Position numbers and translations under genes: made by a program
The notes under the pieces: generated by a model
What the model was told of the DNA's origin: nothing
Databases searched by the model: none
What the model saw: the letters and a program-made list of their open reading frames with translations, nothing else
In this document: one piece after another, positions 1 to 64,000 of the stretch
How the letters are laid out: each line of letters opens with the position of its first letter
Position numbering within the stretch: the stretch's first letter is position 1
NCBI GenBank assembly: GCA_039917895.1
Contig: JBDSIO010000219.1
Span: 78-64,077 of the forward strand
Length of the DNA stretch: 64,000 nt
Reading direction: 5' to 3'
From: Fibrobacteria bacterium
GTDB taxonomy: Bacteria > Fibrobacterota > Fibrobacteria > UBA11236

Positions 1-1449
1 CTCGCGCCAATGCAGCAACAGGGTCGCGAATCCGCAAGCGAGCACGGTCAGCGTGAACCACTTGGCCACCCGCCCCACGCCATCCGGAAGGGAACGGCGG
101 CCCGCCACCAAGGTATCGAGGTCGCGGCCCAAACGGGCGATGCGGGTATTTCCCGCGTTACCCCTGGCGATCAGGGCGGCGCGGCCTCGCACGTTGAGAT
201 AGCCCGCCAAAACGGAATCGCCCCGCTGGAACCGCGTCGGGCGGCTTTCCCCGGTCAGCAGGCTGGTGTCCAGCCATGCCTCTCCGGATTCCAAGGCCCC
301 GTCGACCGGCGCGTATTCGCCGCCCAAAAGTTCCACGATATCGCCGTCCTTCACTTGGTCAGCCTCCACGCGTTCGACCCCTTCCTCCCCCGCGGACGGC
401 CGCCGCACCCGCACCAAACCGGGGCGCAGCGCGTCGAACCAACGGCCCTTGAGGGCGAGTCCCGCTTCGAACCGGCGTACGGTCCAGCGTCCCAACAACA
501 GGAAAAAGATCAGGCCGGTCAGGGAGTCGGAGAAATTTCCCGCGCCCCCGGCGGCAAGGGAAGAGACGGTCAGCGCGAAGGACAGGGCGATGCCGATGGA
601 AACCGTGACATCGATGTTGAAGCGTCCGCCCTTAAGAGCGCTCCAGGCCCCGGCGAAGAACGGGAAGGCCGAATACGCAACGGCCGGGATGCTGATCAGG
701 ACGCCCAGGAGGCCGAACCCTTCGATCCAGGCGCGCGACATGCCCTGGAAGGCGCCGAGATAGACCGCCAGGGAAAAGGCCATGGCATTGGCGAAACAGG
801 CCCCGCTCACCGCCAGGCGGTAGAGTAGGGTTTTATCCGGAATGGTTTTGGCTGACGCGGAATCGGTTTTGGGACGGAGCCGGTAACCGAACCCGGCGGG
901 CACGGTGAGAATGTCCTTGAGCGTGGTCAGCTCCGGATCGTATTCGAGGAACGCTTCGCCATGCAGGAAGTCCACGTCGAAAGTCCGGACCCCCGGCGCG
1001 CCTTGGAGTAGGCGTTCCAGCAGCCATCCGCATCCCGCGCAGGCGATTTCCCCGCTGGTCAACGACAGCGCGTGGCGGCCTTGCGATCTGCGGCCCAATC
1101 CCGTGAGAGCGTCGGGTCCGTCCAGCGAGGAGAGGAAGGCGCGGTAATCCTCTCCGATGAAGGCTTGCGGGGCCCTTTTACCGCTCTGCTCCATGAGGTC
1201 GTAGTAGCCGTCCAACCGGGCCTGACGCAACCAGCCGTGGATGGTTCGGCATCCCTCGCAGCAGAAAATGTCGCCCTGCGCGTCTGGGCTGATGGAGCCT
1301 ATGACGAGTTGGCCGCAATGGCAGCAATGGCAGAAGGTTCCGCCTGAACCGGAAATCGCGGAGGTTACCGTGGTCACACTGGCCTGCCCCCCCGGGATCC
1401 CAGGGGCGGAACGGGCGGTATCCGTCTTCCTTCCGGGAACCGCGATCAT
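1..1449 (-). CDS. ccoI: Copper-translocating P-type ATPase (CcoI/FixI-like), N-terminal part only; the C-terminus lies beyond the left window edge
   Basis: Minus-strand translation gives MIAVPGRK...GTFCHCCHCG (Cys-rich N-terminal metal-binding region), then ...ALKGGRFNIDVTVSIGIALSFALT, which resembles the copper-ATPase 'MDVLV(A)LG' membrane motif. The ATG at 1449 overlaps the fixH stop (ATGA). It does not appear in the ORF track because it runs off the edge. Confidence 0.65.
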   Translation of the reverse strand, partial: MIAVPGRKTDTARSAPGIPGGQASVTTVTSAISGSGGTFCHCCHCGQLVIGSISPDAQGDIFCCEGCRTIHGWLRQARLDGYYDLMEQSGKRAPQAFIGEDYRAFLSSLDGPDALTGLGRRSQGRHALSLTSGEIACAGCGWLLERLLQGAPGVRTFDVDFLHGEAFLEYDPELTTLKDILTVPAGFGYRLRPKTDSASAKTIPDKTLLYRLAVSGACFANAMAFSLAVYLGAFQGMSRAWIEGFGLLGVLISIPAVAYSAFPFFAGAWSALKGGRFNIDVTVSIGIALSFALTVSSLAAGGAGNFSDSLTGLIFFLLLGRWTVRRFEAGLALKGRWFDALRPGLVRVRRPSAGEEGVERVEADQVKDGDIVELLGGEYAPVDGALESGEAWLDTSLLTGESRPTRFQRGDSVLAGYLNVRGRAALIARGNAGNTRIARLGRDLDTLVAGRRSLPDGVGRVAKWFTLTVLACGFATLLLHWRE

Positions 1450-2012
1450 CCGTCGACGAAAATCCGGAAGGATTCTTCCATCACGGGTTTGCCCGCGCGT
1501 TCCCAGGTCAGGTGCACGTTCCAATATCCGCGCCGCAACGCCGGACTCGGCACCGACCAGATATACCGGCCGGAATCATCCGCGGAGGCGCGCGGCCCGC
1601 CCAGATTCAAATCCAGGTCCTCGGCCCCGTTGTCGGGCCGGTACAGGCGCGCTTTGCAATCCGTTCCGCCCAGGGATCCGGATCCCGCCTCGGCGCGCCA
1701 AAACGCCCCGTCATGGCGGAAGGTCACGTCCATGCCCGGCGCACGGGCTATTTCAGCGCGCGCCATGCTCCCGTCCAGGTCCAATCCCGAATCGTAATAA
1801 TCGCCCCGCACCAGCTCATGTTTTCCGTGGGACGAAAGCCAGACCAGCAGCCCGTTCGCGCCCGCCACCAGAATAATCAAGATGACCATCGCGATCACCA
1901 GGCCCGGCAGCCCTCGTGGAGCCATGCTCTTGGCCGATTCACCCGCATCATCCGCCGCATCAGCCGGATCAGCCGGATCAGCCTTACCCGCCGCCTCGCC
2001 TAGCGCCCCCAT
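1446..2012 (-). CDS. ccoH: FixH/CcoH-like cbb3 oxidase accessory protein (membrane-anchored)
   Basis: 188 aa with a single N-terminal TM helix (LVIAMVILIILVAGANGLLVWL) and a periplasmic domain. It sits between ccoG and ccoI, where fixH is found in fixGHIS/ccoGHIS clusters, and overlaps both neighbours. Confidence 0.55.
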   Translation of the reverse strand: MGALGEAAGKADPADPADAADDAGESAKSMAPRGLPGLVIAMVILIILVAGANGLLVWLSSHGKHELVRGDYYDSGLDLDGSMARAEIARAPGMDVTFRHDGAFWRAEAGSGSLGGTDCKARLYRPDNGAEDLDLNLGGPRASADDSGRYIWSVPSPALRRGYWNVHLTWERAGKPVMEESFRIFVDG

Positions 2013-3547
2013 GGGCCCGCCAATTCCAGTCCGAAGGGAATCCGGATCGCATCGTCCGCACCATGCCTGAAGGTTCCATCCTTCAGGGACGTAACATTAA
2101 AGGAACCCTCCCTGATGGATCCGGTCTTGTCCGACAGTTCCATCACCACCGCCAACCTTCCCCGCGTGAAACGCGCCAAGGGAACCGTCACCTCCAACGG
2201 CATGGCCAGGGATTGCCCGCCCGCCAGGGCAAAGACCTGCCCATTCCAACTGGAGGTGCCTAAAGGCTCGCCGCTCCAGCCCAGGCGCAGGATGCGTTGC
2301 GCGGTCCCATTGTTGCGCAAATGCAGGGTAAAAGCGTTCCGGACCGAATCGCCGCCAACGCCAACCGCGCCAACCTCGCCAACCACGGGGACCACTCGCA
2401 CCACTCGAACATAAGGCATCGAACCTTTCCGGGTCGCGTCCACGGAAATGACGGGACGACGCAGAATCAAAGCGGCGGAGATGGAGGTCATGACCAGCGC
2501 CAAGCCGGCATAGATGATAAGCCTCCAGGGACGGCCGGAGCGCGGCTTGCCCTGCAATTCACCCAAGGAGGCGTAGCGCACCAGGCCCGTGGGCTTCTTC
2601 CAGGCCGCCATGGTCCTGTCGCAAGCGTCGATGCAGCGGGCGCATCCGATGCACTCCAGTTGCTGGCCCTGGCGGATGTCGATTCCCGTGGGGCAAACGA
2701 GCACGCATTGGCGGCAATCGGTGCAATCGCCGAAGCCTTGACGCGAGCCGCGGGCGCCTTTGCCGCGCTTCTCCCCGCGGGCCGCATCGTAAGCGATCAA
2801 GGAGGTGTTCTCGTCCGGGATCACGCTTTGGAACCGCGCATACGGGCAGACCAGAATGCAGGCCTGCTCGCGGAAGAAGGCGAAGTTGAGATAGAACACG
2901 ATTGCGAAGACCAGCACCAAGGCCAGGCCAGGCCAGTTTTCCGCGGAGGGATGCGCCATGGCCTGGATCAGGTTGGGAGCCCCCCAGGAATAGGCCAGGG
3001 CGGTATTGCCGATCCACCAGGCGACCACGGCGAAGACTGCATGCTTGCCCAGCTTGCGCCCCAGCTTGTCCACGGACCATGGCCCTTCGTCCCGGGCTTT
3101 GCGCCGGGAGGCTTTGCCTTCGAAGAAACGCTCGATAGGCGCGAACACGAATTGCAGGAATACCGTTTGCGGGCAGGCCCAGCCGCACCATAGCCGCCCA
3201 TAGCGGGCGGTAGCGAAAAAGACCATCAGGATGAAGGCGAAGAAAAGGGGCAGGAACATGGGGATGTCCTTGGCCCAGAAATTATTGCCCAACAGCACCA
3301 GTTTGCGGCCCGGCCAATCCGCCAGGATCAGGGGTTGGCCCTGCCAGCGCAGCCAGGGAACGCCGAGGTACAGTACCATCAGCGCCCAGGCCGTACGGGT
3401 GCGGTTCCAGGTGAACTTCCCGGTGATCTCCTTGGGATACAACCAGACGCGCTTGCCGCCGGAACCGATGGTCCCCTGGGCCTCGCCCAGGCGATCGGAA
3501 TTCTCCCCGGAAGGCGCCAGCCATCCGGACGGCAGCGGCGCTATCAC
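2000..3547 (-). CDS. ccoG: CcoG/FixG 4Fe-4S ferredoxin-type cbb3 oxidase accessory protein
   Basis: 515 aa. Multiple TM helices, then CTDCRQCVLVCPTG and CIGCARCIDAC ferredoxin motifs, then a C-terminal FixG beta domain. Its stop overlaps the ccoP start. Confidence 0.8.
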   Translation of the reverse strand: MIAPLPSGWLAPSGENSDRLGEAQGTIGSGGKRVWLYPKEITGKFTWNRTRTAWALMVLYLGVPWLRWQGQPLILADWPGRKLVLLGNNFWAKDIPMFLPLFFAFILMVFFATARYGRLWCGWACPQTVFLQFVFAPIERFFEGKASRRKARDEGPWSVDKLGRKLGKHAVFAVVAWWIGNTALAYSWGAPNLIQAMAHPSAENWPGLALVLVFAIVFYLNFAFFREQACILVCPYARFQSVIPDENTSLIAYDAARGEKRGKGARGSRQGFGDCTDCRQCVLVCPTGIDIRQGQQLECIGCARCIDACDRTMAAWKKPTGLVRYASLGELQGKPRSGRPWRLIIYAGLALVMTSISAALILRRPVISVDATRKGSMPYVRVVRVVPVVGEVGAVGVGGDSVRNAFTLHLRNNGTAQRILRLGWSGEPLGTSSWNGQVFALAGGQSLAMPLEVTVPLARFTRGRLAVVMELSDKTGSIREGSFNVTSLKDGTFRHGADDAIRIPFGLELAGPWGR

Positions 3548-4182
3548 GGCTGCTTTCCCCCCTTTTCCTCCTTTTGCTCGTTTCCCTCCTTTTCATCCAT
3601 AACCCCTTGCGGCGCCTTACCGCCCGCCACGGCATGTCCGCGCAGGCTCAGCACATAGGCGGTCGCCAGGGCAACCTTCTGCGCGCCCAATACCGGATTC
3701 CAGGCGGGCATGCCCTTCTCGGGATACCCATGTGCGATGGAAGCGAGCACCGCTTCCGGTTTACCGCTATGCAGCCAATAGGCGTCGGTGAGATTGGGAC
3801 CGACCACGCCCTGGCCTTGCGCCCCGTGACAGGCGAGGCAGTTCGCCTTGAAGACGGCTTCTCCGCCGGCGATGGATTCCGGAGCGCCGAGAAACTCGGC
3901 CAATTCGGCTCCGGCCACCTCCTTGGGGTGGGAAGCGCCTTCGGCTTTCTCCTCGAGCCGGACGGCGGCGAGGTACTCCGCGGCGCTCCAGCTCAAGGCC
4001 TGGCCTTGGCCGCTCGCCTTAGCCAGCGCCCAACCCTTGCCGGTATAGTAGCCCATGTATAGGAAGGCGAACAGGATGCAAGCATAGAACATGTTGACGA
4101 ACCAATCCGGGAGCGGATTGTCGTATTCCTGGATCCCGTCGTTATCCTGATGGGCTTCGTGGATCCGATCCATTTCTTCCAT
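3544..4182 (-). CDS. ccoP: cbb3 oxidase subunit III (CcoP-like), monoheme variant
   Basis: The N-terminus DGIQEYDNPLPDWFVNMFYACILFAFLY matches the FixP_N domain. There is one CLACH heme-c motif. 212 aa is short for the usual diheme CcoP. Confidence 0.7.
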   Translation of the reverse strand: MEEMDRIHEAHQDNDGIQEYDNPLPDWFVNMFYACILFAFLYMGYYTGKGWALAKASGQGQALSWSAAEYLAAVRLEEKAEGASHPKEVAGAELAEFLGAPESIAGGEAVFKANCLACHGAQGQGVVGPNLTDAYWLHSGKPEAVLASIAHGYPEKGMPAWNPVLGAQKVALATAYVLSLRGHAVAGGKAPQGVMDEKEGNEQKEEKGGKQP

Positions 4183-4185
4183 GGT

Positions 4186-4364
4186 TCAGCCCTCCCGCTT
4201 TCCGGCGTCATCCTGATCCAGGGCCTGACGGGCGAGATCGTCATAGAAAGCACGGGAGCCGGGACGGTAGAGCCACGCAAGCATGGCGCCGCTGGAAACG
4301 AGGAATAACACGAACGAAAACACGGGCCATAAGGTGAGACCGGCCCTCTCCATGACGAGACGGA

Positions 4365-4368
<4 letters not shown>
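4186..4368 (-). CDS. ccoQ: CcoQ/FixQ small membrane subunit
   Basis: 60 aa with one TM helix and an acidic C-terminus. It lies between ccoNO and ccoP, and the ccoNO stop overlaps its start. Confidence 0.5.
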
Positions 4369-6564
<2,196 letters not shown>

Positions 6565-6578
<14 letters not shown>

Positions 6579-6777
6579 GATCGGGAATCCTCGTTTGGGT
6601 CTCGTTTGTGAAACCGGGTTTCAGGGGAAGAGCCTCAGTGGAATCGGAGAAGAGCAGTCGCCAACGCGGACTTTCCAGATCATCGAACTGGCCGTTCCGG
6701 ATTGAGATGATGCAGGCCGCAAGAAATCCTGCGCTGAGCGCCAGGGATACGCCGATCAGAATCACGATGACGGGCAT
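6565..6777 (-). CDS. ccoS: CcoS cbb3 oxidase maturation protein (internal Met start of the listed 104-aa ORF)
   Basis: [37 protein letters not shown] matches the CcoS signature (TM helix followed by SGQFDD-E). The upstream 34 codons of the ORF are Arg-rich and lack this conservation. Confidence 0.6.
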
Positions 6778-7007
6778 CAGTCGGCCTTGCCGGGATACCA
6801 GGCCGCGGCGTCGTGCTTGTCCGGGTACAGGATGGCCGCGGTACGCTCGCCCGATTTGACGCCCATCAGGACGGCGCAAGGCGTTCCGATTCCGAGAATG
6901 CCCGCCAGGATCAGGAATTCCAGGATCCTGCGATTGTCGGTGAAAGGGGCGCGGCCCTCAGTGGCAGCCTGCCGATCCATGTGTTGCGAGTCCATTTGCA
7001 AGTCCAT
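6777..7007 (-). CDS. Small hypothetical membrane protein, translationally coupled to ccoS
   Basis: 76-aa ORF with one TM segment (ILEFLILAGILGIGTPCAVLM). Its TGA stop overlaps the ccoS ATG (TGATG). It overlaps the 3' end of the upstream DsbD_2 gene by about 50 nt, so the call is uncertain. Confidence 0.3.
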   Translation of the reverse strand: MDLQMDSQHMDRQAATEGRAPFTDNRRILEFLILAGILGIGTPCAVLMGVKSGERTAAILYPDKHDAAAWYPGKAD

Positions 7008-7668
7008 ATAGCCTCCAAACTGAAAGTCCCAGGAATGCCGCTCCGAGCATTCCCTGATACAAGCGCCCGGACCACGCCGGACGCGCCGCCGCCCCGCGCG
7101 TGATCACGGCGAAGACGGGCAACGTCGATATTCCAAGCAAAACCATTGCCAACCCGGATTTCCACGCCTGATCGAGCCCCAGGCTCCAGAGAAGCACCGC
7201 ATGCGTGCTCGGACAAGGCAGCAGGCTTGCGGCCAACCCCGCAGGAAAAAGAGCGGCGCGGCCGGCGCGGGAAGCCGATAGAGTGCCGAACCAACGCGAC
7301 GGGAAAACCGCGCCGAGGCGTTTTTCCAGGTTCCATCCCTTGGGCAGCCAGCCCAGCAAACCGAGTCCGAAAAGGGAATAGATAACGGCGAGCGCTACCG
7401 CCGCGAAAATGCGGAATCCGGGAGCGGCCAACCCCGTGAAGAGGTGGCCCAGCAAGCCAATGGCGGCGCCCAATACGCCGTAGCCCGTGATTCTTCCTGC
7501 ATGATAGAGCCAAATGGCCCGTCCGAATCCGCCCCGGGAAGCGAGGAAAAAATGGATGGGCCCGCACATGCCCGCGCAATGGGTGAAGGAGCTCCCGAGG
7601 CCCACGGCAACCGGGAACAATGCGCCAGCGGCGAGCGTCCCTATTGCATTTGTGATCTGTGTTTCCAT
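6958..7668 (-). CDS. DsbD_2 / TauE-SafE-like polytopic membrane protein in the cbb3 cluster
   Basis: 236 aa, about 6 TM helices, with an HCAGMCGP motif typical of the DsbD_2 family (cytochrome c biogenesis-like TM region). This family commonly follows ccoS in clusters with fused ccoNO. Confidence 0.55.
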   Translation of the reverse strand: METQITNAIGTLAAGALFPVAVGLGSSFTHCAGMCGPIHFFLASRGGFGRAIWLYHAGRITGYGVLGAAIGLLGHLFTGLAAPGFRIFAAVALAVIYSLFGLGLLGWLPKGWNLEKRLGAVFPSRWFGTLSASRAGRAALFPAGLAASLLPCPSTHAVLLWSLGLDQAWKSGLAMVLLGISTLPVFAVITRGAAARPAWSGRLYQGMLGAAFLGLSVWRLYGLANGLATHGSAGCH

Positions 7669-7850
7669 TTTAATTATTCTGCGTATCGGTTCCCGATTTC
7701 CAGTCCTAAAGATATCAAGCGGAGCCTTGCCGATTCAGCAACGGAAAATTGCCATATTGCCGAAGCCGATTGCCTTTTTGGCAGCGCGCGGCTTCCGTTT
7801 TTTTGGGTTGAATATTTGTCACAACAAACCCCATCGCGGCGAAAGCGGGA

Positions 7851-9260
7851 ATGAATAACCTTATCCGGACCAAGGAGGCATTCATGTTTTGCATGCGTTT
7901 AGTCCGGATATCCACCATCATGTTCGCCGCGTCCGCCCTCGCGGTTTCGGCCCAAGCCGGCTATCATTTTTTCAATCCCGCCATCGCCGATTCCATTCCC
8001 AAGCTCATTTCGGGCACGGGCCTGTACAAGAACATGGCCACCAAGGAGATCAACGCCGATGTCATCCCCTTCGAGGTGAACGCGCCGCTGTGGACCGACG
8101 GGGCCGTCAAGCAGCGCTACGTGGCCGTACCGGCAGACTCTTCCATTATCTATGACGACACCGCCGACATCTACGCCTATCCGGACCGCGCCATGGTGAT
8201 CAAGAATTTCTCCGTGGACACCATTCCCGGGAATCCCGCCTCCCGCATCCTGTTCGAAACCCGGTTCAGCGGCGTGCGCATCGTGGCCGGCAAGGAGAAA
8301 TGGTACCTGTGGGCCTACCATTGGCGGCTCGATCAGACCGACGCGGATCTGGTGGTGGAATCCGGCGAGAACGCCACCGTGCGTGTCTATCGCAATGGCG
8401 TGAACCAGCCGCCATTCATGAAGAAGTGGCGCTTCCCCAGCAAGTTGCAATGCGCCGCCTGCCATCGCGTTCAGGGCAACGGAGGCCGCCCCGTGCTGGC
8501 CTTCTTCACAGCACAGCTGAACAAACCTCTGTCCGATACCCCGGCCATGAACCAACTCGACCACCTGTTCGACCTGGGCGTGCTCAAGTCCAAGGACGGA
8601 ACCCGGCCGGACTTCTCCAAGGCGCCGAAATGGGCCAACTGGGCCGATAATACCGCATCCCTGGAACTGCGCGCGCGATCCTACATCGCCGCGAACTGCT
8701 CCGGTTGTCACGGCACACGCGGCATCGCCACCTACGCTGCCTTGGGCATCACCTTGGACTATGATTACCATGACATGAAACCGCACATGGACTTTACCAA
8801 GAAAAAGCTCGTCACATCCTTCCCCCTCGACAGCGCCGGACTCGTGGTGCCGGGCAAACCCGAGCGTTCCGTTCTGCTTTACCGCCAGAAGATGCGCAAC
8901 CAGAAGGACATGGATTTCAGCGCCGAGGGCATGGCCATGCCTCCGCTTGGATCTTTCGAACCCGATACCAACGCCATCGGCATGATCAGCCAATGGATCG
9001 TCAGCCTCGACCCCGGCGCCAACGGAATCATCCAGGGGCTGGCGCGCTTCGGGGAGAAGTTCCTGATTCGCGGCAACCTGTTGGAACGTTCGGGCCACGG
9101 GGAATCCGGTTTCCCGGAACGGATCGACCTTGTCGATGTTAAGGGGTCGAAATTGGAGCTCGTTCCCGTGCGTCCCGGAGCCTACCGGATCCCCGAAGGC
9201 GTGAAGGGAATCCATTTCCTTTCCGTGAACGGTCGCATGCTGCAGCGAATCGTGTTCTAG
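7851..9260 (+). CDS. Secreted diheme c-type cytochrome with a ~180-aa N-terminal domain of unknown function
   Basis: Signal peptide MRLVRISTIMFAASALAVSAQA (alternative starts at 7884/7893). Two CxxCH motifs (CAACH, CSGCH). Confidence 0.6.
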   Translation: MNNLIRTKEAFMFCMRLVRISTIMFAASALAVSAQAGYHFFNPAIADSIPKLISGTGLYKNMATKEINADVIPFEVNAPLWTDGAVKQRYVAVPADSSIIYDDTADIYAYPDRAMVIKNFSVDTIPGNPASRILFETRFSGVRIVAGKEKWYLWAYHWRLDQTDADLVVESGENATVRVYRNGVNQPPFMKKWRFPSKLQCAACHRVQGNGGRPVLAFFTAQLNKPLSDTPAMNQLDHLFDLGVLKSKDGTRPDFSKAPKWANWADNTASLELRARSYIAANCSGCHGTRGIATYAALGITLDYDYHDMKPHMDFTKKKLVTSFPLDSAGLVVPGKPERSVLLYRQKMRNQKDMDFSAEGMAMPPLGSFEPDTNAIGMISQWIVSLDPGANGIIQGLARFGEKFLIRGNLLERSGHGESGFPERIDLVDVKGSKLELVPVRPGAYRIPEGVKGIHFLSVNGRMLQRIVF

Positions 9261-9284
9261 AAGGACCGCCAAGTGCGGGAGATG

Positions 9285-10712
9285 TCAAGCATGCCGGAGG
9301 ATCCGCTTCGCGACCTCCTGCGCGGCCTGCTTGCCTTCCCGCACCGCGTTTTCGATTCCGGCGCCGGCATATCCCGTGCCCGCCAGAACGAGGCCAGGAA
9401 ACTCCGATTCCAACCGGGCCTTGGCTGCGGCTAAAGCTTCAGGGTGCCCCGTGTCCAATTGCGGCAGGGCTTCGCGATGGCGGATGCAGGTGAAATCAAG
9501 CGCGGCCCCACGGGGCGTGAGGATGCGTTCGACGGCGCCTATGGACAACTCGCGGACTTCGGCATCCTCCATGGCTTCCACAGCGCGTGAACGGGCTCCG
9601 CCCGCCATCACCCGGACCAGCTCCTCGCTCTCGGGGCAACGCCCGGTGAACATCCGCGAAGGAAGGAAGAGTGACAGGATGCCGAGGCCGGTCCGCCCTT
9701 GCACAAGGCAACCCTCACCCGCGAAACTGCGCGACATATCGCGTTTGCGGTAGGATAGATATCCCAAGGCGATAGGAGCGTAAGGGACTCCTTCGAGGAA
9801 TGACAGGATACCTCGGTGCCTAGGCGAATAGATGGCGGCCAGGCGGCCCGGTGGAATGCATGCGACGATGAAGTCGAAAGCCTCGGGTCCGGATCCTTCC
9901 GCGAATTCCAATTCGGGATCCCCTGAAGCCGATCGGCGCAGAACGAGCACTTCGGCGGATAAGCGGATGCGCACGCCCGCCCACTGAACCGCTTCCGCAA
10001 GGGCATCGACGATGGCCTGGTTGCCGGCTGCTCCAGCCATCATGCCTGGAACCCGCGCGCCCTGGCCGGATCCGGCGCGTACTTTCCGGGCCGCGTCCGA
10101 ACGCCGTCTTTCCCAAAGTCCCCGCGCGAGGCTTCCCCAGCGTCGCTCCAGGGAGTGCAACATGGGAAAGTTGGCGGCCATGCTCATCCGATCGGGATCG
10201 CCGGCGAGGATGCCCGCGCTCATCGGTTCCATGATCGATTCCATGAATCCAGGGCCCGTGCGCCGGCGGAAGAACTCCGCCACGGATTCATCCGCCCGGC
10301 TTCCCTTGCTGATGAAAGGTTCGGCGAGCAGTCGCAAAAGGTTGGAAGGTGAAAGCAGGCGGGCCTTGAGTATTCCCGCCACGGTCCTGGAAAACGGGAC
10401 AATCCGCCGCCCCACCCACAGGCCGAGGTTTCCGGGACCTTCGAAGGTTTCGCACCGGCCGCCGATTCCGCAGGCCTCGATAAGCTCGCGCGTCGCCGGC
10501 GCCGCGGAAGGAAAGGCCAGCGGGCCGGTTTCCAGCAATCGGCCGCGCAGGGTCCGCGTACCGACCAGACCTCCAAGGCGATCTTGTTTTTCATATAAGG
10601 TGACGGAGGCGTTGGGCATCAGCCGGCTCAGCCAGAACGCGGCGGACAAGCCGGTCATCCCGCCCCCCAATACGGCTATCCTCTGGGGTATGATCGGGCA
10701 ATTTTCGGGCAA
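9285..10712 (-). CDS. hemY: Protoporphyrinogen oxidase (HemY-type, FAD-dependent)
   Basis: RIAVLGGGMTGLSAAFWL is a dinucleotide-binding fold right at the N-terminus, and the rest is HemY-like. The track ORF extends to 10958, but that extension is Arg-rich and unconserved. A TTG at 10712 is preceded by GGAGGAGG (7-nt spacer), so I call a TTG start. Confidence 0.65.
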   Translation of the reverse strand: MPENCPIIPQRIAVLGGGMTGLSAAFWLSRLMPNASVTLYEKQDRLGGLVGTRTLRGRLLETGPLAFPSAAPATRELIEACGIGGRCETFEGPGNLGLWVGRRIVPFSRTVAGILKARLLSPSNLLRLLAEPFISKGSRADESVAEFFRRRTGPGFMESIMEPMSAGILAGDPDRMSMAANFPMLHSLERRWGSLARGLWERRRSDAARKVRAGSGQGARVPGMMAGAAGNQAIVDALAEAVQWAGVRIRLSAEVLVLRRSASGDPELEFAEGSGPEAFDFIVACIPPGRLAAIYSPRHRGILSFLEGVPYAPIALGYLSYRKRDMSRSFAGEGCLVQGRTGLGILSLFLPSRMFTGRCPESEELVRVMAGGARSRAVEAMEDAEVRELSIGAVERILTPRGAALDFTCIRHREALPQLDTGHPEALAAAKARLESEFPGLVLAGTGYAGAGIENAVREGKQAAQEVAKRILRHA

Positions 10713-10995
10713 AGGGTTTCCTCCTCCGTTTACGGAGGCGCAAATGATGGGCCATCCGCTCCGGTCCGGTCTTTCGGCCGTATTCCGACGGTTGCCCGCC
10801 CGATGGGCCGATTGCCCGGCCGTTTTCCGGTTCGGCGACACCGCTGGCCCGTGGTCCCGGCATAGACGCATGCGTGTTACGGTCATTTTGGCGTGACGGT
10901 TTGGCATTTTCGCCTTTCTGTCAGGGGCGCGGCGCGGGAATCGCGCGATTTTGCGCACGCGCGAACCCGGAGTGGATTTTGCTTGGGGATGAGGA

Positions 10996-11961
10996 GTGAG
11001 CTATACGCCGTATTCCGCAATTTTGAAAGCAAAGGGATTCTCCGGGACGCGGATCCGTAAGGTCACCTTAAATGGCGGTTTCACTTGCCCGAACCTGGAT
11101 GGATCCAAGGCGCGTGGAGGCTGCACCTATTGCGACAACCGCGCCTTTTCGCCTTCGGCCGCGAACAGGTCGGTTTCGATACGCGAGCAACTGGAAAGGG
11201 GGATGGAATACCAACGCAAGCACCTGCGCGCGGAACGTTTCATCGCCTATTTCCAGACGTTCTCAGGGACCTATGCGCCGGTGGATAAATTGCGCGACTT
11301 GTACCTCCAGGCGTTGGATCATCCCGACGTGATCGGTCTTTCCATCGGTACCCGCCCGGACTGCATTACCGGGGAAATCGCCGACCTGCTGGAGGAAATC
11401 GGACGGAATACCTTTCTTACCCTGGAGATTGGGCTGCAATCCGCCCATGATGATACGCTTCGGCGCATCAATCGCGCCCACGTGTACGGGGAATTCGCGG
11501 AAGCGATGGATCTTTGCGCGGACCGAGGATTCGATCTGTGCATCCACCTGATGCTGGGGCTGCCCGGGGAAAGGCGCTGGCAATATCGCGCCACGGCCCG
11601 CTCCTTGAACAAGTGGCGTTTCCATTCGGTGAAAATCCATCCGGTCCATGTCGTCAAGGGTACGGTACTCGCCCGCCAATACCGGAAAGGGGAGTTCCAG
11701 CCCCTGGAGCAGGGCGAGTATGTGGCGGGATTGGTGGATGTGCTCGAGCGGATCCCGATGGAAGTGGGGGTGCAACGGTTCACGGCGGACGCAACCGGCG
11801 ATTTGCTGATCGCGCCGGAATGGTGCCGGCGGAAATCGGAAATCCAAAAAGCCATGATGGAGGAATTCACCCGGCGCGGATCGCGCCAGGGATCGCTCCT
11901 GGGCGGATGGTCCGGTATCAGGGAAGGGTCCGGAACCGGATATGCCGAAGCCGACGCGTAA
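10996..11961 (+). CDS. Radical SAM protein, TIGR01212 (YhcC-like) family
   Basis: CPNLDGSKARGGCTYCDN motif and the characteristic ~320-aa architecture. Confidence 0.7.
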   Translation: MSYTPYSAILKAKGFSGTRIRKVTLNGGFTCPNLDGSKARGGCTYCDNRAFSPSAANRSVSIREQLERGMEYQRKHLRAERFIAYFQTFSGTYAPVDKLRDLYLQALDHPDVIGLSIGTRPDCITGEIADLLEEIGRNTFLTLEIGLQSAHDDTLRRINRAHVYGEFAEAMDLCADRGFDLCIHLMLGLPGERRWQYRATARSLNKWRFHSVKIHPVHVVKGTVLARQYRKGEFQPLEQGEYVAGLVDVLERIPMEVGVQRFTADATGDLLIAPEWCRRKSEIQKAMMEEFTRRGSRQGSLLGGWSGIREGSGTGYAEADA

Positions 11962-12928
11962 GGGATTTCCGAAAGGAGCGGCGCGCATCCTGGGAGTACT
12001 TCTGGTAACCGGATCCGTATTGGTTGCCTGGATCCGGGTACGTTCGGAACGCACCTTCACGGCCCCGGCCTCCGGTCTTTCCGCCGTTACCGATCCGGCA
12101 GTCATCGCCCGGGGTCGTTATCTGGTCCATGGGCCCGCGCATTGCGCCGATTGCCACGCGCCTCTTGCGCAAAAGGAAATGGTGGACGGAGGACGGGAAG
12201 CGGATCTCTCCGGCGGCTACGCCTTGAATACTTTTCTCGGGGAGATGCGCGCGCCCAACATCACGCCTGACAGCCTTACCGGCATCGGCGCAGTGGACGA
12301 CGCGGCGTTGGTCCGGTTCTTCCGCCACGGCATCGATCGCCGCGGCCGGGTGGGACTGCCGATCATGATGGCGCCGGATCTCGCCGACGCGGACCTGGTC
12401 GCGATCCTTTCCTATCTCCGATCGACGCCGCCGGTACGCCATGCGGTGCCGCCGAGCGGATACAACATCCTGGGGAGAATCACCAAGGCTTTCTTCCTGG
12501 AGCCATTCGCCCCGGACCCTTCGCGGCCTCCCACGCCGCCTCCCGGCCCGACGGCGGCATACGGCGGATACCTTGCCGAAGTGGTGGCCAACTGCGCGTC
12601 CTGCCACACGGCCAGGAACATGAAGACGGGGGAGTACACCGGCCCCCGCTTCGCGGGCGGATTGGAGTTCCGCAAATCCGATGACCCGGATCAGGTCCTC
12701 GTCAGTCCGAACCTCACGCCTGACAGCGCGACAGGCGTCATGGCCCAATGGAGTCTGGAAACCTTCGTTGCGCGCATGCATCAAGGCCGGATCGCGCCAT
12801 GGTCCCCCATGCCTTGGGGACCCTTCGGCAAAATGTCAAAGGACGATCTCACCGCAGTCTATCTTTACCTGCACGATCTCGATCCCGTGAACCGGGAAAA
12901 CCATCCCCCCACAAAGGAGAACCGATGA
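11942..12928 (+). CDS. Membrane-anchored diheme c-type cytochrome
   Basis: N-terminal TM helix. CADCH and CASCH motifs. The C-terminal region resembles cytochrome subunits of membrane dehydrogenases. Confidence 0.65.
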   Translation: MPKPTRKGFPKGAARILGVLLVTGSVLVAWIRVRSERTFTAPASGLSAVTDPAVIARGRYLVHGPAHCADCHAPLAQKEMVDGGREADLSGGYALNTFLGEMRAPNITPDSLTGIGAVDDAALVRFFRHGIDRRGRVGLPIMMAPDLADADLVAILSYLRSTPPVRHAVPPSGYNILGRITKAFFLEPFAPDPSRPPTPPPGPTAAYGGYLAEVVANCASCHTARNMKTGEYTGPRFAGGLEFRKSDDPDQVLVSPNLTPDSATGVMAQWSLETFVARMHQGRIAPWSPMPWGPFGKMSKDDLTAVYLYLHDLDPVNRENHPPTKENR

Positions 12929-13389
12929 CTCCGGTCCATATCCATTTGATGCTGAACCATCTTCCCGTCTTCGCGTCCGCGATCGCCTTACTGCTCCTGG
13001 GCTATGCGCTGGCGCGGGAGCACGAAAGCTATAAGAAGCTGGCTTATGTCATACTGATCGCGGCGGGACTGGCGACTCCGATGGTCTTCTTATCGGGGGA
13101 ACGCAGCGAGGAAAAGGTCGAGGACATCGCCGGGGTCTCCAAGCACGCCCTCCATGAGCACGAAGAGGCCGGGGAAGCCGCGTTGGCGGTCATGCTGACG
13201 CTAGGCGCGGCCGCATTGCTGCAATTGCTCCTCTATGCTTTTCCCAACCTGGCGCGGCTGCGCGGGAAAACCGCGTTCGCAATCTTGCTGGGATCCGCGC
13301 TGGCCCTCGGTTGGGCCGCCTGGACCGCGAAACTTGGAGGCCAGATCCGGCATGCGGAGGAAATGGGCGGGAGCGCCGCCGAGGATTGA
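12925..13389 (+). CDS. Hypothetical 4-TM membrane protein
   Basis: The internal Met (MTPVHIHLMLNHLPVFAS...) overlaps the upstream cytochrome gene's stop as ATGA. The track ORF start at 12748 would overlap the cytochrome's coding sequence. Confidence 0.45.
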   Translation: MTPVHIHLMLNHLPVFASAIALLLLGYALAREHESYKKLAYVILIAAGLATPMVFLSGERSEEKVEDIAGVSKHALHEHEEAGEAALAVMLTLGAAALLQLLLYAFPNLARLRGKTAFAILLGSALALGWAAWTAKLGGQIRHAEEMGGSAAED

Positions 13390-13592
13390 AGACCCTCCGG
13401 GACAAATTGGCACGATGTCATTCGGAAATTGACATCCTGGCCAGGATCGGCGGTAACGCCACCGCATTCTTCCTTTCAGGTTCTTGAAAGCACTAGAAAG
13501 CCACCGAAAGGCCTTCCGCAAGGCCGCGCTGGCCACCGGTTCCGGTCCCGATAGCTGGCACCGGATTTGCATTCCATCCTCGTGGGTGCCGG

Positions 13593-15017
13593 ATGGACGG
13601 TCCCCGTGAGGAGAAGACCGCCATGGCGCCGGTATCGGGTTTGGAAATCATCCAGAAGTACAATTGGCAGGTCCCGCGCTACACGTCCTATCCGCCCGCG
13701 CCCTGCTTCACCCAAAGCCCGGATAACGCCAGGACCCTGGATCTCATCGACCGTTCCAACCAGGTGGGCGCCAAGCATGTCTCCCTGTATTTCCACGTGC
13801 CCTTTTGCCCCAAGCGTTGTCTTTTTTGCGGCTGCCACACGGAGATCGGCAGGCCCGGCGCGTACATCCGCAACTACATGGAAAGCCTGGGCCGCGAGCT
13901 GGATCTCCTTTTGCCCCGCCTGGATAGTAACCGTCCAGTTACCCAGGTGCACTTCGGAGGGGGCACGCCAAACGCCGTCCCCTACGGCTATCTGGACGGA
14001 TTGCTCCGCAAGATCGCAGCGTCGCTGAATCTCGAACCCAAGGCGGAAATCGCCATCGAGTGCGACCCCAACCTGCTCACCTTGGATCGCATCGGGGAAC
14101 TGGCCGGGATGGGATTCAACCGCCTGTCGATCGGCATCCAGGATTTCGATCCGAAGGTGCTGGAGGCGGTCAACCGCCGGTTCCCGAAAGTGGCCCCCAA
14201 GGAAATGTTCCGCCTGGCGCACGAGCACGGCTTCGCCGGAAACAACCTCGACCTGATTTATGGCCTTCCCTATCAGACCGCCGAATCCTTCCGTACCGCC
14301 ATCGATAAGGCTATCGACGCGGGTCCGGATCGGATCTCTTTGTTCCCCTACGCCCACGTGCCTTGGGTGAAGGGCCACCAGAGCAAGCTCCAGGCCTTGC
14401 CGATGGCCGGCGTGGAGGAGCGTCTGAAAATCGCCTGGGAGTCCAGGGAAAGCCTGATGGCTGCGGGTTTCGTCCCCATCGGCATGGATCATTTCGCCCG
14501 GCCCGGGGATGAGCTCGCCATCGCCGCGCGCACCCATGGGTTGCATAGGAACTTCCAGGGCTATTGCACGTCGGCCCGCGCGGGCCAGGTGTATGCGCTA
14601 GGGGCCTCGGCCATCAGCCAACTCCATGAGGGCTACATCCAGAACGTCAAGGATCTGGAGCGCTATTTCGCCGCCGTTAACGGGGGCAGGCTTTCCCACG
14701 AAACCGCCTACCGCATGCGGCCCCAGGACGTGGCGGTGCGCAACATCATCAATGGCCTGCTCTGCGACGGGGAAGCCCGCATCGCCGCCAGCCTCGATGC
14801 GGAAGGTCTTTCCGCGGAGTGGAAGGAAGCCTATCTGGCAACGGCCATGGCGAACCTGGCCCCGTTGTTGGCGGATCATCTCGCCGTTGTCGAAGGCGAT
14901 ATCGTGCGGCTGACCGCGGACGGGCATTACGCCTCGCGTGCCGTGGCCTCGGCTTTCGATCCCATGCTCAAGGCCAAGACCCCGCAGGACGCGCCGCGCT
15001 ATTCGCAGGCGTTGTAA
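13593..15017 (+). CDS. hemN: Oxygen-independent coproporphyrinogen III oxidase (radical SAM HemN)
   Basis: PRYTSYPPA...LYFHVPFCPKRCLFCGCH, then a HemN C-terminal domain. The alternative start at 13623 (MAPVSG) is equally likely. Confidence 0.85.
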   Translation: MDGPREEKTAMAPVSGLEIIQKYNWQVPRYTSYPPAPCFTQSPDNARTLDLIDRSNQVGAKHVSLYFHVPFCPKRCLFCGCHTEIGRPGAYIRNYMESLGRELDLLLPRLDSNRPVTQVHFGGGTPNAVPYGYLDGLLRKIAASLNLEPKAEIAIECDPNLLTLDRIGELAGMGFNRLSIGIQDFDPKVLEAVNRRFPKVAPKEMFRLAHEHGFAGNNLDLIYGLPYQTAESFRTAIDKAIDAGPDRISLFPYAHVPWVKGHQSKLQALPMAGVEERLKIAWESRESLMAAGFVPIGMDHFARPGDELAIAARTHGLHRNFQGYCTSARAGQVYALGASAISQLHEGYIQNVKDLERYFAAVNGGRLSHETAYRMRPQDVAVRNIINGLLCDGEARIAASLDAEGLSAEWKEAYLATAMANLAPLLADHLAVVEGDIVRLTADGHYASRAVASAFDPMLKAKTPQDAPRYSQAL

Positions 15018-15211
15018 TTCCGTCAAGAAATTCCGCTGGAGCTGCCATTGTGGCGCAGCGCCGTGAGGGTCCGCGGGACCGCATGGCGAATCCGCGCACT
15101 GCGGAGCCGTCGGCTGCCGAAACGGTTCTCCCTCCCGACCGGATCGGGATTTGCTTCAGGTTTCCCCTGTGCCACCCTCACAACAGACGTCGCACAGAAA
15201 GGGATTTTAAC

Positions 15212-15631
15212 ATGCGTTTCCATCCGATAGTTGCGGGCATGCTCGCAGTAGCGACCATTGCCGCCGCGAACGGCAAAGCTCTTGGTGGCCATGAGGCCAA
15301 AAAGGCGAGTCAGCTCGAAGAGGGCCGGAAGGTCTTCGAGATCAATTGCGTGGCATGCCATGGAGCCGAAGGCAAAGGGGACGGCGTTGCCGCGGCCGCG
15401 CTCGAACCCAAACCTCGCAATTTCACCGACGCGGCTTATATGAAGGCCCGTCCCGTCGCCACCCTACGCCAAGTCATCACCGAAGGCGGACAAAGCGTAG
15501 GCCTTTCCCCGATCATGGTGGGCTGGAAGGCGTCCCTGACCGGGGACCAGATCGAGTCGGTGCTCAAGTACGTCCAGTCCTTCAGCAAACCGGCCAAGAA
15601 GGGCGCGAAGGTCAAGCAGGCCGCACACTAA
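15212..15631 (+). CDS. Monoheme class I c-type cytochrome (periplasmic)
   Basis: ATG at 15212 is preceded by AAAGGGA. Signal peptide MRFHPIVAGMLAVATIAAANG. One CVACH motif. The listed ORF 14819..15631 has an implausible Arg-rich N-terminal extension. Confidence 0.65.
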   Translation: MRFHPIVAGMLAVATIAAANGKALGGHEAKKASQLEEGRKVFEINCVACHGAEGKGDGVAAAALEPKPRNFTDAAYMKARPVATLRQVITEGGQSVGLSPIMVGWKASLTGDQIESVLKYVQSFSKPAKKGAKVKQAAH

Positions 15632-15664
15632 ACCGGGCCCTTTCGAACGATCCGCCAGGCCTAT

Positions 15665-16165
15665 TCATTCCGGCAAGGCCGGCGGAGCCGTAGTTCTCCC
15701 TCTCCTGGCCGAAATTTCCTCCAACGCCATCCGGAACGCCCCGGGTTGCTTGACGGAGAGAGACAGCTTTACCAGGGCGTACCGTTCCAAAGTTTCCATA
15801 TCCAGCCACCGAGACGCCTCCATCGGAGCGGATAGCGCTTCACAGCCGATGCGGACGCATTCCGGGACCGGCAAACGCCTCTCCCACCCGCTGCAATCTA
15901 CGCTTATACGCTTGGGAGCATCCGCTTCCGGGCACGCCGCCAGGAGCCGTTCCAGACGATTGCGGATAGCCGTCAACTCTTCCCCCGTGTCCGCCGGCAT
16001 CGCCGCCAGTTCGAATCGAGCCGGAACCGGCAGCCATTGCCAGGCCGGCAGGCCGATCTTGAGTCCAACGCAATCCAGTCGATACCGCATAGCCATCGGA
16101 ATGAAACGCAAGTCGCTACGGTACTCACGCTCATATTCGAATAAACTCGCAATCCTAAGCTCCAT
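15665..16165 (-). CDS. Nitrate reductase-associated protein (TIGR02664-like)
   Basis: The N-terminus LFEYEREYRSDLRFIPMAMRYRLDCVGLKIGLPAWQWL resembles that family's conserved N-terminus, recalled from memory. It sits divergent from the Mo-cofactor genes. Confidence 0.45.
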   Translation of the reverse strand: MELRIASLFEYEREYRSDLRFIPMAMRYRLDCVGLKIGLPAWQWLPVPARFELAAMPADTGEELTAIRNRLERLLAACPEADAPKRISVDCSGWERRLPVPECVRIGCEALSAPMEASRWLDMETLERYALVKLSLSVKQPGAFRMALEEISARRGRTTAPPALPE

Positions 16166-16339
16166 GAGCTTCCCCCATTCCGGATTCCTCTAAGGGTCCG
16201 TTAAGTACGCGGGCTGTACCCGCAAGATCCGGGCCTCGACACATTGTCACGATTAATGCAATTCAGACAGCGTCGCTTCCCCGTATTCCGTGAAACCATG
16301 AAAATCTGAACCCGTTCGCGGATTGGAAAATCCGCCAAG

Positions 16340-17614
16340 GTGGTACACGCTTTGCTTCCTTGCGTTCCCATGGTTCCATCAGAGGGGAAAATCCCTGTAC
16401 TCGAGGCGGAACAACGCATTCAGGCGAGTCTGCGCATTCTACCCGCCGAGTCGGTGGAAATGACCGCTTGCGCGGGACGGATCCTACGGGAGCCGATAGC
16501 GGCCGACCGCGCCTATCCGCCAATGGACAAGATATGCATGGACGGGATCGCCATCCGGTTCGGCGACTATTCGGCGGGGACGCGGGAGTTCCGCGTCATC
16601 GGAATCGGCAAGGCGGGTGAGGAGCCGATTCGATCGGCCGGCGACGGCACCTGTTCCGAGGTGATGACGGGAGCACCCTGTCCTTCCGGATACGATTGCG
16701 TGATCCCGATCGAACAGGTCGTTTATTTGGGCGACTTCGCGAACGTGTTACCTGAGCGGTCCGTCAGGCCGGGTCAGAACGTGCACCGGATGGGAAGCGA
16801 TTGCGCAGCCGGCCGGTTTTTGTTGTCCGAAGGCCAGCGCCTCAACGCCGCAAGAATCGCGATCGCGGCATCAGTGGGCATGACAAGCCTCAAAGTGACC
16901 CGCCGTCCCGTGATCCGCGTAATCGCGACCGGCGACGAAATCGTTGGCCCGGGAAAGGGTCCGATGCCTTGGCAGCTAAGGCAATCCAACGCCCCGGCGC
17001 TCGCAGCCATGATGTCAGGCTTTGCGAGCGTGGAAACGCAATGGGTGCGAGACGATCCCGACGCGCTTCGCGAAAGCATCGGCTGGGGGCTGGAAGGTAC
17101 GGATTTGTTCGTCCTTTCCGGGGGGGTCTCCGCGGGGAAATTCGATTTCGTACCCGCCGCGCTCGAAAGCGCCGGAATCACGCGAAGTTTCCACAAAGCG
17201 GCGATCCGTCCCGGCAAACCGCTTTGGTTCGGCCTGACTTCGGACGGCCGGCCGGTATTCGGACTGCCCGGCAATCCCGTGTCCTTCCTGATTTGCCTGC
17301 GCAGGTTCGTATTGCCGTTGTTGCATGGGATGTCCGGCGCCGCGGCCCCTCTCCGCGCCTCCCGCATCCGTCTGGGTTCCGAAGTAAACGCGCTTCCGGG
17401 CCAAACCCACTTCCTACCCGTTCAATGCATGCGGGCGAATGACGGAGGGTCTATCGCCGTACCTTGCCCGACCAACGGCTCCGGTGACTTTTGCGGCCTG
17501 GGGAATTCGGACGGCTTCGTGGAAATCGAACCAGCCCCGCTTACCGGCTCCCGTCCGCACCGCTCACCTATCGTCGCAGGGGACTCCGTCCCATGGTTTC
17601 CCTGGGAAGGTTGA
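16340..17614 (+). CDS. moeA: Molybdopterin molybdotransferase MoeA
   Basis: MoeA N-terminal, MoCF-binding (GGVSAGKFDF) and C-terminal domains are present. Its stop overlaps the moaA ATG. Confidence 0.8.
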   Translation: MVHALLPCVPMVPSEGKIPVLEAEQRIQASLRILPAESVEMTACAGRILREPIAADRAYPPMDKICMDGIAIRFGDYSAGTREFRVIGIGKAGEEPIRSAGDGTCSEVMTGAPCPSGYDCVIPIEQVVYLGDFANVLPERSVRPGQNVHRMGSDCAAGRFLLSEGQRLNAARIAIAASVGMTSLKVTRRPVIRVIATGDEIVGPGKGPMPWQLRQSNAPALAAMMSGFASVETQWVRDDPDALRESIGWGLEGTDLFVLSGGVSAGKFDFVPAALESAGITRSFHKAAIRPGKPLWFGLTSDGRPVFGLPGNPVSFLICLRRFVLPLLHGMSGAAAPLRASRIRLGSEVNALPGQTHFLPVQCMRANDGGSIAVPCPTNGSGDFCGLGNSDGFVEIEPAPLTGSRPHRSPIVAGDSVPWFPWEG

Positions 17615-18571
17615 ATGCGCTTCCGAACGGTTCCGCGCCTTATTGACAAGCATGGCAGGGTGATGCGCAAACTCCGGGTTTCCCTCACCGATGCCTGCAA
17701 CTACCAATGCTTTTACTGTATGCCGGCCCGTCCCGTGTTCACGCGGAAGGGATTACTGCTTGAACCCAGCGAATACCGCGCCCTGTGCGGATCCCTGGTC
17801 GCCGCCGGAATCGAGGAGCTAAGGATCACCGGCGGCGAGCCAACGGTGCGTCCCGGGTTCGAAAGCATCCTGGAGAACCTGGGCGGGTTGCCGGTACGCC
17901 GCAAGGGTATCACCAGCAATGGGCACCTGTTGGCGGGGCATCTCCGATTTCTCAAAGCAAACGGCTGGAATAGCATCAATATCAGCCTCGACAGCCTGGA
18001 TCCGGGCCGGTTCGCGAGCATTACCGGGGGTGGGGATTTCCGCACCGTGATGGCTTGCATCGAAAAGGCGGCGGGACTGGGTTTGCGCGTCAAGGTGAAC
18101 AGCGTCGTGATGAGAGGTGTGAATGATGACGAGTTGGAGGATTTCACGGAATGGGGGGCGCGCTCCGGCATTGAAGTCCGTTTCCTGGAATACATGCGCA
18201 TCGGACCGGATCTCGCCCGTCACCCTCAGCGCTTCATGAGCGCGGAAGAAATGATTTCCGCCCTCCGCCGCAAATACCATCTGGAACCCTTGCGGGCGGC
18301 GCCGGATTCGACGGCGCTCCTCTTTGGCACGGATTCCGGCGCAAAGTTGGGATTCATCGCTTCGGAATCCAAGGCCTTCTGCGCGACGTGTTCCCGCCTC
18401 AGGCTTTCAGCCACCGGCGTCCTGCGCGCCTGCGTGATGAACCCGGAAGGGATTTCCATCCGCCATGCTTCGCCGGATGATCTGCCCGGAATCTTCGCGA
18501 AGGTGATGGGAATGAAACCGCTGATCCACCCCGATTCCAATCCGCTGCCGATGCATGCCCTGGGAGGATGA
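17615..18571 (+). CDS. moaA: GTP 3',8-cyclase MoaA (radical SAM)
   Basis: LRVSLTDACNYQCFYCMP radical SAM motif and a C-terminal MoaA Fe-S Cys triad (CATCSRLRLSATGVLRAC). Confidence 0.85.
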   Translation: MRFRTVPRLIDKHGRVMRKLRVSLTDACNYQCFYCMPARPVFTRKGLLLEPSEYRALCGSLVAAGIEELRITGGEPTVRPGFESILENLGGLPVRRKGITSNGHLLAGHLRFLKANGWNSINISLDSLDPGRFASITGGGDFRTVMACIEKAAGLGLRVKVNSVVMRGVNDDELEDFTEWGARSGIEVRFLEYMRIGPDLARHPQRFMSAEEMISALRRKYHLEPLRAAPDSTALLFGTDSGAKLGFIASESKAFCATCSRLRLSATGVLRACVMNPEGISIRHASPDDLPGIFAKVMGMKPLIHPDSNPLPMHALGG

Positions 18572-18660
18572 GAATGGCTGGCGGTTTGGGCATCCGGCGG
18601 TAGAGCCGGTCGCCGATAACGACTACGAACGCGGCGTAATGCCGCCAAGAAAGGAACGGA

Positions 18661-18921
18661 ATGATTGAGACATCGGTGGGATTGGATGTTACCGTGGAGT
18701 ACTTCGCGCTGTTCCGCTCGTGCGCCAGGAAAAGCTTGGAGAAAATCCATCTCGATGAAAGCGCGCCGGCCGCTTTGTATGATGCGTTGCGCGCGCGATA
18801 CCGGTTTCCCTTGGCTAAGGAACTCGTCCACCTGGTTGTCAACGACGAGTACTCGCCTTGGGATAAAGCGCTCCAGCCGGGGGATCGGGTCGTGTTCATT
18901 CCGCCCGTTTCGGGAGGTTGA
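18661..18921 (+). CDS. moaD: Molybdopterin synthase sulfur-carrier subunit MoaD
   Basis: 86 aa ending in Gly-Gly (PPVSGG). It overlaps the moaE start. Confidence 0.7.
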   Translation: MIETSVGLDVTVEYFALFRSCARKSLEKIHLDESAPAALYDALRARYRFPLAKELVHLVVNDEYSPWDKALQPGDRVVFIPPVSGG

Positions 18922-19442
18922 TCATGTTCCGTCTTACGGAAGCACCCATCGAAATCCGCGCCATGCGCGATACCTTGTCGAATCCCGCTTGCGGCGGCTT
19001 CGTCTCTTTCGAGGGCCGGGTACGCAACCACCATCAGGGTTCGGAAGTCGTTAAACTGGAATATGAAGCCTATCCCAAGCTGGCCATCTCCGAAGGGAAC
19101 CGGATCCTGGCGGCTCTCAAGCAGAAGTACGGACTTTCCGGCATCCTCTGCGTCCACCGCACAGGTGAATTGAGCGTAGGCGAGATTGCGGTCTGGATCG
19201 GGGCCATCGGCGTACACCGACGGGAATGCTTCGCGGCCGTCTCCGAGGCCATGTCGCTCATCAAAGAGTCGGTGCCCATTTGGAAGCACGAGTGGTACGC
19301 CAATGGGGACGATGAGTGGGTGCGCTGCAGCCACGAGCATGAGGAAGCCCCGGCGGACCAGGTCATTCGTCACGGACGGCCTCCGTCCGGTCCGCACCCG
19401 GTTGCTACGATAATGAAGGAGGACGGGCGACGCCGCTACTGA
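18918..19442 (+). CDS. moaE: Molybdopterin synthase catalytic subunit MoaE
   Basis: MoaE fold signature region (FEGRVRNHHQG...LEYEAYPKLA...IWKHEWY). Confidence 0.8.
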   Translation: MIMFRLTEAPIEIRAMRDTLSNPACGGFVSFEGRVRNHHQGSEVVKLEYEAYPKLAISEGNRILAALKQKYGLSGILCVHRTGELSVGEIAVWIGAIGVHRRECFAAVSEAMSLIKESVPIWKHEWYANGDDEWVRCSHEHEEAPADQVIRHGRPPSGPHPVATIMKEDGRRRY

Positions 19443-19608
19443 TCCCGGCATTCTTCCTTACGGCCCTCTTGTATGCCGGGGCCGGGTTCGCCGGAGGTTC
19501 GACTTATCTGGCCCTGCTGGTGTTGCTGGGATGGAAGACCGGAGGCATCGCCTCCATGGCTCTGATTTGCAATTTGCTGGTCGCCGGCCAAGGTCAAACC
19601 GCGTGCTG
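19442..19608 (+). pseudogene. Remnant of a TauE/SafE-family permease N-terminus (no start codon, truncated after ~55 codons)
   Basis: The reading frame IPAFFLTALLYAGAGFAGGSTYLALLVLLGW... resembles the first TM/Gly-rich motif of TauE-family transporters. It has no ATG and ends at a TGA at 19606. Confidence 0.25.
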
Positions 19609-19714
19609 AGATATTGGACCGCGGCATTGGTGCTGGCCGCGGCAGCGCGTATTCTCTGGCAATCCCGTTAACTCGAAGGTTACCAAGCTTCCGGAAGTCC
19701 GCGCCCCGCGGACG

Positions 19715-20405
19715 CTACTTGGCGCAGTCCGCTCCCAACGCGCAGTTCATGGCCTCGTCCTTCAGGGATTCGCCATCCACCCAATCGGCGGGGACGACTT
19801 GCAGGTTCATGCGCGCGCACTCCCGCGCGACCAGCTCCGCGACCCAGGCGAATACCGGCCCGTAGAACAGGCTGGCCTCCACGCCCGGACGCCGCGCGAT
19901 GGCACCGACGAAGCGGCCTAGATGCTCCCTCAGGAATTTACGTAAAGCGTCCCCCACGATTTCCGCGCCTTCGGCATCGTTCGCCTCGGTCAGGTGCACG
20001 TCCTTCATGAGCATCAGGGAGTAGAACTCCAGTTCGATGCCCACATGATCCAGCATTTCCATGCCGTCGAGGGACGCATCCAACTCGAATCCGAAGGCCC
20101 GGTAGAACCCGGCGATATCCGACAGCTCGGTACCCTTGGCCATGGCGCGGCGGCGGTCGTATTCGGTTTCATAGATGGGATTGGAATCCTTGCCGTTGTC
20201 GAAGATGGAGATGTATTCGGATTGCAAATCCCGGATCACGTCCTTGGAGGTCCATTTCAGGATCAGGGCCCGCAACGCATCGGGCATCCGGATGTCGCCA
20301 TCGTCCAGGAGAACCGGGACGTTTCCGGAAATGAAGTCCATGGGATAGGAGGTCAGGATCGAAGCCAGTACGAAGGGGGCGGGTCTGCTATCCATGTCAG
20401 TCATG
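19715..20405 (-). CDS. TorD/NarJ-family redox-enzyme maturation chaperone (NxrD-like)
   Basis: TorD-like helical protein. The internal Met start (MTDMDSRPAPF...) at 20405 is placed just downstream of the gamma subunit stop. The longer track ORF start (20572) would overlap the gamma gene by about 175 nt. Confidence 0.65.
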
Positions 20406-21257
20406 CTCGATTTTAAAGGGTTTCCAGGCCATGGTGATGGATTTGCGGGAGCCGACTTCGTCCGCGCCGCCTTGCCAGACCGCCAAGCCGAAAGAGGATC
20501 CTTCGCCCTCCACCAGCACCGATCCCCCAGGGCAGTTGATGGCGCGGGCGACGACCACGGTCCATTCCCCATCCTTCCAGGCCCCGCGGCCGGAGGAGTT
20601 GCCTCCGGCGGTCACCACGGAAGTCCCGAAGCCCTCGGCCATCATTTCGTCGACCGCATGCTTGCGGCTCGCCTGGGGATTTCCCGAGGCGACGGCCGGG
20701 GAGAAGGTTTCCGTTTCGGCTTGGGTGGCGGGTTTCAAACGGCCGCGATCGGGGAATTCGTTGGGATAGATATCCGATTGCAGGTTCGGATAAATCTCCT
20801 TTACCGTTTTCTTCCCAACCAGCTCGTCATGCTGGTATTGCGCCCGCCAATGGAAGATATGCACGGGATTCTTGGGGCCGCCCATGAAGATGGGCGGAGG
20901 CACGGCATTGTCCAGCACCGGGAATTCCAAGGCGACGGCGTCGGAAAACTCGGCCAGACGGCCCGCCTCCGAGGCTTCCCTATCGGCCCAGCGCAGCCGG
21001 TAAGCGATGTACTTGCCGTCGTGGACGATCTGGACCTTCACCTTTTCCGTTTCCGCCTTGTCCGGCTTGGGCTTGGCTATCATCTGCGCCATCAGCGCCA
21101 CCTCCGCCTCGGGAACGCCTTTCCAGTAATCCGCATCGACCTGCGGGGGCTTGGAAAGGTCCGCGGCGATTTTATGGACCTGGTAATCAGCGGCCCCGGC
21201 CAGGGAAAAGCAGAGCGTCGCGAAGGAAATCGAAGCATATGTCGTCAGCGGATTCAT
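20397..21257 (-). CDS. Gamma subunit of a type II DMSO-reductase-family enzyme (EB_dh heme-b domain; NxrC/EbdC/DdhC-like), soluble and periplasmic
   Basis: Sec signal peptide (ASISFATLCFSLAGAA), no TM anchor, and an EB_dh-type domain. It lies immediately downstream of the beta subunit. Confidence 0.65.
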   Translation of the reverse strand: MNPLTTYASISFATLCFSLAGAADYQVHKIAADLSKPPQVDADYWKGVPEAEVALMAQMIAKPKPDKAETEKVKVQIVHDGKYIAYRLRWADREASEAGRLAEFSDAVALEFPVLDNAVPPPIFMGGPKNPVHIFHWRAQYQHDELVGKKTVKEIYPNLQSDIYPNEFPDRGRLKPATQAETETFSPAVASGNPQASRKHAVDEMMAEGFGTSVVTAGGNSSGRGAWKDGEWTVVVARAINCPGGSVLVEGEGSSFGLAVWQGGADEVGSRKSITMAWKPFKIEHD

Positions 21258-21266
21258 CCCGTCTCC

Positions 21267-22397
21267 TCAGGGTGTGTTGTTTCTGGAAACCTTCAGCTTT
21301 TCGTCGAACGCTGCCCTCTCGAAAATCGGCTCCGTGACCGGTACCCGGACGATCTCGTCGCCCTTCTCGTCGAACCCCATGGCAATGCCGTCCTTCACCT
21401 TGAAGCCGTGCATGATGCGATCGGTGCTGCCGATCAGGACCATAAGGCCTTGGGCCACGGGATCGTTCTTAAGGTTCTTGTAGTTCTCGATGGCCTTGTC
21501 GACCTTCGGCCCGAACATCTGAAGCAGGTAGTCCCGGTCCGCATGGATGGGCGGGATGTAATAGATGTTCGGTTCCAGGCCCAGCTGCGGATAATACGGC
21601 AGGGCCAATTCCTTATTGTGGATCAGATAGTCGATGGGATTGTCCTGGCGGATGTTCCACGGCGGGTTCACAAACCCCATCACCCGGATCTTGCCGATGC
21701 AGTTCTGAACGCACATCGGCTGGTAGCCTTTTTCCACGGCCGGATAGCATCCAATGCATTTCTCGCTCGTCCGCGTATGCGTGTTATACATGGATTTCTT
21801 GTAAGGGCAGGCCCGCACGCATTCTCCGTAGCCCTTGCAGCGGCTCTGGTCGATTAGGACGATACCGTCCTCCTCGCGCTTGTAAATGGCCTTGCGCGGG
21901 CAGGAGGCCAAGCAGGCGGGATAGGTGCAATGCGCGCAGGTGCGCGGCAGGTAGAAGAACCACTTGTCGTGAGGCAGGTTGATTTCCTGGCCCGTGGTCA
22001 CGTTGCCCAGGCAATCATCCTCGCCGTTGTTCGGGTACATCCAGTCTTCGTCCTTGGGCGCGAAGTGGGCGACCACCTCGTTGGCGCCGGCCGCTTCGAA
22101 AATCGTCTTGCCGTAGTACGGTTCCTTCGCCTTCCAGGCCTGGGCACCCAGCTTTTCCAGCACGCGGACGTCCCAGGCCAACGGATAGGAGCCGTAGGGC
22201 TTGGTCTCCACGTTGTTCCAGAACATGTACTCCTGGCCCTTGCCGCTGGTCCAGGTGGTCTTGCAGGCCAGCGAACAGGTTTGGCAAGCGATGCACTTGT
22301 TCAAATCGAATATGATGGACCACTGCCGTTTGGGACGGGATTCCGCATAGGGATATTCCATCTCGCGCTGCAAGTGCCAATTCTTCACCTTTGCCAT
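21267..22397 (-). CDS. nxrB: Beta subunit (4 Fe-S clusters) of a NarH/NxrB-type molybdoenzyme
   Basis: CIACQTCSLAC..., CAHCTYPACLASCP, CKGYGECVRACP and CIGCYP motifs. 376 aa, 4 nt downstream of the alpha subunit. Confidence 0.85.
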   Translation of the reverse strand: MAKVKNWHLQREMEYPYAESRPKRQWSIIFDLNKCIACQTCSLACKTTWTSGKGQEYMFWNNVETKPYGSYPLAWDVRVLEKLGAQAWKAKEPYYGKTIFEAAGANEVVAHFAPKDEDWMYPNNGEDDCLGNVTTGQEINLPHDKWFFYLPRTCAHCTYPACLASCPRKAIYKREEDGIVLIDQSRCKGYGECVRACPYKKSMYNTHTRTSEKCIGCYPAVEKGYQPMCVQNCIGKIRVMGFVNPPWNIRQDNPIDYLIHNKELALPYYPQLGLEPNIYYIPPIHADRDYLLQMFGPKVDKAIENYKNLKNDPVAQGLMVLIGSTDRIMHGFKVKDGIAMGFDEKGDEIVRVPVTEPIFERAAFDEKLKVSRNNTP

Positions 22398-22400
22398 GCC

Positions 22401-25400
22401 CTATCCCTTCTTCTTCATGTAATGGCCCTTCAAGTATTCCTTCATGGCCTGGTTCTCGTAGGTGGGCCGGAAGCCCAGCGCCGCCGGGCGCCAAACTCCC
22501 TGCCCCCCCAAACCGCCCGGTTCGGCCTTGGTGATCTTCACGAAGGATTCGCGCGGCGCCCCGGTGGGGCAATGGATATCCGCCGCGAAACCCTTTTCGA
22601 TGCCTTGCCCGAACATGGTCTTGTGAACCAGGGTCTCGGTCATCTGCGTGGGCCGCAGCCATGCGCGCGTGGCGCTCTGGTGCGATCCGTACCGGTACAT
22701 GGACTGGTAGTTGGTTTCCGGGCTCTTCGCCAGGCCGTCGGGACGCGTCTCGGCCCCCTTCACGCTGCCGAAGGTGGAGCCGTACATGTTATGCCAGGTG
22801 CGCGTCACGCCACGGGGCGTTCCCGGGTAGTATCGCGCGCGCAGCATCAGCCGCGCGACCTTGTATTCCTCCGTGCCCGGCTTATGGCCGCGGAAGGGCC
22901 GATCCTCCGGATCCGCGTCGATCCAGACGTAGTCCCCGTCCTCCACGCCAATGGCCTTGGCGTCCAAAGGGTTGATGTCCACGTAACCTTCCACCACGGA
23001 GGGCATGCGCTTGTCATGGCGGTAGACGTCGCCGAAAGGACCGAACCAGATGGCGTTGATGTCCGTATCCACCGGGGTGGAATGCGCACCGTGCCGGTAC
23101 TTGGGAGTATGGTAGATATGCGTATAGTTCTTGAGCTTGAGCGGGTGCTCGCTCTTTAGCATCTCTTCCGCCGACATCATCACGTTGCGCGCTTGGCGGG
23201 TTTCGGAACTGACGTCCTTTTCGTCGAATCCGTAGTCCTTGGGCGACTTGAAACGCATGGCTGCGTGCTTTTTGCCGACGATGACGTTGGGCTCGTGCGG
23301 GGTGGAATCGACCGGCTCCCGGTAAATAACCATGTTCTCGCCGCCCTCGATGAATTCGACTTCGGGCCGGTAGAACTCGAGTCGCCCGGATTTGGTGTGC
23401 CAGGGTTTTTCCGACTTCGCCTGCTCATACGACGAGATGCGGGGATAGGTGCGGTTGTTCATCAGGGTCGGTATGCCCTGCTTGGCCTTGTCCTCCATGT
23501 CCCCGATGGTGTTTCCCTTCAGCGTCGCGGACGCGCTGACGATGCGTTGCAGATATTCGGAGGTGTTGTTTTCCAAAACGAACTTCCACATGTCGGACAT
23601 GCGCTTATCGCCCGTGACCTTGGCCATGGCATTGGCGACGCCGGCGATGATCTCCACGTCCGCCCGGGTGTCGAATATCCGCTCCATCGGGGTACGCGGG
23701 AATACCTGCAGAAAGGGGTTGGAACAGGATCCGCACATGTCCGGGTGCTTGAATTCGGCCCAGGAATCGCAGGCGAAGACCAGGTCGGAGTATTCGCAGG
23801 AACCGGTCCACCACCAGTCCGAATAGGCGATGAACTCCAGCTTCGGCAGGGTGTTGTTGACCACGTCGTAGTGCCATTTGATGTTGCCGATCACGGAGTT
23901 GGAATTGTTCAGCCACATGGCCTTGGTCGGCGCCGGCATATGGCCATCGCCGGTGAACATCTTGTCTCCCACCTTCAAGGGGCGATCCCCGTAGTTGAAA
24001 TAGTGGAGCGATTCGTAATGGCTGTATTTCTTGACCGTGGGCTTTCCGCCCGCTTCCAGCTGGAGGTTGAAGGGGTCCTCGGCCGCATAGACCGGCTCCC
24101 CGCCGATCAGGGCAGTACGGTAATTGCCCGCGTAGCTGCCTACGTTGCCACCGGGAAAGCCGACATTGCGGGTGAGCGCCGCCACCATGAAAATGGCGCG
24201 GTCCTTGAGATCGGCATTGAAGAACTGGTTGGGACCCATGCCGCATGCGAAGATGGTTTTTTCCTTGTTCTTCGCGATCTCCTTCGCCAGCTTGATGATG
24301 CCCGTGGCCGGGCACCCGGTGATTTGCGAGACCAGCGCCGGCGTCATGTTGGCGTCGAGGTATTCCTTGGTGAGGCTGTATACCGTCCGGACCTCGACCT
24401 CGCTTCCGTCGATGAGCTTGACGCGCGCCCGGTGCTTCAACTCCACGGAAGCTTTGAGCGCCTTGGCATGGTCGCCGTAGTCGTCCCGGGTTACGGGAAC
24501 GTAATTCTTCGTCTTCTTGTCGAAGACGACGAAGGGCTTGAAGTCGCCGCGCATGGATTCCGGCACGAACTGGGCGGCCTGCTCCATGCCGGGCAGCGGC
24601 TTTTCGCCTTTCTGCATGAACTTGACCGAGGTCAATTCCGGATCCTTATATCCAGCGATGAACTCGTCCGGCCGCAACGGCTGCAACGTGTCCAGTCGGA
24701 CCAGGAAAGGGAAGTCGGTCTTGTTCTCTACGAAGTCCTTGTCGTAGAGGTTTCCGGCCATGATGACCTGGCACAATCCCAAGGCGAACGCCGGATCCGT
24801 GCCGGGGCGGATGATCAGGACGTCGTTGGCCTTGGACGCCGTGGCGCTGTACTCCACGGTGACCGCAACCGTTTTGGTCCCCTTCAGCCGCGCTTCGGTC
24901 ATCCAATGCGAATCCGGCATCTTGGTCGTGATCCAATTCATGCCCCACACGATGAGGAGCTTCGAATGCTCCACGGTGAAAAGGTCGAAATCATTGGTTT
25001 GCTGTCCCGTGACCATGGGATGCCCGGGCGGCAGATCCGTATGCCACGAATAGGAGTCCCAACCCCGGCCCCCGGTGGCCTTGTCCGGACCGACGCCGCG
25101 GATCTTGGAATCCAGAAGCGCGAGCATGTTGGCGAATCGGTACAGCCCGAAAATGCGCGTCGCGCCAAGGAAGGCCATGCCGCCGCGGAATTTCAGGGTC
25201 TGCACGCCCGCGCCTTCCATGGAGTGGATCATGGCAGGATCGTAATTTTGCGCCTTGAGGTACTCCTCCCCCTGCTTGCCGGAATAGGCCGTTGCGATGT
25301 TGGTCATGGTCTTGGCCGCGTACTCATAAGCCTGGTCCCAGGGAAGCCGAAGCCATTTATCCTTGCCGCGTTGGAAATATTTCGCATCCGGTTTTCCCGT

Positions 25401-25880
25401 CCCGGCGTCGCGGGGGTAACCGGCGTCGGCCCATTCCTTGAAGCCGCGCCGGATCATGGGCGCTTTGACGCGCCGGTCTCCGTAGAACCTGCGAACCAGG
25501 GCCAGGCCCTTTTGGCAGATGCGCGGATCCCAGCGGTGGGAACTCTGATTGCCGTACAGATCCACGGCCTTGCCGTATCCGTAGCTAGGACCGATGCGTT
25601 GCAGTACACCGTTCTTGACCTTGGCCTTGAGCAGGCAATTGTGGGTATCGTTGGGCGCGCACAGGAAGACGAATTCCGAATCATGCTCGAAAATGTTGCG
25701 ATAGGTCTTCTCCCAATCCCGATCGGGATATGCGGCCAGGGGATTTTCGATTGCGGTTGGCTTGAAATAGCGCAGCGGGGTCGCATCCGCCCATTTGGCC
25801 GCGGCCAGCGAGCCGCCGGCGATGCCCATGCCCTTGATGAAGCTGCGGCGACTGACGCCTTTGTTCTTATCCTCGTTCAT
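22401..25880 (-). CDS. nxrA: Alpha subunit of a Tat-exported NarG/NxrA-like Mo-bisPGD enzyme (periplasmic nitrite oxidoreductase / periplasmic Nar type)
   Basis: 1159 aa. Twin-arginine signal [19 protein letters not shown]. The N-terminal Fe-S region reads C-x3-D-x3-C-x39-C (an Asp variant). The large size and periplasmic targeting fit NxrA of Nitrospira/anammox/Nitrospina rather than cytoplasmic NarG. The direction of catalysis cannot be read from the sequence. Confidence 0.8.
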
Positions 25881-26227
25881 GCTTTTTCCTCCAAATGCGT
25901 ATTGAGCCGGGCGGGTTCGCCGGTAAGGATGGAATAGACGCGGTCCGCGGGCCAGGTTTCCGAGCGATCGACAATCAGTCCTCCGGATGGATCCGAACGG
26001 ATGGCGAAGTACTGGTCAGCAATCCCGCCTGCAAGTCCAGGGCGGTAACTGCGCGCCCTTAGGCCCTCGGGATGCGACTCCACCATGACGGTTCCGGATC
26101 CGGCGAGCCGTTCTTCTCCCAGCGGATAATGTGAGATGCGTCCGATGTCCACGGGTCCGGCAGGAGCGGCCTGCGGCGACGCGTGGAATGCACCGAACAG
26201 AAAATCCCTGCGGTCGATGGGTTTCAT
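25877..26227 (-). CDS. Small hypothetical protein with a twin-arginine-like N-terminus, translationally coupled to nxrA
   Basis: 116 aa starting MKPIDRRDFLFGAF..., with no Cys. Its stop overlaps the nxrA start (ATGA). Codon usage is normal. Confidence 0.4.
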   Translation of the reverse strand: MKPIDRRDFLFGAFHASPQAAPAGPVDIGRISHYPLGEERLAGSGTVMVESHPEGLRARSYRPGLAGGIADQYFAIRSDPSGGLIVDRSETWPADRVYSILTGEPARLNTHLEEKA

Positions 26228-26230
26228 GCT

Positions 26231-27064
26231 TCAGCCACCTGTGGTCCCCAATACAGCCTGGGGGGTCACGTCCTTGACGGCCAGACCCGGGAATTTCTCC
26301 TTGATCATCCCGTCGAATTTATGAGCCAGCAGCCCTCCGTTTCCGCACAGCGGATCCGTGGACATGCCGAATTCGAAAAACAGCGTTCCTTCGCGAAAGC
26401 CCTTCAAGACCAGGGCGATTCCCGTGGTGCGATGAAAATAGGCCGCGATTTCGAACAGCTCCATCGCCATATGCTCCGGGACCGGGCCCCAGGCCGGGGA
26501 ATCGGCGCCCGGCGCCGCAGCTTCGGTGTAGAACACGTCCAGGCAATTGGCATCGCCATGGCGCGCGCTCGCATGTCTCACGAAACGTTCCTTTTCCCCA
26601 AGGCCCATGACCAAACCATCCATGGCTTCGCGCCAATAGTCGCATGCATACGAACCGACAGACCGGCAGAATCCGCACTCGTTGCGGGTGAGTACGCATG
26701 CGCCGGCGCGTTCGCTCCAATCTCCTTTGGCACATGGGATTCCAGAGACCTCCAACAGCCCGCGGAAGTCCCCGGTCTCGAAAGTCAATCCGAGCCTTTT
26801 GGCGAAGCCCAGCGCAAGTTTCCTGCTGTTATCGAAAACCCCCCGCAGAACGGCGTTTTGCGCTCCGGTCGACGAGGAACGGGTAGCGGCTCCGTCCACG
26901 GCACACACGGCCTCCAGGAGTCGCTTTTCCGAATCGGGATCGGCTGCTTCGGGAATGGATGCCTCAGGGCAACCGGACCTCAGGGCGGAAAGCCGAGCCG
27001 ATTGCCACCGCCGGTTGAAGTCCTCGATCTCGTTTTGCGGAACGATTGGGGGAAATTGCATCAT
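26231..27064 (-). CDS. Cysteine-rich hypothetical protein (putative metal/Fe-S binding); first gene of the nxr operon
   Basis: 278 aa from MMQFPPIV. Cys cluster ...GIPCAKGDWSERAGACVLTRNECGFCRSVGSYACDYW. It ends 3 nt before the small Tat protein gene. I prefer the internal start at 27064 to the track start at 27160 because it shortens an unconserved N-terminus. Confidence 0.4.
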   Translation of the reverse strand: MMQFPPIVPQNEIEDFNRRWQSARLSALRSGCPEASIPEAADPDSEKRLLEAVCAVDGAATRSSSTGAQNAVLRGVFDNSRKLALGFAKRLGLTFETGDFRGLLEVSGIPCAKGDWSERAGACVLTRNECGFCRSVGSYACDYWREAMDGLVMGLGEKERFVRHASARHGDANCLDVFYTEAAAPGADSPAWGPVPEHMAMELFEIAAYFHRTTGIALVLKGFREGTLFFEFGMSTDPLCGNGGLLAHKFDGMIKEKFPGLAVKDVTPQAVLGTTGG

Positions 27065-27443
27065 TGTCCTTATCGAGCAATTCCGAGGCCATTGCCATTT
27101 ACGCGCAATCGGGTCCGATTTCGCGGCGCGAACCGTAGTTCGGAATCCCCAATCCGGCATCTTGGCAAAATCGGCAATGAAACCGTGACATTGTTACCGG
27201 TAACCTGTACGTTTCGTTGGGATCGGCGCACAACCTCCAAAGCGGAAAAATCCGTTTGCATACCGCTGCCATCCGCGATTCTGAAAATGGGCGGCCGCCA
27301 TAGGGCGATTGGGAATAAAATCAAAGTTTCGATCTTTTTAATTTAAAACGTTATCGTGATCGCACTATTTGCAATCGACCCGGACGGGGATCCGGCCGGT
27401 CGGAAAGCATTCCCAACAATAACCCCGTTCCGCTGTTGTTGCC

Positions 27444-27457
27444 TTGATCCGGATCAA
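27444..27457. promoter_or_regulatory. Perfect Crp/Fnr-family box TTGATCCGGATCAA
   Basis: TTGAT-N4-ATCAA palindrome in the divergent region between the Crp/Fnr-family regulator gene and the nxr operon. Confidence 0.4.
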
Positions 27458-27595
27458 GTCCGACCCGGCCTTCTTTCGCGTTGCACCGACGGAGCGCTGC
27501 TTTTGGACATAAGCTTCCGGATTGCCAAAATGACCGTAGATAAAGCGGTCCGGGTGGCCTCGGCGCGGCTACCTCTTTTAAGAGAGGAGGTGCCA

Positions 27596-28288
27596 TTGGA
27601 AATCATCAGAAGGATTCTGAATTCCGCACCCCTGTTCGCCGGACTGGGCGCGAGCGGCTGCGGTGAACTCGCGCCTCTGTGCCGCCTGAAGCCGCTGGCG
27701 AAGGATCAGGTTCTGTTCCGGCACGGAGAAAAAAGCCATGCCTTCTTCATCGTGCATTCCGGAGCCATAAATCTCCACCGTCTCGATTCCAAAGGGCGGG
27801 AAATCGTGCTGCGCCTGTTCCACCCTGGCGATTCCCTGGCCGAAGGCACGCTTTGCGGTCTCGCTGAGTATCCCGCCCATGCCAAAGCCGTGGAAGCAGG
27901 CCAGGTCCTGTCCATCGACCGGATCGGCTTCCTCCGCTACATGCAATCGCATCCGGACATGCCCATTCGGATCCTGGATTCAATCGACAAACGGAATCGT
28001 TACTTCATCGAGCAACTGGAAAGGCTTCAGGGACGGGAATCGGGTGACCGCCTGGTCGCCTGGCTGCTGGATAGCGCGCGGCAAGCGCACCCTGCCGGCG
28101 GGCATTCCATTTCCCTGCGACATCCGAAGAAGGTGCTGGCGGCCGAACTCGGCGTCACTCCGGAGACCCTGTCCCGGTCCTTCGCAGATTTGCGGGACAA
28201 GCGGATTATCACCGTGGAAGGCCGCGACATAACCATCACCGATATGGATGCCCTGCGCCGATCCGGCTGCGGCGCCAGGGAAACCTGA
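27596..28288 (+). CDS. Crp/Fnr-family transcriptional regulator (Dnr/NnrR-like; no N-terminal FNR-type Cys cluster)
   Basis: cNMP-binding beta-roll plus a C-terminal HTH (VLAAELGVTPETLSRSF). A TTG start at 27596 is preceded by AGAGGAGGTG. The alternative ATG at 27530 is possible, but the track start at 27356 is not supported. Confidence 0.65.
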   Translation: MEIIRRILNSAPLFAGLGASGCGELAPLCRLKPLAKDQVLFRHGEKSHAFFIVHSGAINLHRLDSKGREIVLRLFHPGDSLAEGTLCGLAEYPAHAKAVEAGQVLSIDRIGFLRYMQSHPDMPIRILDSIDKRNRYFIEQLERLQGRESGDRLVAWLLDSARQAHPAGGHSISLRHPKKVLAAELGVTPETLSRSFADLRDKRIITVEGRDITITDMDALRRSGCGARET

Positions 28289-28312
28289 ATCCGGGTTCCG
28301 CGGGAATTCCCG

Positions 28313-28897
28313 TCAGCCCGATTTGCACCAAAGCGTATCGACATAGCGCTTCGAGCGCGCGAGGATGCGTTCCACCCGCGCCAGACCTTCGGACCCGTGG
28401 CTTGCGTTCCAATCGCTATCCACGCGATGAAACGCCTCGCCCAACAGGTCGAGTTCCGTCGGGCCGAGGATTTCGCGCGCGATGCCGAACACGCAATGGT
28501 TCTCCTTCTGGATATGCGCGCGCAGAAGGCGCGCGTAGGCGTCGCATACCAAGGCGATTTCCTTCCAATCCGGACCGCCCGGCGCAAACGCCGGGTCGAG
28601 CAACGACCCCGCCAGGGAAACCAATTGGCGTCCTTTCACATGCTCCAGCCGCATGGTTCCGGTGGGTCCGCCGATGACCGGCATCCCCCGCATTTCCAGG
28701 GCGGGAAACAGGTATTCTTCTTCCTTGGCATGATGACTAACGTCCGTGAACTCCCTGAGGAACCACAGAATTTCGGTGAGCAGGTCCCGGTCCGAAAAGG
28801 CGCCGACGGAAGCCGCCTCGGCAATGGCCTCGAGTCCGTCCAATACGCATTCCACCTTGCGGTGCTCTTCCTTCAGCATTTCGATTGGATCAGACAC
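28313..28897 (-). CDS. Hemerythrin-domain (HHE cation-binding) protein
   Basis: 194 aa with H/E pairs typical of hemerythrin-like domains (EEHRKVE, HHAKEE, LEHVKGRQ...). It is the last gene of the long minus-strand array. Confidence 0.6.
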   Translation of the reverse strand: MSDPIEMLKEEHRKVECVLDGLEAIAEAASVGAFSDRDLLTEILWFLREFTDVSHHAKEEEYLFPALEMRGMPVIGGPTGTMRLEHVKGRQLVSLAGSLLDPAFAPGGPDWKEIALVCDAYARLLRAHIQKENHCVFGIAREILGPTELDLLGEAFHRVDSDWNASHGSEGLARVERILARSKRYVDTLWCKSG

Positions 28898-28910
28898 GTC
28901 GGTTTTCCCT

Positions 28911-30236
28911 TCAGAAATTGAAGGTGGGCATTACGTAGAGGTTGTATCCCGGCCGGTAATCCTGGTCCGGACCCAAGCCCGCGGCCGCCAGCGCGACGGC
29001 GCCGTCACCGGGTAGAAAGATCCCCCCGCCGAAATGGATGTTCGCCTTGGGATGGATGGTGATCTGGATTTCCAGGTCGGCTTCCTGTCCATAGGGTTCG
29101 TCAATGGCGGCCGGCGCATTCTGAGGGAGAAAGAAATGGTATTGCGGCTTCACCTGGACGCGAGCCGCCCCGGCGGGTCCTCGCACGCAGGCGAAATCGC
29201 CGTCAAGCCGAATGTCCAAGACGCCATAGGCGGGATTAACGACGAAGTAATCCATCCAGCCGAAATAGGCATGGGCAAAATAATAGGAGGCCCGGTAGGC
29301 CGTGGCCCGGTCGTCGGACGGATCGTCGTCACCGCTCATGATGTCCAGTCCCGCATTCACCTTGTGCGCCCCCAACACGGCTCCGGCGCGCAACGCCAAT
29401 TGGAAGGCCGCGCTCGTCAGGTTTCGCCCGGCGGATAGCTCTCCGGTCTGCCAGATGAATTCCTCTTCGTAAACGAACTGTCCCAAGCGGCCGGCCAGCC
29501 GTTCTCCGGCATAGACGAGATCGTAATTGCGTACGCTTAGGCCTCCGTAGCTCCCGGCCAGGCGCGCCTGGTCATAAAACATGAACGCGTCGGCCTGATG
29601 GCCATCCGCGAGTTTGCGGTTGTAGAACAGCCCGGTCAGCAGCAGGTGGTCGTCGACGGCTTTTTCCGCGGAATCGCGCACCAAATAAGCCAGGGCGGTC
29701 AGGTTGTCCGGACCCGCATCGTAGTTGGCCGAAACGCCGTCGAAGGAGCGGGAGGTCGCGCTCCATTCCAACGTACTCAAGAACCGGCCAGACCCGAGCG
29801 AAAGCTTTTGGCGGCCCAGCGCGGCCGTAACGGGACCCTCCTTTAAGGTGGCGTAGCCCTGCAGCAGGTCCATGCCTTTGCTGTTGCCCACCGAGGCCGC
29901 TGCCGGATTGGTCGCGGGCACGGACGGCTCAGACCCCATGTATCGGGAGTCTTGGATTTCCAGGCGGATACCTGTCCGTTCAAAAGGAGCGCCCGAATAG
30001 GCCAGACGCGACCTCAAAAAAGTGTTCAGGAAAGGCTTGTTGGCATCGTCGTCGCGAACAGCCTTCTGATCGAATTCCGTGCGCGTTCGGAGCTGTCCGG
30101 AGAAGCCGAAGGCGGCGGGTGGAGGCGGCGCGAACGGGGACTCCCCAGGGGGCGCGGCGGCAATCGGACCCGCGAAAATCGTCAGCACCGCGGCGATGGC
30201 CGGGGTCCGGATCGGAACAGTCGTAATGGATTTCAT
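28911..30236 (-). CDS. Outer-membrane beta-barrel protein (alginate-export/porin-like)
   Basis: Signal peptide. Amphipathic beta-strand pattern. C-terminal ...YVMPTFNF with a terminal Phe typical of OMPs. Confidence 0.55.
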   Translation of the reverse strand: MKSITTVPIRTPAIAAVLTIFAGPIAAAPPGESPFAPPPPAAFGFSGQLRTRTEFDQKAVRDDDANKPFLNTFLRSRLAYSGAPFERTGIRLEIQDSRYMGSEPSVPATNPAAASVGNSKGMDLLQGYATLKEGPVTAALGRQKLSLGSGRFLSTLEWSATSRSFDGVSANYDAGPDNLTALAYLVRDSAEKAVDDHLLLTGLFYNRKLADGHQADAFMFYDQARLAGSYGGLSVRNYDLVYAGERLAGRLGQFVYEEEFIWQTGELSAGRNLTSAAFQLALRAGAVLGAHKVNAGLDIMSGDDDPSDDRATAYRASYYFAHAYFGWMDYFVVNPAYGVLDIRLDGDFACVRGPAGAARVQVKPQYHFFLPQNAPAAIDEPYGQEADLEIQITIHPKANIHFGGGIFLPGDGAVALAAAGLGPDQDYRPGYNLYVMPTFNF

Positions 30237-30498
30237 TGAATCCTCCCGGAGCGGGACTCAAGCAAGAAACATTCCCGCAGCCCTACCCTTCCAATCCAGG
30301 CATATACCCTTGTTTCCGCGGTGGAAGCCCGGCGGCAAACGCCCCGAATTGCAAAAACGGCGTGGAAGGGGGCGCGGCGCATGCCAACCTGGCACGCGCC
30401 GCCGCGTCGCAACCCTGATACAACCGTTTCCATCCGGCCCGGGGATCCAAACCGGCCCGGGATGGGTAACTCCATGGATACCCATGGGGGCTCCGCAT

Positions 30499-33400
30499 TC
30501 ATCCATGGCCGTGGAAATTCCCGGAAGCGGACCAATGGGTCATCGCCTGATCGATGTCCGCGGCATCCACCCGCGTCCTACCCTCGCCCTTGGCGCGGCG
30601 TTCGATTTCCTTCATTACCATGGGACGGATGAAGTCCGGGATGCGGGAAGTGCGGGCCGTGGCCGCTTCGCTCCACTCCAGCTCCGGCGCCATCTTGGCG
30701 GAGCCATCACCCCAGCTCCCGTATTTTCCGTCCATGATCTCCAGATCCACCACGTCCGCTCCTCCCGCGCGCGCCCATTTCTCGACGCGGCAGCGCGTCA
30801 TGGTGCGCATGAAGCCTTCCGGTACCCGTTCCAGCCTTTGCAGGGCTTCGGGTTTCCAGGCCAGGGTCTTGAAAGCGGAAGACTTGGCCTGGGCGCGCTT
30901 TTCCGCGCTCAAGCGGACGAAATGCCCGGTGCCGCAATTGGCGCAGACCGTCGGTTTGGCGCCGTCCAGGATAATGCCGCACAGGTGGCATTCCCAAGGA
31001 GCGATCTCCGAGGCATCGGAGGCTTCCGGCGTTGCGCTTGCCTGGGCGGAAGTTCGGGCCGGATCCGCGGAAGGGGTCGCGGCATGCGGGTTGGCGCCTT
31101 GGCCATGGGCATGCGGATTGACGCCATGGGCGTGGATATGACCATGCGCCCCGGGGTCTCCTTGGCCCGATCCCGTCATGCTTGCATGCATCTTCTCCCG
31201 GGCCTTGCCCAGCCCCGCTTCCGCCACCTCCAAGGTGATTTCCTTCGTTCCGGAGTTCAGGGCGTGTTCCTCCACCATGTTTTTCGCGGCCTTGCGCATG
31301 AATCCATCCGGCACCCGTTCCAGGCGCTTGACGGCATCTTCCGTCCAGGCCGGTCCTCCGAAGGCGTCGGAGGATATCGCCCCGGGCGCCGCTTCGGCGG
31401 CGGATACGGGGGCTGCGGGAGCAAGATCCGCGGTAGTGGGAACGGCGGTTGGCGCAGCGCCGATGCCGGCGGCGCGCAATTCGGCCTCCACCATCTCCAG
31501 GGTCACGGCCGTGATACGTTGGGTCAATGCCCGTTTTTCCAGGCGGTTGCGGATCTGCGCCGTCACCGTCGCATCCCCGGACTTTTCCAACAGGGCCAGC
31601 GCGGATTTCTCCCACATCAATTGCCGATCCCCCAGAGTTTCCAAGGACTGCCCTTCGCTGACGATGGCGCTTTCCAGCAGCTTGAACATATGCCCGCCCA
31701 TGCCGCAGATAGGGCAGGACTGGGGCCGGGATCCATGATGGACGTGGCCGCAGGCCTGGCATTTGAAGCTCAAGGCGATCTTGTCGTGGGAATCGCGCTC
31801 CTTGCCCTCGTCCGTGTCCACGATGCCCATGCGGGCCAGCGCAGCGGGAGGCAGCAGGGTTTTCAGGGCCGCGTTCAGGATCGACTCCGTGACCACGGTA
31901 TGGCCTTCGGCCACGCAATAGTTCTGGATCGCTTTCATCGCCATATTCTGCGCCATGGCCGGCACCCGTTGCATGCGGGCCTTGGCCTCGGTGGTCCAAC
32001 TCACGGTCTCCTCGGCCTGGAATTCCACCGGAGGCTTGGCCTTGGAATCCACCACCAATATGTTGCAGGGCGCCAGGCGGCACAGGTTCTCGGTGTTGCC
32101 GCCGATGTCCATGTCCTCGTCGCTATGGAAGCCGATACGGCCCACCACCAGCAGCCAGGGCGGCTCAGCCTTGACGAGCTGCAGGATCTTTTCGAAGGGT
32201 TTGCCATCCAACAAACGGATCTCGATGGCTACGCCCGCCTCTTCGGCCAGCCGCTTGGCGATGTTCAGGTAGGACTGGTAGATCTTGGCCAGCCCCGAGT
32301 CGATGATGTCTTCATGTAGCTTCTCCTGCTCTTCGAACTTGAAGACCTTACGCGCCTTTTCGGTGAGGGTCTTGTTCAGGCTTTTGAACATGGCATAATG
32401 GAAATAGGGGTCGAAGGCGGATACCGCCAGTACTTTCTTGTCCAATGTCTTCGCGAGCCGCATGGCCCGCTGCAGGCCGCCCCAGCTTCGGATGCTGCCG
32501 TCCAGGCAGACTATGATGGTGTCGGAGACGTTCTCTTCCACGGACATGCGCGTAAGCAGGACATCGCGGCGGACGCGGCGCAGCATGCGCTCGGCGACGG
32601 TGCCCAGTTGGGAATTGCCCACGCGGCCGACGCCGTGCGCGCCCAGGGCCACGAGATCGTAATCGTTGGCCGCGATGTCCTCGGCCATGGCCTTCCAATT
32701 CTTGCCTTCCAGGCTCACGGCGGCGAACTCCAGGTTATCGGTCTTGCAAGCGCCGGACATGGCCTCCAAATACGAGTCCGTGATCAGCTCCAGCCCTTTG
32801 GTGATCAGGCTGTCGTGGATCTTGCGCTGGCGGTTAAGTTCCTTCTCCTTCTGGAACTCCTCCGGAAGTCCGCCTTCCATGGCGCGGAAACGGTTGTCGT
32901 GCATCTTAGCCGCATACACGTGGCTGCCGATCATGCGGGCGCCTTCGCGCTTGCCGATCAGCATGGCCGTGCGCATGGCCTCGTTGGAAGGGACGGAACT
33001 GTCCAGGCCCACGTAAATGCGCGAGTATTTCCAGTCTACCGCCTTGGGCGCGGCTTCCCCATCGGGATGGGAGCCGGGCGCCTGGAAGGAGGGAACCGTT
33101 GCAGGGACGGCCTCAGCGGCCTCGGCAGCTATGGCGGTAACGGTGGCCGGGGCGGCCGCGGCGGCTATTGCAGACGGGGCGGAAGGGGCGGTTGCCGCAG
33201 CCGCCTCTAGGGTCGCGGCAGTTGCGGTCCCGGCGTCCTTCGGCCGCTCCAAAACCTCGCGGGCCTCCTTCATCAGTTCCATGGTGATGCGCGTGAACCC
33301 GCGCCCCTTGGCGTATTTTTCGATCTGCTCGGTGATGAACTGGCGGATCATGCCCGGGGCCCGGTTGATGGATTCAATGGCCTCGGGCTCCCATTCCATA

Positions 33401-34152
33401 CCGCCTTTGGAAGGCAGCATCACGATCTTACCGTCCTTTTCCGGAACCCGGAAAGGAGTCTTGTCGTGGATGGATGAGATCCAGAATACATAGGCGTAGG
33501 GGAATTCGTGTTGGGCGATATGGAAGCTGTCGTACTCGAACATTACGCGCGCCAGCTTCACGAATTCATGTCGCGGATCTTCCGGACCGATCACCTCCAC
33601 GGCCGCGTTGACCTGGAAGCTGATGTAGTCCGGGGCGTTGCCGGTATAGTGCAAAGCCGCCAGGGGCGTGGCCGAGATATTCCTGAAGGTGGTCTTTTCG
33701 AAAATCTCGAGGCTGCTCAGCGATCGGTAGTCGACCTTCTCCCGATCGAAATAGAAGCTGGAAACGGCTTTCAGCCTTTCCTGCAACGATTCCTGCCAGG
33801 GACGGCCGCGGGTGCGTTCAATCGTCTCCTTGAACAGGTTGACGTAGGATTCCAGGTATTCCCGCTTGGGCAGGAAGCCCACGCCTTTGTTGCCGCAATT
33901 GAACGGAAAGGTCTGGCCGCGCGCCTGGGTGATCATCACGGGCAGGTGCGAAGTGAAAAAGGCGGGATTCCCCTTTCCCAACAGCTTGTCGTACATGGCG
34001 CGGCGGCCTTGTTCGATCCACTCTATGTACCGCTCCGGCAGGCTTTCCATCGGCAGGTCGACCGGTCCCTCGGCCAGTTCCACGCGAAGGCGATCTCCTG
34101 CGACTACGACCTTGGGCAGGCCCTGAAATTGTCTGGCCGTATTCTGCTGCAT
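30499..34152 (-). CDS. 1217-aa multidomain protein: N-terminal ~270-aa unknown domain, six PCP_red-like repeats (protochlorophyllide-reductase ChlB C-terminal-domain-like), tandem universal stress protein (Usp) domains, two rubredoxin-like zinc ribbons, and Ala-rich and His-rich linkers
   Basis: Repeats of the form (L/M)xW(T/E)xEAxxRLxR(V/I)PxFxRxxxxxxxExxAxxxGxxxITxExxxxA occur six times (e.g. VSWTTEAKARMQRVPAMAQNMAMKAIQNYCVAEGHTVVTESILNA; PAWTEDAVKRLERVPDGFMRKAAKNMVEEHALNSGTKEITLEVAEAG). The Usp motifs are IYVGLDSS...GAHGVGRVGNSQLGTVAERMLRR and IIVCLDGS.... The zinc ribbons are CQACGHVHHG...CPICG and CHLCG...CANCG. There is an HGHIHAHGVNPHAHG His-rich segment. Confidence 0.7.
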   Translation of the reverse strand: MQQNTARQFQGLPKVVVAGDRLRVELAEGPVDLPMESLPERYIEWIEQGRRAMYDKLLGKGNPAFFTSHLPVMITQARGQTFPFNCGNKGVGFLPKREYLESYVNLFKETIERTRGRPWQESLQERLKAVSSFYFDREKVDYRSLSSLEIFEKTTFRNISATPLAALHYTGNAPDYISFQVNAAVEVIGPEDPRHEFVKLARVMFEYDSFHIAQHEFPYAYVFWISSIHDKTPFRVPEKDGKIVMLPSKGGMEWEPEAIESINRAPGMIRQFITEQIEKYAKGRGFTRITMELMKEAREVLERPKDAGTATAATLEAAAATAPSAPSAIAAAAAPATVTAIAAEAAEAVPATVPSFQAPGSHPDGEAAPKAVDWKYSRIYVGLDSSVPSNEAMRTAMLIGKREGARMIGSHVYAAKMHDNRFRAMEGGLPEEFQKEKELNRQRKIHDSLITKGLELITDSYLEAMSGACKTDNLEFAAVSLEGKNWKAMAEDIAANDYDLVALGAHGVGRVGNSQLGTVAERMLRRVRRDVLLTRMSVEENVSDTIIVCLDGSIRSWGGLQRAMRLAKTLDKKVLAVSAFDPYFHYAMFKSLNKTLTEKARKVFKFEEQEKLHEDIIDSGLAKIYQSYLNIAKRLAEEAGVAIEIRLLDGKPFEKILQLVKAEPPWLLVVGRIGFHSDEDMDIGGNTENLCRLAPCNILVVDSKAKPPVEFQAEETVSWTTEAKARMQRVPAMAQNMAMKAIQNYCVAEGHTVVTESILNAALKTLLPPAALARMGIVDTDEGKERDSHDKIALSFKCQACGHVHHGSRPQSCPICGMGGHMFKLLESAIVSEGQSLETLGDRQLMWEKSALALLEKSGDATVTAQIRNRLEKRALTQRITAVTLEMVEAELRAAGIGAAPTAVPTTADLAPAAPVSAAEAAPGAISSDAFGGPAWTEDAVKRLERVPDGFMRKAAKNMVEEHALNSGTKEITLEVAEAGLGKAREKMHASMTGSGQGDPGAHGHIHAHGVNPHAHGQGANPHAATPSADPARTSAQASATPEASDASEIAPWECHLCGIILDGAKPTVCANCGTGHFVRLSAEKRAQAKSSAFKTLAWKPEALQRLERVPEGFMRTMTRCRVEKWARAGGADVVDLEIMDGKYGSWGDGSAKMAPELEWSEAATARTSRIPDFIRPMVMKEIERRAKGEGRTRVDAADIDQAMTHWSASGNFHGHG

Positions 34153-34203
34153 ATCGATTCCTTCCGTCCGCCGTTCGTCCGCGGTTCGTCCACTCTACAA
34201 CAG

Positions 34204-35493
34204 CTATTTGAAATGGAAGCCGAGTTCGGCTTCCCGTTCGCGCTTATGGCGCGTCATCAATTCCGGAGTTACGGGTACGCCTTCGGTCCGGGCCCGCGCC
34301 TCCAACTTCCGTTTCACCACCGGCCTCAGGAACAACGGCAGCTTGGACAGCCGTTCCCGCGCTTCGGGGGTCCATACGACTTCCGTGTCCCCGTCCGGTT
34401 TCCGCACCGGTATGATCGCGCCCCCGGCCGGCTCGTATTCACAGCTGGGGTCTTCCGCCATGAGATTTCCCTTGGCCAGGGATCGGGCCCGGCAGCCCCC
34501 GCACACCAGCTTGTATTCGCAACCGCCGCAACGGCCCTCCAGCAGGGCCGGATTGCGCATGGAGGCCAGCAGCACCGAGTCGTCCCAGATCTTCCAGAAA
34601 CCGTCCCGTCGTACATTCCCGGCGGAAAGTTCCATGTACGGGCAAGGGGTGATCTCCCCTTTGGGGGTGATGCGGCAATAATGGCTGCCCGCCAGGCAAC
34701 CGCCGCCGTCGTAACCTTCGGCGCGCGTGTAGGGCGATGCGGGATCGGCTTGATGGAGGATGCGCTTGAAATGGGGCGTGCAGCGCGTTTGCACCAGGAT
34801 GCCTTTGGCCGTGGGTTGGATGGCGGCGATTTCCTTGAGCGCGGCTTCATATTCCGCGGCCGAGAGATCCATGGAGCCTTCGCCCCGGCCCACGCAGACC
34901 AGGAAGAAGAAATTGATGATGGACGCGCCGAGTTCGCGGGCCATGTCCACGGCTTGCGCAATCTCGCTCCGGTTCCATCGCGTTATCGTGAAGTGGATCT
35001 GGGCATGCATGCCGGCCGCGCGGCAATGTTTTACCGCCTCGCAAGTCCTGGCGAAAGCGCCGGGCATGCCCCGGAAAGAATCGTGGGCGCCGGGACGGAT
35101 GGAGTCCAGGCTGATCCCCATGCCTTCCAGGCCCGCCGCCCTGAGTTCCTCCGCGCGCTTGCGGTTCACCAGCACCCCGTTCGTGCCCAGCACCATCCGC
35201 AGACCCGCCTCCACTCCGGCCTTGACGAACCCGTCCAGGCCCGGATGCAACAGGGGTTCGCCTCCGGTGAGCACGATGATGGTACCCGGCGCCCGCGCGC
35301 CGATGTCGCGGAACAGGGATGCGACCTCCTCATCGGCCATCTCCCCGTCCATGACCGACGCCCGTTGGGTGGCGTCCATATAACAATGGGCGCAATTCAG
35401 GTTGCAACGCCGGGTCAGGTTTACGGCCACCAGGTACGGTTCAAACTCCCGCTCCCCGCGCCGTTCTTCCTTTTTTCCCGTTTCCATCGGCAA
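34204..35493 (-). CDS. Radical SAM / SPASM-domain enzyme (AhbC/NirJ/PqqE-like) with a C-terminal PCP_red-like domain
   Basis: CNLNCAHCY (CxxxCxxC). The SPASM Cys-rich region is GGGCLAGSHYCRITPKGEITPCPYM...CGGCEYKLVCGGCRARS. The C-terminal VVWTPEARERLSKLPLFLRPVVKRKLEARARTEGVPVTPE matches the repeat family in the adjacent 1217-aa protein. Confidence 0.75.
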   Translation of the reverse strand: MPMETGKKEERRGEREFEPYLVAVNLTRRCNLNCAHCYMDATQRASVMDGEMADEEVASLFRDIGARAPGTIIVLTGGEPLLHPGLDGFVKAGVEAGLRMVLGTNGVLVNRKRAEELRAAGLEGMGISLDSIRPGAHDSFRGMPGAFARTCEAVKHCRAAGMHAQIHFTITRWNRSEIAQAVDMARELGASIINFFFLVCVGRGEGSMDLSAAEYEAALKEIAAIQPTAKGILVQTRCTPHFKRILHQADPASPYTRAEGYDGGGCLAGSHYCRITPKGEITPCPYMELSAGNVRRDGFWKIWDDSVLLASMRNPALLEGRCGGCEYKLVCGGCRARSLAKGNLMAEDPSCEYEPAGGAIIPVRKPDGDTEVVWTPEARERLSKLPLFLRPVVKRKLEARARTEGVPVTPELMTRHKREREAELGFHFK

Positions 35494-35524
35494 CCCCGCA
35501 CCCTGTCCCGCTATCGCGGGCGGT

Positions 35525-36241
35525 TTAATACTCGAAGGCGACTTTCGCGTCCTTGCCCGCTTCCACCTTCACCTGCACGGTTTTCGCGCCCAGGGCCTCA
35601 TGCCAGATCTTCAACGTATAGGTTCCCGCGGGCACGTCGGCCAATATGAACTCCCCGGCCGGTCCGGTCACCGCCGCGTAGGGATGCGGCAAGGCCCAGA
35701 TGTATCCCTGCATGAAATCATGGGCATCGCACTCCACCGAGATCAGGCCTTCCTTGCGGAGGATTTTGGTGTTTTCCACGACCTGGCCCTTCTTAGGCAG
35801 CGCCATGTTGATCAGGTTCTTCTTGGCCGCGCCGTCCACCAGGTAGAAGTGCGAATTGTGGAGCATGTCGTCGTCGTTGCGCACTTTCAGGGTCGCGCCC
35901 ACCGGGGCCACAAGTACGTGGGGAGTGAACTTGCAATTGGTGTTGTCGTAGAAGATTTCGCCTGCCGCGGCTTTCTTGCCTTCCGCAATCTTGTCGATCA
36001 TCACCACGGCGAATTGGAGGCCGCCGCCCGCTCCCGTCACGTATTTTTGGGCCGCGATCTTGGCGCCGCACTGCTCCGGATTCTTGCTGACCACTTTCAT
36101 CTCGTCCGCCGGGGCCTTCCCTTTGATCTTGATGGCCCCGCTGATGCTGCCGCCGTTGGCGACGGCGATCTCCTTGTATTGCGCCGAGGCCGCCACGGCT
36201 CCGGCCAGCATGAACGCGCATAAGGTATTGATGGTTTTCAT
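35525..36241 (-). CDS. Periplasmic cupredoxin-like (type 1 copper) protein
   Basis: Signal peptide MKTINTLCAFMLAGAVAASA (RBS AACGGAGGA before the ATG at 36241). Candidate copper ligands are H in MLHNSHF and the C-x2-H-x2-M motif (VECDAHDFMQG), as in amicyanin/pseudoazurin. Confidence 0.5.
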   Translation of the reverse strand: MKTINTLCAFMLAGAVAASAQYKEIAVANGGSISGAIKIKGKAPADEMKVVSKNPEQCGAKIAAQKYVTGAGGGLQFAVVMIDKIAEGKKAAAGEIFYDNTNCKFTPHVLVAPVGATLKVRNDDDMLHNSHFYLVDGAAKKNLINMALPKKGQVVENTKILRKEGLISVECDAHDFMQGYIWALPHPYAAVTGPAGEFILADVPAGTYTLKIWHEALGAKTVQVKVEAGKDAKVAFEY

Positions 36242-36281
36242 TTCGATCCTCCGTTTTGGGATGGGTTTTCCATGGCTGGGC

Positions 36282-37394
36282 TCAGAAGAAGACATGCAGC
36301 CTTCCCACGATCTGGTTCTGGTTGTCCGCCGTGCTCTGAGGTATCCAATCGTTTTTCCGGTAATACAATCCCACCTGCAGGAATTGCATGATGAAGGGTT
36401 CGACGCCTACCACCACGCGGGTCTGATTGCTTTGCGCCTGGGGGATTGCCGTATTGCGCCAGAAGGACTCGTAGGTGACCTTGAAATTAAGTCCCTGCAT
36501 GGGCAGGAAGTCGACCTCGGTGTAGTCCTCGACCTTGTCGATGCCCTCATCCTTGGTGTAGTCGCGCTCCCCCAGGATGGTGAACATGCCCAAGGTGGTG
36601 CCGGCGAAAACGCCGTAAGATCCTTTGGTTTCCTTGAATTCCTTGGTAAGTTCCTTACTGTAGGAACCGCCCAGCCTGACGGTGCGCAGCACGGGCACTT
36701 CCCTGAACACGAAGGAGCCGACGCTCATCCATTTGGTCTGGGTGATGGAACTGACCAGGGACAGCGGCCCGGGTTCGAATCCCATTTCGTATGCCAGGGC
36801 CGTGGAACTGTAAGTGTAGCCGGTGAAGTTGCGCACGAAGGCATCATCGTCCATGAGCCGGTATCCGTATGGAAGCAGCATCTGGCCGAATTTCAAGTAG
36901 CTGTTGGCGGGCAGGGAAATCATGCTCCAGAGTTCGCGGAAGCCGCCTGCGGACATGTCCTTGTCGTAGTAAAGCTTCAACCGATCCTTGATCAGATCCA
37001 TCTCCACGTATAGGTTCTTCTCCTTGAAGGTGCCGGCGTTCCAGTTCCCCTCCACCATGCGCGCCGAATCCCCGGGGTTGGCGGGTTTGGTGGTGAACTG
37101 GCGGAGATACGCCTGTTCGATGCGGAAATTCGCACCCAGGGAGACGGAGTTGTTCAGCTTCGGATCGAAGGAATTGAGGTTCTTCTGCGCGAGTGTGGAA
37201 GCCACCAGCAGCTTGTATTGCGTATACACCTCTCCGAACTCGGTCCGCTTGCCGCCCCCCGTCCGGTTTACGTGGCATTGGCTGCATTTGAATCCCGTTC
37301 GGACGGCGATATAGGGCTCGGCGGAAACCAATCCGGTGGCCAGCAGGAACACGATCGCGATAGGTTTCCAGGGCATTGACGTTGACCGTTGCAT
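36282..37394 (-). CDS. Fused monoheme cytochrome c / outer-membrane beta-barrel (Cyc2-like cytochrome-porin)
   Basis: Signal peptide. A single CSQCH motif within about 15 residues of the predicted mature N-terminus. The remaining ~330 aa form alternating amphipathic beta-strands ending ...GRLHVFF (C-terminal Phe). This architecture matches Cyc2-type iron oxidases. Confidence 0.45.
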   Translation of the reverse strand: MQRSTSMPWKPIAIVFLLATGLVSAEPYIAVRTGFKCSQCHVNRTGGGKRTEFGEVYTQYKLLVASTLAQKNLNSFDPKLNNSVSLGANFRIEQAYLRQFTTKPANPGDSARMVEGNWNAGTFKEKNLYVEMDLIKDRLKLYYDKDMSAGGFRELWSMISLPANSYLKFGQMLLPYGYRLMDDDAFVRNFTGYTYSSTALAYEMGFEPGPLSLVSSITQTKWMSVGSFVFREVPVLRTVRLGGSYSKELTKEFKETKGSYGVFAGTTLGMFTILGERDYTKDEGIDKVEDYTEVDFLPMQGLNFKVTYESFWRNTAIPQAQSNQTRVVVGVEPFIMQFLQVGLYYRKNDWIPQSTADNQNQIVGRLHVFF

Positions 37395-37402
37395 ATCCGC
37401 GC

Positions 37403-38134
37403 CTAGTTCCTTCCCGTGATCCAGGTTTTAATGGTTTGGATGTCCTCGTCGGAGAGGGGCGCCGCCGCTTCGGCCGGCATCCTTACGCCGTAGGGCGGGG
37501 TCGCCTTGAAGATCTTCAGGAACAGGTAGCTGCTGTCCGGTACCCCCGGCAGCACCCGCATCATATTGATGTTTTTTACCGTCAGCATCTCGATCGACTT
37601 GATGTTGACCAGGCTGTCCCACGCCGCGCCCGATTCCAGAGTCAGCCTGGTTTGCATAAATCCGGTGCCGCCGGGCTTGATGTGGCATTTCTCGCAATGG
37701 GTCTTGAAGATGGGCAGCACGTTGGCCGTGAAAAAAGCCCGGTCCAGGCACTCCACCGGCTTGGGGAGCCTGGAACAATCGATGCAGCGCGAGGGAGGAT
37801 TGGGGAGTAGGCAAGAGTCCACTGCCACGCAACGCGCGGGAGGATTGGGCAAAGCGCAGGAATCGGGCACAGCGCAGCGCGCGGGGGGATTGGGGAGCAG
37901 GCAAGAATCCACCGCCAGGCAACGCGCGGGAGGATTGGGCAGAGCGCAGGAATCGACGACGCAGCCGGCTGAGGCGGGATTCGCGATGCAGGGATTCGGC
38001 TTGATGAGAGCTCCGCCGGCGGTCAGACCCACGCCGTCTCCGGCTTTCATGCAGGCGATGAACAGGGCGGGAATAACGATGGCAGCCGCCAGCAGTCGGG
38101 ATTTCCCGCGCAGCCCTTGTTGCAAGCGGTTCAT
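37403..38134 (-). CDS. Lipoprotein c-type cytochrome with five tandem Cys-containing 14-15-aa repeats
   Basis: Lipobox (ALFIAC). Repeats DSC(A/L)LPNPPARC(L/V/A)AV occur five times, followed by a class I cytochrome c domain with CEKCH. It overlaps the downstream cytochrome gene (ATGA-type coupling at 38131-38134). Confidence 0.6.
   Translation of the reverse strand: MNRLQQGLRGKSRLLAAAIVIPALFIACMKAGDGVGLTAGGALIKPNPCIANPASAGCVVDSCALPNPPARCLAVDSCLLPNPPARCAVPDSCALPNPPARCVAVDSCLLPNPPSRCIDCSRLPKPVECLDRAFFTANVLPIFKTHCEKCHIKPGGTGFMQTRLTLESGAAWDSLVNIKSIEMLTVKNINMMRVLPGVPDSSYLFLKIFKATPPYGVRMPAEAAAPLSDEDIQTIKTWITGRN
37790..37975. repeat. Coding tandem repeat (~42-45 nt unit, 5 copies) inside the lipoprotein cytochrome gene
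   Basis: Repeated cgcgcgggaggattgggcaaagcgcaggaatc-like units are visible on the + strand and encode the Cys-Pro-rich peptide repeats. Confidence 0.6.
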
Positions 38135-39153
38135 GGCGTCACCTCCGTGTCTTTCGTGAACAGGATGAAAAAGGGATTCGGCTTACGGATCAGGGAGCGG
38201 ATGTAATGGACCAAGGCCCATTTCCTTTTTTCCCCAAGGGCGTTCCGCTGTTCGGCCGGCATTTTTTGCAACGCTGCTTCCGTCGGTTGGGTGAGCAGCC
38301 AAGCCTGCAACTGATCGATTTCGGCGGCCGGATAGGCTTCCTTGTACTTGACCGGATCCACCGTAGCGTCTCCGGAAATGAGGAAACCGTCGAGAGCGTA
38401 GGCGGGCATGGGCGTGCCGTTGAGGCCGGTGGTGAAGGTGCGGTACAGGGTCCCGGCGTCGTTCCCCGCCTTGTAGCGATACGCGGTCAGGTTCCAGGGG
38501 AGGATTTTGCGGCCCCAGTCATCGTCCAGGGTCTTACCGGATTTCCCATCGCCTTTGCCGGAGCCGCCGTGGCAGGCCCAGCATTCCATCAGCATGTACA
38601 CCAGCTTGCCCTCCTTTACCGCTTGCGGAGTACTCTCGGGAACCGCGGGAACCTCCATGGGGGAGGGCGCGCCTTCCTTGAAATCCGGAGAAAAAGTCTT
38701 GAGGAAGGCGACCACGTCCAGGCGCTCCTGCAGGGTAAGAGTCGTCCCCCAGGCCGGCATCTGCGTTCCCGGAACCCCTTTTTCCACGATGGCCAGCAGA
38801 TCCGCATCGGTGGGCAGCTCTCCGCTCGGGGTCGAACGGAATTTGAACATGCCCGCGGTGAAATCGCGCGGCCGCGGATTCAGGTATTGGCCCGCGGCGC
38901 TCCGGCCGTCGCCGTTTTCGCCATGGCAGGCCGCGCAGGATTTGGAGTAGACGGCTTCGCCCCGGGACAGGGAAGGCGATGACAAAGCCGCCTGGGCGGG
39001 CCCGGAGGCGGCGCTTGCCCCGTGTAATGCCACGATGGCGGCAAAACCGATCGCCCGCGAAAGACGGCCGGACAGGTTGAGGGGATAGGCATTCAAGATG
39101 TACCTCCCGTTTCTCTCATTCATGGGTGGATACCACATCAAATTCCATACCAT
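38131..39153 (-). CDS. Periplasmic diheme c-type cytochrome
   Basis: Signal peptide. CAACH and CWACH motifs. Alternative starts at 39138/39123. Confidence 0.65.
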   Translation of the reverse strand: MVWNLMWYPPMNERNGRYILNAYPLNLSGRLSRAIGFAAIVALHGASAASGPAQAALSSPSLSRGEAVYSKSCAACHGENGDGRSAAGQYLNPRPRDFTAGMFKFRSTPSGELPTDADLLAIVEKGVPGTQMPAWGTTLTLQERLDVVAFLKTFSPDFKEGAPSPMEVPAVPESTPQAVKEGKLVYMLMECWACHGGSGKGDGKSGKTLDDDWGRKILPWNLTAYRYKAGNDAGTLYRTFTTGLNGTPMPAYALDGFLISGDATVDPVKYKEAYPAAEIDQLQAWLLTQPTEAALQKMPAEQRNALGEKRKWALVHYIRSLIRKPNPFFILFTKDTEVTP

Positions 39154-39312
39154 ATTTCCTGGTGTTTATTGCGGAACCGGGAAGCTTCGGTTTAAGGATG
39201 GTTGGGCTCATAAGCTTCAATCTATCCGCGGCCGTTGCTTCGCGGATTACGCGAAAAATGCCAGCTTGGCATGCATTCCGGCCCCATTTTGGTCCTTATG
39301 GCACGCATTGGG

Positions 39313-40845
39313 CTAACGCTTGGATGCGGCGGCGCGCCTGCGCAGGAACCAGATGAGACCGGCTTCCAGCACGATGGCCAGGGCGGCCCGCTTCGAAGCC
39401 GGGGCCAGGGGATTCTCCGCGCGGGCCGGCTTCAGGTACAAGGTAAACCAGGAGGTTACCCCACGGGAGCTGCCCGTCTCGCGCGACAATCCGTCCCAGA
39501 CGGAAAAAGCGATGGGCGCGAAGCCTCCGGGCTCGAAGGCATACCGTCCAGGCTCGGACCGTTTGCGCGTGAACACGGCCCACCATTCCCCGTCCGCATA
39601 ACCCGCGTCGACGCTGATCGTTCCGGGAATCCGCGCCAGGTTTCCCGCGCCCTTAGCCGCATAAACCTCACCCGTATCCGTGCCGAGATCGCGGAACCAG
39701 AGCTCGGCGGGATTCCGCTTGTCGCCGGAAAGGAAGTAGGGTTTACCCGCCCCTTCGATGGCCTTGCCGGGAATCTGAATGGCGATGGCATCGGAAAATA
39801 CCGCCCCGGAATCGCTGCCGGCCGCGTCAATGGGACTATTGGCGCCTTTGCGTTGCGCGCTCATATCGTGCCAGGAGACCAGCACGGAAACGTAGTCGCT
39901 ATCGTAAACGGCCCTCACCTCCACGGCGTTGGCCGCTGGAAAGAAATCCCTGCGCGCTTCGATCACCTGGCCGACCACGGGGAACAAGGCCGGCTTCGCA
40001 CGGGTGAAGGCGTCTCGCCCCGGCTTGGATCCCAATTCGCCGGGAACGGCCTCGGCCGTCACCAATGAAGCGTATCCGGGTTCGTCGCCGGGACTCAGCG
40101 AATGGATGTAGTCGACCAAGGCCCAGCGATCCTTTTCCTCGATGGAGGCCGTGTAGCTGGGCATTGGCGTGCCGTTGAGCCCGGTCATGATGGTGCGGAA
40201 GATATCCTCGCGCCGGGGCCCGCCGCGGAAGGTCCAACGCCGCGTCAGATCCGCGGGCCGGATGGCGTGGCCCCAATCGTCGTTCAGGGTCGGTGCGGAC
40301 TCCCCGTCGCCGCGGCCCAGCTTGCCATGGCAGTCCATGCATTTGTTCTCGACGAAGAGTTTGCTGCCCCGCTCCGCCGATTCCTTGCTGAAAGCCGGAG
40401 GCTTAACAGCGGCGATGGGTTTGGGGTGGTTGGCGGTATCGGCGAAATCGGAATTGAAGCCCTTGATGAAGGCGACGAGATCGCCAAGCTCTTCTTCGGA
40501 AAATTCCGGCCAGGCCGGCATACCCGTATAGGGCATGCCGCTCCGGATGATGGATTTCAGATCCGCATCGGTGGGAGATTCCCCGCTTTCCGTGGTGCGG
40601 ATTTTGAACGATCCCGAGGTGAAATCGCGCGGCAGCGGCCGGAAGAACTCCGCCCCGTCCCCCTTGCCCTCGCCGCCCGTACCATGGCATTGGGAGCACT
40701 TGTCCAGGTAGATGGCCTTGCCCGCCGCGGCCCGGGCATCCGTAGCCGGCGCGTCCGCCGCGCGCGCAATGGGAGCGTAGGAAAGCGCGGCCGAGATCAC
40801 ACCCGCGAGGGCGAGGGTAGCGGAAAGCCTGCGATGGGTATTCAT
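39313..40845 (-). CDS. Membrane-anchored diheme cytochrome c fused to an EB_dh-like heme-b domain (NxrC-like gamma-type subunit)
   Basis: Signal peptide. CSQCH and CMDCH motifs. The C-terminal half has EB_dh-like segments (VRAVYDSDYVSVLVSWHD..., AIAIQIPGK, PYFLSGDKRNPAELWFRDLG, FSVWDGLSRETGSSRGVTSWFTLYL). A C-terminal TM helix AALAIVLEAGLIWFLRRR follows. Confidence 0.55.
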   Translation of the reverse strand: MNTHRRLSATLALAGVISAALSYAPIARAADAPATDARAAAGKAIYLDKCSQCHGTGGEGKGDGAEFFRPLPRDFTSGSFKIRTTESGESPTDADLKSIIRSGMPYTGMPAWPEFSEEELGDLVAFIKGFNSDFADTANHPKPIAAVKPPAFSKESAERGSKLFVENKCMDCHGKLGRGDGESAPTLNDDWGHAIRPADLTRRWTFRGGPRREDIFRTIMTGLNGTPMPSYTASIEEKDRWALVDYIHSLSPGDEPGYASLVTAEAVPGELGSKPGRDAFTRAKPALFPVVGQVIEARRDFFPAANAVEVRAVYDSDYVSVLVSWHDMSAQRKGANSPIDAAGSDSGAVFSDAIAIQIPGKAIEGAGKPYFLSGDKRNPAELWFRDLGTDTGEVYAAKGAGNLARIPGTISVDAGYADGEWWAVFTRKRSEPGRYAFEPGGFAPIAFSVWDGLSRETGSSRGVTSWFTLYLKPARAENPLAPASKRAALAIVLEAGLIWFLRRRAAASKR

Positions 40846-41654
40846 TCCGCGCGCTCCTGGGCCCTGGGTTTCTGCCCCGTGAACCGGTAGAGGAATAGGA
40901 TGACGTCCCAGATTTCATCCTCGGAAAGGAATTTCTCCCAGGCCGGCATCGCCGAGGCCCAAGGAGTAGACTCTTCGGGAAGGCCCGGACCTCCCTTCGC
41001 GATGCGCCAGAAGAGGTAGGACTCCTGCAACATGGCGATGGTGGTGGGATCCTGGAAATTGGCGGGCAGGGGATCGAAGCCGTGGGAATGGATGCCGTCC
41101 CCTTTCAGGTTGTCCCCGTGGCAGAACACGCAGTTCCGGTAATACACCTTGCGGCCGTCCGCCACGTGCGCGTCGAAGGCCGCCGCATCCTTGTCCTCCA
41201 GCTCCCGAAAGGGATTCGACGCCGTGAGCAGGTTGATCTTCTTGCCCTTGAAATCCATCTCCCCCGGCGGGGCGGGATGGATGGTGCGCGCATTTGCCGG
41301 GGCCGCCACCTCCCGCGAGGCGTCTCGGTAGGCCGCGTAGCCGGCCAGCAAAGGGATGATCGCGGCCAAGGTCCAGAGCAACGGGGCGAAACGCCGTTCC
41401 GTAAAGAAGCGCAGCAGGGCAAGCGAAGCCGTGCGCAAGCGTCCCGAATCCGCCGAGAGATAGATGAGCAGCACGGCCGTGAGCACGGCCAGGTATAGGC
41501 CGATGATGGACGAAGGCAGCGGCGGCGTCAACGCGTAATTCAAGACCAGGAAGAATCCCGACCACCAGGCCCCCATCCAGACGAGGATGGGCGGCTTCAG
41601 GAAGCGCAGTCCTATCAGCACCAGCAGAACGGGCCCGAGTATCAGCAGGTTCAC
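40842..41654 (-). CDS. Polytopic membrane protein with a C-terminal monoheme cytochrome c domain
   Basis: Four predicted TM helices followed by CVFCH. Its start overlaps the upstream gene's stop and its stop overlaps the downstream gene's start. Confidence 0.6.
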   Translation of the reverse strand: MNLLILGPVLLVLIGLRFLKPPILVWMGAWWSGFFLVLNYALTPPLPSSIIGLYLAVLTAVLLIYLSADSGRLRTASLALLRFFTERRFAPLLWTLAAIIPLLAGYAAYRDASREVAAPANARTIHPAPPGEMDFKGKKINLLTASNPFRELEDKDAAAFDAHVADGRKVYYRNCVFCHGDNLKGDGIHSHGFDPLPANFQDPTTIAMLQESYLFWRIAKGGPGLPEESTPWASAMPAWEKFLSEDEIWDVILFLYRFTGQKPRAQERAE

Positions 41655-42469
41655 CGCTTCCCCCTTTGCGCGGAAAGGTACGCGACCATGGCCTTGATGT
41701 CCCCGGCGGAGGTCTTGTCGTAGAATCCCGATGCCTTGAGCGTATTGGCCATCAGGCCCTTGGGATATCCCTTGGGCGTTACCGCATCCGGATCCATGAT
41801 GGATTCGGAGATCAGGCTGGGTTTGAGACGCTTGCCGACATCGAAGAGACTGGGGCCCACCAGCTTGCCGGGCTGATCCAGCCTATGGCAACCGGCGCAT
41901 CCGTTAACGGTCAACAACTCCTTGGCGGTCCTGGGGACCGTGGTTGCCGCGGAAGCGGCCGGGGCGGCCGGACCATCATTTGCGACCGTACCGGAGGGCG
42001 AAAACGCGTGACGGGTCAGCATAGTGACGTTCGGCGTACCGCCCAGGCTTTGCAAGTAGGCGATCACGGCCATGATTTCCCCGTCGGAAAGATTGATGGG
42101 CGGCCCATGGATGGGGGGCATGCCGGGGCTGTAGCCTTCGACGATGAAAGCGTTGGGTTCGTAGATGGACTGGGCCAGGTACTCCACATCCGACATTCCC
42201 GGCCTTTGCTTGCCGGCGCGGGCGCCGATGCCGCCCAGATCCGGGAACCGCCCGGGCTTGTCCGATCCGATGGTATGGCAGCCCAGGCAGGTGCCCTTAC
42301 CGCCCACGATTTCCTGGCCGGCCTGGACCAGGTCATCCGTGGTCATGTCCGCACGTACCTCCAGATCCTTGGGAGGGTGGACCTCCTTCTGCGGGACCAT
42401 CTGCCCGATGTAGGCGTAGAACGCCGTGACCAGCACGGTGAAGAGGATGATCTTCAATACGTTGATCAT
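41651..42469 (-). CDS. Membrane-anchored diheme c-type cytochrome
   Basis: This is the real 272-aa gene embedded at the C-terminal end of the artifactual 695-aa track ORF. It starts MINVLKIILFTVLVTAFYAY (TM helix), then CLGCH and CAGCH. Its ATG at 42469 overlaps the upstream gene's TGA (ATGA). Confidence 0.6.
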   Translation of the reverse strand: MINVLKIILFTVLVTAFYAYIGQMVPQKEVHPPKDLEVRADMTTDDLVQAGQEIVGGKGTCLGCHTIGSDKPGRFPDLGGIGARAGKQRPGMSDVEYLAQSIYEPNAFIVEGYSPGMPPIHGPPINLSDGEIMAVIAYLQSLGGTPNVTMLTRHAFSPSGTVANDGPAAPAASAATTVPRTAKELLTVNGCAGCHRLDQPGKLVGPSLFDVGKRLKPSLISESIMDPDAVTPKGYPKGLMANTLKASGFYDKTSAGDIKAMVAYLSAQRGKR

Positions 42470-44520
42470 GGCGCCGCCTCCTTCCCCGTGTCCCAATCCT
42501 TGCGGCCCGAAAGGCTGGTGAGCCAGAAGACGATGGAGATGAAGGCGAAGAAGATCAGCACCGTCACCGACACCACGATGGAGGCGAACCCCAGGGTGGG
42601 CGTGAAGGCGTCGACGGATTCGTCCCGCATCACCCCGTAGACGTGCCAATGCTGGCGGATGCCGGAGCGGACGTAGCCCATCAGCCCCATCAGCCAGGTG
42701 AAGGTGATGGCGATGAGGATCAGCGCGTATTGCGAGCGCATCGGCATTTTCCCCCAGCGGATTTCGCCCGTGGTGCGCGCGTTGCGGAACATGAAAATGT
42801 CGATGACGGTCACGGAGATCATGGCCGTGAGCACCGAAGCGACCTGGGGGACGGAAAGCCGGATGCGCACCTTGGCTTCCACGAAATAGCCCAGCACGCC
42901 CAGGGCGATCACAAAGAGCGCGGTGAGGGCGAAAATCAGGAACTGGGCCAGGTTGCCTTTGGCGGCCCAAGGCGCGATGGATCGCTTGTTGCCCCGGCGG
43001 TAGAGCAGGAAGCTGACATAGGTGGTCAGGATCAGGATGTTCACGGCGGTGTTCTTGGCCGACATCACTCCCAGCACGCCCAGGGCGGGATGATGCGCGC
43101 CGCCCATCTTGCGCGCCTCCTCCACGGTAGCCACCAGGGAATGCGGCGTCGCCCACACCAGGAAGCACACCGTGATCGAGCCCAGCAGCCATTTGATGAA
43201 CTTGCGGAAGCGTTCCGCCCCTTCGATGCGTTCCATGCCCAGCCACAGGTAATAGTTGGCGGCCAGGAACAGGGTGCCGATCAACACCGCCTGGATGATG
43301 AAAAGCCAGGAGAAAGCGCCGCCCATCAGGGTCATGCCCATGTTCTGGGAATAGGCGTAGATCTCCTTGCCCAGCCAATACCCCGCGAAAGGCAGCGGGA
43401 GCAGGGCGCTGATGGCGATGAAGTTTCCGATGTACCCCATCCAGTCGTAATGGGCCCGTTCCTCGTCCGTCTTGGCCCCCATGAACTTGAAAGCGCCGTA
43501 AGCTCCCGCGATGGATCCGCCGAAGGCGATATTGGCGATCAGACGATGCACGTTGATGGGCATCCAGGTGAAGTTGTGCACCGCCTGCCAGCGGTTGACC
43601 AGTTCGCCCGACTGGGTGATTCCATTGGGGGAATTCATGAAGGTGAGCCACGCATCCGCGATGCAGATGATGGCGACCCCGACCAGGTTGAGGCAGACGC
43701 CGAGGGCCAGGTGCACGCGCGGATGGAACTTTCCCCAACCGTAATAGTAGGCGTACATGAAGATGGCCTCGGCGAAGAACAGGGCTACATAAGGCATGAA
43801 GGTCCAGCTGAAGATGGAGACCAGGTAGGCGGTCAGTTTGGGATACAGAATCAGTAGCATAAAGGTGAGCATCGCGCCCAGGGAGGCCGTGAACGAAAAG
43901 GACGTGGACAGCAGCTTGGTGAATTCATGGGCGAGATGATCGTATTTGCGATCCTTGGTGCGGTACCCGATGTATTCGATGGTCAAGGCGAACATGGGCA
44001 CCGCCAGCACGAAGGCGGCGAACATCAAATGCAGCTGGGCCACGATCCAGATGGCCACGCGGCTGCCGATGACCGGGAACCTGCGGTAAGCGGGTTCGGA
44101 GCCGGGTTTGGTATTCGCGTAAACCTTGGGCGGCTGCGCAACCGGCGCGCCTGGAGCATGGGCCTTGAGTATCCAGGTCACGATGGTAGTGATGTCCTCG
44201 ATGGAAAGCGCGGGATGGGCCGGCATGGGCACGGCGCCCCAGGCCCCCGCGCCTCCGGCATGCACCTTTTCCGCCAATCGGGCGATGTCGGCCGTACCGT
44301 ATTTCGCCGCGATTTCCTTGAAGGCGGGTCCCACCACCTTATGGTCCGGCTGATGGCACACGAGGCAATCGCTCTGCTTCATCAATTCCTGGGCATTCTG
44401 GGCCTTCTGGGCCTTCACGGCCTCCTCACCCCCTGCCGGCGCGGCTCCGAGACACAGCAACGCCAACAGCGCCGCCAACCGCCAAGCAAAGCGTTTCCGG
44501 CGGATGATTCCCTGATCCAT
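42466..44520 (-). CDS. Cytochrome c551/c552-like domain fused to a cytochrome bd-like (CydA-related) polytopic membrane protein; putative novel terminal oxidase or quinol-interacting module
   Basis: 684 aa. Signal peptide. CLVCHQPDHKVVGPAFKEIAAKYG...IVTWIL is a class I cytochrome c domain. At least 12 TM helices follow, similar to the cytochrome bd subunit I family. It is the first gene of the array. Confidence 0.65.
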   Translation of the reverse strand: MDQGIIRRKRFAWRLAALLALLCLGAAPAGGEEAVKAQKAQNAQELMKQSDCLVCHQPDHKVVGPAFKEIAAKYGTADIARLAEKVHAGGAGAWGAVPMPAHPALSIEDITTIVTWILKAHAPGAPVAQPPKVYANTKPGSEPAYRRFPVIGSRVAIWIVAQLHLMFAAFVLAVPMFALTIEYIGYRTKDRKYDHLAHEFTKLLSTSFSFTASLGAMLTFMLLILYPKLTAYLVSIFSWTFMPYVALFFAEAIFMYAYYYGWGKFHPRVHLALGVCLNLVGVAIICIADAWLTFMNSPNGITQSGELVNRWQAVHNFTWMPINVHRLIANIAFGGSIAGAYGAFKFMGAKTDEERAHYDWMGYIGNFIAISALLPLPFAGYWLGKEIYAYSQNMGMTLMGGAFSWLFIIQAVLIGTLFLAANYYLWLGMERIEGAERFRKFIKWLLGSITVCFLVWATPHSLVATVEEARKMGGAHHPALGVLGVMSAKNTAVNILILTTYVSFLLYRRGNKRSIAPWAAKGNLAQFLIFALTALFVIALGVLGYFVEAKVRIRLSVPQVASVLTAMISVTVIDIFMFRNARTTGEIRWGKMPMRSQYALILIAITFTWLMGLMGYVRSGIRQHWHVYGVMRDESVDAFTPTLGFASIVVSVTVLIFFAFISIVFWLTSLSGRKDWDTGKEAAP

Positions 44521-44865
44521 GCTACCCCTCGATGCCTATGGGTTTTCCCGACCCAGGGAACCCCGCCCCACCGGCCGAACCCGCGCCTTGCGTTCAGAGT
44601 TGAGGCAAAGCAATTCGCGCACCATTCCGTGTAGGGGATCCACGTGCCGCCCAAAAACGGGATTCAGGGCGATGCTGGCAGCATGTCGCCGCAACCAGTC
44701 GGTCCTAGGTCGCGGAACCCTGTCAGAATGGCAACCCAGCTGCAAATTCGCGCATGCCCCTCACGGCAATCCCGGCTCGGGGACGGTTCGGAAGGACTGG
44801 CAAAACCCGCGCGCAAATTGTCAGGAGAAAATCGATGCTACCGCGATCCCGCCCTTGATACCTTT

Positions 44866-44920
44866 ATTGCAAGGCGGACCAAGTTGCAAGGCGGACCAAG
44901 TTGCAGGACCAAGTTGCAAA
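44866..44920. repeat. Direct repeat array, four copies of (A)AGTTGCA(A) / GGACCAAGTTGCA, in the divergent intergenic region
   Basis: The sequence reads tTTGCAAGGCGGACCAAGTTGCAAGGCGGACCAAGTTGCAGGACCAAGTTGCAAAACG. The TTGCA half-sites are spaced 17, 17 and 13 bp. The array lies upstream of nnrS and on the far side of the cyt c-bd-like operon promoter region. Confidence 0.5.
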
Positions 44921-46175
44921 ACGAACAACACAGGACGAACGGACGAAAATGATTCAGGCCCTCGCTTCTAAAACCGCCAAACCATCCGCCATCGATTGGC
45001 AAGGCCTCCGTCAGGAGCCCTACCGCCTGCTGTTCCCACTCGGCATCTCGCTCGCCGCCGTCGGTATCGGCCTATGGATCCCGTTCTACCTGTGGCCGGA
45101 AGCCGTCGGCTTTCCCGGCCAGGCGCATGCGGTCATCCTGATCCAGGGCTTTCTGTTGTGCTTCATCTTCGGCTTCCTGGGAACCATGATGCCGAAGGTG
45201 CTGGGTGTGCGTCCGCTCAACACCCCGCAATTCGCCATCTTCCCCATCGCCCTCGTCGGCCTCGCCGTCGCCTCCTTGGCCGGCGCCCCGCGCCTGGCCC
45301 AGATCCTGCATCTCTGCTTGCTAGCCAATTTCGCCGTTTTCATCGCCCTGCGGTTCCCGCGCCGAACTTCGAATCCGCCACCGGCATTCGCGTTCATCGC
45401 CGTGGCCATGCTCGCCGACATCGCGGGCACCCTCCTAAAGTTGGCGGCGCTCTCCGATCTGCTCGGGGCCACCGCCTCGCGGGCCGGCGCGCTCCTGCAA
45501 TACCAGGCCTTTCCCTTGCTTCTCATCCTGGGCGTGGGAGGCTTCCTGCTGCCGAAGCTGTTCGCCAACGGCCCCATCGATCCGGCCTCCTTGCGCGACT
45601 CCGCGGCTTCAGGACCGGGACGCCCGCTGGCGCTCGCGGCGCTCTTCCTGATCAGCTTCGGCGTGGAAATCCTTTCCCTGCATCGCGGGTACGGAGACGC
45701 CGGCTTGCGCGCGGCTTACGGCCTGCGGGCCGCGGTGTGGATCTGGTTCATCCTCCGCGACATCCGGATCCATAAAGTCCCCGGCAAGCTGCCGCTCTAT
45801 CTCTTCGGAGCCCGCGTTTCGCTCATCGTGATCGGAGCAGGACTGCTGCTGCCCGTTTTCCGCCCCGCCTATTTGCTGGCCTGGGAGCACGTGATCTTCC
45901 TTTCCGGATTCCTGCGGCTCACCCTGTCCATCGCTTCGCGCGTGGTTGCGGCCCATTCCGGCCGCCTGGAGATCCTGGGCCTGCACCGCAAGAAGGTGCG
46001 CGTCTACGGGATGCTGATCGTTTTTGCCATGTTCACGCGCATCGCATCCGACTTCTGGCCCAAAAGCCATTGGATGCATATCGCCATCGCCGCCGCCGTG
46101 GCCATGACCGCCATCGCGATCTGGTCCGGCATCTTCTTTCCCTTGTTGCGGGTGCATCCCGGCGGGAAGGTCTGA
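44901..46175 (+). CDS. nnrS: NnrS-family heme-copper membrane protein (NO-stress associated)
   Basis: About 400-aa polytopic membrane protein with NnrS-like conserved His positions. The alternative start at 44949 is plausible. Confidence 0.7.
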   Translation: MQDQVAKRTTQDERTKMIQALASKTAKPSAIDWQGLRQEPYRLLFPLGISLAAVGIGLWIPFYLWPEAVGFPGQAHAVILIQGFLLCFIFGFLGTMMPKVLGVRPLNTPQFAIFPIALVGLAVASLAGAPRLAQILHLCLLANFAVFIALRFPRRTSNPPPAFAFIAVAMLADIAGTLLKLAALSDLLGATASRAGALLQYQAFPLLLILGVGGFLLPKLFANGPIDPASLRDSAASGPGRPLALAALFLISFGVEILSLHRGYGDAGLRAAYGLRAAVWIWFILRDIRIHKVPGKLPLYLFGARVSLIVIGAGLLLPVFRPAYLLAWEHVIFLSGFLRLTLSIASRVVAAHSGRLEILGLHRKKVRVYGMLIVFAMFTRIASDFWPKSHWMHIAIAAAVAMTAIAIWSGIFFPLLRVHPGGKV

Positions 46176-46180
46176 GCACG

Positions 46181-46250
46181 CACCTCAATCATCCTCCATC
46201 ATCCTCAATCGTCCTCAATCGTCCTCAATCGTCCTCAATCGACCTCAATC
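46181..46250. repeat. Seven tandem 10-bp units (TCCTCAATCG and variants) in the 5' leader of nrdJ
   Basis: acctcaatca tcctccatca tcctcaatcg (x4) acctcaatca, between the nnrS stop (46175) and the nrdJ start (46263). Confidence 0.55.
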
Positions 46251-46262
46251 AAAAGGAACGGC

Positions 46263-49200
46263 ATGAAGTTCACCAGGCGGTTCACGGCAGAGGGATCCGA
46301 CCCCTACGACGCATTCCAATATGAAACCCGGACCTCCAGGATCCGCGGCGCGGGCCAGAGCGAAGCGCTCGAGGTGGAGGTTCCGAAGACCTGGTCCCAG
46401 ACCGCGGCGGACATCCTCGCCCAGAAATACCTGCGGCGCAAGGACGCGGAGGGACGCCCGGGAGAGAATTCGGTGAAGCAAGCCGTGGACCGGCTGGCGG
46501 GATGCTGGACGCATTGGGGCGCGAAGCTGGGATACTTCGATACCCCGGCCGATGAACGCGCATTCCATGATGAAACAGTGCACATGCTGCTCGCGCAGAT
46601 GGCCGCCCCGAATTCACCGCAATGGTTCAACACCGGCCTGCATTGGAAGTACGGAATTACCGGCGGAGCGCAAGGGCACTACTACGTGGACCCGGCGGAT
46701 GGCTTCGTGAAGGCGTCCGCCGACGCCTACTCCCGGCCGCAACCGCATGCTTGCTTCATCCAATCGGTCGAGGACGATCTGCTCGGCGCCAACGGACTCT
46801 ATGGATTGCTCGCCAAGGAAGGCCGGATCTTCAAATACGGTTCTGGGACCGGAACCAATTTCAGCGCCATCCGGGCCGCGGGCGAACCGCTCATGGGGGG
46901 CGGGAATTCGTCGGGCCTCATGTCCTTCCTCAAGGTGTTCGATCGCGCCGCCGGCGCCATCAAATCGGGAGGCACCACGCGTCGCGCCGCCAAGATGGTC
47001 TGCCTGGATCTGGATCATCCCGAGATCGAGGATTTCATCGCCTGGAAAAGCCGCGAAGAGGCCAAGGTGGCGGCCCTCGTGGCCGGTTCCAGACTTATCC
47101 GTTCGCAAATGCGCGAGTCCAAGGTCACGGCGGACGGCCGCGCCCCCGTGGGCGCCGTCGGAACGGAGGGAGCCCCCGGAATATCGGGAATCGCGGGAAC
47201 GGAATTCATCCCCGAAGGCCTCCTACAACGCAACGCCTCCCTGATCGCACAAGGTTTGGTTCCGCCGGTGATGGACGAATTCGATTCCGGGTTCGAAGGC
47301 GAAGCCTACGCCACCGTCAGCGGCCAGAACTCCAACAACTCCGTACGCGTTCCCGACGCCTTCCTCACCGCCGCCCTGGAAGACGGGGACTGGAACCTCA
47401 CCGCGCGCACCGACGGCAAGGTGATGAAAACCGTAAAGGCCCGGGCCCTGCTCGACAAGGTTTCGCTGGCGGCCTGGGAAAGCGCCGACCCGGGGGTGCA
47501 GTTCAGCGACACCATCAACCAATGGCATACCTGCCCGGCGGACGGCCCCATCCGCGCCTCGAATCCCTGCTCCGAATACATGTTCCTGGACGACACGGCC
47601 TGCAACCTGGCCAGCCTGAACCTGGTGCGCTTCCAGGACGCGGACGGCAACCTCAAGATCGAGGACTTCCGCCACGCCATCCGCATCTGGACCGTGATCC
47701 TGGACATCTCCGTGGGCATGGCGCAATTCCCTTCCCCGGAGATCGCCCGCCGCACCCATGACTTCCGCACCCTGGGATTGGGCTACGCCAATCTGGGCGC
47801 GTTCCTCATGCGCGCGGGCATTCCCTATGACAGCGCGCGCGCCGCCGCCTGGACCGGGGGCATCACCGCCATCCTGGGCGGAACGGCTTATGCCGCGTCG
47901 GCTGAGCTGGCGAAGGCGTTGGGGTCTTTCCCACGCTTCGAACCCAACCGCGCGGACATGCTGCGGGTCATCCGCAATCACAACCGCGCCGCGTTGGGCG
48001 AAAAAGGAGGTTTCGAGGGTCTGACGACGGAACCCCTGGGTCTGGACCCGGATTCGTGCCCGGCCGACCTGGCCGCGGCGGCCCGGGACGCCTGGGGAGA
48101 TGCCCTGGCGGCGGGGGAAACCCACGGGTACCGTAATGCTCAGGTTACCGTGCTGGCGCCGACAGGAACCATCGGGCTGGTAATGGATTGCGACACCACC
48201 GGCATCGAACCGGATTTCTCCCTGGTCAAGTTCAAGAAACTGTCCGGGGGCGGCATGCTGAAGATCGTGAACCGCTCCTTGCCGGTCGCCTTGCGCCGTC
48301 TCGGCTACGACTCCCGTCAGGCCTCCGCCATCGTAGCCTATTGCCTGGGTTCGGGCACGCTGGAAGGCGCGCCCTACATCGACGCCCCGACGCTGGCCCT
48401 TCGCGGCTTCCCCGCCGACCGCATCGCCGCCGTCGAGCAGGCGCTGGGGCGCAGCCTTTCCCTGCAGGACGCGTTCTCCCCTTACGTGCTCGGAGAGGAT
48501 TTCCTCAAGTCCCTCGGCATCCCCGCGTCCGAGGTCGCGGCCGGCGGCCAGGAGATCCTTGAGGACCTGGGATTCTCCGCCGCCGAAATCGATCTCGCCG
48601 ACCGCGTCATCTGCGGCAGCCAGACCGTGGAAGGCGCGCCTTTCCTGGAACCGGAACATTACGCGGTCTTCGACTGCGCCAATCCCTGCGGGCGCGGCAC
48701 CCGTTGCGTCTCCCCCGCCGGGCATCTCAACATCATGGCCTCGGCCCAGCCCTTCCTGAGCGGCGCCATCTCCAAAACCGTGAACCTGCCGGCGGAAGCG
48801 TCCGTGGCTGATGTGGAAGGCGTCTATCTCGCCGCCTGGCGCATGATGATCAAAGCCGTGGCCGTCTACCGGGACGGAAGCAAATTGTCGCAGCCCCTCA
48901 ACTCCAAGGTCCGCAAACAGGAAGCCGCCCCCGCGATCCATCGCAAGGAGGCGGGTTGCGCGGCCGTCGGCCGTCCGCAGCCCGCCCAGAAGGCACCGGG
49001 GGCCTCCGGGGCTCCCGCCGCCACACTCGCCGCCTCTCTCGCCACAATCACCCCATCGGCCCTCACCCAGGCCCCTTCGCCCGCTCCGGCCCCCGCGCCG
49101 CAACCCGCGCTCCAGTCTCCCTGCCGGCCCGCGGTGCGCATCCGCTTGCCCACCCGCCGCGGTGGCTATGTGCAGGAGGCGACCATCTCCGGCCACAAGG

Positions 49201-49742
49201 TGTTCCTGCGCACGGGCGAATACCCGGACGGCACCCTGGGCGAGATCTTCATCGACATGTACAAGGAAGGCGCGGCCTACCGGGGTATCCTCAACTGTTT
49301 CGCCGTGCTCACCTCCAAGGCCCTGCAATACGGAGTGCCGCTGGAGGAGCTGGTCGACACGTTCACGTTCACGCGCTTTGAACCCGCGGGTCCGGTGGAG
49401 GGCCATGACAACATCAAGCAGTGCACGTCCATCCTCGATTTGATCTTCCGCGCCTTGGGGTCGACCTATCTGGGCAAGACCGATTTCCTGCATATCAAGC
49501 CAGTGGACGTGCGCGGACCTGCCGCCTCCGTTCCCGCGGAAGTTCCGCTGTCCCATCCCGCGCCGGTCATGGCCATGGAAGCAGCCGCTGTGCGGGGCGG
49601 GGAAGGTTCCTTGGCGAAGGATCAGGCGAGGAAGGCGGGCTATACCGGGGAGAGCTGCAGTTCCTGTGGGTCGGTGCGGGTGAGGCGGAATGGCACTTGC
49701 GTGGTGTGTGAGGATTGCGGCACCACGAGCGGGTGCTCGTGA
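46263..49742 (+). CDS. nrdJ: Adenosylcobalamin-dependent (class II) ribonucleotide reductase NrdJ, long form with a C-terminal zinc ribbon
   Basis: N-terminal RNR ATP-cone-less class II fold. Catalytic region ...NPCSEYMFLDDTACNLASLNL.... C-terminal CSSCGSVRVRRNGTCVVCEDCG ribbon. Confidence 0.9.
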   Translation: MKFTRRFTAEGSDPYDAFQYETRTSRIRGAGQSEALEVEVPKTWSQTAADILAQKYLRRKDAEGRPGENSVKQAVDRLAGCWTHWGAKLGYFDTPADERAFHDETVHMLLAQMAAPNSPQWFNTGLHWKYGITGGAQGHYYVDPADGFVKASADAYSRPQPHACFIQSVEDDLLGANGLYGLLAKEGRIFKYGSGTGTNFSAIRAAGEPLMGGGNSSGLMSFLKVFDRAAGAIKSGGTTRRAAKMVCLDLDHPEIEDFIAWKSREEAKVAALVAGSRLIRSQMRESKVTADGRAPVGAVGTEGAPGISGIAGTEFIPEGLLQRNASLIAQGLVPPVMDEFDSGFEGEAYATVSGQNSNNSVRVPDAFLTAALEDGDWNLTARTDGKVMKTVKARALLDKVSLAAWESADPGVQFSDTINQWHTCPADGPIRASNPCSEYMFLDDTACNLASLNLVRFQDADGNLKIEDFRHAIRIWTVILDISVGMAQFPSPEIARRTHDFRTLGLGYANLGAFLMRAGIPYDSARAAAWTGGITAILGGTAYAASAELAKALGSFPRFEPNRADMLRVIRNHNRAALGEKGGFEGLTTEPLGLDPDSCPADLAAAARDAWGDALAAGETHGYRNAQVTVLAPTGTIGLVMDCDTTGIEPDFSLVKFKKLSGGGMLKIVNRSLPVALRRLGYDSRQASAIVAYCLGSGTLEGAPYIDAPTLALRGFPADRIAAVEQALGRSLSLQDAFSPYVLGEDFLKSLGIPASEVAAGGQEILEDLGFSAAEIDLADRVICGSQTVEGAPFLEPEHYAVFDCANPCGRGTRCVSPAGHLNIMASAQPFLSGAISKTVNLPAEASVADVEGVYLAAWRMMIKAVAVYRDGSKLSQPLNSKVRKQEAAPAIHRKEAGCAAVGRPQPAQKAPGASGAPAATLAASLATITPSALTQAPSPAPAPAPQPALQSPCRPAVRIRLPTRRGGYVQEATISGHKVFLRTGEYPDGTLGEIFIDMYKEGAAYRGILNCFAVLTSKALQYGVPLEELVDTFTFTRFEPAGPVEGHDNIKQCTSILDLIFRALGSTYLGKTDFLHIKPVDVRGPAASVPAEVPLSHPAPVMAMEAAAVRGGEGSLAKDQARKAGYTGESCSSCGSVRVRRNGTCVVCEDCGTTSGCS

Positions 49743-49993
49743 TCGGATGCCTTAAGGAAACTTCAAGGATTGTGAGGCATCCTTCGCATACCAACCGAGT
49801 TCCGGGTCGACTTTCGCCGAGAAAATCGCATTCCAATGTTCTTTTGGGGTGGCCACATTGATCTCCGATAAAAAATCTTGGCTTTCGGGTTTCTTGATTG
49901 GAAAGATACAGGCTCTCTGCCTGGATTCCCGGGACACGGCTTTCGCTTACAAACCTGTAACCGGAGCACATGCCTTTTCCCGGCATCCAGGCG

Positions 49994-50776
49994 TTAGAAG
50001 TCCTTCTTCTCCAGCCGTCGGAAAAACCAGACGGTCGGCAGCGCGACCCAAAGGGTGAGGGCTCCCAGCGCGGTGGTGATTCCCAGGGTGGTCCCGAAGA
50101 ACCTCCGGAACACCGCGCCGGTATATCCCAGCAGCACGGAGGCGTCCAACTGCATCAGCACCAGGATACGTTCCAGGTCCACGGGATTGAGCAGGATAGC
50201 GCCGATGGTGAACCGGTCCAGAGGGTAATCAGAAAAACTGGTCAGGATGAAAAGCAATCCGCCGTCGTACAGGAATACCATGAACAGCCACAGGACCAGG
50301 CTGGTGGAAAATCCGCGCAAGCGATCTTCAACGGTCAGAGCGATCAGGAACGCCAGCGCCAGGAAACTCAGATGGAGCAGGATCCCGCCGCCCAGGAAAA
50401 TTACCAGCATCAGGATATCCGCGCCGCCGTGGAATCCCGCGGCCACGGTGGGAATCCCGAGCCCCAGTCCGAAAGCCAGGCTGAGCGCCAGCGATAGGGC
50501 GAGGCCTTGGCCGGCCAGCAGCGCCTTGCGGCTCACCGGTTGGGCCAGCATCAGCTCCTGGAACCCCCGGGACTGGTAGAAATACAAGGTTCCGAAAACG
50601 ATGGCGCACAAAGGCGCCAGGAACAGGACCAGGCTCAACAGGGCGCCCAATCCGGCGGAACTGGTGGTGGCGAACTGCATCAGTCCGTATCCCGCCGCCA
50701 GGTAGAAAAGGAAATACGCCCCGATGAAGCGGCTGCGGAAAAGGTCTTTGAGGCAGAACGCCAGCACGGCCCTCAC
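49994..50776 (-). CDS. nosY: ABC-2-type permease NosY
   Basis: 6-TM ABC-2 permease located after nosF. I call a GTG start at 50776 that overlaps the nosF stop (GTGA). The track ORF start at 51130 would overlap nosF by about 350 nt. Confidence 0.6.
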   Translation of the reverse strand: MRAVLAFCLKDLFRSRFIGAYFLFYLAAGYGLMQFATTSSAGLGALLSLVLFLAPLCAIVFGTLYFYQSRGFQELMLAQPVSRKALLAGQGLALSLALSLAFGLGLGIPTVAAGFHGGADILMLVIFLGGGILLHLSFLALAFLIALTVEDRLRGFSTSLVLWLFMVFLYDGGLLFILTSFSDYPLDRFTIGAILLNPVDLERILVLMQLDASVLLGYTGAVFRRFFGTTLGITTALGALTLWVALPTVWFFRRLEKKDF

Positions 50777-51507
50777 GGCTTGCCCGCGGGCCCTTCGGCC
50801 GGTGCTTCCAGGCCCGCGGCGACGCTGCGCTCGAAAAGCCCGATGTCCGTGCCCATGCCGGGCATGTCCTTGGCCGGGACCGCGTGCACCTTCCCTTCGC
50901 GCAGAAAGGCCAGGGTATCGGCCAGCTCCCACAAATCCCCGAGCATGTGCGTCGAGAGCAGGATGCATTTGCCTTGGCCCCGTTCCCGCTTCAACAAATC
51001 CACCAGCTTCAGCCGCGAGGCGGGATCCAGGCTGGCCGTGGGCTCGTCCAGGACCAGGATCGGCGCATCGAACGCCACGGCCAGGGTCGCGTTCACCTTC
51101 TGCTTCATCCCGCCCGACAGGGTTTTCCACTTCTGGTCCAGGAACCCGTCTACGCCCATTTCCCCGCCCCTCTTGAAATCAGGAGTGATCTTGCGGACCT
51201 GGGAAACCAGTTTGGCGATTTCCCGCACCGTCAGGTTTTCCGGGAATCCGGGATATTGGGGCATGTAACCGATATGTTTCCTATAGTCGGGCCCTTTGCG
51301 GACATCGTCGCCCATCACGCGGATGGACCCGGTTTTGAAAACGTGCAGTCCGAGCAGGCAGCGCATGAAGGTGGATTTTCCGCTTCCGTTGGATCCGAGA
51401 ATCGCCGTCACCGTTCCGGGCCGCGCCTCCAACGAAAACCCGCGCAGAACCCGTTTCCTGCCATAGGACTTTTCCAGATCGAGTACGCTCAATGGGACCG
51501 CGTTCAT
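50773..51507 (-). CDS. nosF: ABC transporter ATP-binding protein NosF
   Basis: Walker A (GSNGSGKST), ABC signature (LSGGMKQK) and Walker B (ILVLDEPT). Its start overlaps the nosD stop. Confidence 0.8.
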   Translation of the reverse strand: MNAVPLSVLDLEKSYGRKRVLRGFSLEARPGTVTAILGSNGSGKSTFMRCLLGLHVFKTGSIRVMGDDVRKGPDYRKHIGYMPQYPGFPENLTVREIAKLVSQVRKITPDFKRGGEMGVDGFLDQKWKTLSGGMKQKVNATLAVAFDAPILVLDEPTASLDPASRLKLVDLLKRERGQGKCILLSTHMLGDLWELADTLAFLREGKVHAVPAKDMPGMGTDIGLFERSVAAGLEAPAEGPAGKP

Positions 51508-52865
51508 GAGGCTTTCCTGGCCGCCCGCACGATAGGCATCATCGGCTGCCGATCTTCCAGGGTGGGCGGCGATAAAGTAGGGAACATCCTTTCCAGGATG
51601 TTGAGCAAGGTCACGAAATGGCTACGCAACAGCACCATGGCCTGGGGATGGTTCTGCATGATGGCCGGAAAAAGCTCCACGGGCCGGTGCGGGATATCCC
51701 CGATGCCGTCCTTATCCAGGTCCCAACCCTGATAGTGATCCCAGGTGTTCCCGCTGAAGGTGTTGGTGTTTTCCGGGCTGGCGTTGTAGGCCAGATCGAA
51801 GGTGTTGTTCGTGAACCGGTTTCCCGTGTAGCTATTGGCGTCGCAATCCGAAACGATGCGCAATCCCCAGCCATTGTCCTTGAAAAGGTTTCCGGCAAGC
51901 GTAATACGGCTGCTGGCTTCCTGGAAAACCGCCACGGTGTTGCGTTCGAACACATTGTCCTCGATCCGGCTCCCGGTAATCGATTTAAGCAGCAGGCCGT
52001 AGCTCGCGGCTCCCCAGTTCTTCTCGAAACGGTTGCCCCGCATGTCGACTTTCCGGGAATACATCACGGCCACGCCGGATCCGTTGGTCCGGAAGGTATT
52101 GCGCAGGTAGGTGTTGCCGTGGGCGTACATGAAATGCAGGCCGTAACGGACATTTCCCTCGCATACATTGCCGATCACCATGCTGTTCCCGGTGAATTCC
52201 AGATAGATGCCGTCCCGGTGCCCGCGGATGGTATTGTCCTCGATCGTCACGCTGTCGCTTTTCCAGAAATGCAGGCCGTTTCCATTTGCCGTTTCCTTGC
52301 CCCGCAGGCCTTCGAATACATTCCCTTTCACGGTCACGCGCTTGACATGGGCGCCATAGACGCCGAAGAAATCGTGTTCGAAACGGTTACCCTCGATGCG
52401 GGCATCCGCCGCTTCCGTGACCCAGATGGCCCCGCATTCCCTGAGGTAGTTGACCCCGACTCCGCGGAAAACGAGGCCGCGGACCGTCACGCCGTCCGCG
52501 CGGATGTCCAGGATGGTTTCCCCGCCTTGGGCGTCTAAAACGGGCCAGCCCTCTCCCTGGATGGAAACGCGTTTGCGGATGATCATGCCTTTTTCCGGAT
52601 ACGTCCCGGGCGCCACATGGATGAAGTCGCCGGCGCGGCTCGCCTCCAAGGCTTCACCGAGGCGGGCATAGGAACGGCCGGCGCCTACGAACAACGTATC
52701 CGCGGACCAAACGGGAGGGTTCGCGATGAGGAACAGGAAAAGCAAGGCGGCGGATCGGAAAGCCGGGGACGAGCGAGAAGATCGAAACGATCGAGAAACT
52801 CGATAATGTCGTGAAGATCGTGAAGATCGTAAGGGTCGTGAAGGTTGAAAGGGCATATGCGGCAT
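51504..52865 (-). CDS. nosD: NosD periplasmic parallel beta-helix copper-insertion protein
   Basis: Repeated right-handed beta-helix motifs (GNxFExN..., IEDNxFExN). The signal peptide starts at the internal Met MPHMPF... (52865), 6 nt after the upstream gene's stop. The track start at 53114 would overlap the upstream gene. Confidence 0.8.
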   Translation of the reverse strand: MPHMPFQPSRPLRSSRSSRHYRVSRSFRSSRSSPAFRSAALLFLFLIANPPVWSADTLFVGAGRSYARLGEALEASRAGDFIHVAPGTYPEKGMIIRKRVSIQGEGWPVLDAQGGETILDIRADGVTVRGLVFRGVGVNYLRECGAIWVTEAADARIEGNRFEHDFFGVYGAHVKRVTVKGNVFEGLRGKETANGNGLHFWKSDSVTIEDNTIRGHRDGIYLEFTGNSMVIGNVCEGNVRYGLHFMYAHGNTYLRNTFRTNGSGVAVMYSRKVDMRGNRFEKNWGAASYGLLLKSITGSRIEDNVFERNTVAVFQEASSRITLAGNLFKDNGWGLRIVSDCDANSYTGNRFTNNTFDLAYNASPENTNTFSGNTWDHYQGWDLDKDGIGDIPHRPVELFPAIMQNHPQAMVLLRSHFVTLLNILERMFPTLSPPTLEDRQPMMPIVRAARKAS

Positions 52866-52870
52866 GGCCC

Positions 52871-53950
52871 TCAGAGCTTTTGCAGGGCGCTCCATGGCAG
52901 CAGATCCCCGCCCACCCGTCCTTGATAAGCCAAAGCGGAATCCCTGGATTGGAAGGCGGCGAGCGAACTGCCCATTGGACTCGGGATATGGCCGCCCTTC
53001 AGGAAGAAACCCGCATTCGCGTCCATCACCCCTGTCTCCGGGCGGCTCCAGTCCGATACGAACAACGCTTCCCCGGAGCGCAAAGGCCTCGATTTCAAGT
53101 CTTCCATGAGGCATTCTATGGCGTCGTATACGAAGACCTTTCCCTTTTCATTGATGCGCTGAGCCGCAAAGCCCTTCTGCACCAAAGTCATCTTGCAAAA
53201 GTGGCAGGCATCCTCTCCCCAATGGAAGACAACCGGTCCGGACCTGCCGCACCCGGAGAATAATAGGCCTAAAGTCAGGACCGCGGCCGTTACCTGCGGA
53301 ATTCGCGACTTCCCCAGGCCGATTTTCCATCCCCAACTCCGCGAAAGGGCAACCGCCAGGGACAAGGCGATCAGTACGCCGCCGAGAAAAAGCAGGTATC
53401 CGCCCAGGGCTGGCCAGGAAGTCGAAAGGAAATTCAGGAGTTTGGCCTCGCCGATCAATGGCGGCTGATAGCTCATCCCCGGCACCTTGATGGCCGCCAT
53501 CGGATTCAAATCATGCCCGTAGTCGTATTCCCAATTCCAGAAATCGTACATCCCGTACGCCCCCAGACCAGTCAAACCGGAAAGCAGGGCTCCGGTCGAC
53601 CAGGCCTTCGGCCTGAATGCGGCGATGAAACAGAGGAAGGCGAAGAGCAGGGTCAGAGGCATGATGAAGCGCAGCTCGGGGATGGACTCGGGGACGATCT
53701 TCTTCATGCCGATATAGTGGTTGAGTTCGTTGATGATATCCAGATCATGGGGGTTCTCGCCGACGATGGTACGAGTCCAGATCTGCATTCCCATCCCTTC
53801 GGGGTATTGCGGCGCATCCAAAGTGATGCGCCACATGGGGAAGAAAAGCGATGCGAGCAATGCGATCCCCGCCAGGACCAGCAGGAGGGACTCCAGCAAG
53901 GAGCGGCCTTTGTCCAAGTCCGCAGCCTCTTTCCGGCCGACGAGTATCAT
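52871..53950 (-). CDS. nosL: Polytopic membrane domain (NosB-like position) fused in-frame to a NosL copper-chaperone domain
   Basis: 359 aa. The N-terminal ~225 aa have 4-5 TM helices. An internal lipobox-like LLFSGCGRSG follows, then a NosL-like domain (VFHWGEDACHFCKMTLVQKGFAAQRINEKGKVFVYDAIEC...FLKGGHIPSPMGSSLAAFQSR). Confidence 0.55.
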   Translation of the reverse strand: MILVGRKEAADLDKGRSLLESLLLVLAGIALLASLFFPMWRITLDAPQYPEGMGMQIWTRTIVGENPHDLDIINELNHYIGMKKIVPESIPELRFIMPLTLLFAFLCFIAAFRPKAWSTGALLSGLTGLGAYGMYDFWNWEYDYGHDLNPMAAIKVPGMSYQPPLIGEAKLLNFLSTSWPALGGYLLFLGGVLIALSLAVALSRSWGWKIGLGKSRIPQVTAAVLTLGLLFSGCGRSGPVVFHWGEDACHFCKMTLVQKGFAAQRINEKGKVFVYDAIECLMEDLKSRPLRSGEALFVSDWSRPETGVMDANAGFFLKGGHIPSPMGSSLAAFQSRDSALAYQGRVGGDLLPWSALQKL

Positions 53951-53973
53951 GATTGTCCCTTAATCCTTTTCCT

Positions 53974-55989
53974 TCAGGTTCCGTCTTTGAGGGGGTCGTC
54001 TTCCTTACCGGTCGAAAAAGTCAGGTCGACCTTTTCACCCGGAGGGGAAATGCGGATGTAACCCTGCATTTCCTGATGCAGCGCGGAGCAGAAATCCGTG
54101 CAATAGAAGGGAATGACGCCGACCCGGTTCGCCACGAACTTTATCGTACGGGTCTGGCCGGGCATGATTAGAAGCTCCGTGGCCTGGGCCCCCATCATCG
54201 CGAAGCCATGAGGCACGTCCCAATCCTGCTCCAGATTGGTGATGTGGAAATACAAGGTGTCGCCGAGGACGGGGCCTTCGATATTGTCCGGCACGAAATG
54301 GCTGCGGATTACGGAAGCATAGATATGCACCGCCTTGCCTTTGCGCTCCACGCGGGCTTCCTTCTCGCTCTTGATGGCGTCGGGATGATGGTTTTCGGTC
54401 AACTTGAAGATTTTCACGCTGTTCGGCTCGACCAGCGCGGCCGGCAGCGCTTGCGCATAATGCGGCTCCCCGCTGGTGGGAAACTCGGAAAGCAGTTTCA
54501 TCTTCTCGCCGGTGATGTCGATCAGCTGGGAGGACTGCGTCAACTCGGGGCCGGTGGGAAGGTAACGGTCTTTGGTGATCTTGTTCAGAGCGATCACATA
54601 TTTTCCGTAGGGCTTGCGCGTATCGCCCATCGGCACCATCAAATGGCCGATGGCGTAATAGCAAGGGATCCGATCGAGGATTTCCCAGGTTCCCAACTTC
54701 CACTTCACGATTTCCGAGGACAGGAACATGGAGGTGTAGGCATTGCCCAACCCGTCAAATTCGGTATGGAGGGGGCCAAGCCCGGGCTTGTCCACTTCTC
54801 CGGCCAGTACCTGGTCGTACTTCAGGATGGGAATGCCCATCGCGTCGCCGTCGAAAGCCTTCGCTTCGATGGCCTGGAGCATCTTGGTGAAGGAATGGAC
54901 CGGGATCACACTGGCCAGCTTGCCGCCCGCGACGATGTACTCCCCCGTAGGGTCAACGTCCACGCCGTGCGGGGACTTGGGAGTGGGCAGATAATACACG
55001 ATATCGGGGCATTCCGCCGGCGTAATCATGCGCACCTTGCGGCGGATCTCGCTTACGGCGGTCTGAGTGGCTTCATCCAGATAATTGTCGAAGTGGGTGC
55101 CTTCCACGTCCCGGCCTTTGCCGGCGGCCACGCAGGCCTCGGCCTTTTTCCAATTGATGGCCGCGATGAAGTCCTTGTCGCGCTGGGACGCGTTCACTTC
55201 CTTGAGGGTATGGGCCTGTTCCACATTGTAGGATGAGAAGAACGCCCAATCCTTGGAAGGTCCCTTGCCGCAATGGGCCTTGTCGTAGTCGAAGCCGGGA
55301 AGGAGGATCTGGAACGCCACGGCCATGCGGCCGGTCGCCTTGTTCACGGAGACGAAGGACATGGCGGCCTTGAAGTCCTTGGCGTAGTTGCGGATGGCCT
55401 CGCTGACCTGGGGAATGGGAACGGAGAAGCGCGTGCCTGCCACCAGGTATTCGGAGTTTTCCGTGGTGAAAGGGGAGCTGTGGTTGCCAGCGCTGTTCGG
55501 GATTTCAATCGTCTCCACCGTCTCGAAGGTGCGCAGGTCGATGCGCGCGATGCGCGGGGTATTATTGCCGTTGATGAATACATACTTCCCGTCCACCTCG
55601 CCGTTGGTTTGCGAGAGCTGCGGATGATGGGCATCGTCCCACGGAATGAAGCCGAAGCTGGTATTCAAAAGCGCCTTGGTCTCTTCGGAATACCCATAGG
55701 CGTTTTCCGGATTCTGCGAGAACACGGGGATAACCCGCAGCGTCCTCCCGGAGGGCAGCCCCACCACGGACAGTTGTCCGCTGAAGCCTCCGGAGAAGAA
55801 TCCGTACAATTCATCATGGGTTCCCGGGGCGACGTAGACTTTCTGCGCCGCATCCCCGGAAATTCCCGGGGCCGCCTTGCGGGCGACCTGCTTTTCGCAC
55901 CCGGCGAGGGACGCCAGGGCAATCCCGGCGATACCGATGGCCGTCATCCGCTTTGACCATACCTTTTTCACTTGTACTCCTTTTCGCAT
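53974..55989 (-). CDS. nosZ: Nitrous oxide reductase NosZ, clade II (Sec-type lipoprotein signal)
   Basis: Seven-bladed propeller region with conserved His for CuZ. C-terminal CuA motif FYCTDFCSALHQEMQGYIRI. The signal MRKGVQVKKVWSKRMTAIGIAGIALASLAGC lacks RR. Alternative starts at 56040 and 55947. Confidence 0.9.
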   Translation of the reverse strand: MRKGVQVKKVWSKRMTAIGIAGIALASLAGCEKQVARKAAPGISGDAAQKVYVAPGTHDELYGFFSGGFSGQLSVVGLPSGRTLRVIPVFSQNPENAYGYSEETKALLNTSFGFIPWDDAHHPQLSQTNGEVDGKYVFINGNNTPRIARIDLRTFETVETIEIPNSAGNHSSPFTTENSEYLVAGTRFSVPIPQVSEAIRNYAKDFKAAMSFVSVNKATGRMAVAFQILLPGFDYDKAHCGKGPSKDWAFFSSYNVEQAHTLKEVNASQRDKDFIAAINWKKAEACVAAGKGRDVEGTHFDNYLDEATQTAVSEIRRKVRMITPAECPDIVYYLPTPKSPHGVDVDPTGEYIVAGGKLASVIPVHSFTKMLQAIEAKAFDGDAMGIPILKYDQVLAGEVDKPGLGPLHTEFDGLGNAYTSMFLSSEIVKWKLGTWEILDRIPCYYAIGHLMVPMGDTRKPYGKYVIALNKITKDRYLPTGPELTQSSQLIDITGEKMKLLSEFPTSGEPHYAQALPAALVEPNSVKIFKLTENHHPDAIKSEKEARVERKGKAVHIYASVIRSHFVPDNIEGPVLGDTLYFHITNLEQDWDVPHGFAMMGAQATELLIMPGQTRTIKFVANRVGVIPFYCTDFCSALHQEMQGYIRISPPGEKVDLTFSTGKEDDPLKDGT

Positions 55990-55990
55990 T

Positions 55991-56485
55991 TTATATTCCG
56001 TCGTGCTTCCTGAAATATTCCAGCAACGCGCGGGCATCATCCTCGGTGGCGATGACCGACATCTGGGTCATGTATTCGCCCAACAGGGCCTTGGCGGTCG
56101 GGTCGCTCTGCGTCATTCCGGCGGGATTCATGATCATGTTCATGACCCACTCGGGGGTGCGGCGTTTGGTAACGCCGGCCAGGGCGGGACCGACGTAGCG
56201 CGCGTCCATCTTATGGCAAGCCGAGCAGGTGCCGGAGAAAATCTTCTCCCCTTTGGTAACCAGGTTTTCATCGAGCGCGCCGATGGCGACGGAGTGGATG
56301 GGGCCTACGCCTTTGGAGGCCGCCTGATCTTCCGTCTTTGGCTCCGCGGCGGGAGACTTGGCTTCCGGAGCGGCCTCTTTCTTGTCGCATCCGGCGAGAA
56401 AAAACCCCAGGGACAGCGCGATCGCAACACCCAATTTCATCACCGCCCCGTTGGTTTTTTCGTTTGCCTTGTCCTTAGTACGCAT
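55991..56485 (-). CDS. Lipoprotein monoheme c-type cytochrome upstream of nosZ (clade II nos-cluster cytochrome)
   Basis: Lipobox LGFFLAGC. One CSACH motif with a downstream Met ligand region. Alternative starts at 56551/56440. Confidence 0.6.
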   Translation of the reverse strand: MRTKDKANEKTNGAVMKLGVAIALSLGFFLAGCDKKEAAPEAKSPAAEPKTEDQAASKGVGPIHSVAIGALDENLVTKGEKIFSGTCSACHKMDARYVGPALAGVTKRRTPEWVMNMIMNPAGMTQSDPTAKALLGEYMTQMSVIATEDDARALLEYFRKHDGI

Positions 56486-56692
56486 GTCCGTATACCCTTC
56501 TTTCCTGCTTCGACCCGGGGTCCTGATTCCGGAGTCCCATCGAATACCCATGTTTAAAGCAAGGGCGATGCCAGCCTTGATTGACAGGTTTCAGCATTGA
56601 TTGGTGACAAGAGCGCTGGGATATGCCGGGATTAGATCCTGGAATTGCCTATCTGACAATCGGAACGGCATTAAGGCAAGTAGGCGAGGATT

Positions 56693-57199
56693 TTAGGGAA
56701 AGCCACGGACCAAGATCACGGCGGCGAATACCGCCAACACCCCCAGCATAAGAACAACGCGGCCGAACCGTGAGGCCCGCCTACGCGCGGCCGCGGCCGA
56801 CGCGGTGCCGGGTTGCTCCAGGATGATTTTCGCCGCCCTTGGCCCCAGATAGAAATCGTGGAAGGCGCTGATGACGATAAGGGATGCGACCAAGCTCAAC
56901 TTGATGGCAAGCGCTTTTCCGAATCCCCCATGGAATATCGCGCCGGTCAGGCATGCTTCCCAGCCTATGCCGCGGAGCCCCAGGTTGGCGCAACCGGTGA
57001 CGATCAGAACCGCCAGGCTCGCCCAGCCCACCGTACGGTAGCGCATCACGATTGCCCGCATGACCCCGGCGGATACGAGGGTGGCGCCGGGCCGGTGGAC
57101 CAGAGGCACGAGCACCAAGGCGATGAATGCGGCGCCGCCCAGCCATACCGCGGCGGCCAGGATATGCATCCAGACGGAGACTAGATAAAGTGCGTGCAT
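56693..57199 (-). CDS. CopD-like small polytopic membrane protein
   Basis: 168 aa, 4-5 TM helices, with a CopD-like motif HILAAAVWLGG. Confidence 0.35.
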   Translation of the reverse strand: MHALYLVSVWMHILAAAVWLGGAAFIALVLVPLVHRPGATLVSAGVMRAIVMRYRTVGWASLAVLIVTGCANLGLRGIGWEACLTGAIFHGGFGKALAIKLSLVASLIVISAFHDFYLGPRAAKIILEQPGTASAAAARRRASRFGRVVLMLGVLAVFAAVILVRGFP

Positions 57200-57495
57200 G
57201 GCCTTCGCGCTCCCGGCTTCAAGGTGTCGCGTTCACGGTCCTGATTAGGCCGGCCAGGGTTCCGCATGGCAATACGGAAATCATAACACTTCATGGGAGC
57301 GTTTATTCTCGCAGGTCCCCACCGATGTCGCGCCATTTTGGCAAAGGGGTGCAGGGAGTCCTCGGTGCCAAAATGCCCAGGGAAAACCGTCGAGATGCCG
57401 ATTGCTCCCGGATATCATTTAAGACAACAAGGAGACGAAACATGGCATACCTGGCCGGTAATCTGCACTTGGACAAGGACCCGGAGCGCTGAAAC

Positions 57496-58353
57496 ATGAA
57501 GACGCAAAACCTGTTATTCGGAATGCTTGTCAAACGGATGGAAGCGGAGTCGCTCCGTTGGCTTGAAAAGAGCGCGTTTCAAATCCGCTCCGCTCCCGAA
57601 GAGCGCCTGCTTTACGCCACGTATAGCGCCGCCATCCGGTATTCGGGAAAAGGGCCGTTGCATCCGTCGGAATCCGAGCTGCTGCAAGCCGCGGACCTGG
57701 TTCCGGGATGGGACCCAGGGGACTGGACGCTGGACCAGGCGGCCCGCATCGCCCTGTTGCTTTCGCTGCCCGCAACGGCCAAGTCGGCGCGGTGGATGGA
57801 CGCCATCTACCAGACTTCCGATCTGGGCGAAGCGCTGGCCCTCATGAAGGCCCTGCCCTTGCTGCCCTTGCCCGCCGAGCATCTGGAACGCGCACGCATG
57901 GGCGCGCGCAGCAACGTGAAATCCCAATTCGAAGCCGTTGCCGTGCGCAACCCTTTTCCAGCCCGCCATTTCGATGAAGCCGCCTGGAACCAATTGGTCT
58001 CCAAGGCGATTTTCGTCGAGACTCCATTGCGCGCCATTACCGGACTCGATGAACGCGGCAACCGCGCGCTCAACCGGATCCTGACCGACCTGGTACGGGA
58101 ACGCCGGGCCGCCGGCCGGACCTTCGACCCGTGGCTTTACCGCTGCATCGCGGTCTCGGCCGATGGCGCCGAACTGGACCTTTTGGAATCGCTCCTGGAA
58201 TCAGGTTCCCCTCTTGAACGGGAAGCCGCGCTTGGGGGCTTGGCCCGCAATCCCTCCCCGCGCGCCGCGCTGATGGCGCGCGACGCCTCCACAAGCCAAC
58301 CCGCCACCCCGGATAGCCGACCGATAATGGAGCACCCGTCCCATGTCCGATAA
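57496..58353 (+). CDS. Hypothetical helical protein (possibly EboA-like); its stop overlaps the downstream TatD-family gene
   Basis: 285 aa with no recognisable catalytic motifs. The downstream gene overlaps its 3' end by 11 nt. The EboA-like label comes only from the adjacency with a TatD hydrolase and my recollection that the ebo operon begins eboA-eboB (TatD). Confidence 0.3.
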   Translation: MKTQNLLFGMLVKRMEAESLRWLEKSAFQIRSAPEERLLYATYSAAIRYSGKGPLHPSESELLQAADLVPGWDPGDWTLDQAARIALLLSLPATAKSARWMDAIYQTSDLGEALALMKALPLLPLPAEHLERARMGARSNVKSQFEAVAVRNPFPARHFDEAAWNQLVSKAIFVETPLRAITGLDERGNRALNRILTDLVRERRAAGRTFDPWLYRCIAVSADGAELDLLESLLESGSPLEREAALGGLARNPSPRAALMARDASTSQPATPDSRPIMEHPSHVR

Positions 58354-59233
58354 GAAAATCCGCCTGATCGACCCGCACATCCACATGGTATCCCGCACCA
58401 CGGCCGACTACGAGGCCATGGCCGAGGCCGGCATCGTGGCCGTCATCGAACCGTCCTTCTGGGTCGGCCAACCACGCACCCAGGCCGGCACCTTCCTGGA
58501 TTACTTCTCTTCGTTGGTGGGTTGGGAAAGATTCCGCGCCACCCAATTCGGCATCCATCACTATTGCACCATCGGCCTAAACTCCAAGGAGGCCAACAAC
58601 GAAGCCTTGGCGGAACAGGTCATGGATCTGATCCCGCGCTTCGTGGGCAAGGAGGGCGTGGTCGCCATCGGCGAAATCGGCTACGACGAGATGACCGCGA
58701 TTGAAGACAAGTATTTCCGCCTGCAGTTGGAACTGGCAAAGGATCTGGACATGCCGGTGATGATCCATACGCCGCACCGTAACAAGCAGGCGGGCACTTC
58801 GCGAAGCATGGACGTATGCCTGGAGCACGGACTGTCGCCGGGGCGCGTGGTCATCGACCACAACAACGAAGAGACCGTCAAAGAAGTCCTCGATCGGGGC
58901 TTCTGGGCCGGCTTCACGATCTATCCAAAAACCAAGATGGATCCGGCGCGCATGACAGCGCTGGTGAGACAGTACGGGCCGGAACGAATCCTGGTGGACT
59001 CCAGCGCCGATTGGGGCATCAGCGATCCCCTGGCGGTGCCCAAGACCGCGCGCCTGATGTTGGATTCGGGGATCCCGGCCGACGACGTGGATGCCGTCTG
59101 CTACGGCAATGCCCTGCTCGCCTATGGGCAATGCGGGCAGATGCGCGAAAGCGATTGGCTGCATCCCTGTTCGTTCGACGCCTCGGATTCGTTTTCCGGC
59201 AACGGCGTCGCCCGTGGCCAACCCTTGGACTGA
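58343..59233 (+). CDS. TatD-family metal-dependent hydrolase
   Basis: IDPHIHM metal-binding motif and TIM-barrel hydrolase His/Asp/Glu pattern (…MIHTPH…, …DHNN…). Confidence 0.65.
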   Translation: MSDKKIRLIDPHIHMVSRTTADYEAMAEAGIVAVIEPSFWVGQPRTQAGTFLDYFSSLVGWERFRATQFGIHHYCTIGLNSKEANNEALAEQVMDLIPRFVGKEGVVAIGEIGYDEMTAIEDKYFRLQLELAKDLDMPVMIHTPHRNKQAGTSRSMDVCLEHGLSPGRVVIDHNNEETVKEVLDRGFWAGFTIYPKTKMDPARMTALVRQYGPERILVDSSADWGISDPLAVPKTARLMLDSGIPADDVDAVCYGNALLAYGQCGQMRESDWLHPCSFDASDSFSGNGVARGQPLD

Positions 59234-59376
59234 CCTGGAATCAACCATCCTGCCATTCTGTCAAATCAGCGCCGCGCTTTCCCGAACCTTTGTGAGAATG
59301 CCCGCCATTCCCTTCACGGAGAATCGAAATCGGACCCGGCACGGGTATTGCTCAATAACTTGGGGGAGGTATTACC

Positions 59377-60096
59377 ATGAGCATCGTGAACAAGGACATG
59401 ACCGTCGAGGAAATCATCGCCCGATTTCCCCCGGCCGGTGAAGTATTCGAAACCGTTGGAATCGATTATTGTTGCGGCGGCAAATCCACTTTGGAAATGG
59501 CCTGCAAAGTCCGCGGCATCAACGTGTCCCTGGTCCTGGACCGGCTCGATAAACAGGCGGGTCCCGGGCCCGCGTCCGCTACCCCCGAAGCTTTCGAATC
59601 GCTTTCCGCCTCCGCGCTCGCGGACCATATCGAACAAACGCACCACCAACCGCTATGGTCGGAACTGGATCGCCTCGACGCCTTGTCCGCCAAGGTGGCG
59701 CGGGTCCATGGCGCCAAGGAACCCCGGCTGACCGCCGTGCGCGAGGTCTTCCTGGAATTCGCGCACGATCTTTCCGAGCACATGGTCAAGGAAGAGCGGA
59801 TCCTTTTTCCATTGATCCGCAGTCTGGAATCTTCCAGACCGGAAGCCGGCTCCCACTGCGGTTCCGTGGTCAATCCCATCCGACAGATGGAATCGGATCA
59901 CGAACAGGCCGAAGCCGCCCTGGTCCATCTTCGCGAACTGACCGATGGATACAAGCCGCCGGATTACGCCTGTTTTTCCTACCGCTCCCTGTTGACCGGT
60001 CTGGAGCATATGGAAGCCGATCTCCGCGAATACATGCGCAAGGAATCCCTATACCTGTTTCCCAAAGCCGTCGAATTGGAACGCGCCCATGCGTGA
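59377..60096 (+). CDS. ytfE: Iron-sulfur cluster repair di-iron protein (RIC; YtfE/ScdA family)
   Basis: N-terminal ScdA_N motif (VGIDYCCGG) and a C-terminal hemerythrin-like domain with H/E ligands (HHQPLW, EFAHDLSEHMVKEE, MESDHEQAE). Confidence 0.8.
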   Translation: MSIVNKDMTVEEIIARFPPAGEVFETVGIDYCCGGKSTLEMACKVRGINVSLVLDRLDKQAGPGPASATPEAFESLSASALADHIEQTHHQPLWSELDRLDALSAKVARVHGAKEPRLTAVREVFLEFAHDLSEHMVKEERILFPLIRSLESSRPEAGSHCGSVVNPIRQMESDHEQAEAALVHLRELTDGYKPPDYACFSYRSLLTGLEHMEADLREYMRKESLYLFPKAVELERAHA

Positions 60097-60163
60097 TCGG
60101 GATTCCTATCCGACACGCCCGCCGCGGGCGCATTCCGTCACAAACAACCACCCAGGAGAATAA

Positions 60164-60403
60164 ATGCAAGTCGAACACCATGACCTACATCGCGAGTTCC
60201 CGGAATTCAGCGCCAAGATCCACGATCTCAAGACCACGGACGCCCATTTCGCCAAGCTGTTCGAGAAATACGATGCATTGGATCACGAAATCCGCAGGAT
60301 CGAGAATGCCGGGTCCTTGATCGGGGACGTCGAATTGGAGGCGAAAAAGCTGAATCGCGTGCATCTCAAGGATCAATTGTACAACCTGCTCCGGAGTGCT
60401 TAG
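60164..60403 (+). CDS. DUF465/YdcH-like small protein
   Basis: 79-aa coiled-coil protein. Motif HFAKLFEKYDALDHEI. Confidence 0.4.
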   Translation: MQVEHHDLHREFPEFSAKIHDLKTTDAHFAKLFEKYDALDHEIRRIENAGSLIGDVELEAKKLNRVHLKDQLYNLLRSA

Positions 60404-60437
60404 GCGCCACTTGGCGGTCTGACGGAATGGAAGGGAT

Positions 60438-60875
60438 TCAATAATCCGCTATTCCCTTCTCCCGGGAATAGTCGAGGATGTGCGCCAAAGTCGTATCCTC
60501 CGCCCATGCAACGAATTGCCTGTTCAATTGCGACCAGCTTCCGTGCATGGGACACGGCCTGCTCTCGCGGCATCGGCCCCAACCGAAAACGCAATCGGAA
60601 AGCCCCTTTTCATAACCCATCGCTTCCAGGATAGTCCCGTAGGTGATCCTGCCCGGCGGGCGGGACAGCCGGAATCCTCCTCCATGCCCTTTTATGGAAA
60701 CCACCAGACCGGCCTTGACCAACTTGCGCAAGATCTTCTGCAAATAGTGCAATGGGACCCGCGTCTTTTCCGCGATGGCAACCGCGCGGAGCGATTGCGA
60801 TTTCGGCAAAAAAGAAATCAGGGACATGGCCCTGAGAGCGTATTCGGAAGTACTGGTCAGCTTCAATGAAATCAC
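60438..60875 (-). CDS. nsrR: Rrf2-family transcriptional regulator, NsrR-like (NO-sensing Fe-S)
   Basis: An Rrf2 HTH (LKLTSTSEYALRAM...) and three Cys (CVFGWGRCRESRPCPMH). A GTG start at 60875 is preceded by AAGGAGG (5-nt spacer). The longer track ORF start at 60962 is less likely. Confidence 0.65.
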   Translation of the reverse strand: MISLKLTSTSEYALRAMSLISFLPKSQSLRAVAIAEKTRVPLHYLQKILRKLVKAGLVVSIKGHGGGFRLSRPPGRITYGTILEAMGYEKGLSDCVFGWGRCRESRPCPMHGSWSQLNRQFVAWAEDTTLAHILDYSREKGIADY

Positions 60876-60944
60876 TTCACCCTCCTTCGGCCGTGCCAGA
60901 TTGTCCTGCTTTAAAAATAGAAATCGATGCCCGCCCTTCCTATT

Positions 60945-60962
60945 ATGGACATAAAGGTCCAT
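60945..60962. promoter_or_regulatory. Inverted repeat ATGGAC-ATAAAG-GTCCAT in the nsrR-norC divergent region (candidate Rrf2/NsrR operator)
   Basis: Perfect 6-bp arms with a 6-bp spacer, flanked by direct GAAATCGA repeats. It lies 22 nt upstream of the norC start. Confidence 0.35.
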
Positions 60963-60983
60963 TGAAATCGAAAAGGAAACTCA

Positions 60984-61700
60984 ATGTTAAGCAAATCGCA
61001 GGCTAAAGCCTTCTTCATCGGGGGGACCCTCATTTTCGGGAGCATATTCATCGCGCTCACCATCGACTCGATGAAGCAGGTGCCTACCCGCACCCACGAG
61101 GAAAAGATGACCGCGCAAGTGGTCCGCGGGAAGAAGATCTGGGACAAGAACAATTGCATGGGGTGCCACACCTTGTTCGGCGAGGGCGCCTACTACGCCC
61201 CCGAACTCACCAAGGCCTTTGATCGGCGGGGCGGGCCCTGGCTGAAGGTGTTCCTGAAGGATCCCGAAGCCATGTTCCCGGGCCAGCGGAAGATGGTGAA
61301 TTACCATTTCAACGATGCGCAGATCGAGGAAGTGATCGCCTTCCTGAAATGGTGCGGCGAAGTCGACCTGAACGGGTTTCCCGCGAAACCGCCCCTGCGG
61401 GATTTGATGATCAAGCCCGCGGCGGCCTCGTCGACCCCGGCGGTTTCCCGCGCCGCCGGTCCACAACCGGGCATTTTCGGGGCCCTATGCGTCGCCTGCC
61501 ATTCCATAGGAGGCCAGGGGGGCGCCGTAGGTACCGCCCTCGACTCCGTATTCGCCCGCAAAACACGGGATGAAATCGCCATCTGGATCGCCGATCCCGC
61601 CAAGGTCAAGCCCGGCACTCTGATGCCCAAGCTGCCCTTGGCCCAGGATCAGATTGACAGCCTCGCCGACTATCTCACATCCTTCGGAGGTGCCCGTTGA
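60984..61700 (+). CDS. norC: Nitric oxide reductase subunit C with an extra C-terminal cytochrome c domain (diheme NorC)
   Basis: N-terminal TM anchor plus a NorC-like CMGCH domain, then a second class I cytochrome domain with CVACH. 238 aa, whereas NorC is usually about 150 aa. Confidence 0.7.
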   Translation: MLSKSQAKAFFIGGTLIFGSIFIALTIDSMKQVPTRTHEEKMTAQVVRGKKIWDKNNCMGCHTLFGEGAYYAPELTKAFDRRGGPWLKVFLKDPEAMFPGQRKMVNYHFNDAQIEEVIAFLKWCGEVDLNGFPAKPPLRDLMIKPAAASSTPAVSRAAGPQPGIFGALCVACHSIGGQGGAVGTALDSVFARKTRDEIAIWIADPAKVKPGTLMPKLPLAQDQIDSLADYLTSFGGAR

Positions 61701-63025
61701 AGTTCAAGTCGCAACAAATCGCCTATTGGTACTTCGCCACGGCATTGCTTTTTTTCAGCCTGCAAATCGTGTACGGTTTCATCATGGCCTTCGCGCATAT
61801 CGGCTACGATGTGCTGCATCCCTTCATCGCCTTCAATACGGCCCGCGCCGTCCACACCAACCTGCTGGTCGTGTGGCTGATAACCGGGTTCATGGGGTCG
61901 GCCTATTTCATGATTCCGGAGGAAAGCGACCGCGAATTATGGTCGCCCAAGCTCGCCATCGTGCAACTTATCGCCTTGATCGCCGTGGGCGTCACGGCCG
62001 TAATCGGCTTCCACTTCAATTGGTGGGAAGGCCGCAAGTTCCTGGAAATCCCCAGGGAACTCGATTACCTGGTGGTAGTGGACATCCTCGCTTTCCTGTT
62101 GAACATCGGCATGACCATTTTCAAGGGCAAGCGGTTCACCAGCACGGCCCTCGTCCTATACATGGGCCTGCTTTTCGCGGCCCTCCTCTACCTGCCCGGC
62201 ATGCTCGACTTCGACAACCAGACCCGGGATTCCTTCTACCGCTGGTGGGTGGTGCACCTTTGGGTCGAGGGCGTCTGGGAACTCATCATGGGCGGCATCC
62301 TCTGCTACCTCCTGATCAAACTGACGGGCGTCGACCGGGAGGTCGTCGAAAAATGGCTCTACGTCATCGTCGGACTGACCTTCGTTTCGGGCATCCTGGG
62401 CACGGGGCATCACTACTACTACATCGGCACGCCCAAGTATTGGCTTTTGATCGGAGGCATCTTCTCCGCCCTGGAGCCCATCGCCTTCCTGGCCATGGCC
62501 ATCGCCGCGGTGACCATGGTGCGCAAGGGGGAGCGCAAACATGAGAACCGGCTCGCCTTGAGCTGGACCTTGGCATGCGCCATCCTGTCCTTCGTCGGCG
62601 CCGGGTTCCTGGGAATCGCCCATACCATACCGGGAGTCAACTTGTACACCCATGGAACGCTGGTCACGGCCATGCACGGGCATCTGGCTTTCTGGGGCGC
62701 CTACGCCTGCATCAACCTGGCGATGATGGCGTACGCCATGCCCCTGCTGACGGGCCGCAAGCTCTTCGACACGGCGGGTTCGCTCTGGGCCTTTTGGCTG
62801 TCCAATGTCGGCATGGTTTCCATGACCGGCGCCTTGGCGGTGGCGGGAGTAAGCCAGGTCATGCTGGAAAGGCGCATGGGCCTGGATTTCATGACCGTGC
62901 AACGGGAAATCGAGGTCCACTTCATCGGCATGGTATTGGCGGCAAGCCTGTTCAGCCTGGGTATCTTCCTCTTCGTGCTCAATTTCATACGCTACGGGAC
63001 GCCCAGATGGGAAGGCCCCAAATGA
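61697..63025 (+). CDS. norB: Nitric oxide reductase large subunit NorB (cNOR)
   Basis: 12-TM heme-copper oxidase-like fold with conserved His clusters (HTNLL..., HHYYYIG, HGHLAFWGAY). It overlaps norC and norQ. Confidence 0.9.
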   Translation: MKFKSQQIAYWYFATALLFFSLQIVYGFIMAFAHIGYDVLHPFIAFNTARAVHTNLLVVWLITGFMGSAYFMIPEESDRELWSPKLAIVQLIALIAVGVTAVIGFHFNWWEGRKFLEIPRELDYLVVVDILAFLLNIGMTIFKGKRFTSTALVLYMGLLFAALLYLPGMLDFDNQTRDSFYRWWVVHLWVEGVWELIMGGILCYLLIKLTGVDREVVEKWLYVIVGLTFVSGILGTGHHYYYIGTPKYWLLIGGIFSALEPIAFLAMAIAAVTMVRKGERKHENRLALSWTLACAILSFVGAGFLGIAHTIPGVNLYTHGTLVTAMHGHLAFWGAYACINLAMMAYAMPLLTGRKLFDTAGSLWAFWLSNVGMVSMTGALAVAGVSQVMLERRMGLDFMTVQREIEVHFIGMVLAASLFSLGIFLFVLNFIRYGTPRWEGPK

Positions 63026-63810
63026 ATGGGCCCGCTCCCTGCGTCCCCTATTACCTGTCCACCGACAGGGAGGAGGAGGTATTTCTCTGCGCTTACCGGA
63101 ACAAGCTGCCTTTGATGCTCAAGGGACCAACGGGCTGCGGCAAGACGCGCTTCATCGAATACATGGCCGCCACGCTGCAACGGCCCTTGATTACCGTCTC
63201 CTGCAACGAAGACACCACCGCCACCGATTTGCTGGGCAGGCATTTGTTCAAGGGCGGCGATACCGAATGGTGCGACGGCCCGTTGACCCGGGGCGTGCGC
63301 CAGAACGCCATCGTCTACCTGGATGAGATCGCCGAAGCCCGCTCCGACGCCATGGTCGCCATCCATCCTCTCACGGATTACCGTCGCGAGCTGTTCCTGG
63401 ACCGGACGGCGGAAACGCTCACGGCGCAACCGGAATTCATGTTGGTGGTTTCCTACAATCCCGGGTACCAGAAAAGCCTGCGTGAATTGAAGCCCTCGAC
63501 GCGGCAACGTTTCGTCGGCCTGAGTTTCGGGTATCCGAGCGAGGATCAGGAAGCGGCGATCGTCGTACGGGAATCGGGAGTGGATGCGAAAGTTGCGCGC
63601 ACCTTGGTGAAAATCGGGAAAAGGATCCGCGGCCTCAAGGAGCTTTCGCTCATGGAATCGGCCAGCACGCGGTTGCTGATCGCCGCCGGCCTGCTGATCC
63701 GGGGCGGACTGCCTCCCCGGTTAGCCTGCTTCACCGCCATGGCCGAACCCCTCACCGACGACGTCGACGCCCGATCGGCCTTGAAGCAGCTGATCGATAT
63801 TTCCATTTGA
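63022..63810 (+). CDS. norQ: NorQ/NirQ/CbbQ AAA+ (MoxR-type) ATPase
   Basis: Walker A (GPTGCGKT) and Walker B (IVYLDEI). The ATG overlaps the norB TGA. Confidence 0.85.
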   Translation: MNGPAPCVPYYLSTDREEEVFLCAYRNKLPLMLKGPTGCGKTRFIEYMAATLQRPLITVSCNEDTTATDLLGRHLFKGGDTEWCDGPLTRGVRQNAIVYLDEIAEARSDAMVAIHPLTDYRRELFLDRTAETLTAQPEFMLVVSYNPGYQKSLRELKPSTRQRFVGLSFGYPSEDQEAAIVVRESGVDAKVARTLVKIGKRIRGLKELSLMESASTRLLIAAGLLIRGGLPPRLACFTAMAEPLTDDVDARSALKQLIDISI

Positions 63811-63841
63811 AGACGGTATATCCGGACGATTCGGGGGCTGA

Positions 63842-64000
63842 ATGATAGAGTGGGAAGAAGGAATTTTCAGGGCGGGACGCGCGGTGGCGGACGCCGTGTG
63901 GAACCGTCCGCGCCGAAAACCCTTCCTGCAAGCCGAGGCCGGCCTCGGGGCCATGCGGATGGAGCTTTTTTATTACGCCCATCTGCTAGCCGGAGAATCC
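63842..64000 (+). CDS. norD: Probable NorD (VWA-domain NOR activation protein), 5' end only, continues beyond the window
   Basis: The ATG at 63842 opens MIEWEEGIFRAGRAVADAVWNRPRRKPFLQAEAGLGAMRMELFYYAHLLAGES with no stop before the window end. Its position after norQ fits norCBQD. Confidence 0.4.
   Translation, partial: MIEWEEGIFRAGRAVADAVWNRPRRKPFLQAEAGLGAMRMELFYYAHLLAGES

Follow-up and report, generated by a model that had tools for sequence, protein, structure and literature searches.

Membrane-anchored candidates for an alternative gamma subunit of nitrite oxidoreductase (NXR), bearing c-type haems, have been described in Nitrospira, Nitrospina and Kuenenia (PMC3578206, PMC6606698). Such alt_NxrC proteins combine two CxxCH motifs with an EB_dh domain, between a signal peptide and a single C-terminal transmembrane (TM) helix (PMC6606698, Table 2). 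They are the usual candidates for the link by which periplasmic NXR passes electrons to the membrane, a step that nitrification and anammox research has yet to explain. The canonical gamma subunits, NxrC of Kuenenia NXR (PDB 7B04 chain C) and, in ethylbenzene dehydrogenase, EbdC (PDB 2IVF chain C), are soluble, contain no c-haems, are encoded in alpha-beta-gamma operons and hold haem b by a Met and a Lys residue (Met155 and Lys305 in Kuenenia NxrC; PMC8387239).

Another described system with a related component is the OR-N2-type gene cluster, in which two membrane-bound cytochromes c accompany a CydA homologue with approximately 14 TM segments and no quinol site; an OR-N2 operon with an "ebdC-homologous subunit" is described in the same source (Murali et al., supplement). 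In the published view, OR-N enzymes are O2 reductases. The literature found on kustd1709 of Kuenenia stuttgartiensis or on alt_NxrC complexes is confined to transcript and protein tables and the structure of Kustd1711. For no member of the family did the searchable literature yield co-purification or complexome data on an association with NxrAB, and the bd-like enzyme is not discussed in the Scalindua O2 paper.

The stretch of DNA analyzed here (the window; 64 kb, from a Fibrobacteria bacterium) encodes a 510-aa protein with all the parts given above for alt_NxrC, from the signal peptide to the C-terminal TM helix (Table 1). The ORF begins with an ATG codon, located just downstream of the sequence CAGGAG, which overlaps the stop codon of the preceding gene (ATGA). 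An identical protein has been deposited at NCBI under the name "c-type cytochrome [Fibrobacteria bacterium]". The AF2 model of the protein (pLDDT 85.7) contains a helix at aa 480–509, with a hydrophobic core (aa 485–501) followed by RRR; the helix and the basic tail are present in all 120 closest homologues, and position 494 is occupied by E or Q in 85 of them.

Table 1. Coordinates of the target gene, its parts and the surrounding genes within the window (aa numbers given for parts of the target are those of the 510-aa protein).
Feature	Position	Strand	Description
Target gene	39313..40845	(-)	510 aa; signal peptide, dihaem cytochrome c, EbdC/NxrC-fold domain and C-terminal TM anchor; gene 4 of the bd-like (OR-N2-type) module
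Sec-type signal peptide	40759..40845	(-)	aa 1–29, ...PIARA/AD; hydrophobic aa 11–27 followed by ARA-A in the sequence; predicted cleavage
Kustc0457/CcoP-like dihaem cytochrome c module	40087..40737	(-)	aa 37–253; CSQCH and CMDCH; distal Met109 and Met228
EB_dh (EbdC/NxrC)-fold beta-sandwich	39433..40080	(-)	aa 256–471; canonical haem-b ligands absent: Ser373 at the Met position, Ser460 or Arg461 at the Lys position
C-terminal TM helix	39343..39393	(-)	aa 485–501, mid-helix Glu494; followed by the predicted cytoplasmic tail RRRAAASKR
Cytochrome bd subunit-I-like protein	42466..44520	(-)	684 aa; N-terminal fused cytochrome c, ~13 hydrophobic segments; OR-N-type "bd-like oxidase"
Dihaem cytochrome c	41651..42469	(-)	272 aa; N-terminal TM anchor; homologue of Kuenenia Kustd1711
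Monohaem c subunit	40842..41654	(-)	270 aa; 4 predicted TM segments, one haem c; stop overlaps the target start
Soluble dihaem cytochrome c	38131..39153	(-)	340 aa; paralogue of the target N-terminal half; accessory gene of the Fibrobacterota-type module
Lipoprotein-like protein	37403..38134	(-)	243 aa; 3.8 tandem 15-aa Cys-rich repeats (DSC[AL]LPNPPARC); C-terminal CEKCH cytochrome-c-like domain
Cyc2-like protein	36282..37394	(-)	370 aa; fused monohaem cytochrome and 16-strand outer-membrane porin
Periplasmic protein	35525..36295	(-)	256 aa; amicyanin-like type-1 copper site (H..C-x2-H-x2-M) and CarboxypepD_reg beta-sandwich
Radical SAM/SPASM protein	34204..35493	(-)	NirJ2/AhbD-related; C-terminal PCP_red domain; 290 bits, below the cut-off of 500
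1217-aa protein	30499..34152	(-)	Five PCP_red repeats, two Usp domains, rubredoxin-like domain
NnrS-family membrane protein	44901..46175	(+)	Divergent from the module; conserved in Fibrobacterota-type loci
NXR-like alpha-beta-gamma-delta (ABCD) operon	19715-25880		Own gamma subunit (20397-21257) with both haem-b ligands

The two CxxCH motifs (C50–H54 and C169–H173) lie within Pfam cytochrome c domains (aa 37–127 and 157–251). Each domain has a distal Met, giving the haem-c sites C50/C53/H54 with Met109 and C169/C172/H173 with Met228; the motifs and both Met residues are invariant in the two sets of homologues that were checked (87 and 120 sequences). With two CxxCH motifs, one distal Met per domain and the cytochrome c fold, this half of the protein is a class I dihaem cytochrome c. 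It matches Kustc0457 (PDB 6H5L chain B; 38% identity and E 6e-42 over aa 41–251, fold TM 0.86), which is likewise a two-domain electron-transfer module with His/Met c-type haems. However, Kustc0457 is a free-standing soluble partner of the octahaem HAO-like nitrite reductase Kustc0458, whereas in the target the module continues into an EB_dh-like domain and a membrane anchor. In its proposed role the protein would resemble CcoP of cbb3-type cytochrome c oxidase, a membrane-anchored dihaem cytochrome c that passes electrons from periplasmic carriers to a catalytic membrane subunit. The sequence matches to CcoP are weak (9g83_v, E 1e-6; TIGR00782, 57 bits against a cut-off of 179.95, so that the target is no member of this family) and, unlike the target, CcoP has an N-terminal anchor and a haem-copper oxidase as its partner.

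As shown in Table 1, the target is the last gene of a four-gene module: an OR-N-type CydA-like protein, a Kustd1711-like dihaem cytochrome c, a monohaem cytochrome c with four TM segments, and the target. The 684-aa CydA-like protein matches the Pfam families Cyt_bd_oxida_I (1.2e-20) and Cytochrom_C. The 272-aa dihaem cytochrome c truly starts at an ATG codon (42469) that is preceded by the RBS GGAGG and overlaps the bd-like gene's stop codon; its match to the structure of Kustd1711 (7zs0_A, E 3e-32) extends to the N-terminal helix. All three junctions are coding overlaps, ATGA or ATG-stop (40845/40842, 41654/41651 and 42469/42466), by which the four genes are translationally coupled. A promoter and terminator scan of positions 35000–45200 gave nothing above shuffle expectation and does not define the operon boundaries. 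The clustering of the target with two membrane-bound cytochromes c and a CydA homologue corresponds to the OR-N2 type at the level of family and architecture.

Comparison of 86 loci containing homologues of the target revealed the same four-gene order in 83, the remaining three ending at a contig edge; at practically every locus, the gene immediately 5′ of the target homologue is that of the 270-aa subunit. These loci come from about ten phyla, many of which do not oxidize nitrite: Fibrobacterota, Calditrichota, Bacteroidota/Rhodothermales, Acidobacteriota, Gemmatimonadota, Myxococcota, Latescibacterota, Verrucomicrobiota, Nitrospirota and Methylomirabilota. In a collection containing one genome per GTDB species, the matching stretches number at least 592. 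The order is also that of kustd1712–1709 of Kuenenia, an orthology resting on gene order and on the structure match to Kustd1711. Alt_NxrC_2 of Nitrospira moscoviensis (NITMOv2_3640), alt_NxrC of Nitrospina gracilis and kustd1709 of K. stuttgartiensis have the architecture of the target and the same gene order, their neighbours being a bd-like CydA homologue and two cytochromes c bound to the membrane, and the Nitrospirota homologues (L070 and L072) share 36–40% identity with it in the same synteny. The two c-haem motifs, the C-terminal TM helix and the adjacent cytochrome and bd-like genes were found as the original prediction had described them, and the likeness that it drew to membrane-anchored, c-haem-containing NxrC candidates proved to be true homology, as judged by architecture, the kustd1712–1709 gene order and the Kustd1711 match.

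The C-terminal half was predicted to be an EB_dh-like haem-b domain. The assignment to the EB_dh family is supported by the Pfam profile (PF09459; 45.7 bits, cut-off 33.3), by alignment with 48 canonical NxrC sequences (hhalign probability 99.7%, E 3e-25) and by Foldseek matches of the AF2 model to 2ivf_C (TM 0.76, E 8.5e-15) and 7b04_C (TM 0.63); the score with the NCBIfam model TIGR03477 is below the cut-off (52.5 against 169.85 bits). The target shares the beta-sandwich fold of NxrC and EbdC and the motifs FSDAxAxQFP, GDxxxPVxxW, GEWxV and VWxG..E.G, but differs from both in its c-haems, its TM anchor, its operon and the absence of either haem-b ligand. The haem-b part of the prediction was not confirmed: both axial ligands, the loss of which had been named beforehand as evidence against it, are replaced. 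The position of Met155 corresponds to Ser373 (HMMER against 7b04_C and 2ivf_C, and hhalign). That of Lys305 corresponds to Ser460 (HMMER against 7b04_C) or Arg461 (hhalign against the NxrC encoded in the window), the column being uncertain by one residue. In 2ivf_C, in which the equivalent residues by alignment position are Met108 and Lys201, the Lys again aligns with Ser460 or Arg461 (HMMER), and a Lys is found at neither.

In the canonical NxrC sequences used as a control the ligands are retained almost without exception (Met in 48/48, Lys in 47/48), and the NxrC of the operon in the window also has both. Among the 120 closest homologues of the target the canonical Met position is occupied by Phe (103), Ser (10) or Met (1), and among 75 representatives of clusters formed at 50% identity the canonical Met occurs in 17 and the Lys in 24. 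The Nitrospirota/Methylomirabilota-type clade mostly keeps both (Met in 101 and Lys in 78 of 120 sequences) and lacks Met328 and the mid-helix Glu, whereas the target has Ser at both positions, together with Met328 and Glu494. It is mainly the Nitrospirota-type clade that keeps the haem-b ligands, and the large Fibrobacterota/Bacteroidota/Acidobacteriota clade that has lost them. Most likely, the EB_dh-like domain of the target contains no haem b and has a structural or docking function.

Taken with the gene order, these features make it probable, though well short of certain, that the target is the periplasmic cytochrome c subunit through which electrons enter an OR-N2-type cytochrome bd-like membrane complex, the EB_dh-like domain serving as a scaffold. 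The protein would be exported by the Sec pathway and receive two His/Met c-haems in its CcoP/Kustc0457-like module; its EbdC/NxrC-fold domain has, in this lineage, lost both haem-b-ligating residues. The single C-terminal helix would hold it in the membrane with the basic tail in the cytoplasm, and the conserved mid-helix Glu probably packs against the CydA-like or the 4-TM subunit. Judged from gene order alone, the four proteins would form one complex, and since their start and stop codons overlap, the stoichiometry would be fixed. Electrons would presumably pass from periplasmic carriers along the c-haem wire of the target to the b-haems of the CydA-like subunit. Candidate carriers encoded alongside are the amicyanin-like copper protein, the paralogous soluble dihaem cytochrome c and possibly the Cyc2-like outer-membrane cytochrome. 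The presumed substrate of the complex would be O2, according to the published guess.

A different, rather unlikely reading of the same domain is that it binds haem or another planar cofactor by non-canonical ligands, e.g. Met328 of the motif WHDM, so that the target would be a three-haem wire (c-c-b), which its Nitrospirota-type relatives probably are. Of the 120 closest homologues, which belong to the very clade without the canonical Met, 119 have Met328, and this residue anticorrelates with the canonical one: Met373 is accompanied by Pro or Arg at position 328 in the Nitrospirota clade, and Met328 by Phe or Ser at position 373 in the clade of the target. This could reflect a ligand swap rather than loss of haem. 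The pocket motifs SDAxAxQxP, KPYFLxGD and FSVWDG...E.G are strongly conserved as well, and Lys460 is kept in 63 of the 120 close homologues. The target itself, however, has Ser460, and a sixth ligand would therefore be missing even if Met328 were to ligate. Moreover, Met328 occurs in only 62 of 87 sequences of the wider family and in 12 of the 75 cluster representatives, many members have Met at neither site, and His326 and Met328 share one strand face. The model also matches haem-free relatives of the fold, beta-sandwiches of the CBM9 and DOMON types (Foldseek E 1e-6 to 1e-7), so the fold exists without haem; a sequence relationship with these proteins is not detectable, and the target is clearly of EB_dh descent.

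The two remaining alternatives concern the partners of the protein rather than its cofactors. According to the original prediction, the target could be the membrane anchor of NXR; in such a case, it would be an alternative gamma subunit whose EB_dh-like domain docks NxrB instead of, or beside, the soluble NxrC, thereby tethering NxrAB(C) to the membrane, with the c-haems carrying electrons between NXR and the bd-like complex. In favour of this are the homology to the alt_NxrC candidates, the EB_dh fold, which is the NxrB-binding fold in the solved NXR structure, and the presence within the window of a Kuenenia-type NxrA (927 bits over its full length to 7b04, with a Tat signal). Nevertheless, the soluble EB_dh gamma subunit that had been predicted for the nxrABC operon was confirmed, as part of an NXR-like ABCD operon, so that this operon has a gamma subunit of its own with both ligands. 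The operon lies 13.4 kb from the module, with two opposite-strand genes in between, and the target is encoded not with a molybdopterin alpha and an Fe-S beta subunit but among bd-like and cytochrome c genes. NXR was found within 10 kb of the module in only 1 of the 86 module loci, and no module was found near the 80 closest relatives of the NxrA of the window (0/80 loci, of which 15 extend for the whole 10 kb in either direction). When functional linkage was weighed against chance adjacency, these synteny tests, run in both directions, favoured no conserved linkage. In one locus (L010) an NXR-like operon directly adjoins the module, but its gamma subunit is of another kind, a dihaem cytochrome c plus EB_dh protein with the Met and Lys kept (MGD and GQK) and no TM helix, while the separate module subunit is TM-anchored and has Phe at the Met position; by sequence, the two are distinct paralogue classes. 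Finally, since both haem-b ligands are absent, the step from FS4 to haem b in NXR would be without a counterpart in the target. Lacking the haem-b-holding residues and apparently belonging to the bd-like complex, the target is therefore unlikely to be a dedicated NXR anchor, and we regard this reading as improbable. A functional link with NXR is conceivable, because the NXR-like operon is only 13.4 kb away and NXR adjoins the module in Kuenenia, Nitrospina and L010, and indirect electron exchange between the two may occur. A similarly low probability is given to the view that the module is not an O2 reductase and that, in this organism, the target is a periplasmic hub for N-oxide metabolism or for extracellular or metal electron uptake. 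With its NXR/Nar-like enzyme, norCB-like genes, nosZ/L/D, NnrS, ScdA and a CRP/FNR regulator, the window is a denitrification-type island, in which neither nirS nor nirK was found, although a nir gene may be located elsewhere in the genome, as the window spans only 64 kb. The NnrS gene divergently adjoins the module in Fibrobacterota loci, genes for a Cyc2-like cytochrome-porin and a blue copper protein belong to the same gene string, the module comes with the NirJ/AhbD-like radical SAM gene at the majority of the loci inspected, and Kuenenia, a strict anaerobe, retains the module. This support is purely contextual, however, and it is opposed by the published view of OR-N enzymes and by the mostly aerobic or facultative lineages of the module carriers.

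Reading the target as the electron-entry subunit of a bd-like complex, we regard the alt_NxrC family as, in all appearance, primarily a fixed subunit of OR-N2 bd-like complexes, which hundreds of species encode without an NXR gene close by. From this family placement and the distribution of the ligands it follows that the labels "DMSO reductase type II haem b subunit" and NxrC are unsafe for such genes, and that the family can be divided, in a testable manner, into forms capable and incapable of ligating haem b. The outcome is mostly a clarification; the family was known, and no new mechanism is demonstrated.

As for the molybdoenzyme of the window, its assignment to another type II DMSOR (Ser, Clr, Pcr or Ebd) was rejected: the match to Kuenenia NxrA far exceeds the next-best one (165 bits), which is to a molybdopterin subunit of the type II DMSO-reductase family. 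The enzyme may work either as a nitrite oxidase or as a nitrate reductase.

A bolder and quite improbable extension is that in Fibrobacterota-type islands the bd-like module has been expanded into a trans-envelope electron pathway, leading from the Cyc2-like porin, the blue copper protein and the soluble dihaem cytochrome c by way of the target as a hub to the CydA-like reductase. The NirJ/AhbD-like enzyme, together with the PCP_red-repeat protein, might modify the reductase cofactor, the EB_dh pocket might have been repurposed (Met328 for the lost Met/Lys) for a new cofactor or for docking the periplasmic NXR-like enzyme, and an N-oxide, not O2, might be the substrate. A trans-envelope pathway combining a Cyc2-like porin with the module hub may be previously undescribed.

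Cyc2 proteins are recognized by a signal peptide, a single N-terminal CxxCH, a 16-strand porin, a length of at least 365 aa and the motif AxPxFAR[QK][TY] 5 aa upstream of CxxCH (PMC8406198). The 370-aa protein contains one CxxCH (at aa 37), 16 strands in its AF2 model and an OprP/OmpU-type fold (PDB fold search); its match to the motif is partial (AEPYIAVRT, 3 aa upstream of CxxCH), with no PxL downstream. Homologues of the amicyanin-like protein are encoded directly 3′ of the target gene in several phyla, and the gene for the 1217-aa PCP_red-repeat protein is a companion of the module at the majority of the loci inspected. The 340-aa soluble dihaem cytochrome c shares 42% identity (over 231 aa) with the N-terminal half of the target, and a separate copy of it occurs, among the 86 module loci, only in L001, L004, L006, L007 and L044.

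As shown in the table below, the target gene lies within a respiratory, denitrification-type island of a Fibrobacterota MAG, which is not a known nitrite oxidiser. It is the last of four translationally coupled minus-strand genes, and its ATG, preceded by CAGGAG, forms an ATGA overlap with the TGA that ends the gene before it. The identical NCBI entry is annotated as "c-type cytochrome [Fibrobacteria bacterium]".

Features of the island and of comparison locus L010, a Latescibacterota locus with a target homologue (window positions unless stated otherwise)
Feature	Position	Strand	Description
cbb3 oxidase genes	2000-6578		
NXR/Nar-like operon	19715-25880	-	order A-B-C-D; Kuenenia/Nitrospira-type, periplasmic; moeA and moaA adjoin
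NxrC of this operon	20397-21257	-	EB_dh gamma subunit
PCP_red-repeat protein	30499-34152	-	1217 aa; 5 PCP_red (BchB C-terminal) repeats, 2 Usp, rubredoxin-like
Radical SAM/SPASM protein	34204-35493	-	closest to NirJ2 and AhbD (290 bits, below cut-offs); C-terminal PCP_red
Amicyanin-like protein	35525-36295	-	256 aa; weak amicyanin alignment (E 0.006)
Cyc2-like protein	36282-37394	-	370 aa; signal peptide, single CSQCH (aa 37-41)
Lipoprotein-like protein	37403-38134	-	243 aa; Cys-rich repeats, then CEKCH cytochrome-c-like domain
Soluble dihaem cytochrome c	38131-39153	-	340 aa; Kustc0457-like
Target	39313-40845	-	510 aa
TM-cytochrome c	41654-40842	-	270 aa; 4 TM segments, one haem c
Dihaem c	42469-41651	-	272 aa; N-terminal TM helix
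bd-like protein	44520-42466	-	684 aa; N-terminal cytochrome c domain, Cyt_bd_oxida_I match, ~13 hydrophobic segments
NnrS	44901-46175		
nosZ/L/D	51504-56040		
ScdA/YtfE-like	59377-60096		
norCB-like pair	60984-63025		dihaem c and 442-aa COX1-family protein
L010 NXR-operon gamma	5179-6750 (L010)	+	523-aa dihaem c and EB_dh fusion, Latescibacterota MAG

As read from the sequence, the target begins with a Sec-type signal peptide (hydrophobic segment ending in ARA, followed by AD), and CxxCH motifs are located at residues 50-54 and 169-173. Pfam analysis identified two cytochrome c domains and an EB_dh domain (45.7 bits; cut-off 33.3). A hydrophobic helix in the final 26 residues is followed by RRRAAASKR; such a helix and basic tail are present in all 120 closest homologues and, by the positive-inside rule, place the bulk of the protein in the periplasm. 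In the AlphaFold2 model (45 homologues as input; pLDDT 85.7, pTM 0.81), the cytochrome domains are helical and extend up to residue 250, residues 261-471 fold as a beta-sandwich and residues 480-509 form one long helix. The model's best Foldseek match in the PDB is Kustc0457, a dihaem protein that partners an HAO-like enzyme in Kuenenia (6h5l_B; TM 0.86), to which residues 41-251 also align in sequence (E 6e-42), followed by the ethylbenzene dehydrogenase gamma subunit (2ivf_C; TM 0.76), Kuenenia NxrC (7b04_C; TM 0.63) and then haem-free CBM9 modules. When the profile of the C-terminal domain was compared with 48 canonical NxrC proteins by hhalign, a probability of 99.7% was obtained (E 3e-25). 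The architecture originally predicted, a dihaem c region joined to an EB_dh-like domain and a C-terminal TM helix, is thus borne out.

The predicted neighbours, cytochromes and a bd-like protein, were likewise confirmed: the three coupled genes directly upstream encode the bd-like protein and two cytochromes c. The most likely start of the dihaem c gene is the ATG at 42469, which is preceded by GGAGG and overlaps the bd-like gene stop; the longest ORF call (41651-43738, TTG start) is misleading. Its product aligns with the crystal structure of Kustd1711, including the N-terminal helices (E 3e-32). In the Kuenenia nxr cluster, kustd1712 (cydA-like), 1711 (dihaem), 1710 (monohaem) and 1709 (dihaem) follow one another in this same order (PMC6423088), and a cluster of this type has been described for Nitrospira alt_NxrC_2 (PMC6606698). 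The target is an EbdC-like subunit of OR-N2 operons, a kind already known, as is alt_NxrC, the name given to such TM-anchored fusions in Nitrospira, Nitrospina and Kuenenia.

The distribution of this module was examined by tblastn with the window proteins in 5 homologue contigs drawn from an index of metagenome proteins and in 80 loci on GTDB contigs (one genome per species). The order bd-like protein, dihaem c, TM-cytochrome c, target was found in 83 of 86 loci, the other three ending at a contig edge. These loci belong to Fibrobacterota, Calditrichota, Bacteroidota/Rhodothermales, Latescibacterota, Myxococcota, Acidobacteriota, Verrucomicrobiota, Gemmatimonadota, Thermodesulfobacteriota, Nitrospirota and Methylomirabilota, and target relatives are encoded on at least 592 stretches of the GTDB collection.

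It had been proposed that the target anchors the NXR-like enzyme to the membrane. The homology to alt_NxrC speaks for this, but gene linkage does not: an NxrA homologue was present in the 10-kb flanks of only 1/86 module loci (L010). The window NxrA (1159 aa, Tat signal, 927 bits to 7b04 NxrA) has relatives of 56-84% identity that are common in metagenomes (455 stretches). Reciprocally, the 80 closest of these, also 56-84% identical and on metagenome contigs, all show the order nxrA-B-C-D, and none has a bd-like, TM-cytochrome c, target-type or PCP_red marker gene within 10 kb (in 15 of the loci both 10-kb flanks are complete). In the window, 13.4 kb separate the NXR operon from the module; in between lie the genes of a porin and of a CRP/FNR regulator, and another gene on the opposite strand. 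In L010, a complete module lies directly downstream of the NXR-like operon. The operon's own gamma subunit keeps the Met and Lys ligands (MGD and GQK) and is without a C-terminal TM helix, whereas the module encodes a separate 518-aa TM-anchored subunit with Phe at the Met position. The NXR-serving and module-serving paralogues are therefore different proteins, even within one locus. As the present analysis adds, it is the bd-like module, rather than NXR, to which the target family is tightly linked.

The EB_dh-like domain had also been predicted to bind haem b. In Kuenenia NxrC the haem b ligands are Met155 and Lys305, "as in EBDH" (PMC8387239). Target Ser373, directly preceding the invariant Gly374-Asp375, occupies the position of Met155 in 7b04_C and of its counterpart Met in 2ivf_C (C-terminal profile; same column in hhalign). 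HMMER, and likewise the distance to the invariant Trp466, pair Lys305 with Ser460, or the Lys column falls on Arg461 (HMMER against 2ivf_C; hhalign against the window's own NxrC, one residue longer here); neither position holds Lys. Both ligands are present in the window's operon-encoded NxrC, and Met in 48/48 and Lys in 47/48 NxrC proteins from loci of the closest relatives of the window NxrA. With Ser373 at the Met position and no Lys at 460 or 461, the target has lost both canonical ligands, the outcome named beforehand as refuting the proposal, and the haem-b prediction is not confirmed.

Among the 120 closest target homologues, the Met position is occupied by F103, S10, L3, Y2, A1 and M1, and the Lys position by K63, R31, A9, T5 and S4, while position 328 is Met in 119. 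In 120 Nitrospirota/Methylomirabilota-type relatives, the canonical Met (101/120) and Lys (78/120) prevail and position 328 is Pro or Arg; in 75 full-length representatives of 50%-identity clusters, the counts are 17 (Met), 24 (Lys) and 12 (Met at 328). As judged from these alignments, the canonical pair is a minority trait, found chiefly in the clade to which the published nitrite-oxidiser examples belong. In the Fibrobacterota/Bacteroidota/Acidobacteriota clade, the motif WHDM (Met328; target aa 326-328, window 39862-39870) goes together with Phe or Ser at the Met position, and members of the Nitrospirota clade combine WDD[P/R] with the canonical Met. This clade-level anticorrelation would fit a possible ligand swap, in which Met328 replaced the lost Met; however, the target shows no obvious sixth ligand, and position 328 is often not Met in the wider family. 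The pattern could also consist of unrelated clade signatures. The EB_dh-like domain was probably kept as a scaffold or docking domain.

The best-supported reading assigns the target to an OR-N2-type bd-like complex, in which it would be the periplasmic cytochrome c subunit. It would work as CcoP does in cbb3 oxidases: tethered to the membrane and carrying two c haems, it would take up electrons from periplasmic carriers and pass them on to the catalytic membrane subunit. For Kustd1711, to which the neighbouring dihaem c is homologous, haem potentials of ~+350 mV have been measured (PMC11791136), which is consistent with a high-potential chain. Position 494 (mid-helix Glu494) is E or Q in 85/120 close homologues, and this conservation points to a specific contact within the membrane. 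Soluble carriers may link the target and the NXR-like enzyme indirectly in electron transfer. The formation of a complex, the direction in which electrons flow, the substrate and the lack of haem b are all inferred. New here are the linkage to the bd-like module rather than to NXR, the finding that haem-b ligands were lost in particular clades, and the additional genes seen in the Fibrobacterota version of the module.

The island also contains genes for a CRP/FNR regulator and a class II ribonucleotide reductase; neither nirS nor nirK was seen within the 64-kb window. In most of the loci examined, which span many phyla, the bd-like module is found together with the radical SAM and PCP_red-repeat genes. 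[quoted passage not shown] A uspA-like gene (kustd1706) is likewise present in the Kuenenia nxr cluster. The amicyanin-like protein has 4/4 type-1 copper ligands in register (MLHNSHF ... ECDAHDFM), followed by a CarboxypepD_reg beta-sandwich, and its homologues lie directly 3' of the target homologue in several phyla (e.g. L010, L011, L013, L070, L072).

The Cyc2-like gene occurs only in Fibrobacterota-type module versions (L001, L004, L006, L007, L044). Its product, in which an invariant AEPYIAVRTGFK precedes CSQCH, was modelled by AlphaFold2 as a 16-strand beta-barrel ending ...HVFF, with OprP/OmpU-like fold matches. It resembles Cyc2 in its fused cytochrome-porin architecture but matches the Cyc2 signature motif only partly. 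All 366 family members are annotated as 'hypothetical', and Pfam and NCBIfam hold no model for the family. The soluble dihaem c, which shares 42% identity with the target's N-terminal half, is a duplicate found as a separate gene in Fibrobacterota-type loci only. The lipoprotein-like gene contains 3.8 tandem 45-nt (15-aa) units with DSC[A/L]LPNPPARC at 37784-37957.

Follow-up and report, generated by a model that had tools for sequence, protein, structure and literature searches.

The gene at 42466-44520 on the minus strand of the window (the whole 64,000-nucleotide stretch of Fibrobacteria DNA analyzed here) encodes the haem-b membrane subunit of a predicted four-subunit complex linked to cytochromes c. 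We are confident, taking both points jointly, that the protein belongs to the OR-N2, or NIDE0901-type, family of bd-like oxidases and is coupled to cytochrome c. Its most likely function, to which we give an even chance, is that of a terminal oxidase fed by cytochrome c with O2 as the acceptor. This type of bd-like module has already been named and discussed from Nitrospirota genomes, a kinship that the initial annotation recognized only in part. New here are the fusion of a c551 domain to the membrane subunit, the spread of the module to at least six non-nitrifier phyla, its almost constant linkage to a NirJ/AhbD-like radical SAM enzyme and a multi-PCP_red protein, and the frequency of haem-copper oxidase genes among its neighbors.

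A single ATG-to-stop open reading frame specifies 684 amino acids, 100% identical to a GenBank entry named 'cytochrome ubiquinol oxidase subunit I'. From N to C terminus the protein consists of an export signal, a c551/c552-type class I cytochrome c domain, about 30 residues of flexible linker and a membrane domain with the CydA fold. The initial annotation had described an exported c domain (CLVCH) fused to a bd-like part with at least 12 transmembrane (TM) helices, and this is borne out by the one reading frame, by Pfam matches to both parts and by the 13 TM helices found. Residues 1-30 (44431..44520; all features described below are likewise on the minus strand) were read directly from the translation and have a basic n-region (RRKR) and the hydrophobic core AWRLAALLALLCLGAAPAGG; they are predicted to serve as a cleavable signal peptide or else as an uncleaved signal anchor. 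In the AF2 model residues 4-23 are helical at low confidence, and an equivalent hydrophobic segment is present at the N terminus of unfused homologues. The route is presumably Sec, because c-type cytochromes are exported unfolded.

The cytochrome c domain (residues 41-120; 44161..44400) was identified with Pfam and phmmer. It matches Pfam Cytochrom_C over residues 41-119 (29.8 bits; cut-off 21.3), Hydrogenophilus cytochrome c-552 (2d0s) with a phmmer E value of 2.3e-21, and Pseudomonas c551 structures at about 1e-14. The haem-binding motif, C52-L-V-C55-H56 (CLVCH, residues 52-56; 44353-44367), lies near the start of the domain, the distal ligand M99 lies in a PMP-type motif (VPMPAHP), and the fold is the three-helix class I fold. 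C52, C55 and H56 are invariant in all 35 fused homologues and M99 is present in 34 of the 35. Since the N terminus is exported, the domain is predicted to hold its His/Met-ligated, c551-type haem in the periplasm. A Pro/Ala-rich flexible tether (residues 121-150; 44071..44160) joins it to TM1; residues 128-142 have a pLDDT below 50 and no predicted secondary structure in the AF2 model, and the spacing between CxxCH and the TM1 histidine ranges from 101 to 139 residues across homologues.

The remainder of the protein (residues 151-684 plus the stop codon; 42466..44070) forms the membrane domain, with 13 TM helices, the N terminus outside and the C terminus inside. Residues 153-666 match positions 2-406 of the 418-position Pfam profile Cyt_bd_oxida_I (PF01654; 74 bits, E 1.2e-20, cut-off 26.2), and phmmer aligns the bd-like part with CydA of M. 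smegmatis bd-II (E 8e-15) and Geobacillus (E 1.5e-11). The AF2 model (pLDDT 83, pTM 0.76) has 13 TM helices. This significant CydA-profile match, the CydA fold and an equivalent of His19 place the domain in the cytochrome bd superfamily; the possibility, raised in the initial annotation, that it might better match an unrelated transporter family did not materialize. By sequence, solved CydA structures align only over TM1-TM6, with alignments ending at about residue 388, and TM7-8 (402-456) and TM10-11 (519-577) are insertions relative to CydA. Neither sequence alignments nor the AF2 model show a Q-loop or quinol-site signature between TM6 and TM7; in the model the Q-loop position is taken by a helical hairpin (402-456) and His-rich loops, which may yet harbor a non-canonical quinone site.

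The alignment of haem ligands called for by the initial annotation shows the equivalents of His19, His126, His186, Met393 and Glu107 to be kept, and Glu99 and Glu445 to be replaced. Aligned by hhalign and HMMER, E. coli CydA H19 corresponds to H164; the other E. coli positions fall at Y244 (E99), E251 (E107), Y258/Y260 (F114/F116), H270 (H126), H325 (H186), M486/N490 or M399 (M393) and S619 (E445; S or A across the clade), and the GRQPW motif corresponds to R622-Q-H-W625-H626. H325 together with M486 or M399 would thus ligate the low-spin haem b558, H164 is the predicted ligand of the high-spin active-site haem, and E251 and H270 are the putative proton-path residues. H164, E251 and H270 are invariant in 119 close relatives; among 24 distant relatives they are kept in 22, 18 and 24, respectively. 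The His19 equivalent is kept in every subfamily of the superfamily (Murali et al. 2021, 10.1101/2021.01.16.426971). Glu99 of canonical enzymes serves in a proton path, or as a haem d ligand in Geobacillus, and Glu445 is a haem b595 ligand in E. coli; since both are replaced, the three-haem active site cannot be the canonical one. A search for CuB-type histidines, likewise proposed at the outset, found additional conserved histidines facing the periplasm. H460, H476/H477 and H624/H626 are conserved in 117-119 of the 119 close homologues, are shared with the Nitrospirales protein described below and fall in periplasmic loops by topology. They are candidates for the 'CuB-type' residues of the Nitrospira literature, in which such a site was proposed for NIDE0901 by Lucker et al. 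2010, as cited in PMC6606698 and PMC12342949.

That the database name is right, and that this is an ordinary cytochrome bd ubiquinol oxidase subunit I, has next to no chance of being true. The name is carried by the protein and its homologues in GenBank and IMG, and the PF01654 match is consistent with it. We reject it on the grounds that no CydB is encoded nearby, that there are 13 rather than 9 TM helices, that the Q-loop, Glu99 and Glu445 are replaced and only TM1-TM6 align, and that the protein carries a c-type haem domain in the same chain and has cytochromes c as its obligate partners (63 of 63 loci).

Kinship with the bd-like proteins of Nitrospira and anammox bacteria, as first suggested from the sequence, is upheld by the closest comparison. 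A NIDE0901-type Nitrospirales protein (L086:14540-16369), in an OR-N2 gene neighborhood, is 49% identical to the query over 548 amino acids with 6 gaps (481 bits), and downstream of its gene come those for two cytochromes c and an EB_dh protein, in the same order as here. An OR-N1-type neighbor that sits with Rieske and cytochrome b genes (P0298) is 35% identical (312 bits), and sequences that we take to be other Nitrospirota bd-like types are 30-39% identical. The diagnostic OR-N2 pattern in Table S6 of Murali et al. is H19=H, E99=Y, E107=E, F114/F116=Y/Y, H126=H, H186=H, M393=M/N, E445=S/A and W441=W, and the corresponding residues here are H164, Y244, E251, Y258/Y260, H270, H325, M486/N490, S619 and W625; a Gly at the E107 position sets OR-N1 apart in the same table (10.1101/2021.01.16.426971). 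In all, 10 of the 14 positions in the OR-N2 row match, two are conservative hydrophobic swaps and two are uncertain. The swaps are at the S140 and N148 positions, I284 and L292 here versus L and I in the OR-N2 reference, all hydrophobic; the L71 and E74 positions have no confident placement, and G215 is one residue off the expected Gly. Spacing between the diagnostic residues fits the reference save for indels of about four residues in two loops. The count of about 14 TM helices given for OR-N2, obtained by prediction in that paper, is reached here by the 13 helices of the AF2 model plus the N-terminal hydrophobic segment. In OR-N2 operons an EbdC homologue accompanies several cytochromes c, and a second cydA-like gene is often missing (10.1101/2021.01.16.426971); this is the arrangement in the window and in 63 related loci. 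Our placement is by identity, residue pattern and gene order rather than by the authors' HMM classifier or tree. OR-N2 (10.1101/2021.01.16.426971) is equivalent to NIDE0901-like or 'bd-like_2' (PMC6606698, PMC12342949) and to 'TO_1' of Ca. Manganitrophus (10.1101/2021.11.15.468770). Our literature search found no biochemical or structural papers on OR-N.

The missing cydB and the position of the gene at the head of a cytochrome array, both pointed out in the initial annotation, are confirmed: family profile searches of the window genes found no CydB match among the neighbors, and seven genes follow on the same strand, six of them with CxxCH. The first encodes a 272-residue dihaem cytochrome c (41651..42469) with an N-terminal TM anchor and CxxCH at 61 and 191, as assigned with Pfam and NCBIfam; its start overlaps the bd-like stop codon by 4 nt (ATGA), and it lies directly downstream of the bd-like gene in all 63 loci with enough flank. 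The second (40842..41654), overlapping the first by 4 nt (GTGA), encodes a 270-residue protein with a multi-TM N-terminal half and one cytochrome c domain (CxxCH at 175). The third (39313..40845), again with a 4-nt overlap (ATGA), encodes a 510-residue protein that starts with a signal peptide and ends with a TM anchor; between them lie two cytochrome c domains (CxxCH at 50 and 169) and an EB_dh domain for haem b, of the NxrC/EbdC type. The protein matches Pfam EB_dh (45.7 bits) and TIGR03477, its dihaem part matches Kuenenia 6h5l_B (E 6e-42), and it is the counterpart of the Nitrospirota 'alternative NxrC' or 'periplasmic cytochrome b'. These three coupled genes add five c haems, one EB_dh-type b haem and membrane anchors of their own. 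The 4-nt overlaps among the first four genes, together with the same gene order in 63 of 63 loci, lead us to predict a stoichiometric four-subunit complex.

Beyond the module lie three genes that are accessory to Fibrobacteria-type loci: one for a dihaem c (38131-39153), one for a monohaem c that resembles a lipoprotein and contains four C-x-LPNPP-x-RC repeats (37403-38134), and one for a 370-residue, possibly beta-barrel protein that has a single CxxCH and ends in Phe (36282-37394). A fourth accessory gene (35525-36295) encodes a 256-residue protein in which a CarboxypepD_reg domain is combined with a cupredoxin-like H...C-x2-H-x2-M motif. Only three loci (L002, L004 and L005) gave tblastn matches to all of the accessory genes (35525..39153); the cupredoxin-like protein is also found in a few other loci, 6 of 53 (for example L013, L053 and L082). 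Next comes a 429-residue radical SAM/SPASM enzyme of the NirJ2/AhbD group, which modifies tetrapyrrole side chains, with a C-terminal PCP_red domain (34204..35493). It matches Pfam Radical_SAM, SPASM and PCP_red, and scores 290 bits against both TIGR04055 and TIGR04545, under the 500-bit equivalog cut-offs of each; such a gene is downstream of the module in 35 of 53 loci, within the 10 kb seen. The gene after it (30499..34152) specifies a cytoplasmic protein of 1217 residues, in which five PCP_red and two Usp domains (Pfam) occur together with a rubredoxin-like motif. Multi-PCP_red proteins follow the module in 50 of 53 loci with at least 9.5 kb of flank, a linkage that holds across phyla, and those of L082, L084, L087 and L088 share the domain composition seen here.

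Module order is identical in 63 of 63 loci, from Fibrobacterota, Calditrichia, Rhodothermales, Acidobacteriota, Opitutales and Myxococcota. The N-terminal c551 fusion is present in 35 of 145 full-length relatives and is a trait of one sub-lineage, not of the whole family. One distant relative (P0152) has an N-terminal c551 fusion and branches away from the main group of fused proteins in the tree, and in P0121, P0124 and P0133 the bd-like protein is fused at its C terminus to the next cytochrome, which in P0121 is the counterpart of the downstream dihaem c. These independent natural fusions in other lineages strengthen the case for direct contact between cytochromes c and the bd-like subunit. 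The fusion supports electron exchange with cytochromes c rather than with quinol.

We propose a model where electrons from periplasmic donors, which may be soluble cytochromes, the cupredoxin-like protein or the nearby nitrite oxidoreductase (NXR), enter through the c haems. The tethered c551 domain would act as a built-in shuttle or entry haem, comparable to the c domain of caa3 oxidase. Electrons would pass onward to haem b558 and then to the H164 haem, where O2 would be reduced to water with cytoplasmic protons delivered via the E251/H270 path, and charge separation during O2 reduction would conserve energy. The linked NirJ/AhbD-like radical SAM enzyme and the PCP_red proteins may supply a modified haem, or insert it, at the H164 site.

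Three lines of evidence favor this oxidase reading. The equivalents of His19, Glu107 and His126 are invariant in the 119 close relatives; in about 21 loci the genes immediately upstream of the module encode A-type haem-copper oxidases, and in L087 the module follows ACIII and caa3 genes, the usual place of oxidase genes; and the Nitrospirota counterpart has been treated as the main oxidase in Nitrospira species without haem-copper oxidases and, as TO_1, reaches the 98th expression percentile in the aerobe Ca. Manganitrophus (10.1101/2021.11.15.468770). The oxygen affinity of OR-N was given as unknown as late as 2025. Counting against an oxidase are the substitution of Glu99 and Glu445, the cbb3 oxidase already encoded in the window, and the reported conservation of a related bd-like/two-cytochrome/alt-NxrC cluster in strictly anaerobic anammox bacteria, where a link of NXR to the quinone pool has been proposed. 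NXR genes near the module point the same way. About 4.6 kb past the cluster, on the strand that also carries it, the window encodes a Kuenenia-type NXR, comprising a full-length NxrA homologue with a Tat signal (927 bits against Kuenenia NxrA 7b04_B), an NxrB and a gamma subunit of the EB_dh type, and in a Gemmatimonadaceae locus (L082) NxrA/B-like, NarJ-like and c2EB paralogue genes lie immediately upstream of the bd-like gene.

These NXR genes also bring in the main, though somewhat unlikely, alternative, that of a quinone-coupled membrane module exchanging electrons between the quinone pool and periplasmic cytochromes c and, via the EB_dh subunit, an NXR-type molybdoenzyme. In this reading a site for quinol/quinone would persist in the bd-like subunit close to haem b558; electrons would run from quinol to nitrate (or to NosZ or cbb3) in this heterotroph, and in reverse in nitrite oxidizers. 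Such a role has been proposed for the bd-like_3/alt_NxrC_2 cluster, conserved among Nitrospira, Nitrospina and anammox bacteria, but the query is nearest to NIDE0901/bd-like_2, at 49% identity as against 30-39% for the presumed other types. The stretch after TM6, where the canonical quinol site lies, is highly conserved, with E386, Y388, Q392 and M399 invariant in the 119 close homologues; however, the Q-loop is replaced and the quinol-site signature is absent from OR-N (Murali et al. 2021, 10.1101/2021.01.16.426971). No complex III is visible within the window, which fits a quinone-coupled role, whereas in L087 the module stands behind a complete ACIII that already performs the quinol:cytochrome c step. 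Further, NXR genes are found within 10 kb of the module in only 2 of about 85 loci, and an invariant active-site haem ligand and proton-path residues would be needless in a simple electron-transfer anchor.

The genes around the module could also suggest that the complex acts on a nitrogen oxide (NO or nitrite) instead of O2, reducing or detoxifying it with a modified haem from the NirJ-like enzyme. We regard this as improbable. An nnrS gene diverges from the bd-like gene, an arrangement kept in loci L002, L003 and L088, and the window has denitrification-like surroundings: a Sec-type NosZ, NosD, NosF, a regulator of the Crp/Fnr family, a hemerythrin and another COX1-family gene, similar in size to NorB. 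However, the nnrS and nos adjacency is limited to Fibrobacteria-type loci, and most loci have aerobic respiratory genes beside them. The radical SAM enzyme scores equally for NirJ2, of the haem d1 pathway, and AhbD, but both scores are far under the equivalog cut-offs, and our analysis found no NO- or nitrite-specific sequence feature.

Returning to the terminal oxidase, it is tempting to speculate, though we think it doubtful, that the OR-N2 module is a third, widespread kind of cytochrome c oxidase in heterotrophs of at least six phyla, with a dedicated, modified tetrapyrrole at its active site that is made by the co-inherited radical SAM enzyme and handled by PCP_red proteins. If so, use of OR-N2 oxidases would reach ordinary heterotrophs, beyond nitrite and manganese oxidizers. 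In this genome, a periplasmic NXR of the Kuenenia/Nitrospira type and a NIDE0901-type oxidase would make up, on paper, a complete Nitrospira-style chain from nitrite to O2.

Among known systems, the caa3 haem-copper oxidases (with a c domain on subunit II) and cytochrome cy resemble this protein in tethering a class I c domain as a built-in carrier. However, their catalytic superfamily is unrelated, and here there is no CuA and the CuB site is only putative. Canonical CydA (E. coli 6RKO, Geobacillus 5IR6/5DOQ, M. smegmatis bd-II 9R2G) shares the N-out topology, the residues that ligate haem b558 and the His19 haem, Glu107, His126 and a GRQPW-like motif (RQHWH here), but the present protein has four extra TM helices, no CydB, a replaced Q-loop, Tyr for Glu99, Ser for Glu445 and a covalent c-type haem domain, and its partner would be cytochrome c rather than quinol. 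OR-C proteins (e.g. Desulfovibrio) are likewise CydA-like with haem c motifs, and cytochrome c is their proposed donor; they span the membrane with 8 helices, carry their haem c sites in a periplasmic extension at the C terminus, and have an OR-C1b paralogue as partner and Phe in place of His186 (10.1101/2021.01.16.426971). A CydA-like subunit and CxxCH share one polypeptide in both, but we reject OR-C membership given the 13 helices, the N-terminal c domain, the lack of a paralogue nearby and the retained His186 equivalent, H325.

The closest likeness is to OR-N2 itself: 49% identity in the membrane domain, operon partners that include two membrane-bound cytochromes c as well as a haem-b protein of the EbdC/NxrC type, the lack of CydB and Q-loop, and conservation of the extra periplasmic histidines. 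The differences are nonetheless several. The Nitrospirales protein lacks the N-terminal c551 domain, and the text of the OR-N2 paper (10.1101/2021.01.16.426971) contains neither 'fused' nor 'fusion' and does not mention such a domain. The host here is a Fibrobacteria metagenome-assembled genome, from a phylum scored as OR-N-negative in the phylum table of that paper, and there is no OR-N1 partner and no Rieske/cytochrome b gene near the locus. In addition, the EB_dh subunit here has two c haems as well, and the module is linked to the radical SAM and PCP_red genes, a linkage not seen in the Nitrospirales locus.

The bd-like gene (window 42466-44520, minus strand) is a single open reading frame of 684 codons with a GC3 of 0.85, the usual value for window genes, and its product is 100% identical to a GenBank Fibrobacteria MAG protein named 'cytochrome ubiquinol oxidase subunit I'. 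Residues 1-30 form an export signal (RRKR, then a hydrophobic stretch) and residues 41-120 a c551/c552-type class I cytochrome c (Pfam PF00034, 29.8 bits; phmmer E 2.3e-21 against Hydrogenophilus c-552, 2d0s, and ~1e-14 against Pseudomonas c551 entries). All 35 fused homologues have the haem site C52-L-V-C55-H56 unchanged, and 34 of them have the distal Met99 (motif VPMPAHP). A Pro/Ala-rich linker (residues 121-150), disordered in the AlphaFold2 model (pLDDT <50 for 128-142), leads to the membrane domain (residues 151-684), which matches positions 2-406 of the 418 in the Pfam Cyt_bd_oxida_I profile (74 bits, E 1.2e-20) and has 13 transmembrane helices in the model (mean pLDDT 83, pTM 0.76). 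The initial annotation, which had described a c551-like domain and a bd-like membrane part in one frame, with no cydB nearby and at the head of a series of cytochrome genes, is confirmed in all its elements. Both Pfam matches lie in the one frame, no neighbouring gene is CydB-like, and three cytochrome genes follow, each start overlapping the preceding stop by 4 nt (ATGA, GTGA, ATGA). It had also allowed for a better fit of the membrane part to an unrelated transporter family; the match is to Cyt_bd_oxida_I.

The bd-like subunit is co-produced with three cytochromes that have membrane anchors, all encoded on the same strand. The first is a dihaem cytochrome c (272 aa) anchored at its N-terminus, the second (270 aa) has several transmembrane helices and a single haem c, and the third (510 aa) combines two haem c domains with an EB_dh domain (EbdC/NxrC-type haem b) and is anchored at its C-terminus. 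A 159-nt gap separates these genes from those further downstream, which begin with another dihaem c. Beyond it lie a lipoprotein-like monohaem cytochrome c (37403-38134, minus strand) with four tandem Cys-bracketed Pro-rich motifs (C-A/L-LPNPP-A/S-RC) before its haem domain, a 370-aa secreted protein (36282-37394, minus strand) with a single CSQCH near the N-terminus and a C-terminal ...HVFF, and a 256-aa protein (35525-36295, minus strand) with a cupredoxin-like motif (H...ECDAHDFM) and a CarboxypepD_reg-like C-terminal domain. The 370-aa protein, which has no Pfam match, is possibly a haem-carrying outer-membrane beta-barrel. It is confined to Fibrobacteria-type loci, as is the lipoprotein-like cytochrome (L002, L004, L005); in two Gemmatimonadaceae loci (L082, L083) the equivalent of the 256-aa cupredoxin-like gene comes after the EB_dh cytochrome.

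Two further genes complete the neighbourhood. One encodes a radical SAM/SPASM enzyme (34204-35493, minus strand) that carries a C-terminal PCP_red domain and is closest to NirJ2 and AhbD, scoring 290 bits against each, which is below the equivalog cut-offs; the other encodes a 1217-aa protein (30499-34152, minus strand) in which five PCP_red domains are combined with two Usp domains and a rubredoxin-like motif. Both accompany the module across phyla (L082, L084, L087, L088 and most of L002-L081) and are missing from a Nitrospirales locus (L086). This association, of which we found no mention in the literature, suggests that the radical SAM and PCP_red proteins form a dedicated tetrapyrrole modification or delivery system.

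Gene order around the bd-like gene is strongly kept. The three cytochrome genes follow on the same strand, in order, at 63 of 63 loci with at least 4.5 kb of flank; where the flank reaches at least 9.5 kb, a downstream Usp/PCP_red protein is found on the same strand at 50 of 53 loci and a radical SAM gene at 35 of 53. Called-gene tables of four independent contigs agree in domain make-up. The P0145 homologue sits alone on a 6-kb contig and carries no neighbourhood information. A protein search yielded over 7,400 homologues, and a genome scan found a relative encoded in at least 578 species-level genomes. In that scan, membrane domains 68-79% identical to ours occur in Fibrobacterota, Calditrichia, Rhodothermales and other Bacteroidota, Acidobacteriota (Vicinamibacteria, Thermoanaerobaculia, Holophagales), Opitutales (Verrucomicrobiota) and Myxococcota; the protein search adds Gemmatimonadota, KSB1, Latescibacteria and Krumholzibacteria. 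Because such cross-phylum identity is unusually high for vertical descent, it suggests that the whole cluster may have spread horizontally between phyla.

An N-terminal CxxCH domain is present in 35 of the 145 full-length relatives retrieved, mostly from Fibrobacterota with a few in Rhodothermales-type genomes. A neighbour-joining tree built on the membrane domain puts these N-fused forms in one contiguous group with the exception of P0152, and a single origin of the main group is likely, although with midpoint rooting the group is a grade rather than a proven clade. P0152 (36% identity) has its own c551-like domain, with Lys at the position of the Met ligand, and its placement away from the main group suggests a separate fusion event, although the tree does not settle this. 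In unfused proteins a signal or anchor segment and a short linker occupy the place of the c551 domain, and no free-standing c551 gene was found within 10 kb at their loci. In three other homologues (P0121, P0124, P0133) the downstream cytochrome c is fused to the C-terminus. Since fusions occur at both ends and in different lineages, a Rosetta-stone argument indicates that cytochromes c are physical partners of the bd-like subunit.

The cytochrome bd superfamily has been split into qOR, the true quinol oxidases, OR-C and OR-N, and for the OR-N2 subfamily (NIDE0901-type bd-like oxidases) a residue is tabulated at each diagnostic E. coli position (Table S6 of Murali, Gennis and Hemp, bioRxiv 10.1101/2021.01.16.426971). 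HMMER alignments of the window protein to solved CydA span TM1 to just past TM6, and hhalign to E. coli CydA covers TM1-TM4 only (148 columns). The protein has short indels relative to the OR-N2 reference numbering, and offsets from that numbering were set motif by motif. Active-site haem ligand His19 corresponds to H164, haem b558 ligand His186 to H325, and the proton-path residues Glu107 and His126 to E251 and H270, all as in the OR-N2 reference. Phe114 and Phe116, of the proton-coupled electron transfer path, are Y258 and Y260 (reference Tyr, Tyr), and proton-path Glu99 is Y244 (reference Tyr). Ser140 and Asn148 are hydrophobic in both, I284 and L292 in our protein and Leu and Ile in the reference; the equivalents of Leu71 and Glu74 are not confidently placed, with G215 one residue off the expected Gly.

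Because the CydA alignments reach at most TM6, the equivalences of three further positions rest on motif spacing, judged against the published OR-N2 table, and on a match of RQHWH to GRQPW that is weak and not significant by itself (HMMER alignment to solved CydA, domain 3). They pair the haem b558 ligand Met393 with M486/N490 (reference Met/Asn, four residues apart), Glu445 of the haem b595 site with S619 (reference Ser or Ala), and Trp441, of the proton-coupled electron transfer path, with W625 (reference Trp). TM12, the loop R618-S619...R622-Q-H624-W625-H626 and TM13 would be the counterparts of TM8, the GRQPW loop and TM9 of CydA. In the model a helical hairpin (402-456) takes the place of the Q-loop, flanked by conserved periplasmic stretches (G-K/R-E386-I-Y388-x-Y-S-Q392...L-M399-G-G, T-P-H460-S, E468 and G-G-x-H476-H477-P); TM9 begins M486-S-A-K489-N490, and TM10-11 are a second inserted hairpin. 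Nearly all residues of these motifs are invariant in 119 close homologues and most are retained in 24 distant ones. H460, H476/H477 and H624/H626 are shared with the Nitrospirales protein and are presumably candidates for the 'copper-binding' residues mentioned for NIDE0901 (PMC6606698).

The window protein is a CydA-fold subunit that retains the low-spin haem b ligands and the His19-type haem ligand and has lost CydB, the Q-loop, Glu99 and Glu445. These and the preceding features rule out the ordinary quinol oxidase subunit of the database annotation, to which we give almost no credence. The model and the positive-inside rule place the N-terminus outside and the C-terminus inside, which puts the c551 domain on the periplasmic side, where canonical cytochrome bd has its three haems. 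In the lineage of the window protein a c551 haem is tethered in the periplasm.

We propose as the main reading, at roughly even odds, that the module is a terminal oxidase fed by cytochromes c, and O2 as acceptor is for us an equally balanced question. Electrons would pass from periplasmic carriers through the c haems and haem b558 to the H164 haem, where O2 would be reduced with cytoplasmic protons arriving via E251 and H270. Active-site and proton-path residues are invariant, and expression of the Nitrospirota counterpart is very high in aerobes whose other oxidases are missing or barely expressed (10.1101/2021.11.15.468770, PMC12342949, PMC6606698). The module also lies recurrently behind ACIII/caa3 genes. 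An A-type haem-copper oxidase operon is immediately upstream at ~21 loci (COX1/COX3 matches, L002-L088), one contig (L087, 1-9800) reads ACIII, SCO1, caa3, SCO1, bd-like module, and in the P0113 homologue the annotation gives oxidase subunit IV (COX4_pro) as a fusion partner. However, two canonical carboxylates are absent, the organism already has a cbb3 oxidase, and a related cluster is reported from anammox bacteria (PMC6606698).

That cbb3 oxidase, a fused CcoN-CcoO (4365-6578, minus strand) with CcoG at 2000-3547 (minus strand), belongs to what is, across the 64-kb window, a respiratory island. An NxrA homologue (22401-25880, minus strand; 1159 aa, Tat motif SRRSFIK) aligns end to end with Kuenenia NxrA (7b04_B, 927 bits) and is followed by NxrB and an EB_dh gamma subunit (20397-22397, minus strand); MoeA/MoaA and a Crp/Fnr-type regulator (listed with 16340-18571 and 27356-28288, both plus strand) flank these genes. 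A periplasmic NXR-type molybdoenzyme is complete in this Fibrobacteria MAG. On paper, this enzyme and the NIDE0901-type module make a full Nitrospira-style chain from nitrite to O2; a role as periplasmic nitrate reductase is equally possible for the enzyme. Neither bc1 nor ACIII genes were found among the scanned window open reading frames.

The NXR neighbourhood, seen here and in a Gemmatimonadaceae locus (L082) with NxrA/B-like genes directly upstream of the module, is what would be expected if the bd-like subunit were a quinone-coupled anchor connecting the quinone pool with NXR and further periplasmic enzymes, a role proposed in the literature (PMC6606698). Conservation of the post-TM6 stretch and the structural resemblance of the subunit to ActF/PsrC fit such a role, but NXR lies within 10 kb at only 2 of ~85 loci and the L087 cluster includes a complete ACIII, and we regard the anchor as unlikely. 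The window also holds a hemerythrin, an NnrS family gene (44901-46175, plus strand) divergent from the bd-like gene, a Sec-type (clade II) NosZ with NosD and NosF (50773-56040, minus strand) and a second COX1-family gene of NorB-like size (61697-63025, plus strand; 442 aa). The divergent nnrS is retained in L002, L003 and L088 and not outside Fibrobacteria-type loci. This local Fibrobacteria context is the sole basis for reading the module as a nitrogen-oxide reductase using a NirJ-made haem, which we consider improbable.

Nitrospira are the most widespread nitrite oxidisers, and OR-N bd-like proteins are thought to be their main oxidases. To our knowledge none of these proteins has been characterised, because their hosts grow poorly, and we found no structure or assay of any bd-like oxidase in the literature. 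The natural cytochrome c fusions at either end point to cytochromes c as direct partners of the subunit and make its function easier to test, and the occurrence of the four-gene module, 70-78% identical, in hundreds of species (Rhodothermales, Acidobacteriota, Gemmatimonadota, Opitutales and others) may offer faster-growing hosts for biochemistry than nitrifiers, although all related loci retrieved come from metagenome-assembled genomes. The near-constant linkage to a haem-modifying radical SAM enzyme is a concrete, testable lead on the active-site cofactor. The finding is not categorically new, since family, operon type and oxidase hypothesis are already published; what we did not find in the literature is the c551 domain fused at the N-terminus, the parallel fusions at the C-terminus, so wide a spread of the module among non-nitrifying phyla, with Fibrobacterota among them, or its frequent position beside haem-copper oxidase operons. 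The fusion alone would not astonish a specialist, but together these observations make bd-like oxidase function and cofactor more directly testable. They also expose a systematic mis-annotation, in which OR-N2-type genes carry the database name 'cytochrome ubiquinol oxidase subunit I'.

We are highly confident of the family assignment and of coupling to cytochromes c. The Nitrospirales contig L086 shows the textbook order, in which Rieske and cytochrome b genes accompany a first bd-like gene and next come a second bd-like gene of 610 aa, two cytochromes c and an EB_dh protein. The window protein shares 49% identity with the second of these bd-like proteins (548 residues, six gaps) and 35% with the first. 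The second type has been called NIDE0901-like OR-N2 (PMC12342949), bd-like_2 (PMC6606698) and the TO_1 core (10.1101/2021.11.15.468770). With operon type and residue pattern, this comparison makes OR-N2 membership well supported by sequence. OR-N proteins, named for Nitrospirota, are without a quinol site; OR-N2 members have 14 helices, and their operons contain an EbdC homologue as well as several cytochromes c and often lack a second cydA-like gene (10.1101/2021.01.16.426971), which is the arrangement of the window locus. The same study scores Fibrobacterota OR-C-positive and OR-N-negative in its phylum table, gives a per-genome table that does not show which genes lie behind the score, and describes OR-C as having 8 helices and haem c sites in a C-terminal extension. 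Raised by this score and by the haem c motif, OR-C membership is ruled out by helix number, c-domain position and His186, where OR-C has Phe and the window protein H325. The window protein likewise differs from OR-N1, which has Gly at the Glu107 position and sits with petA/B/D genes.
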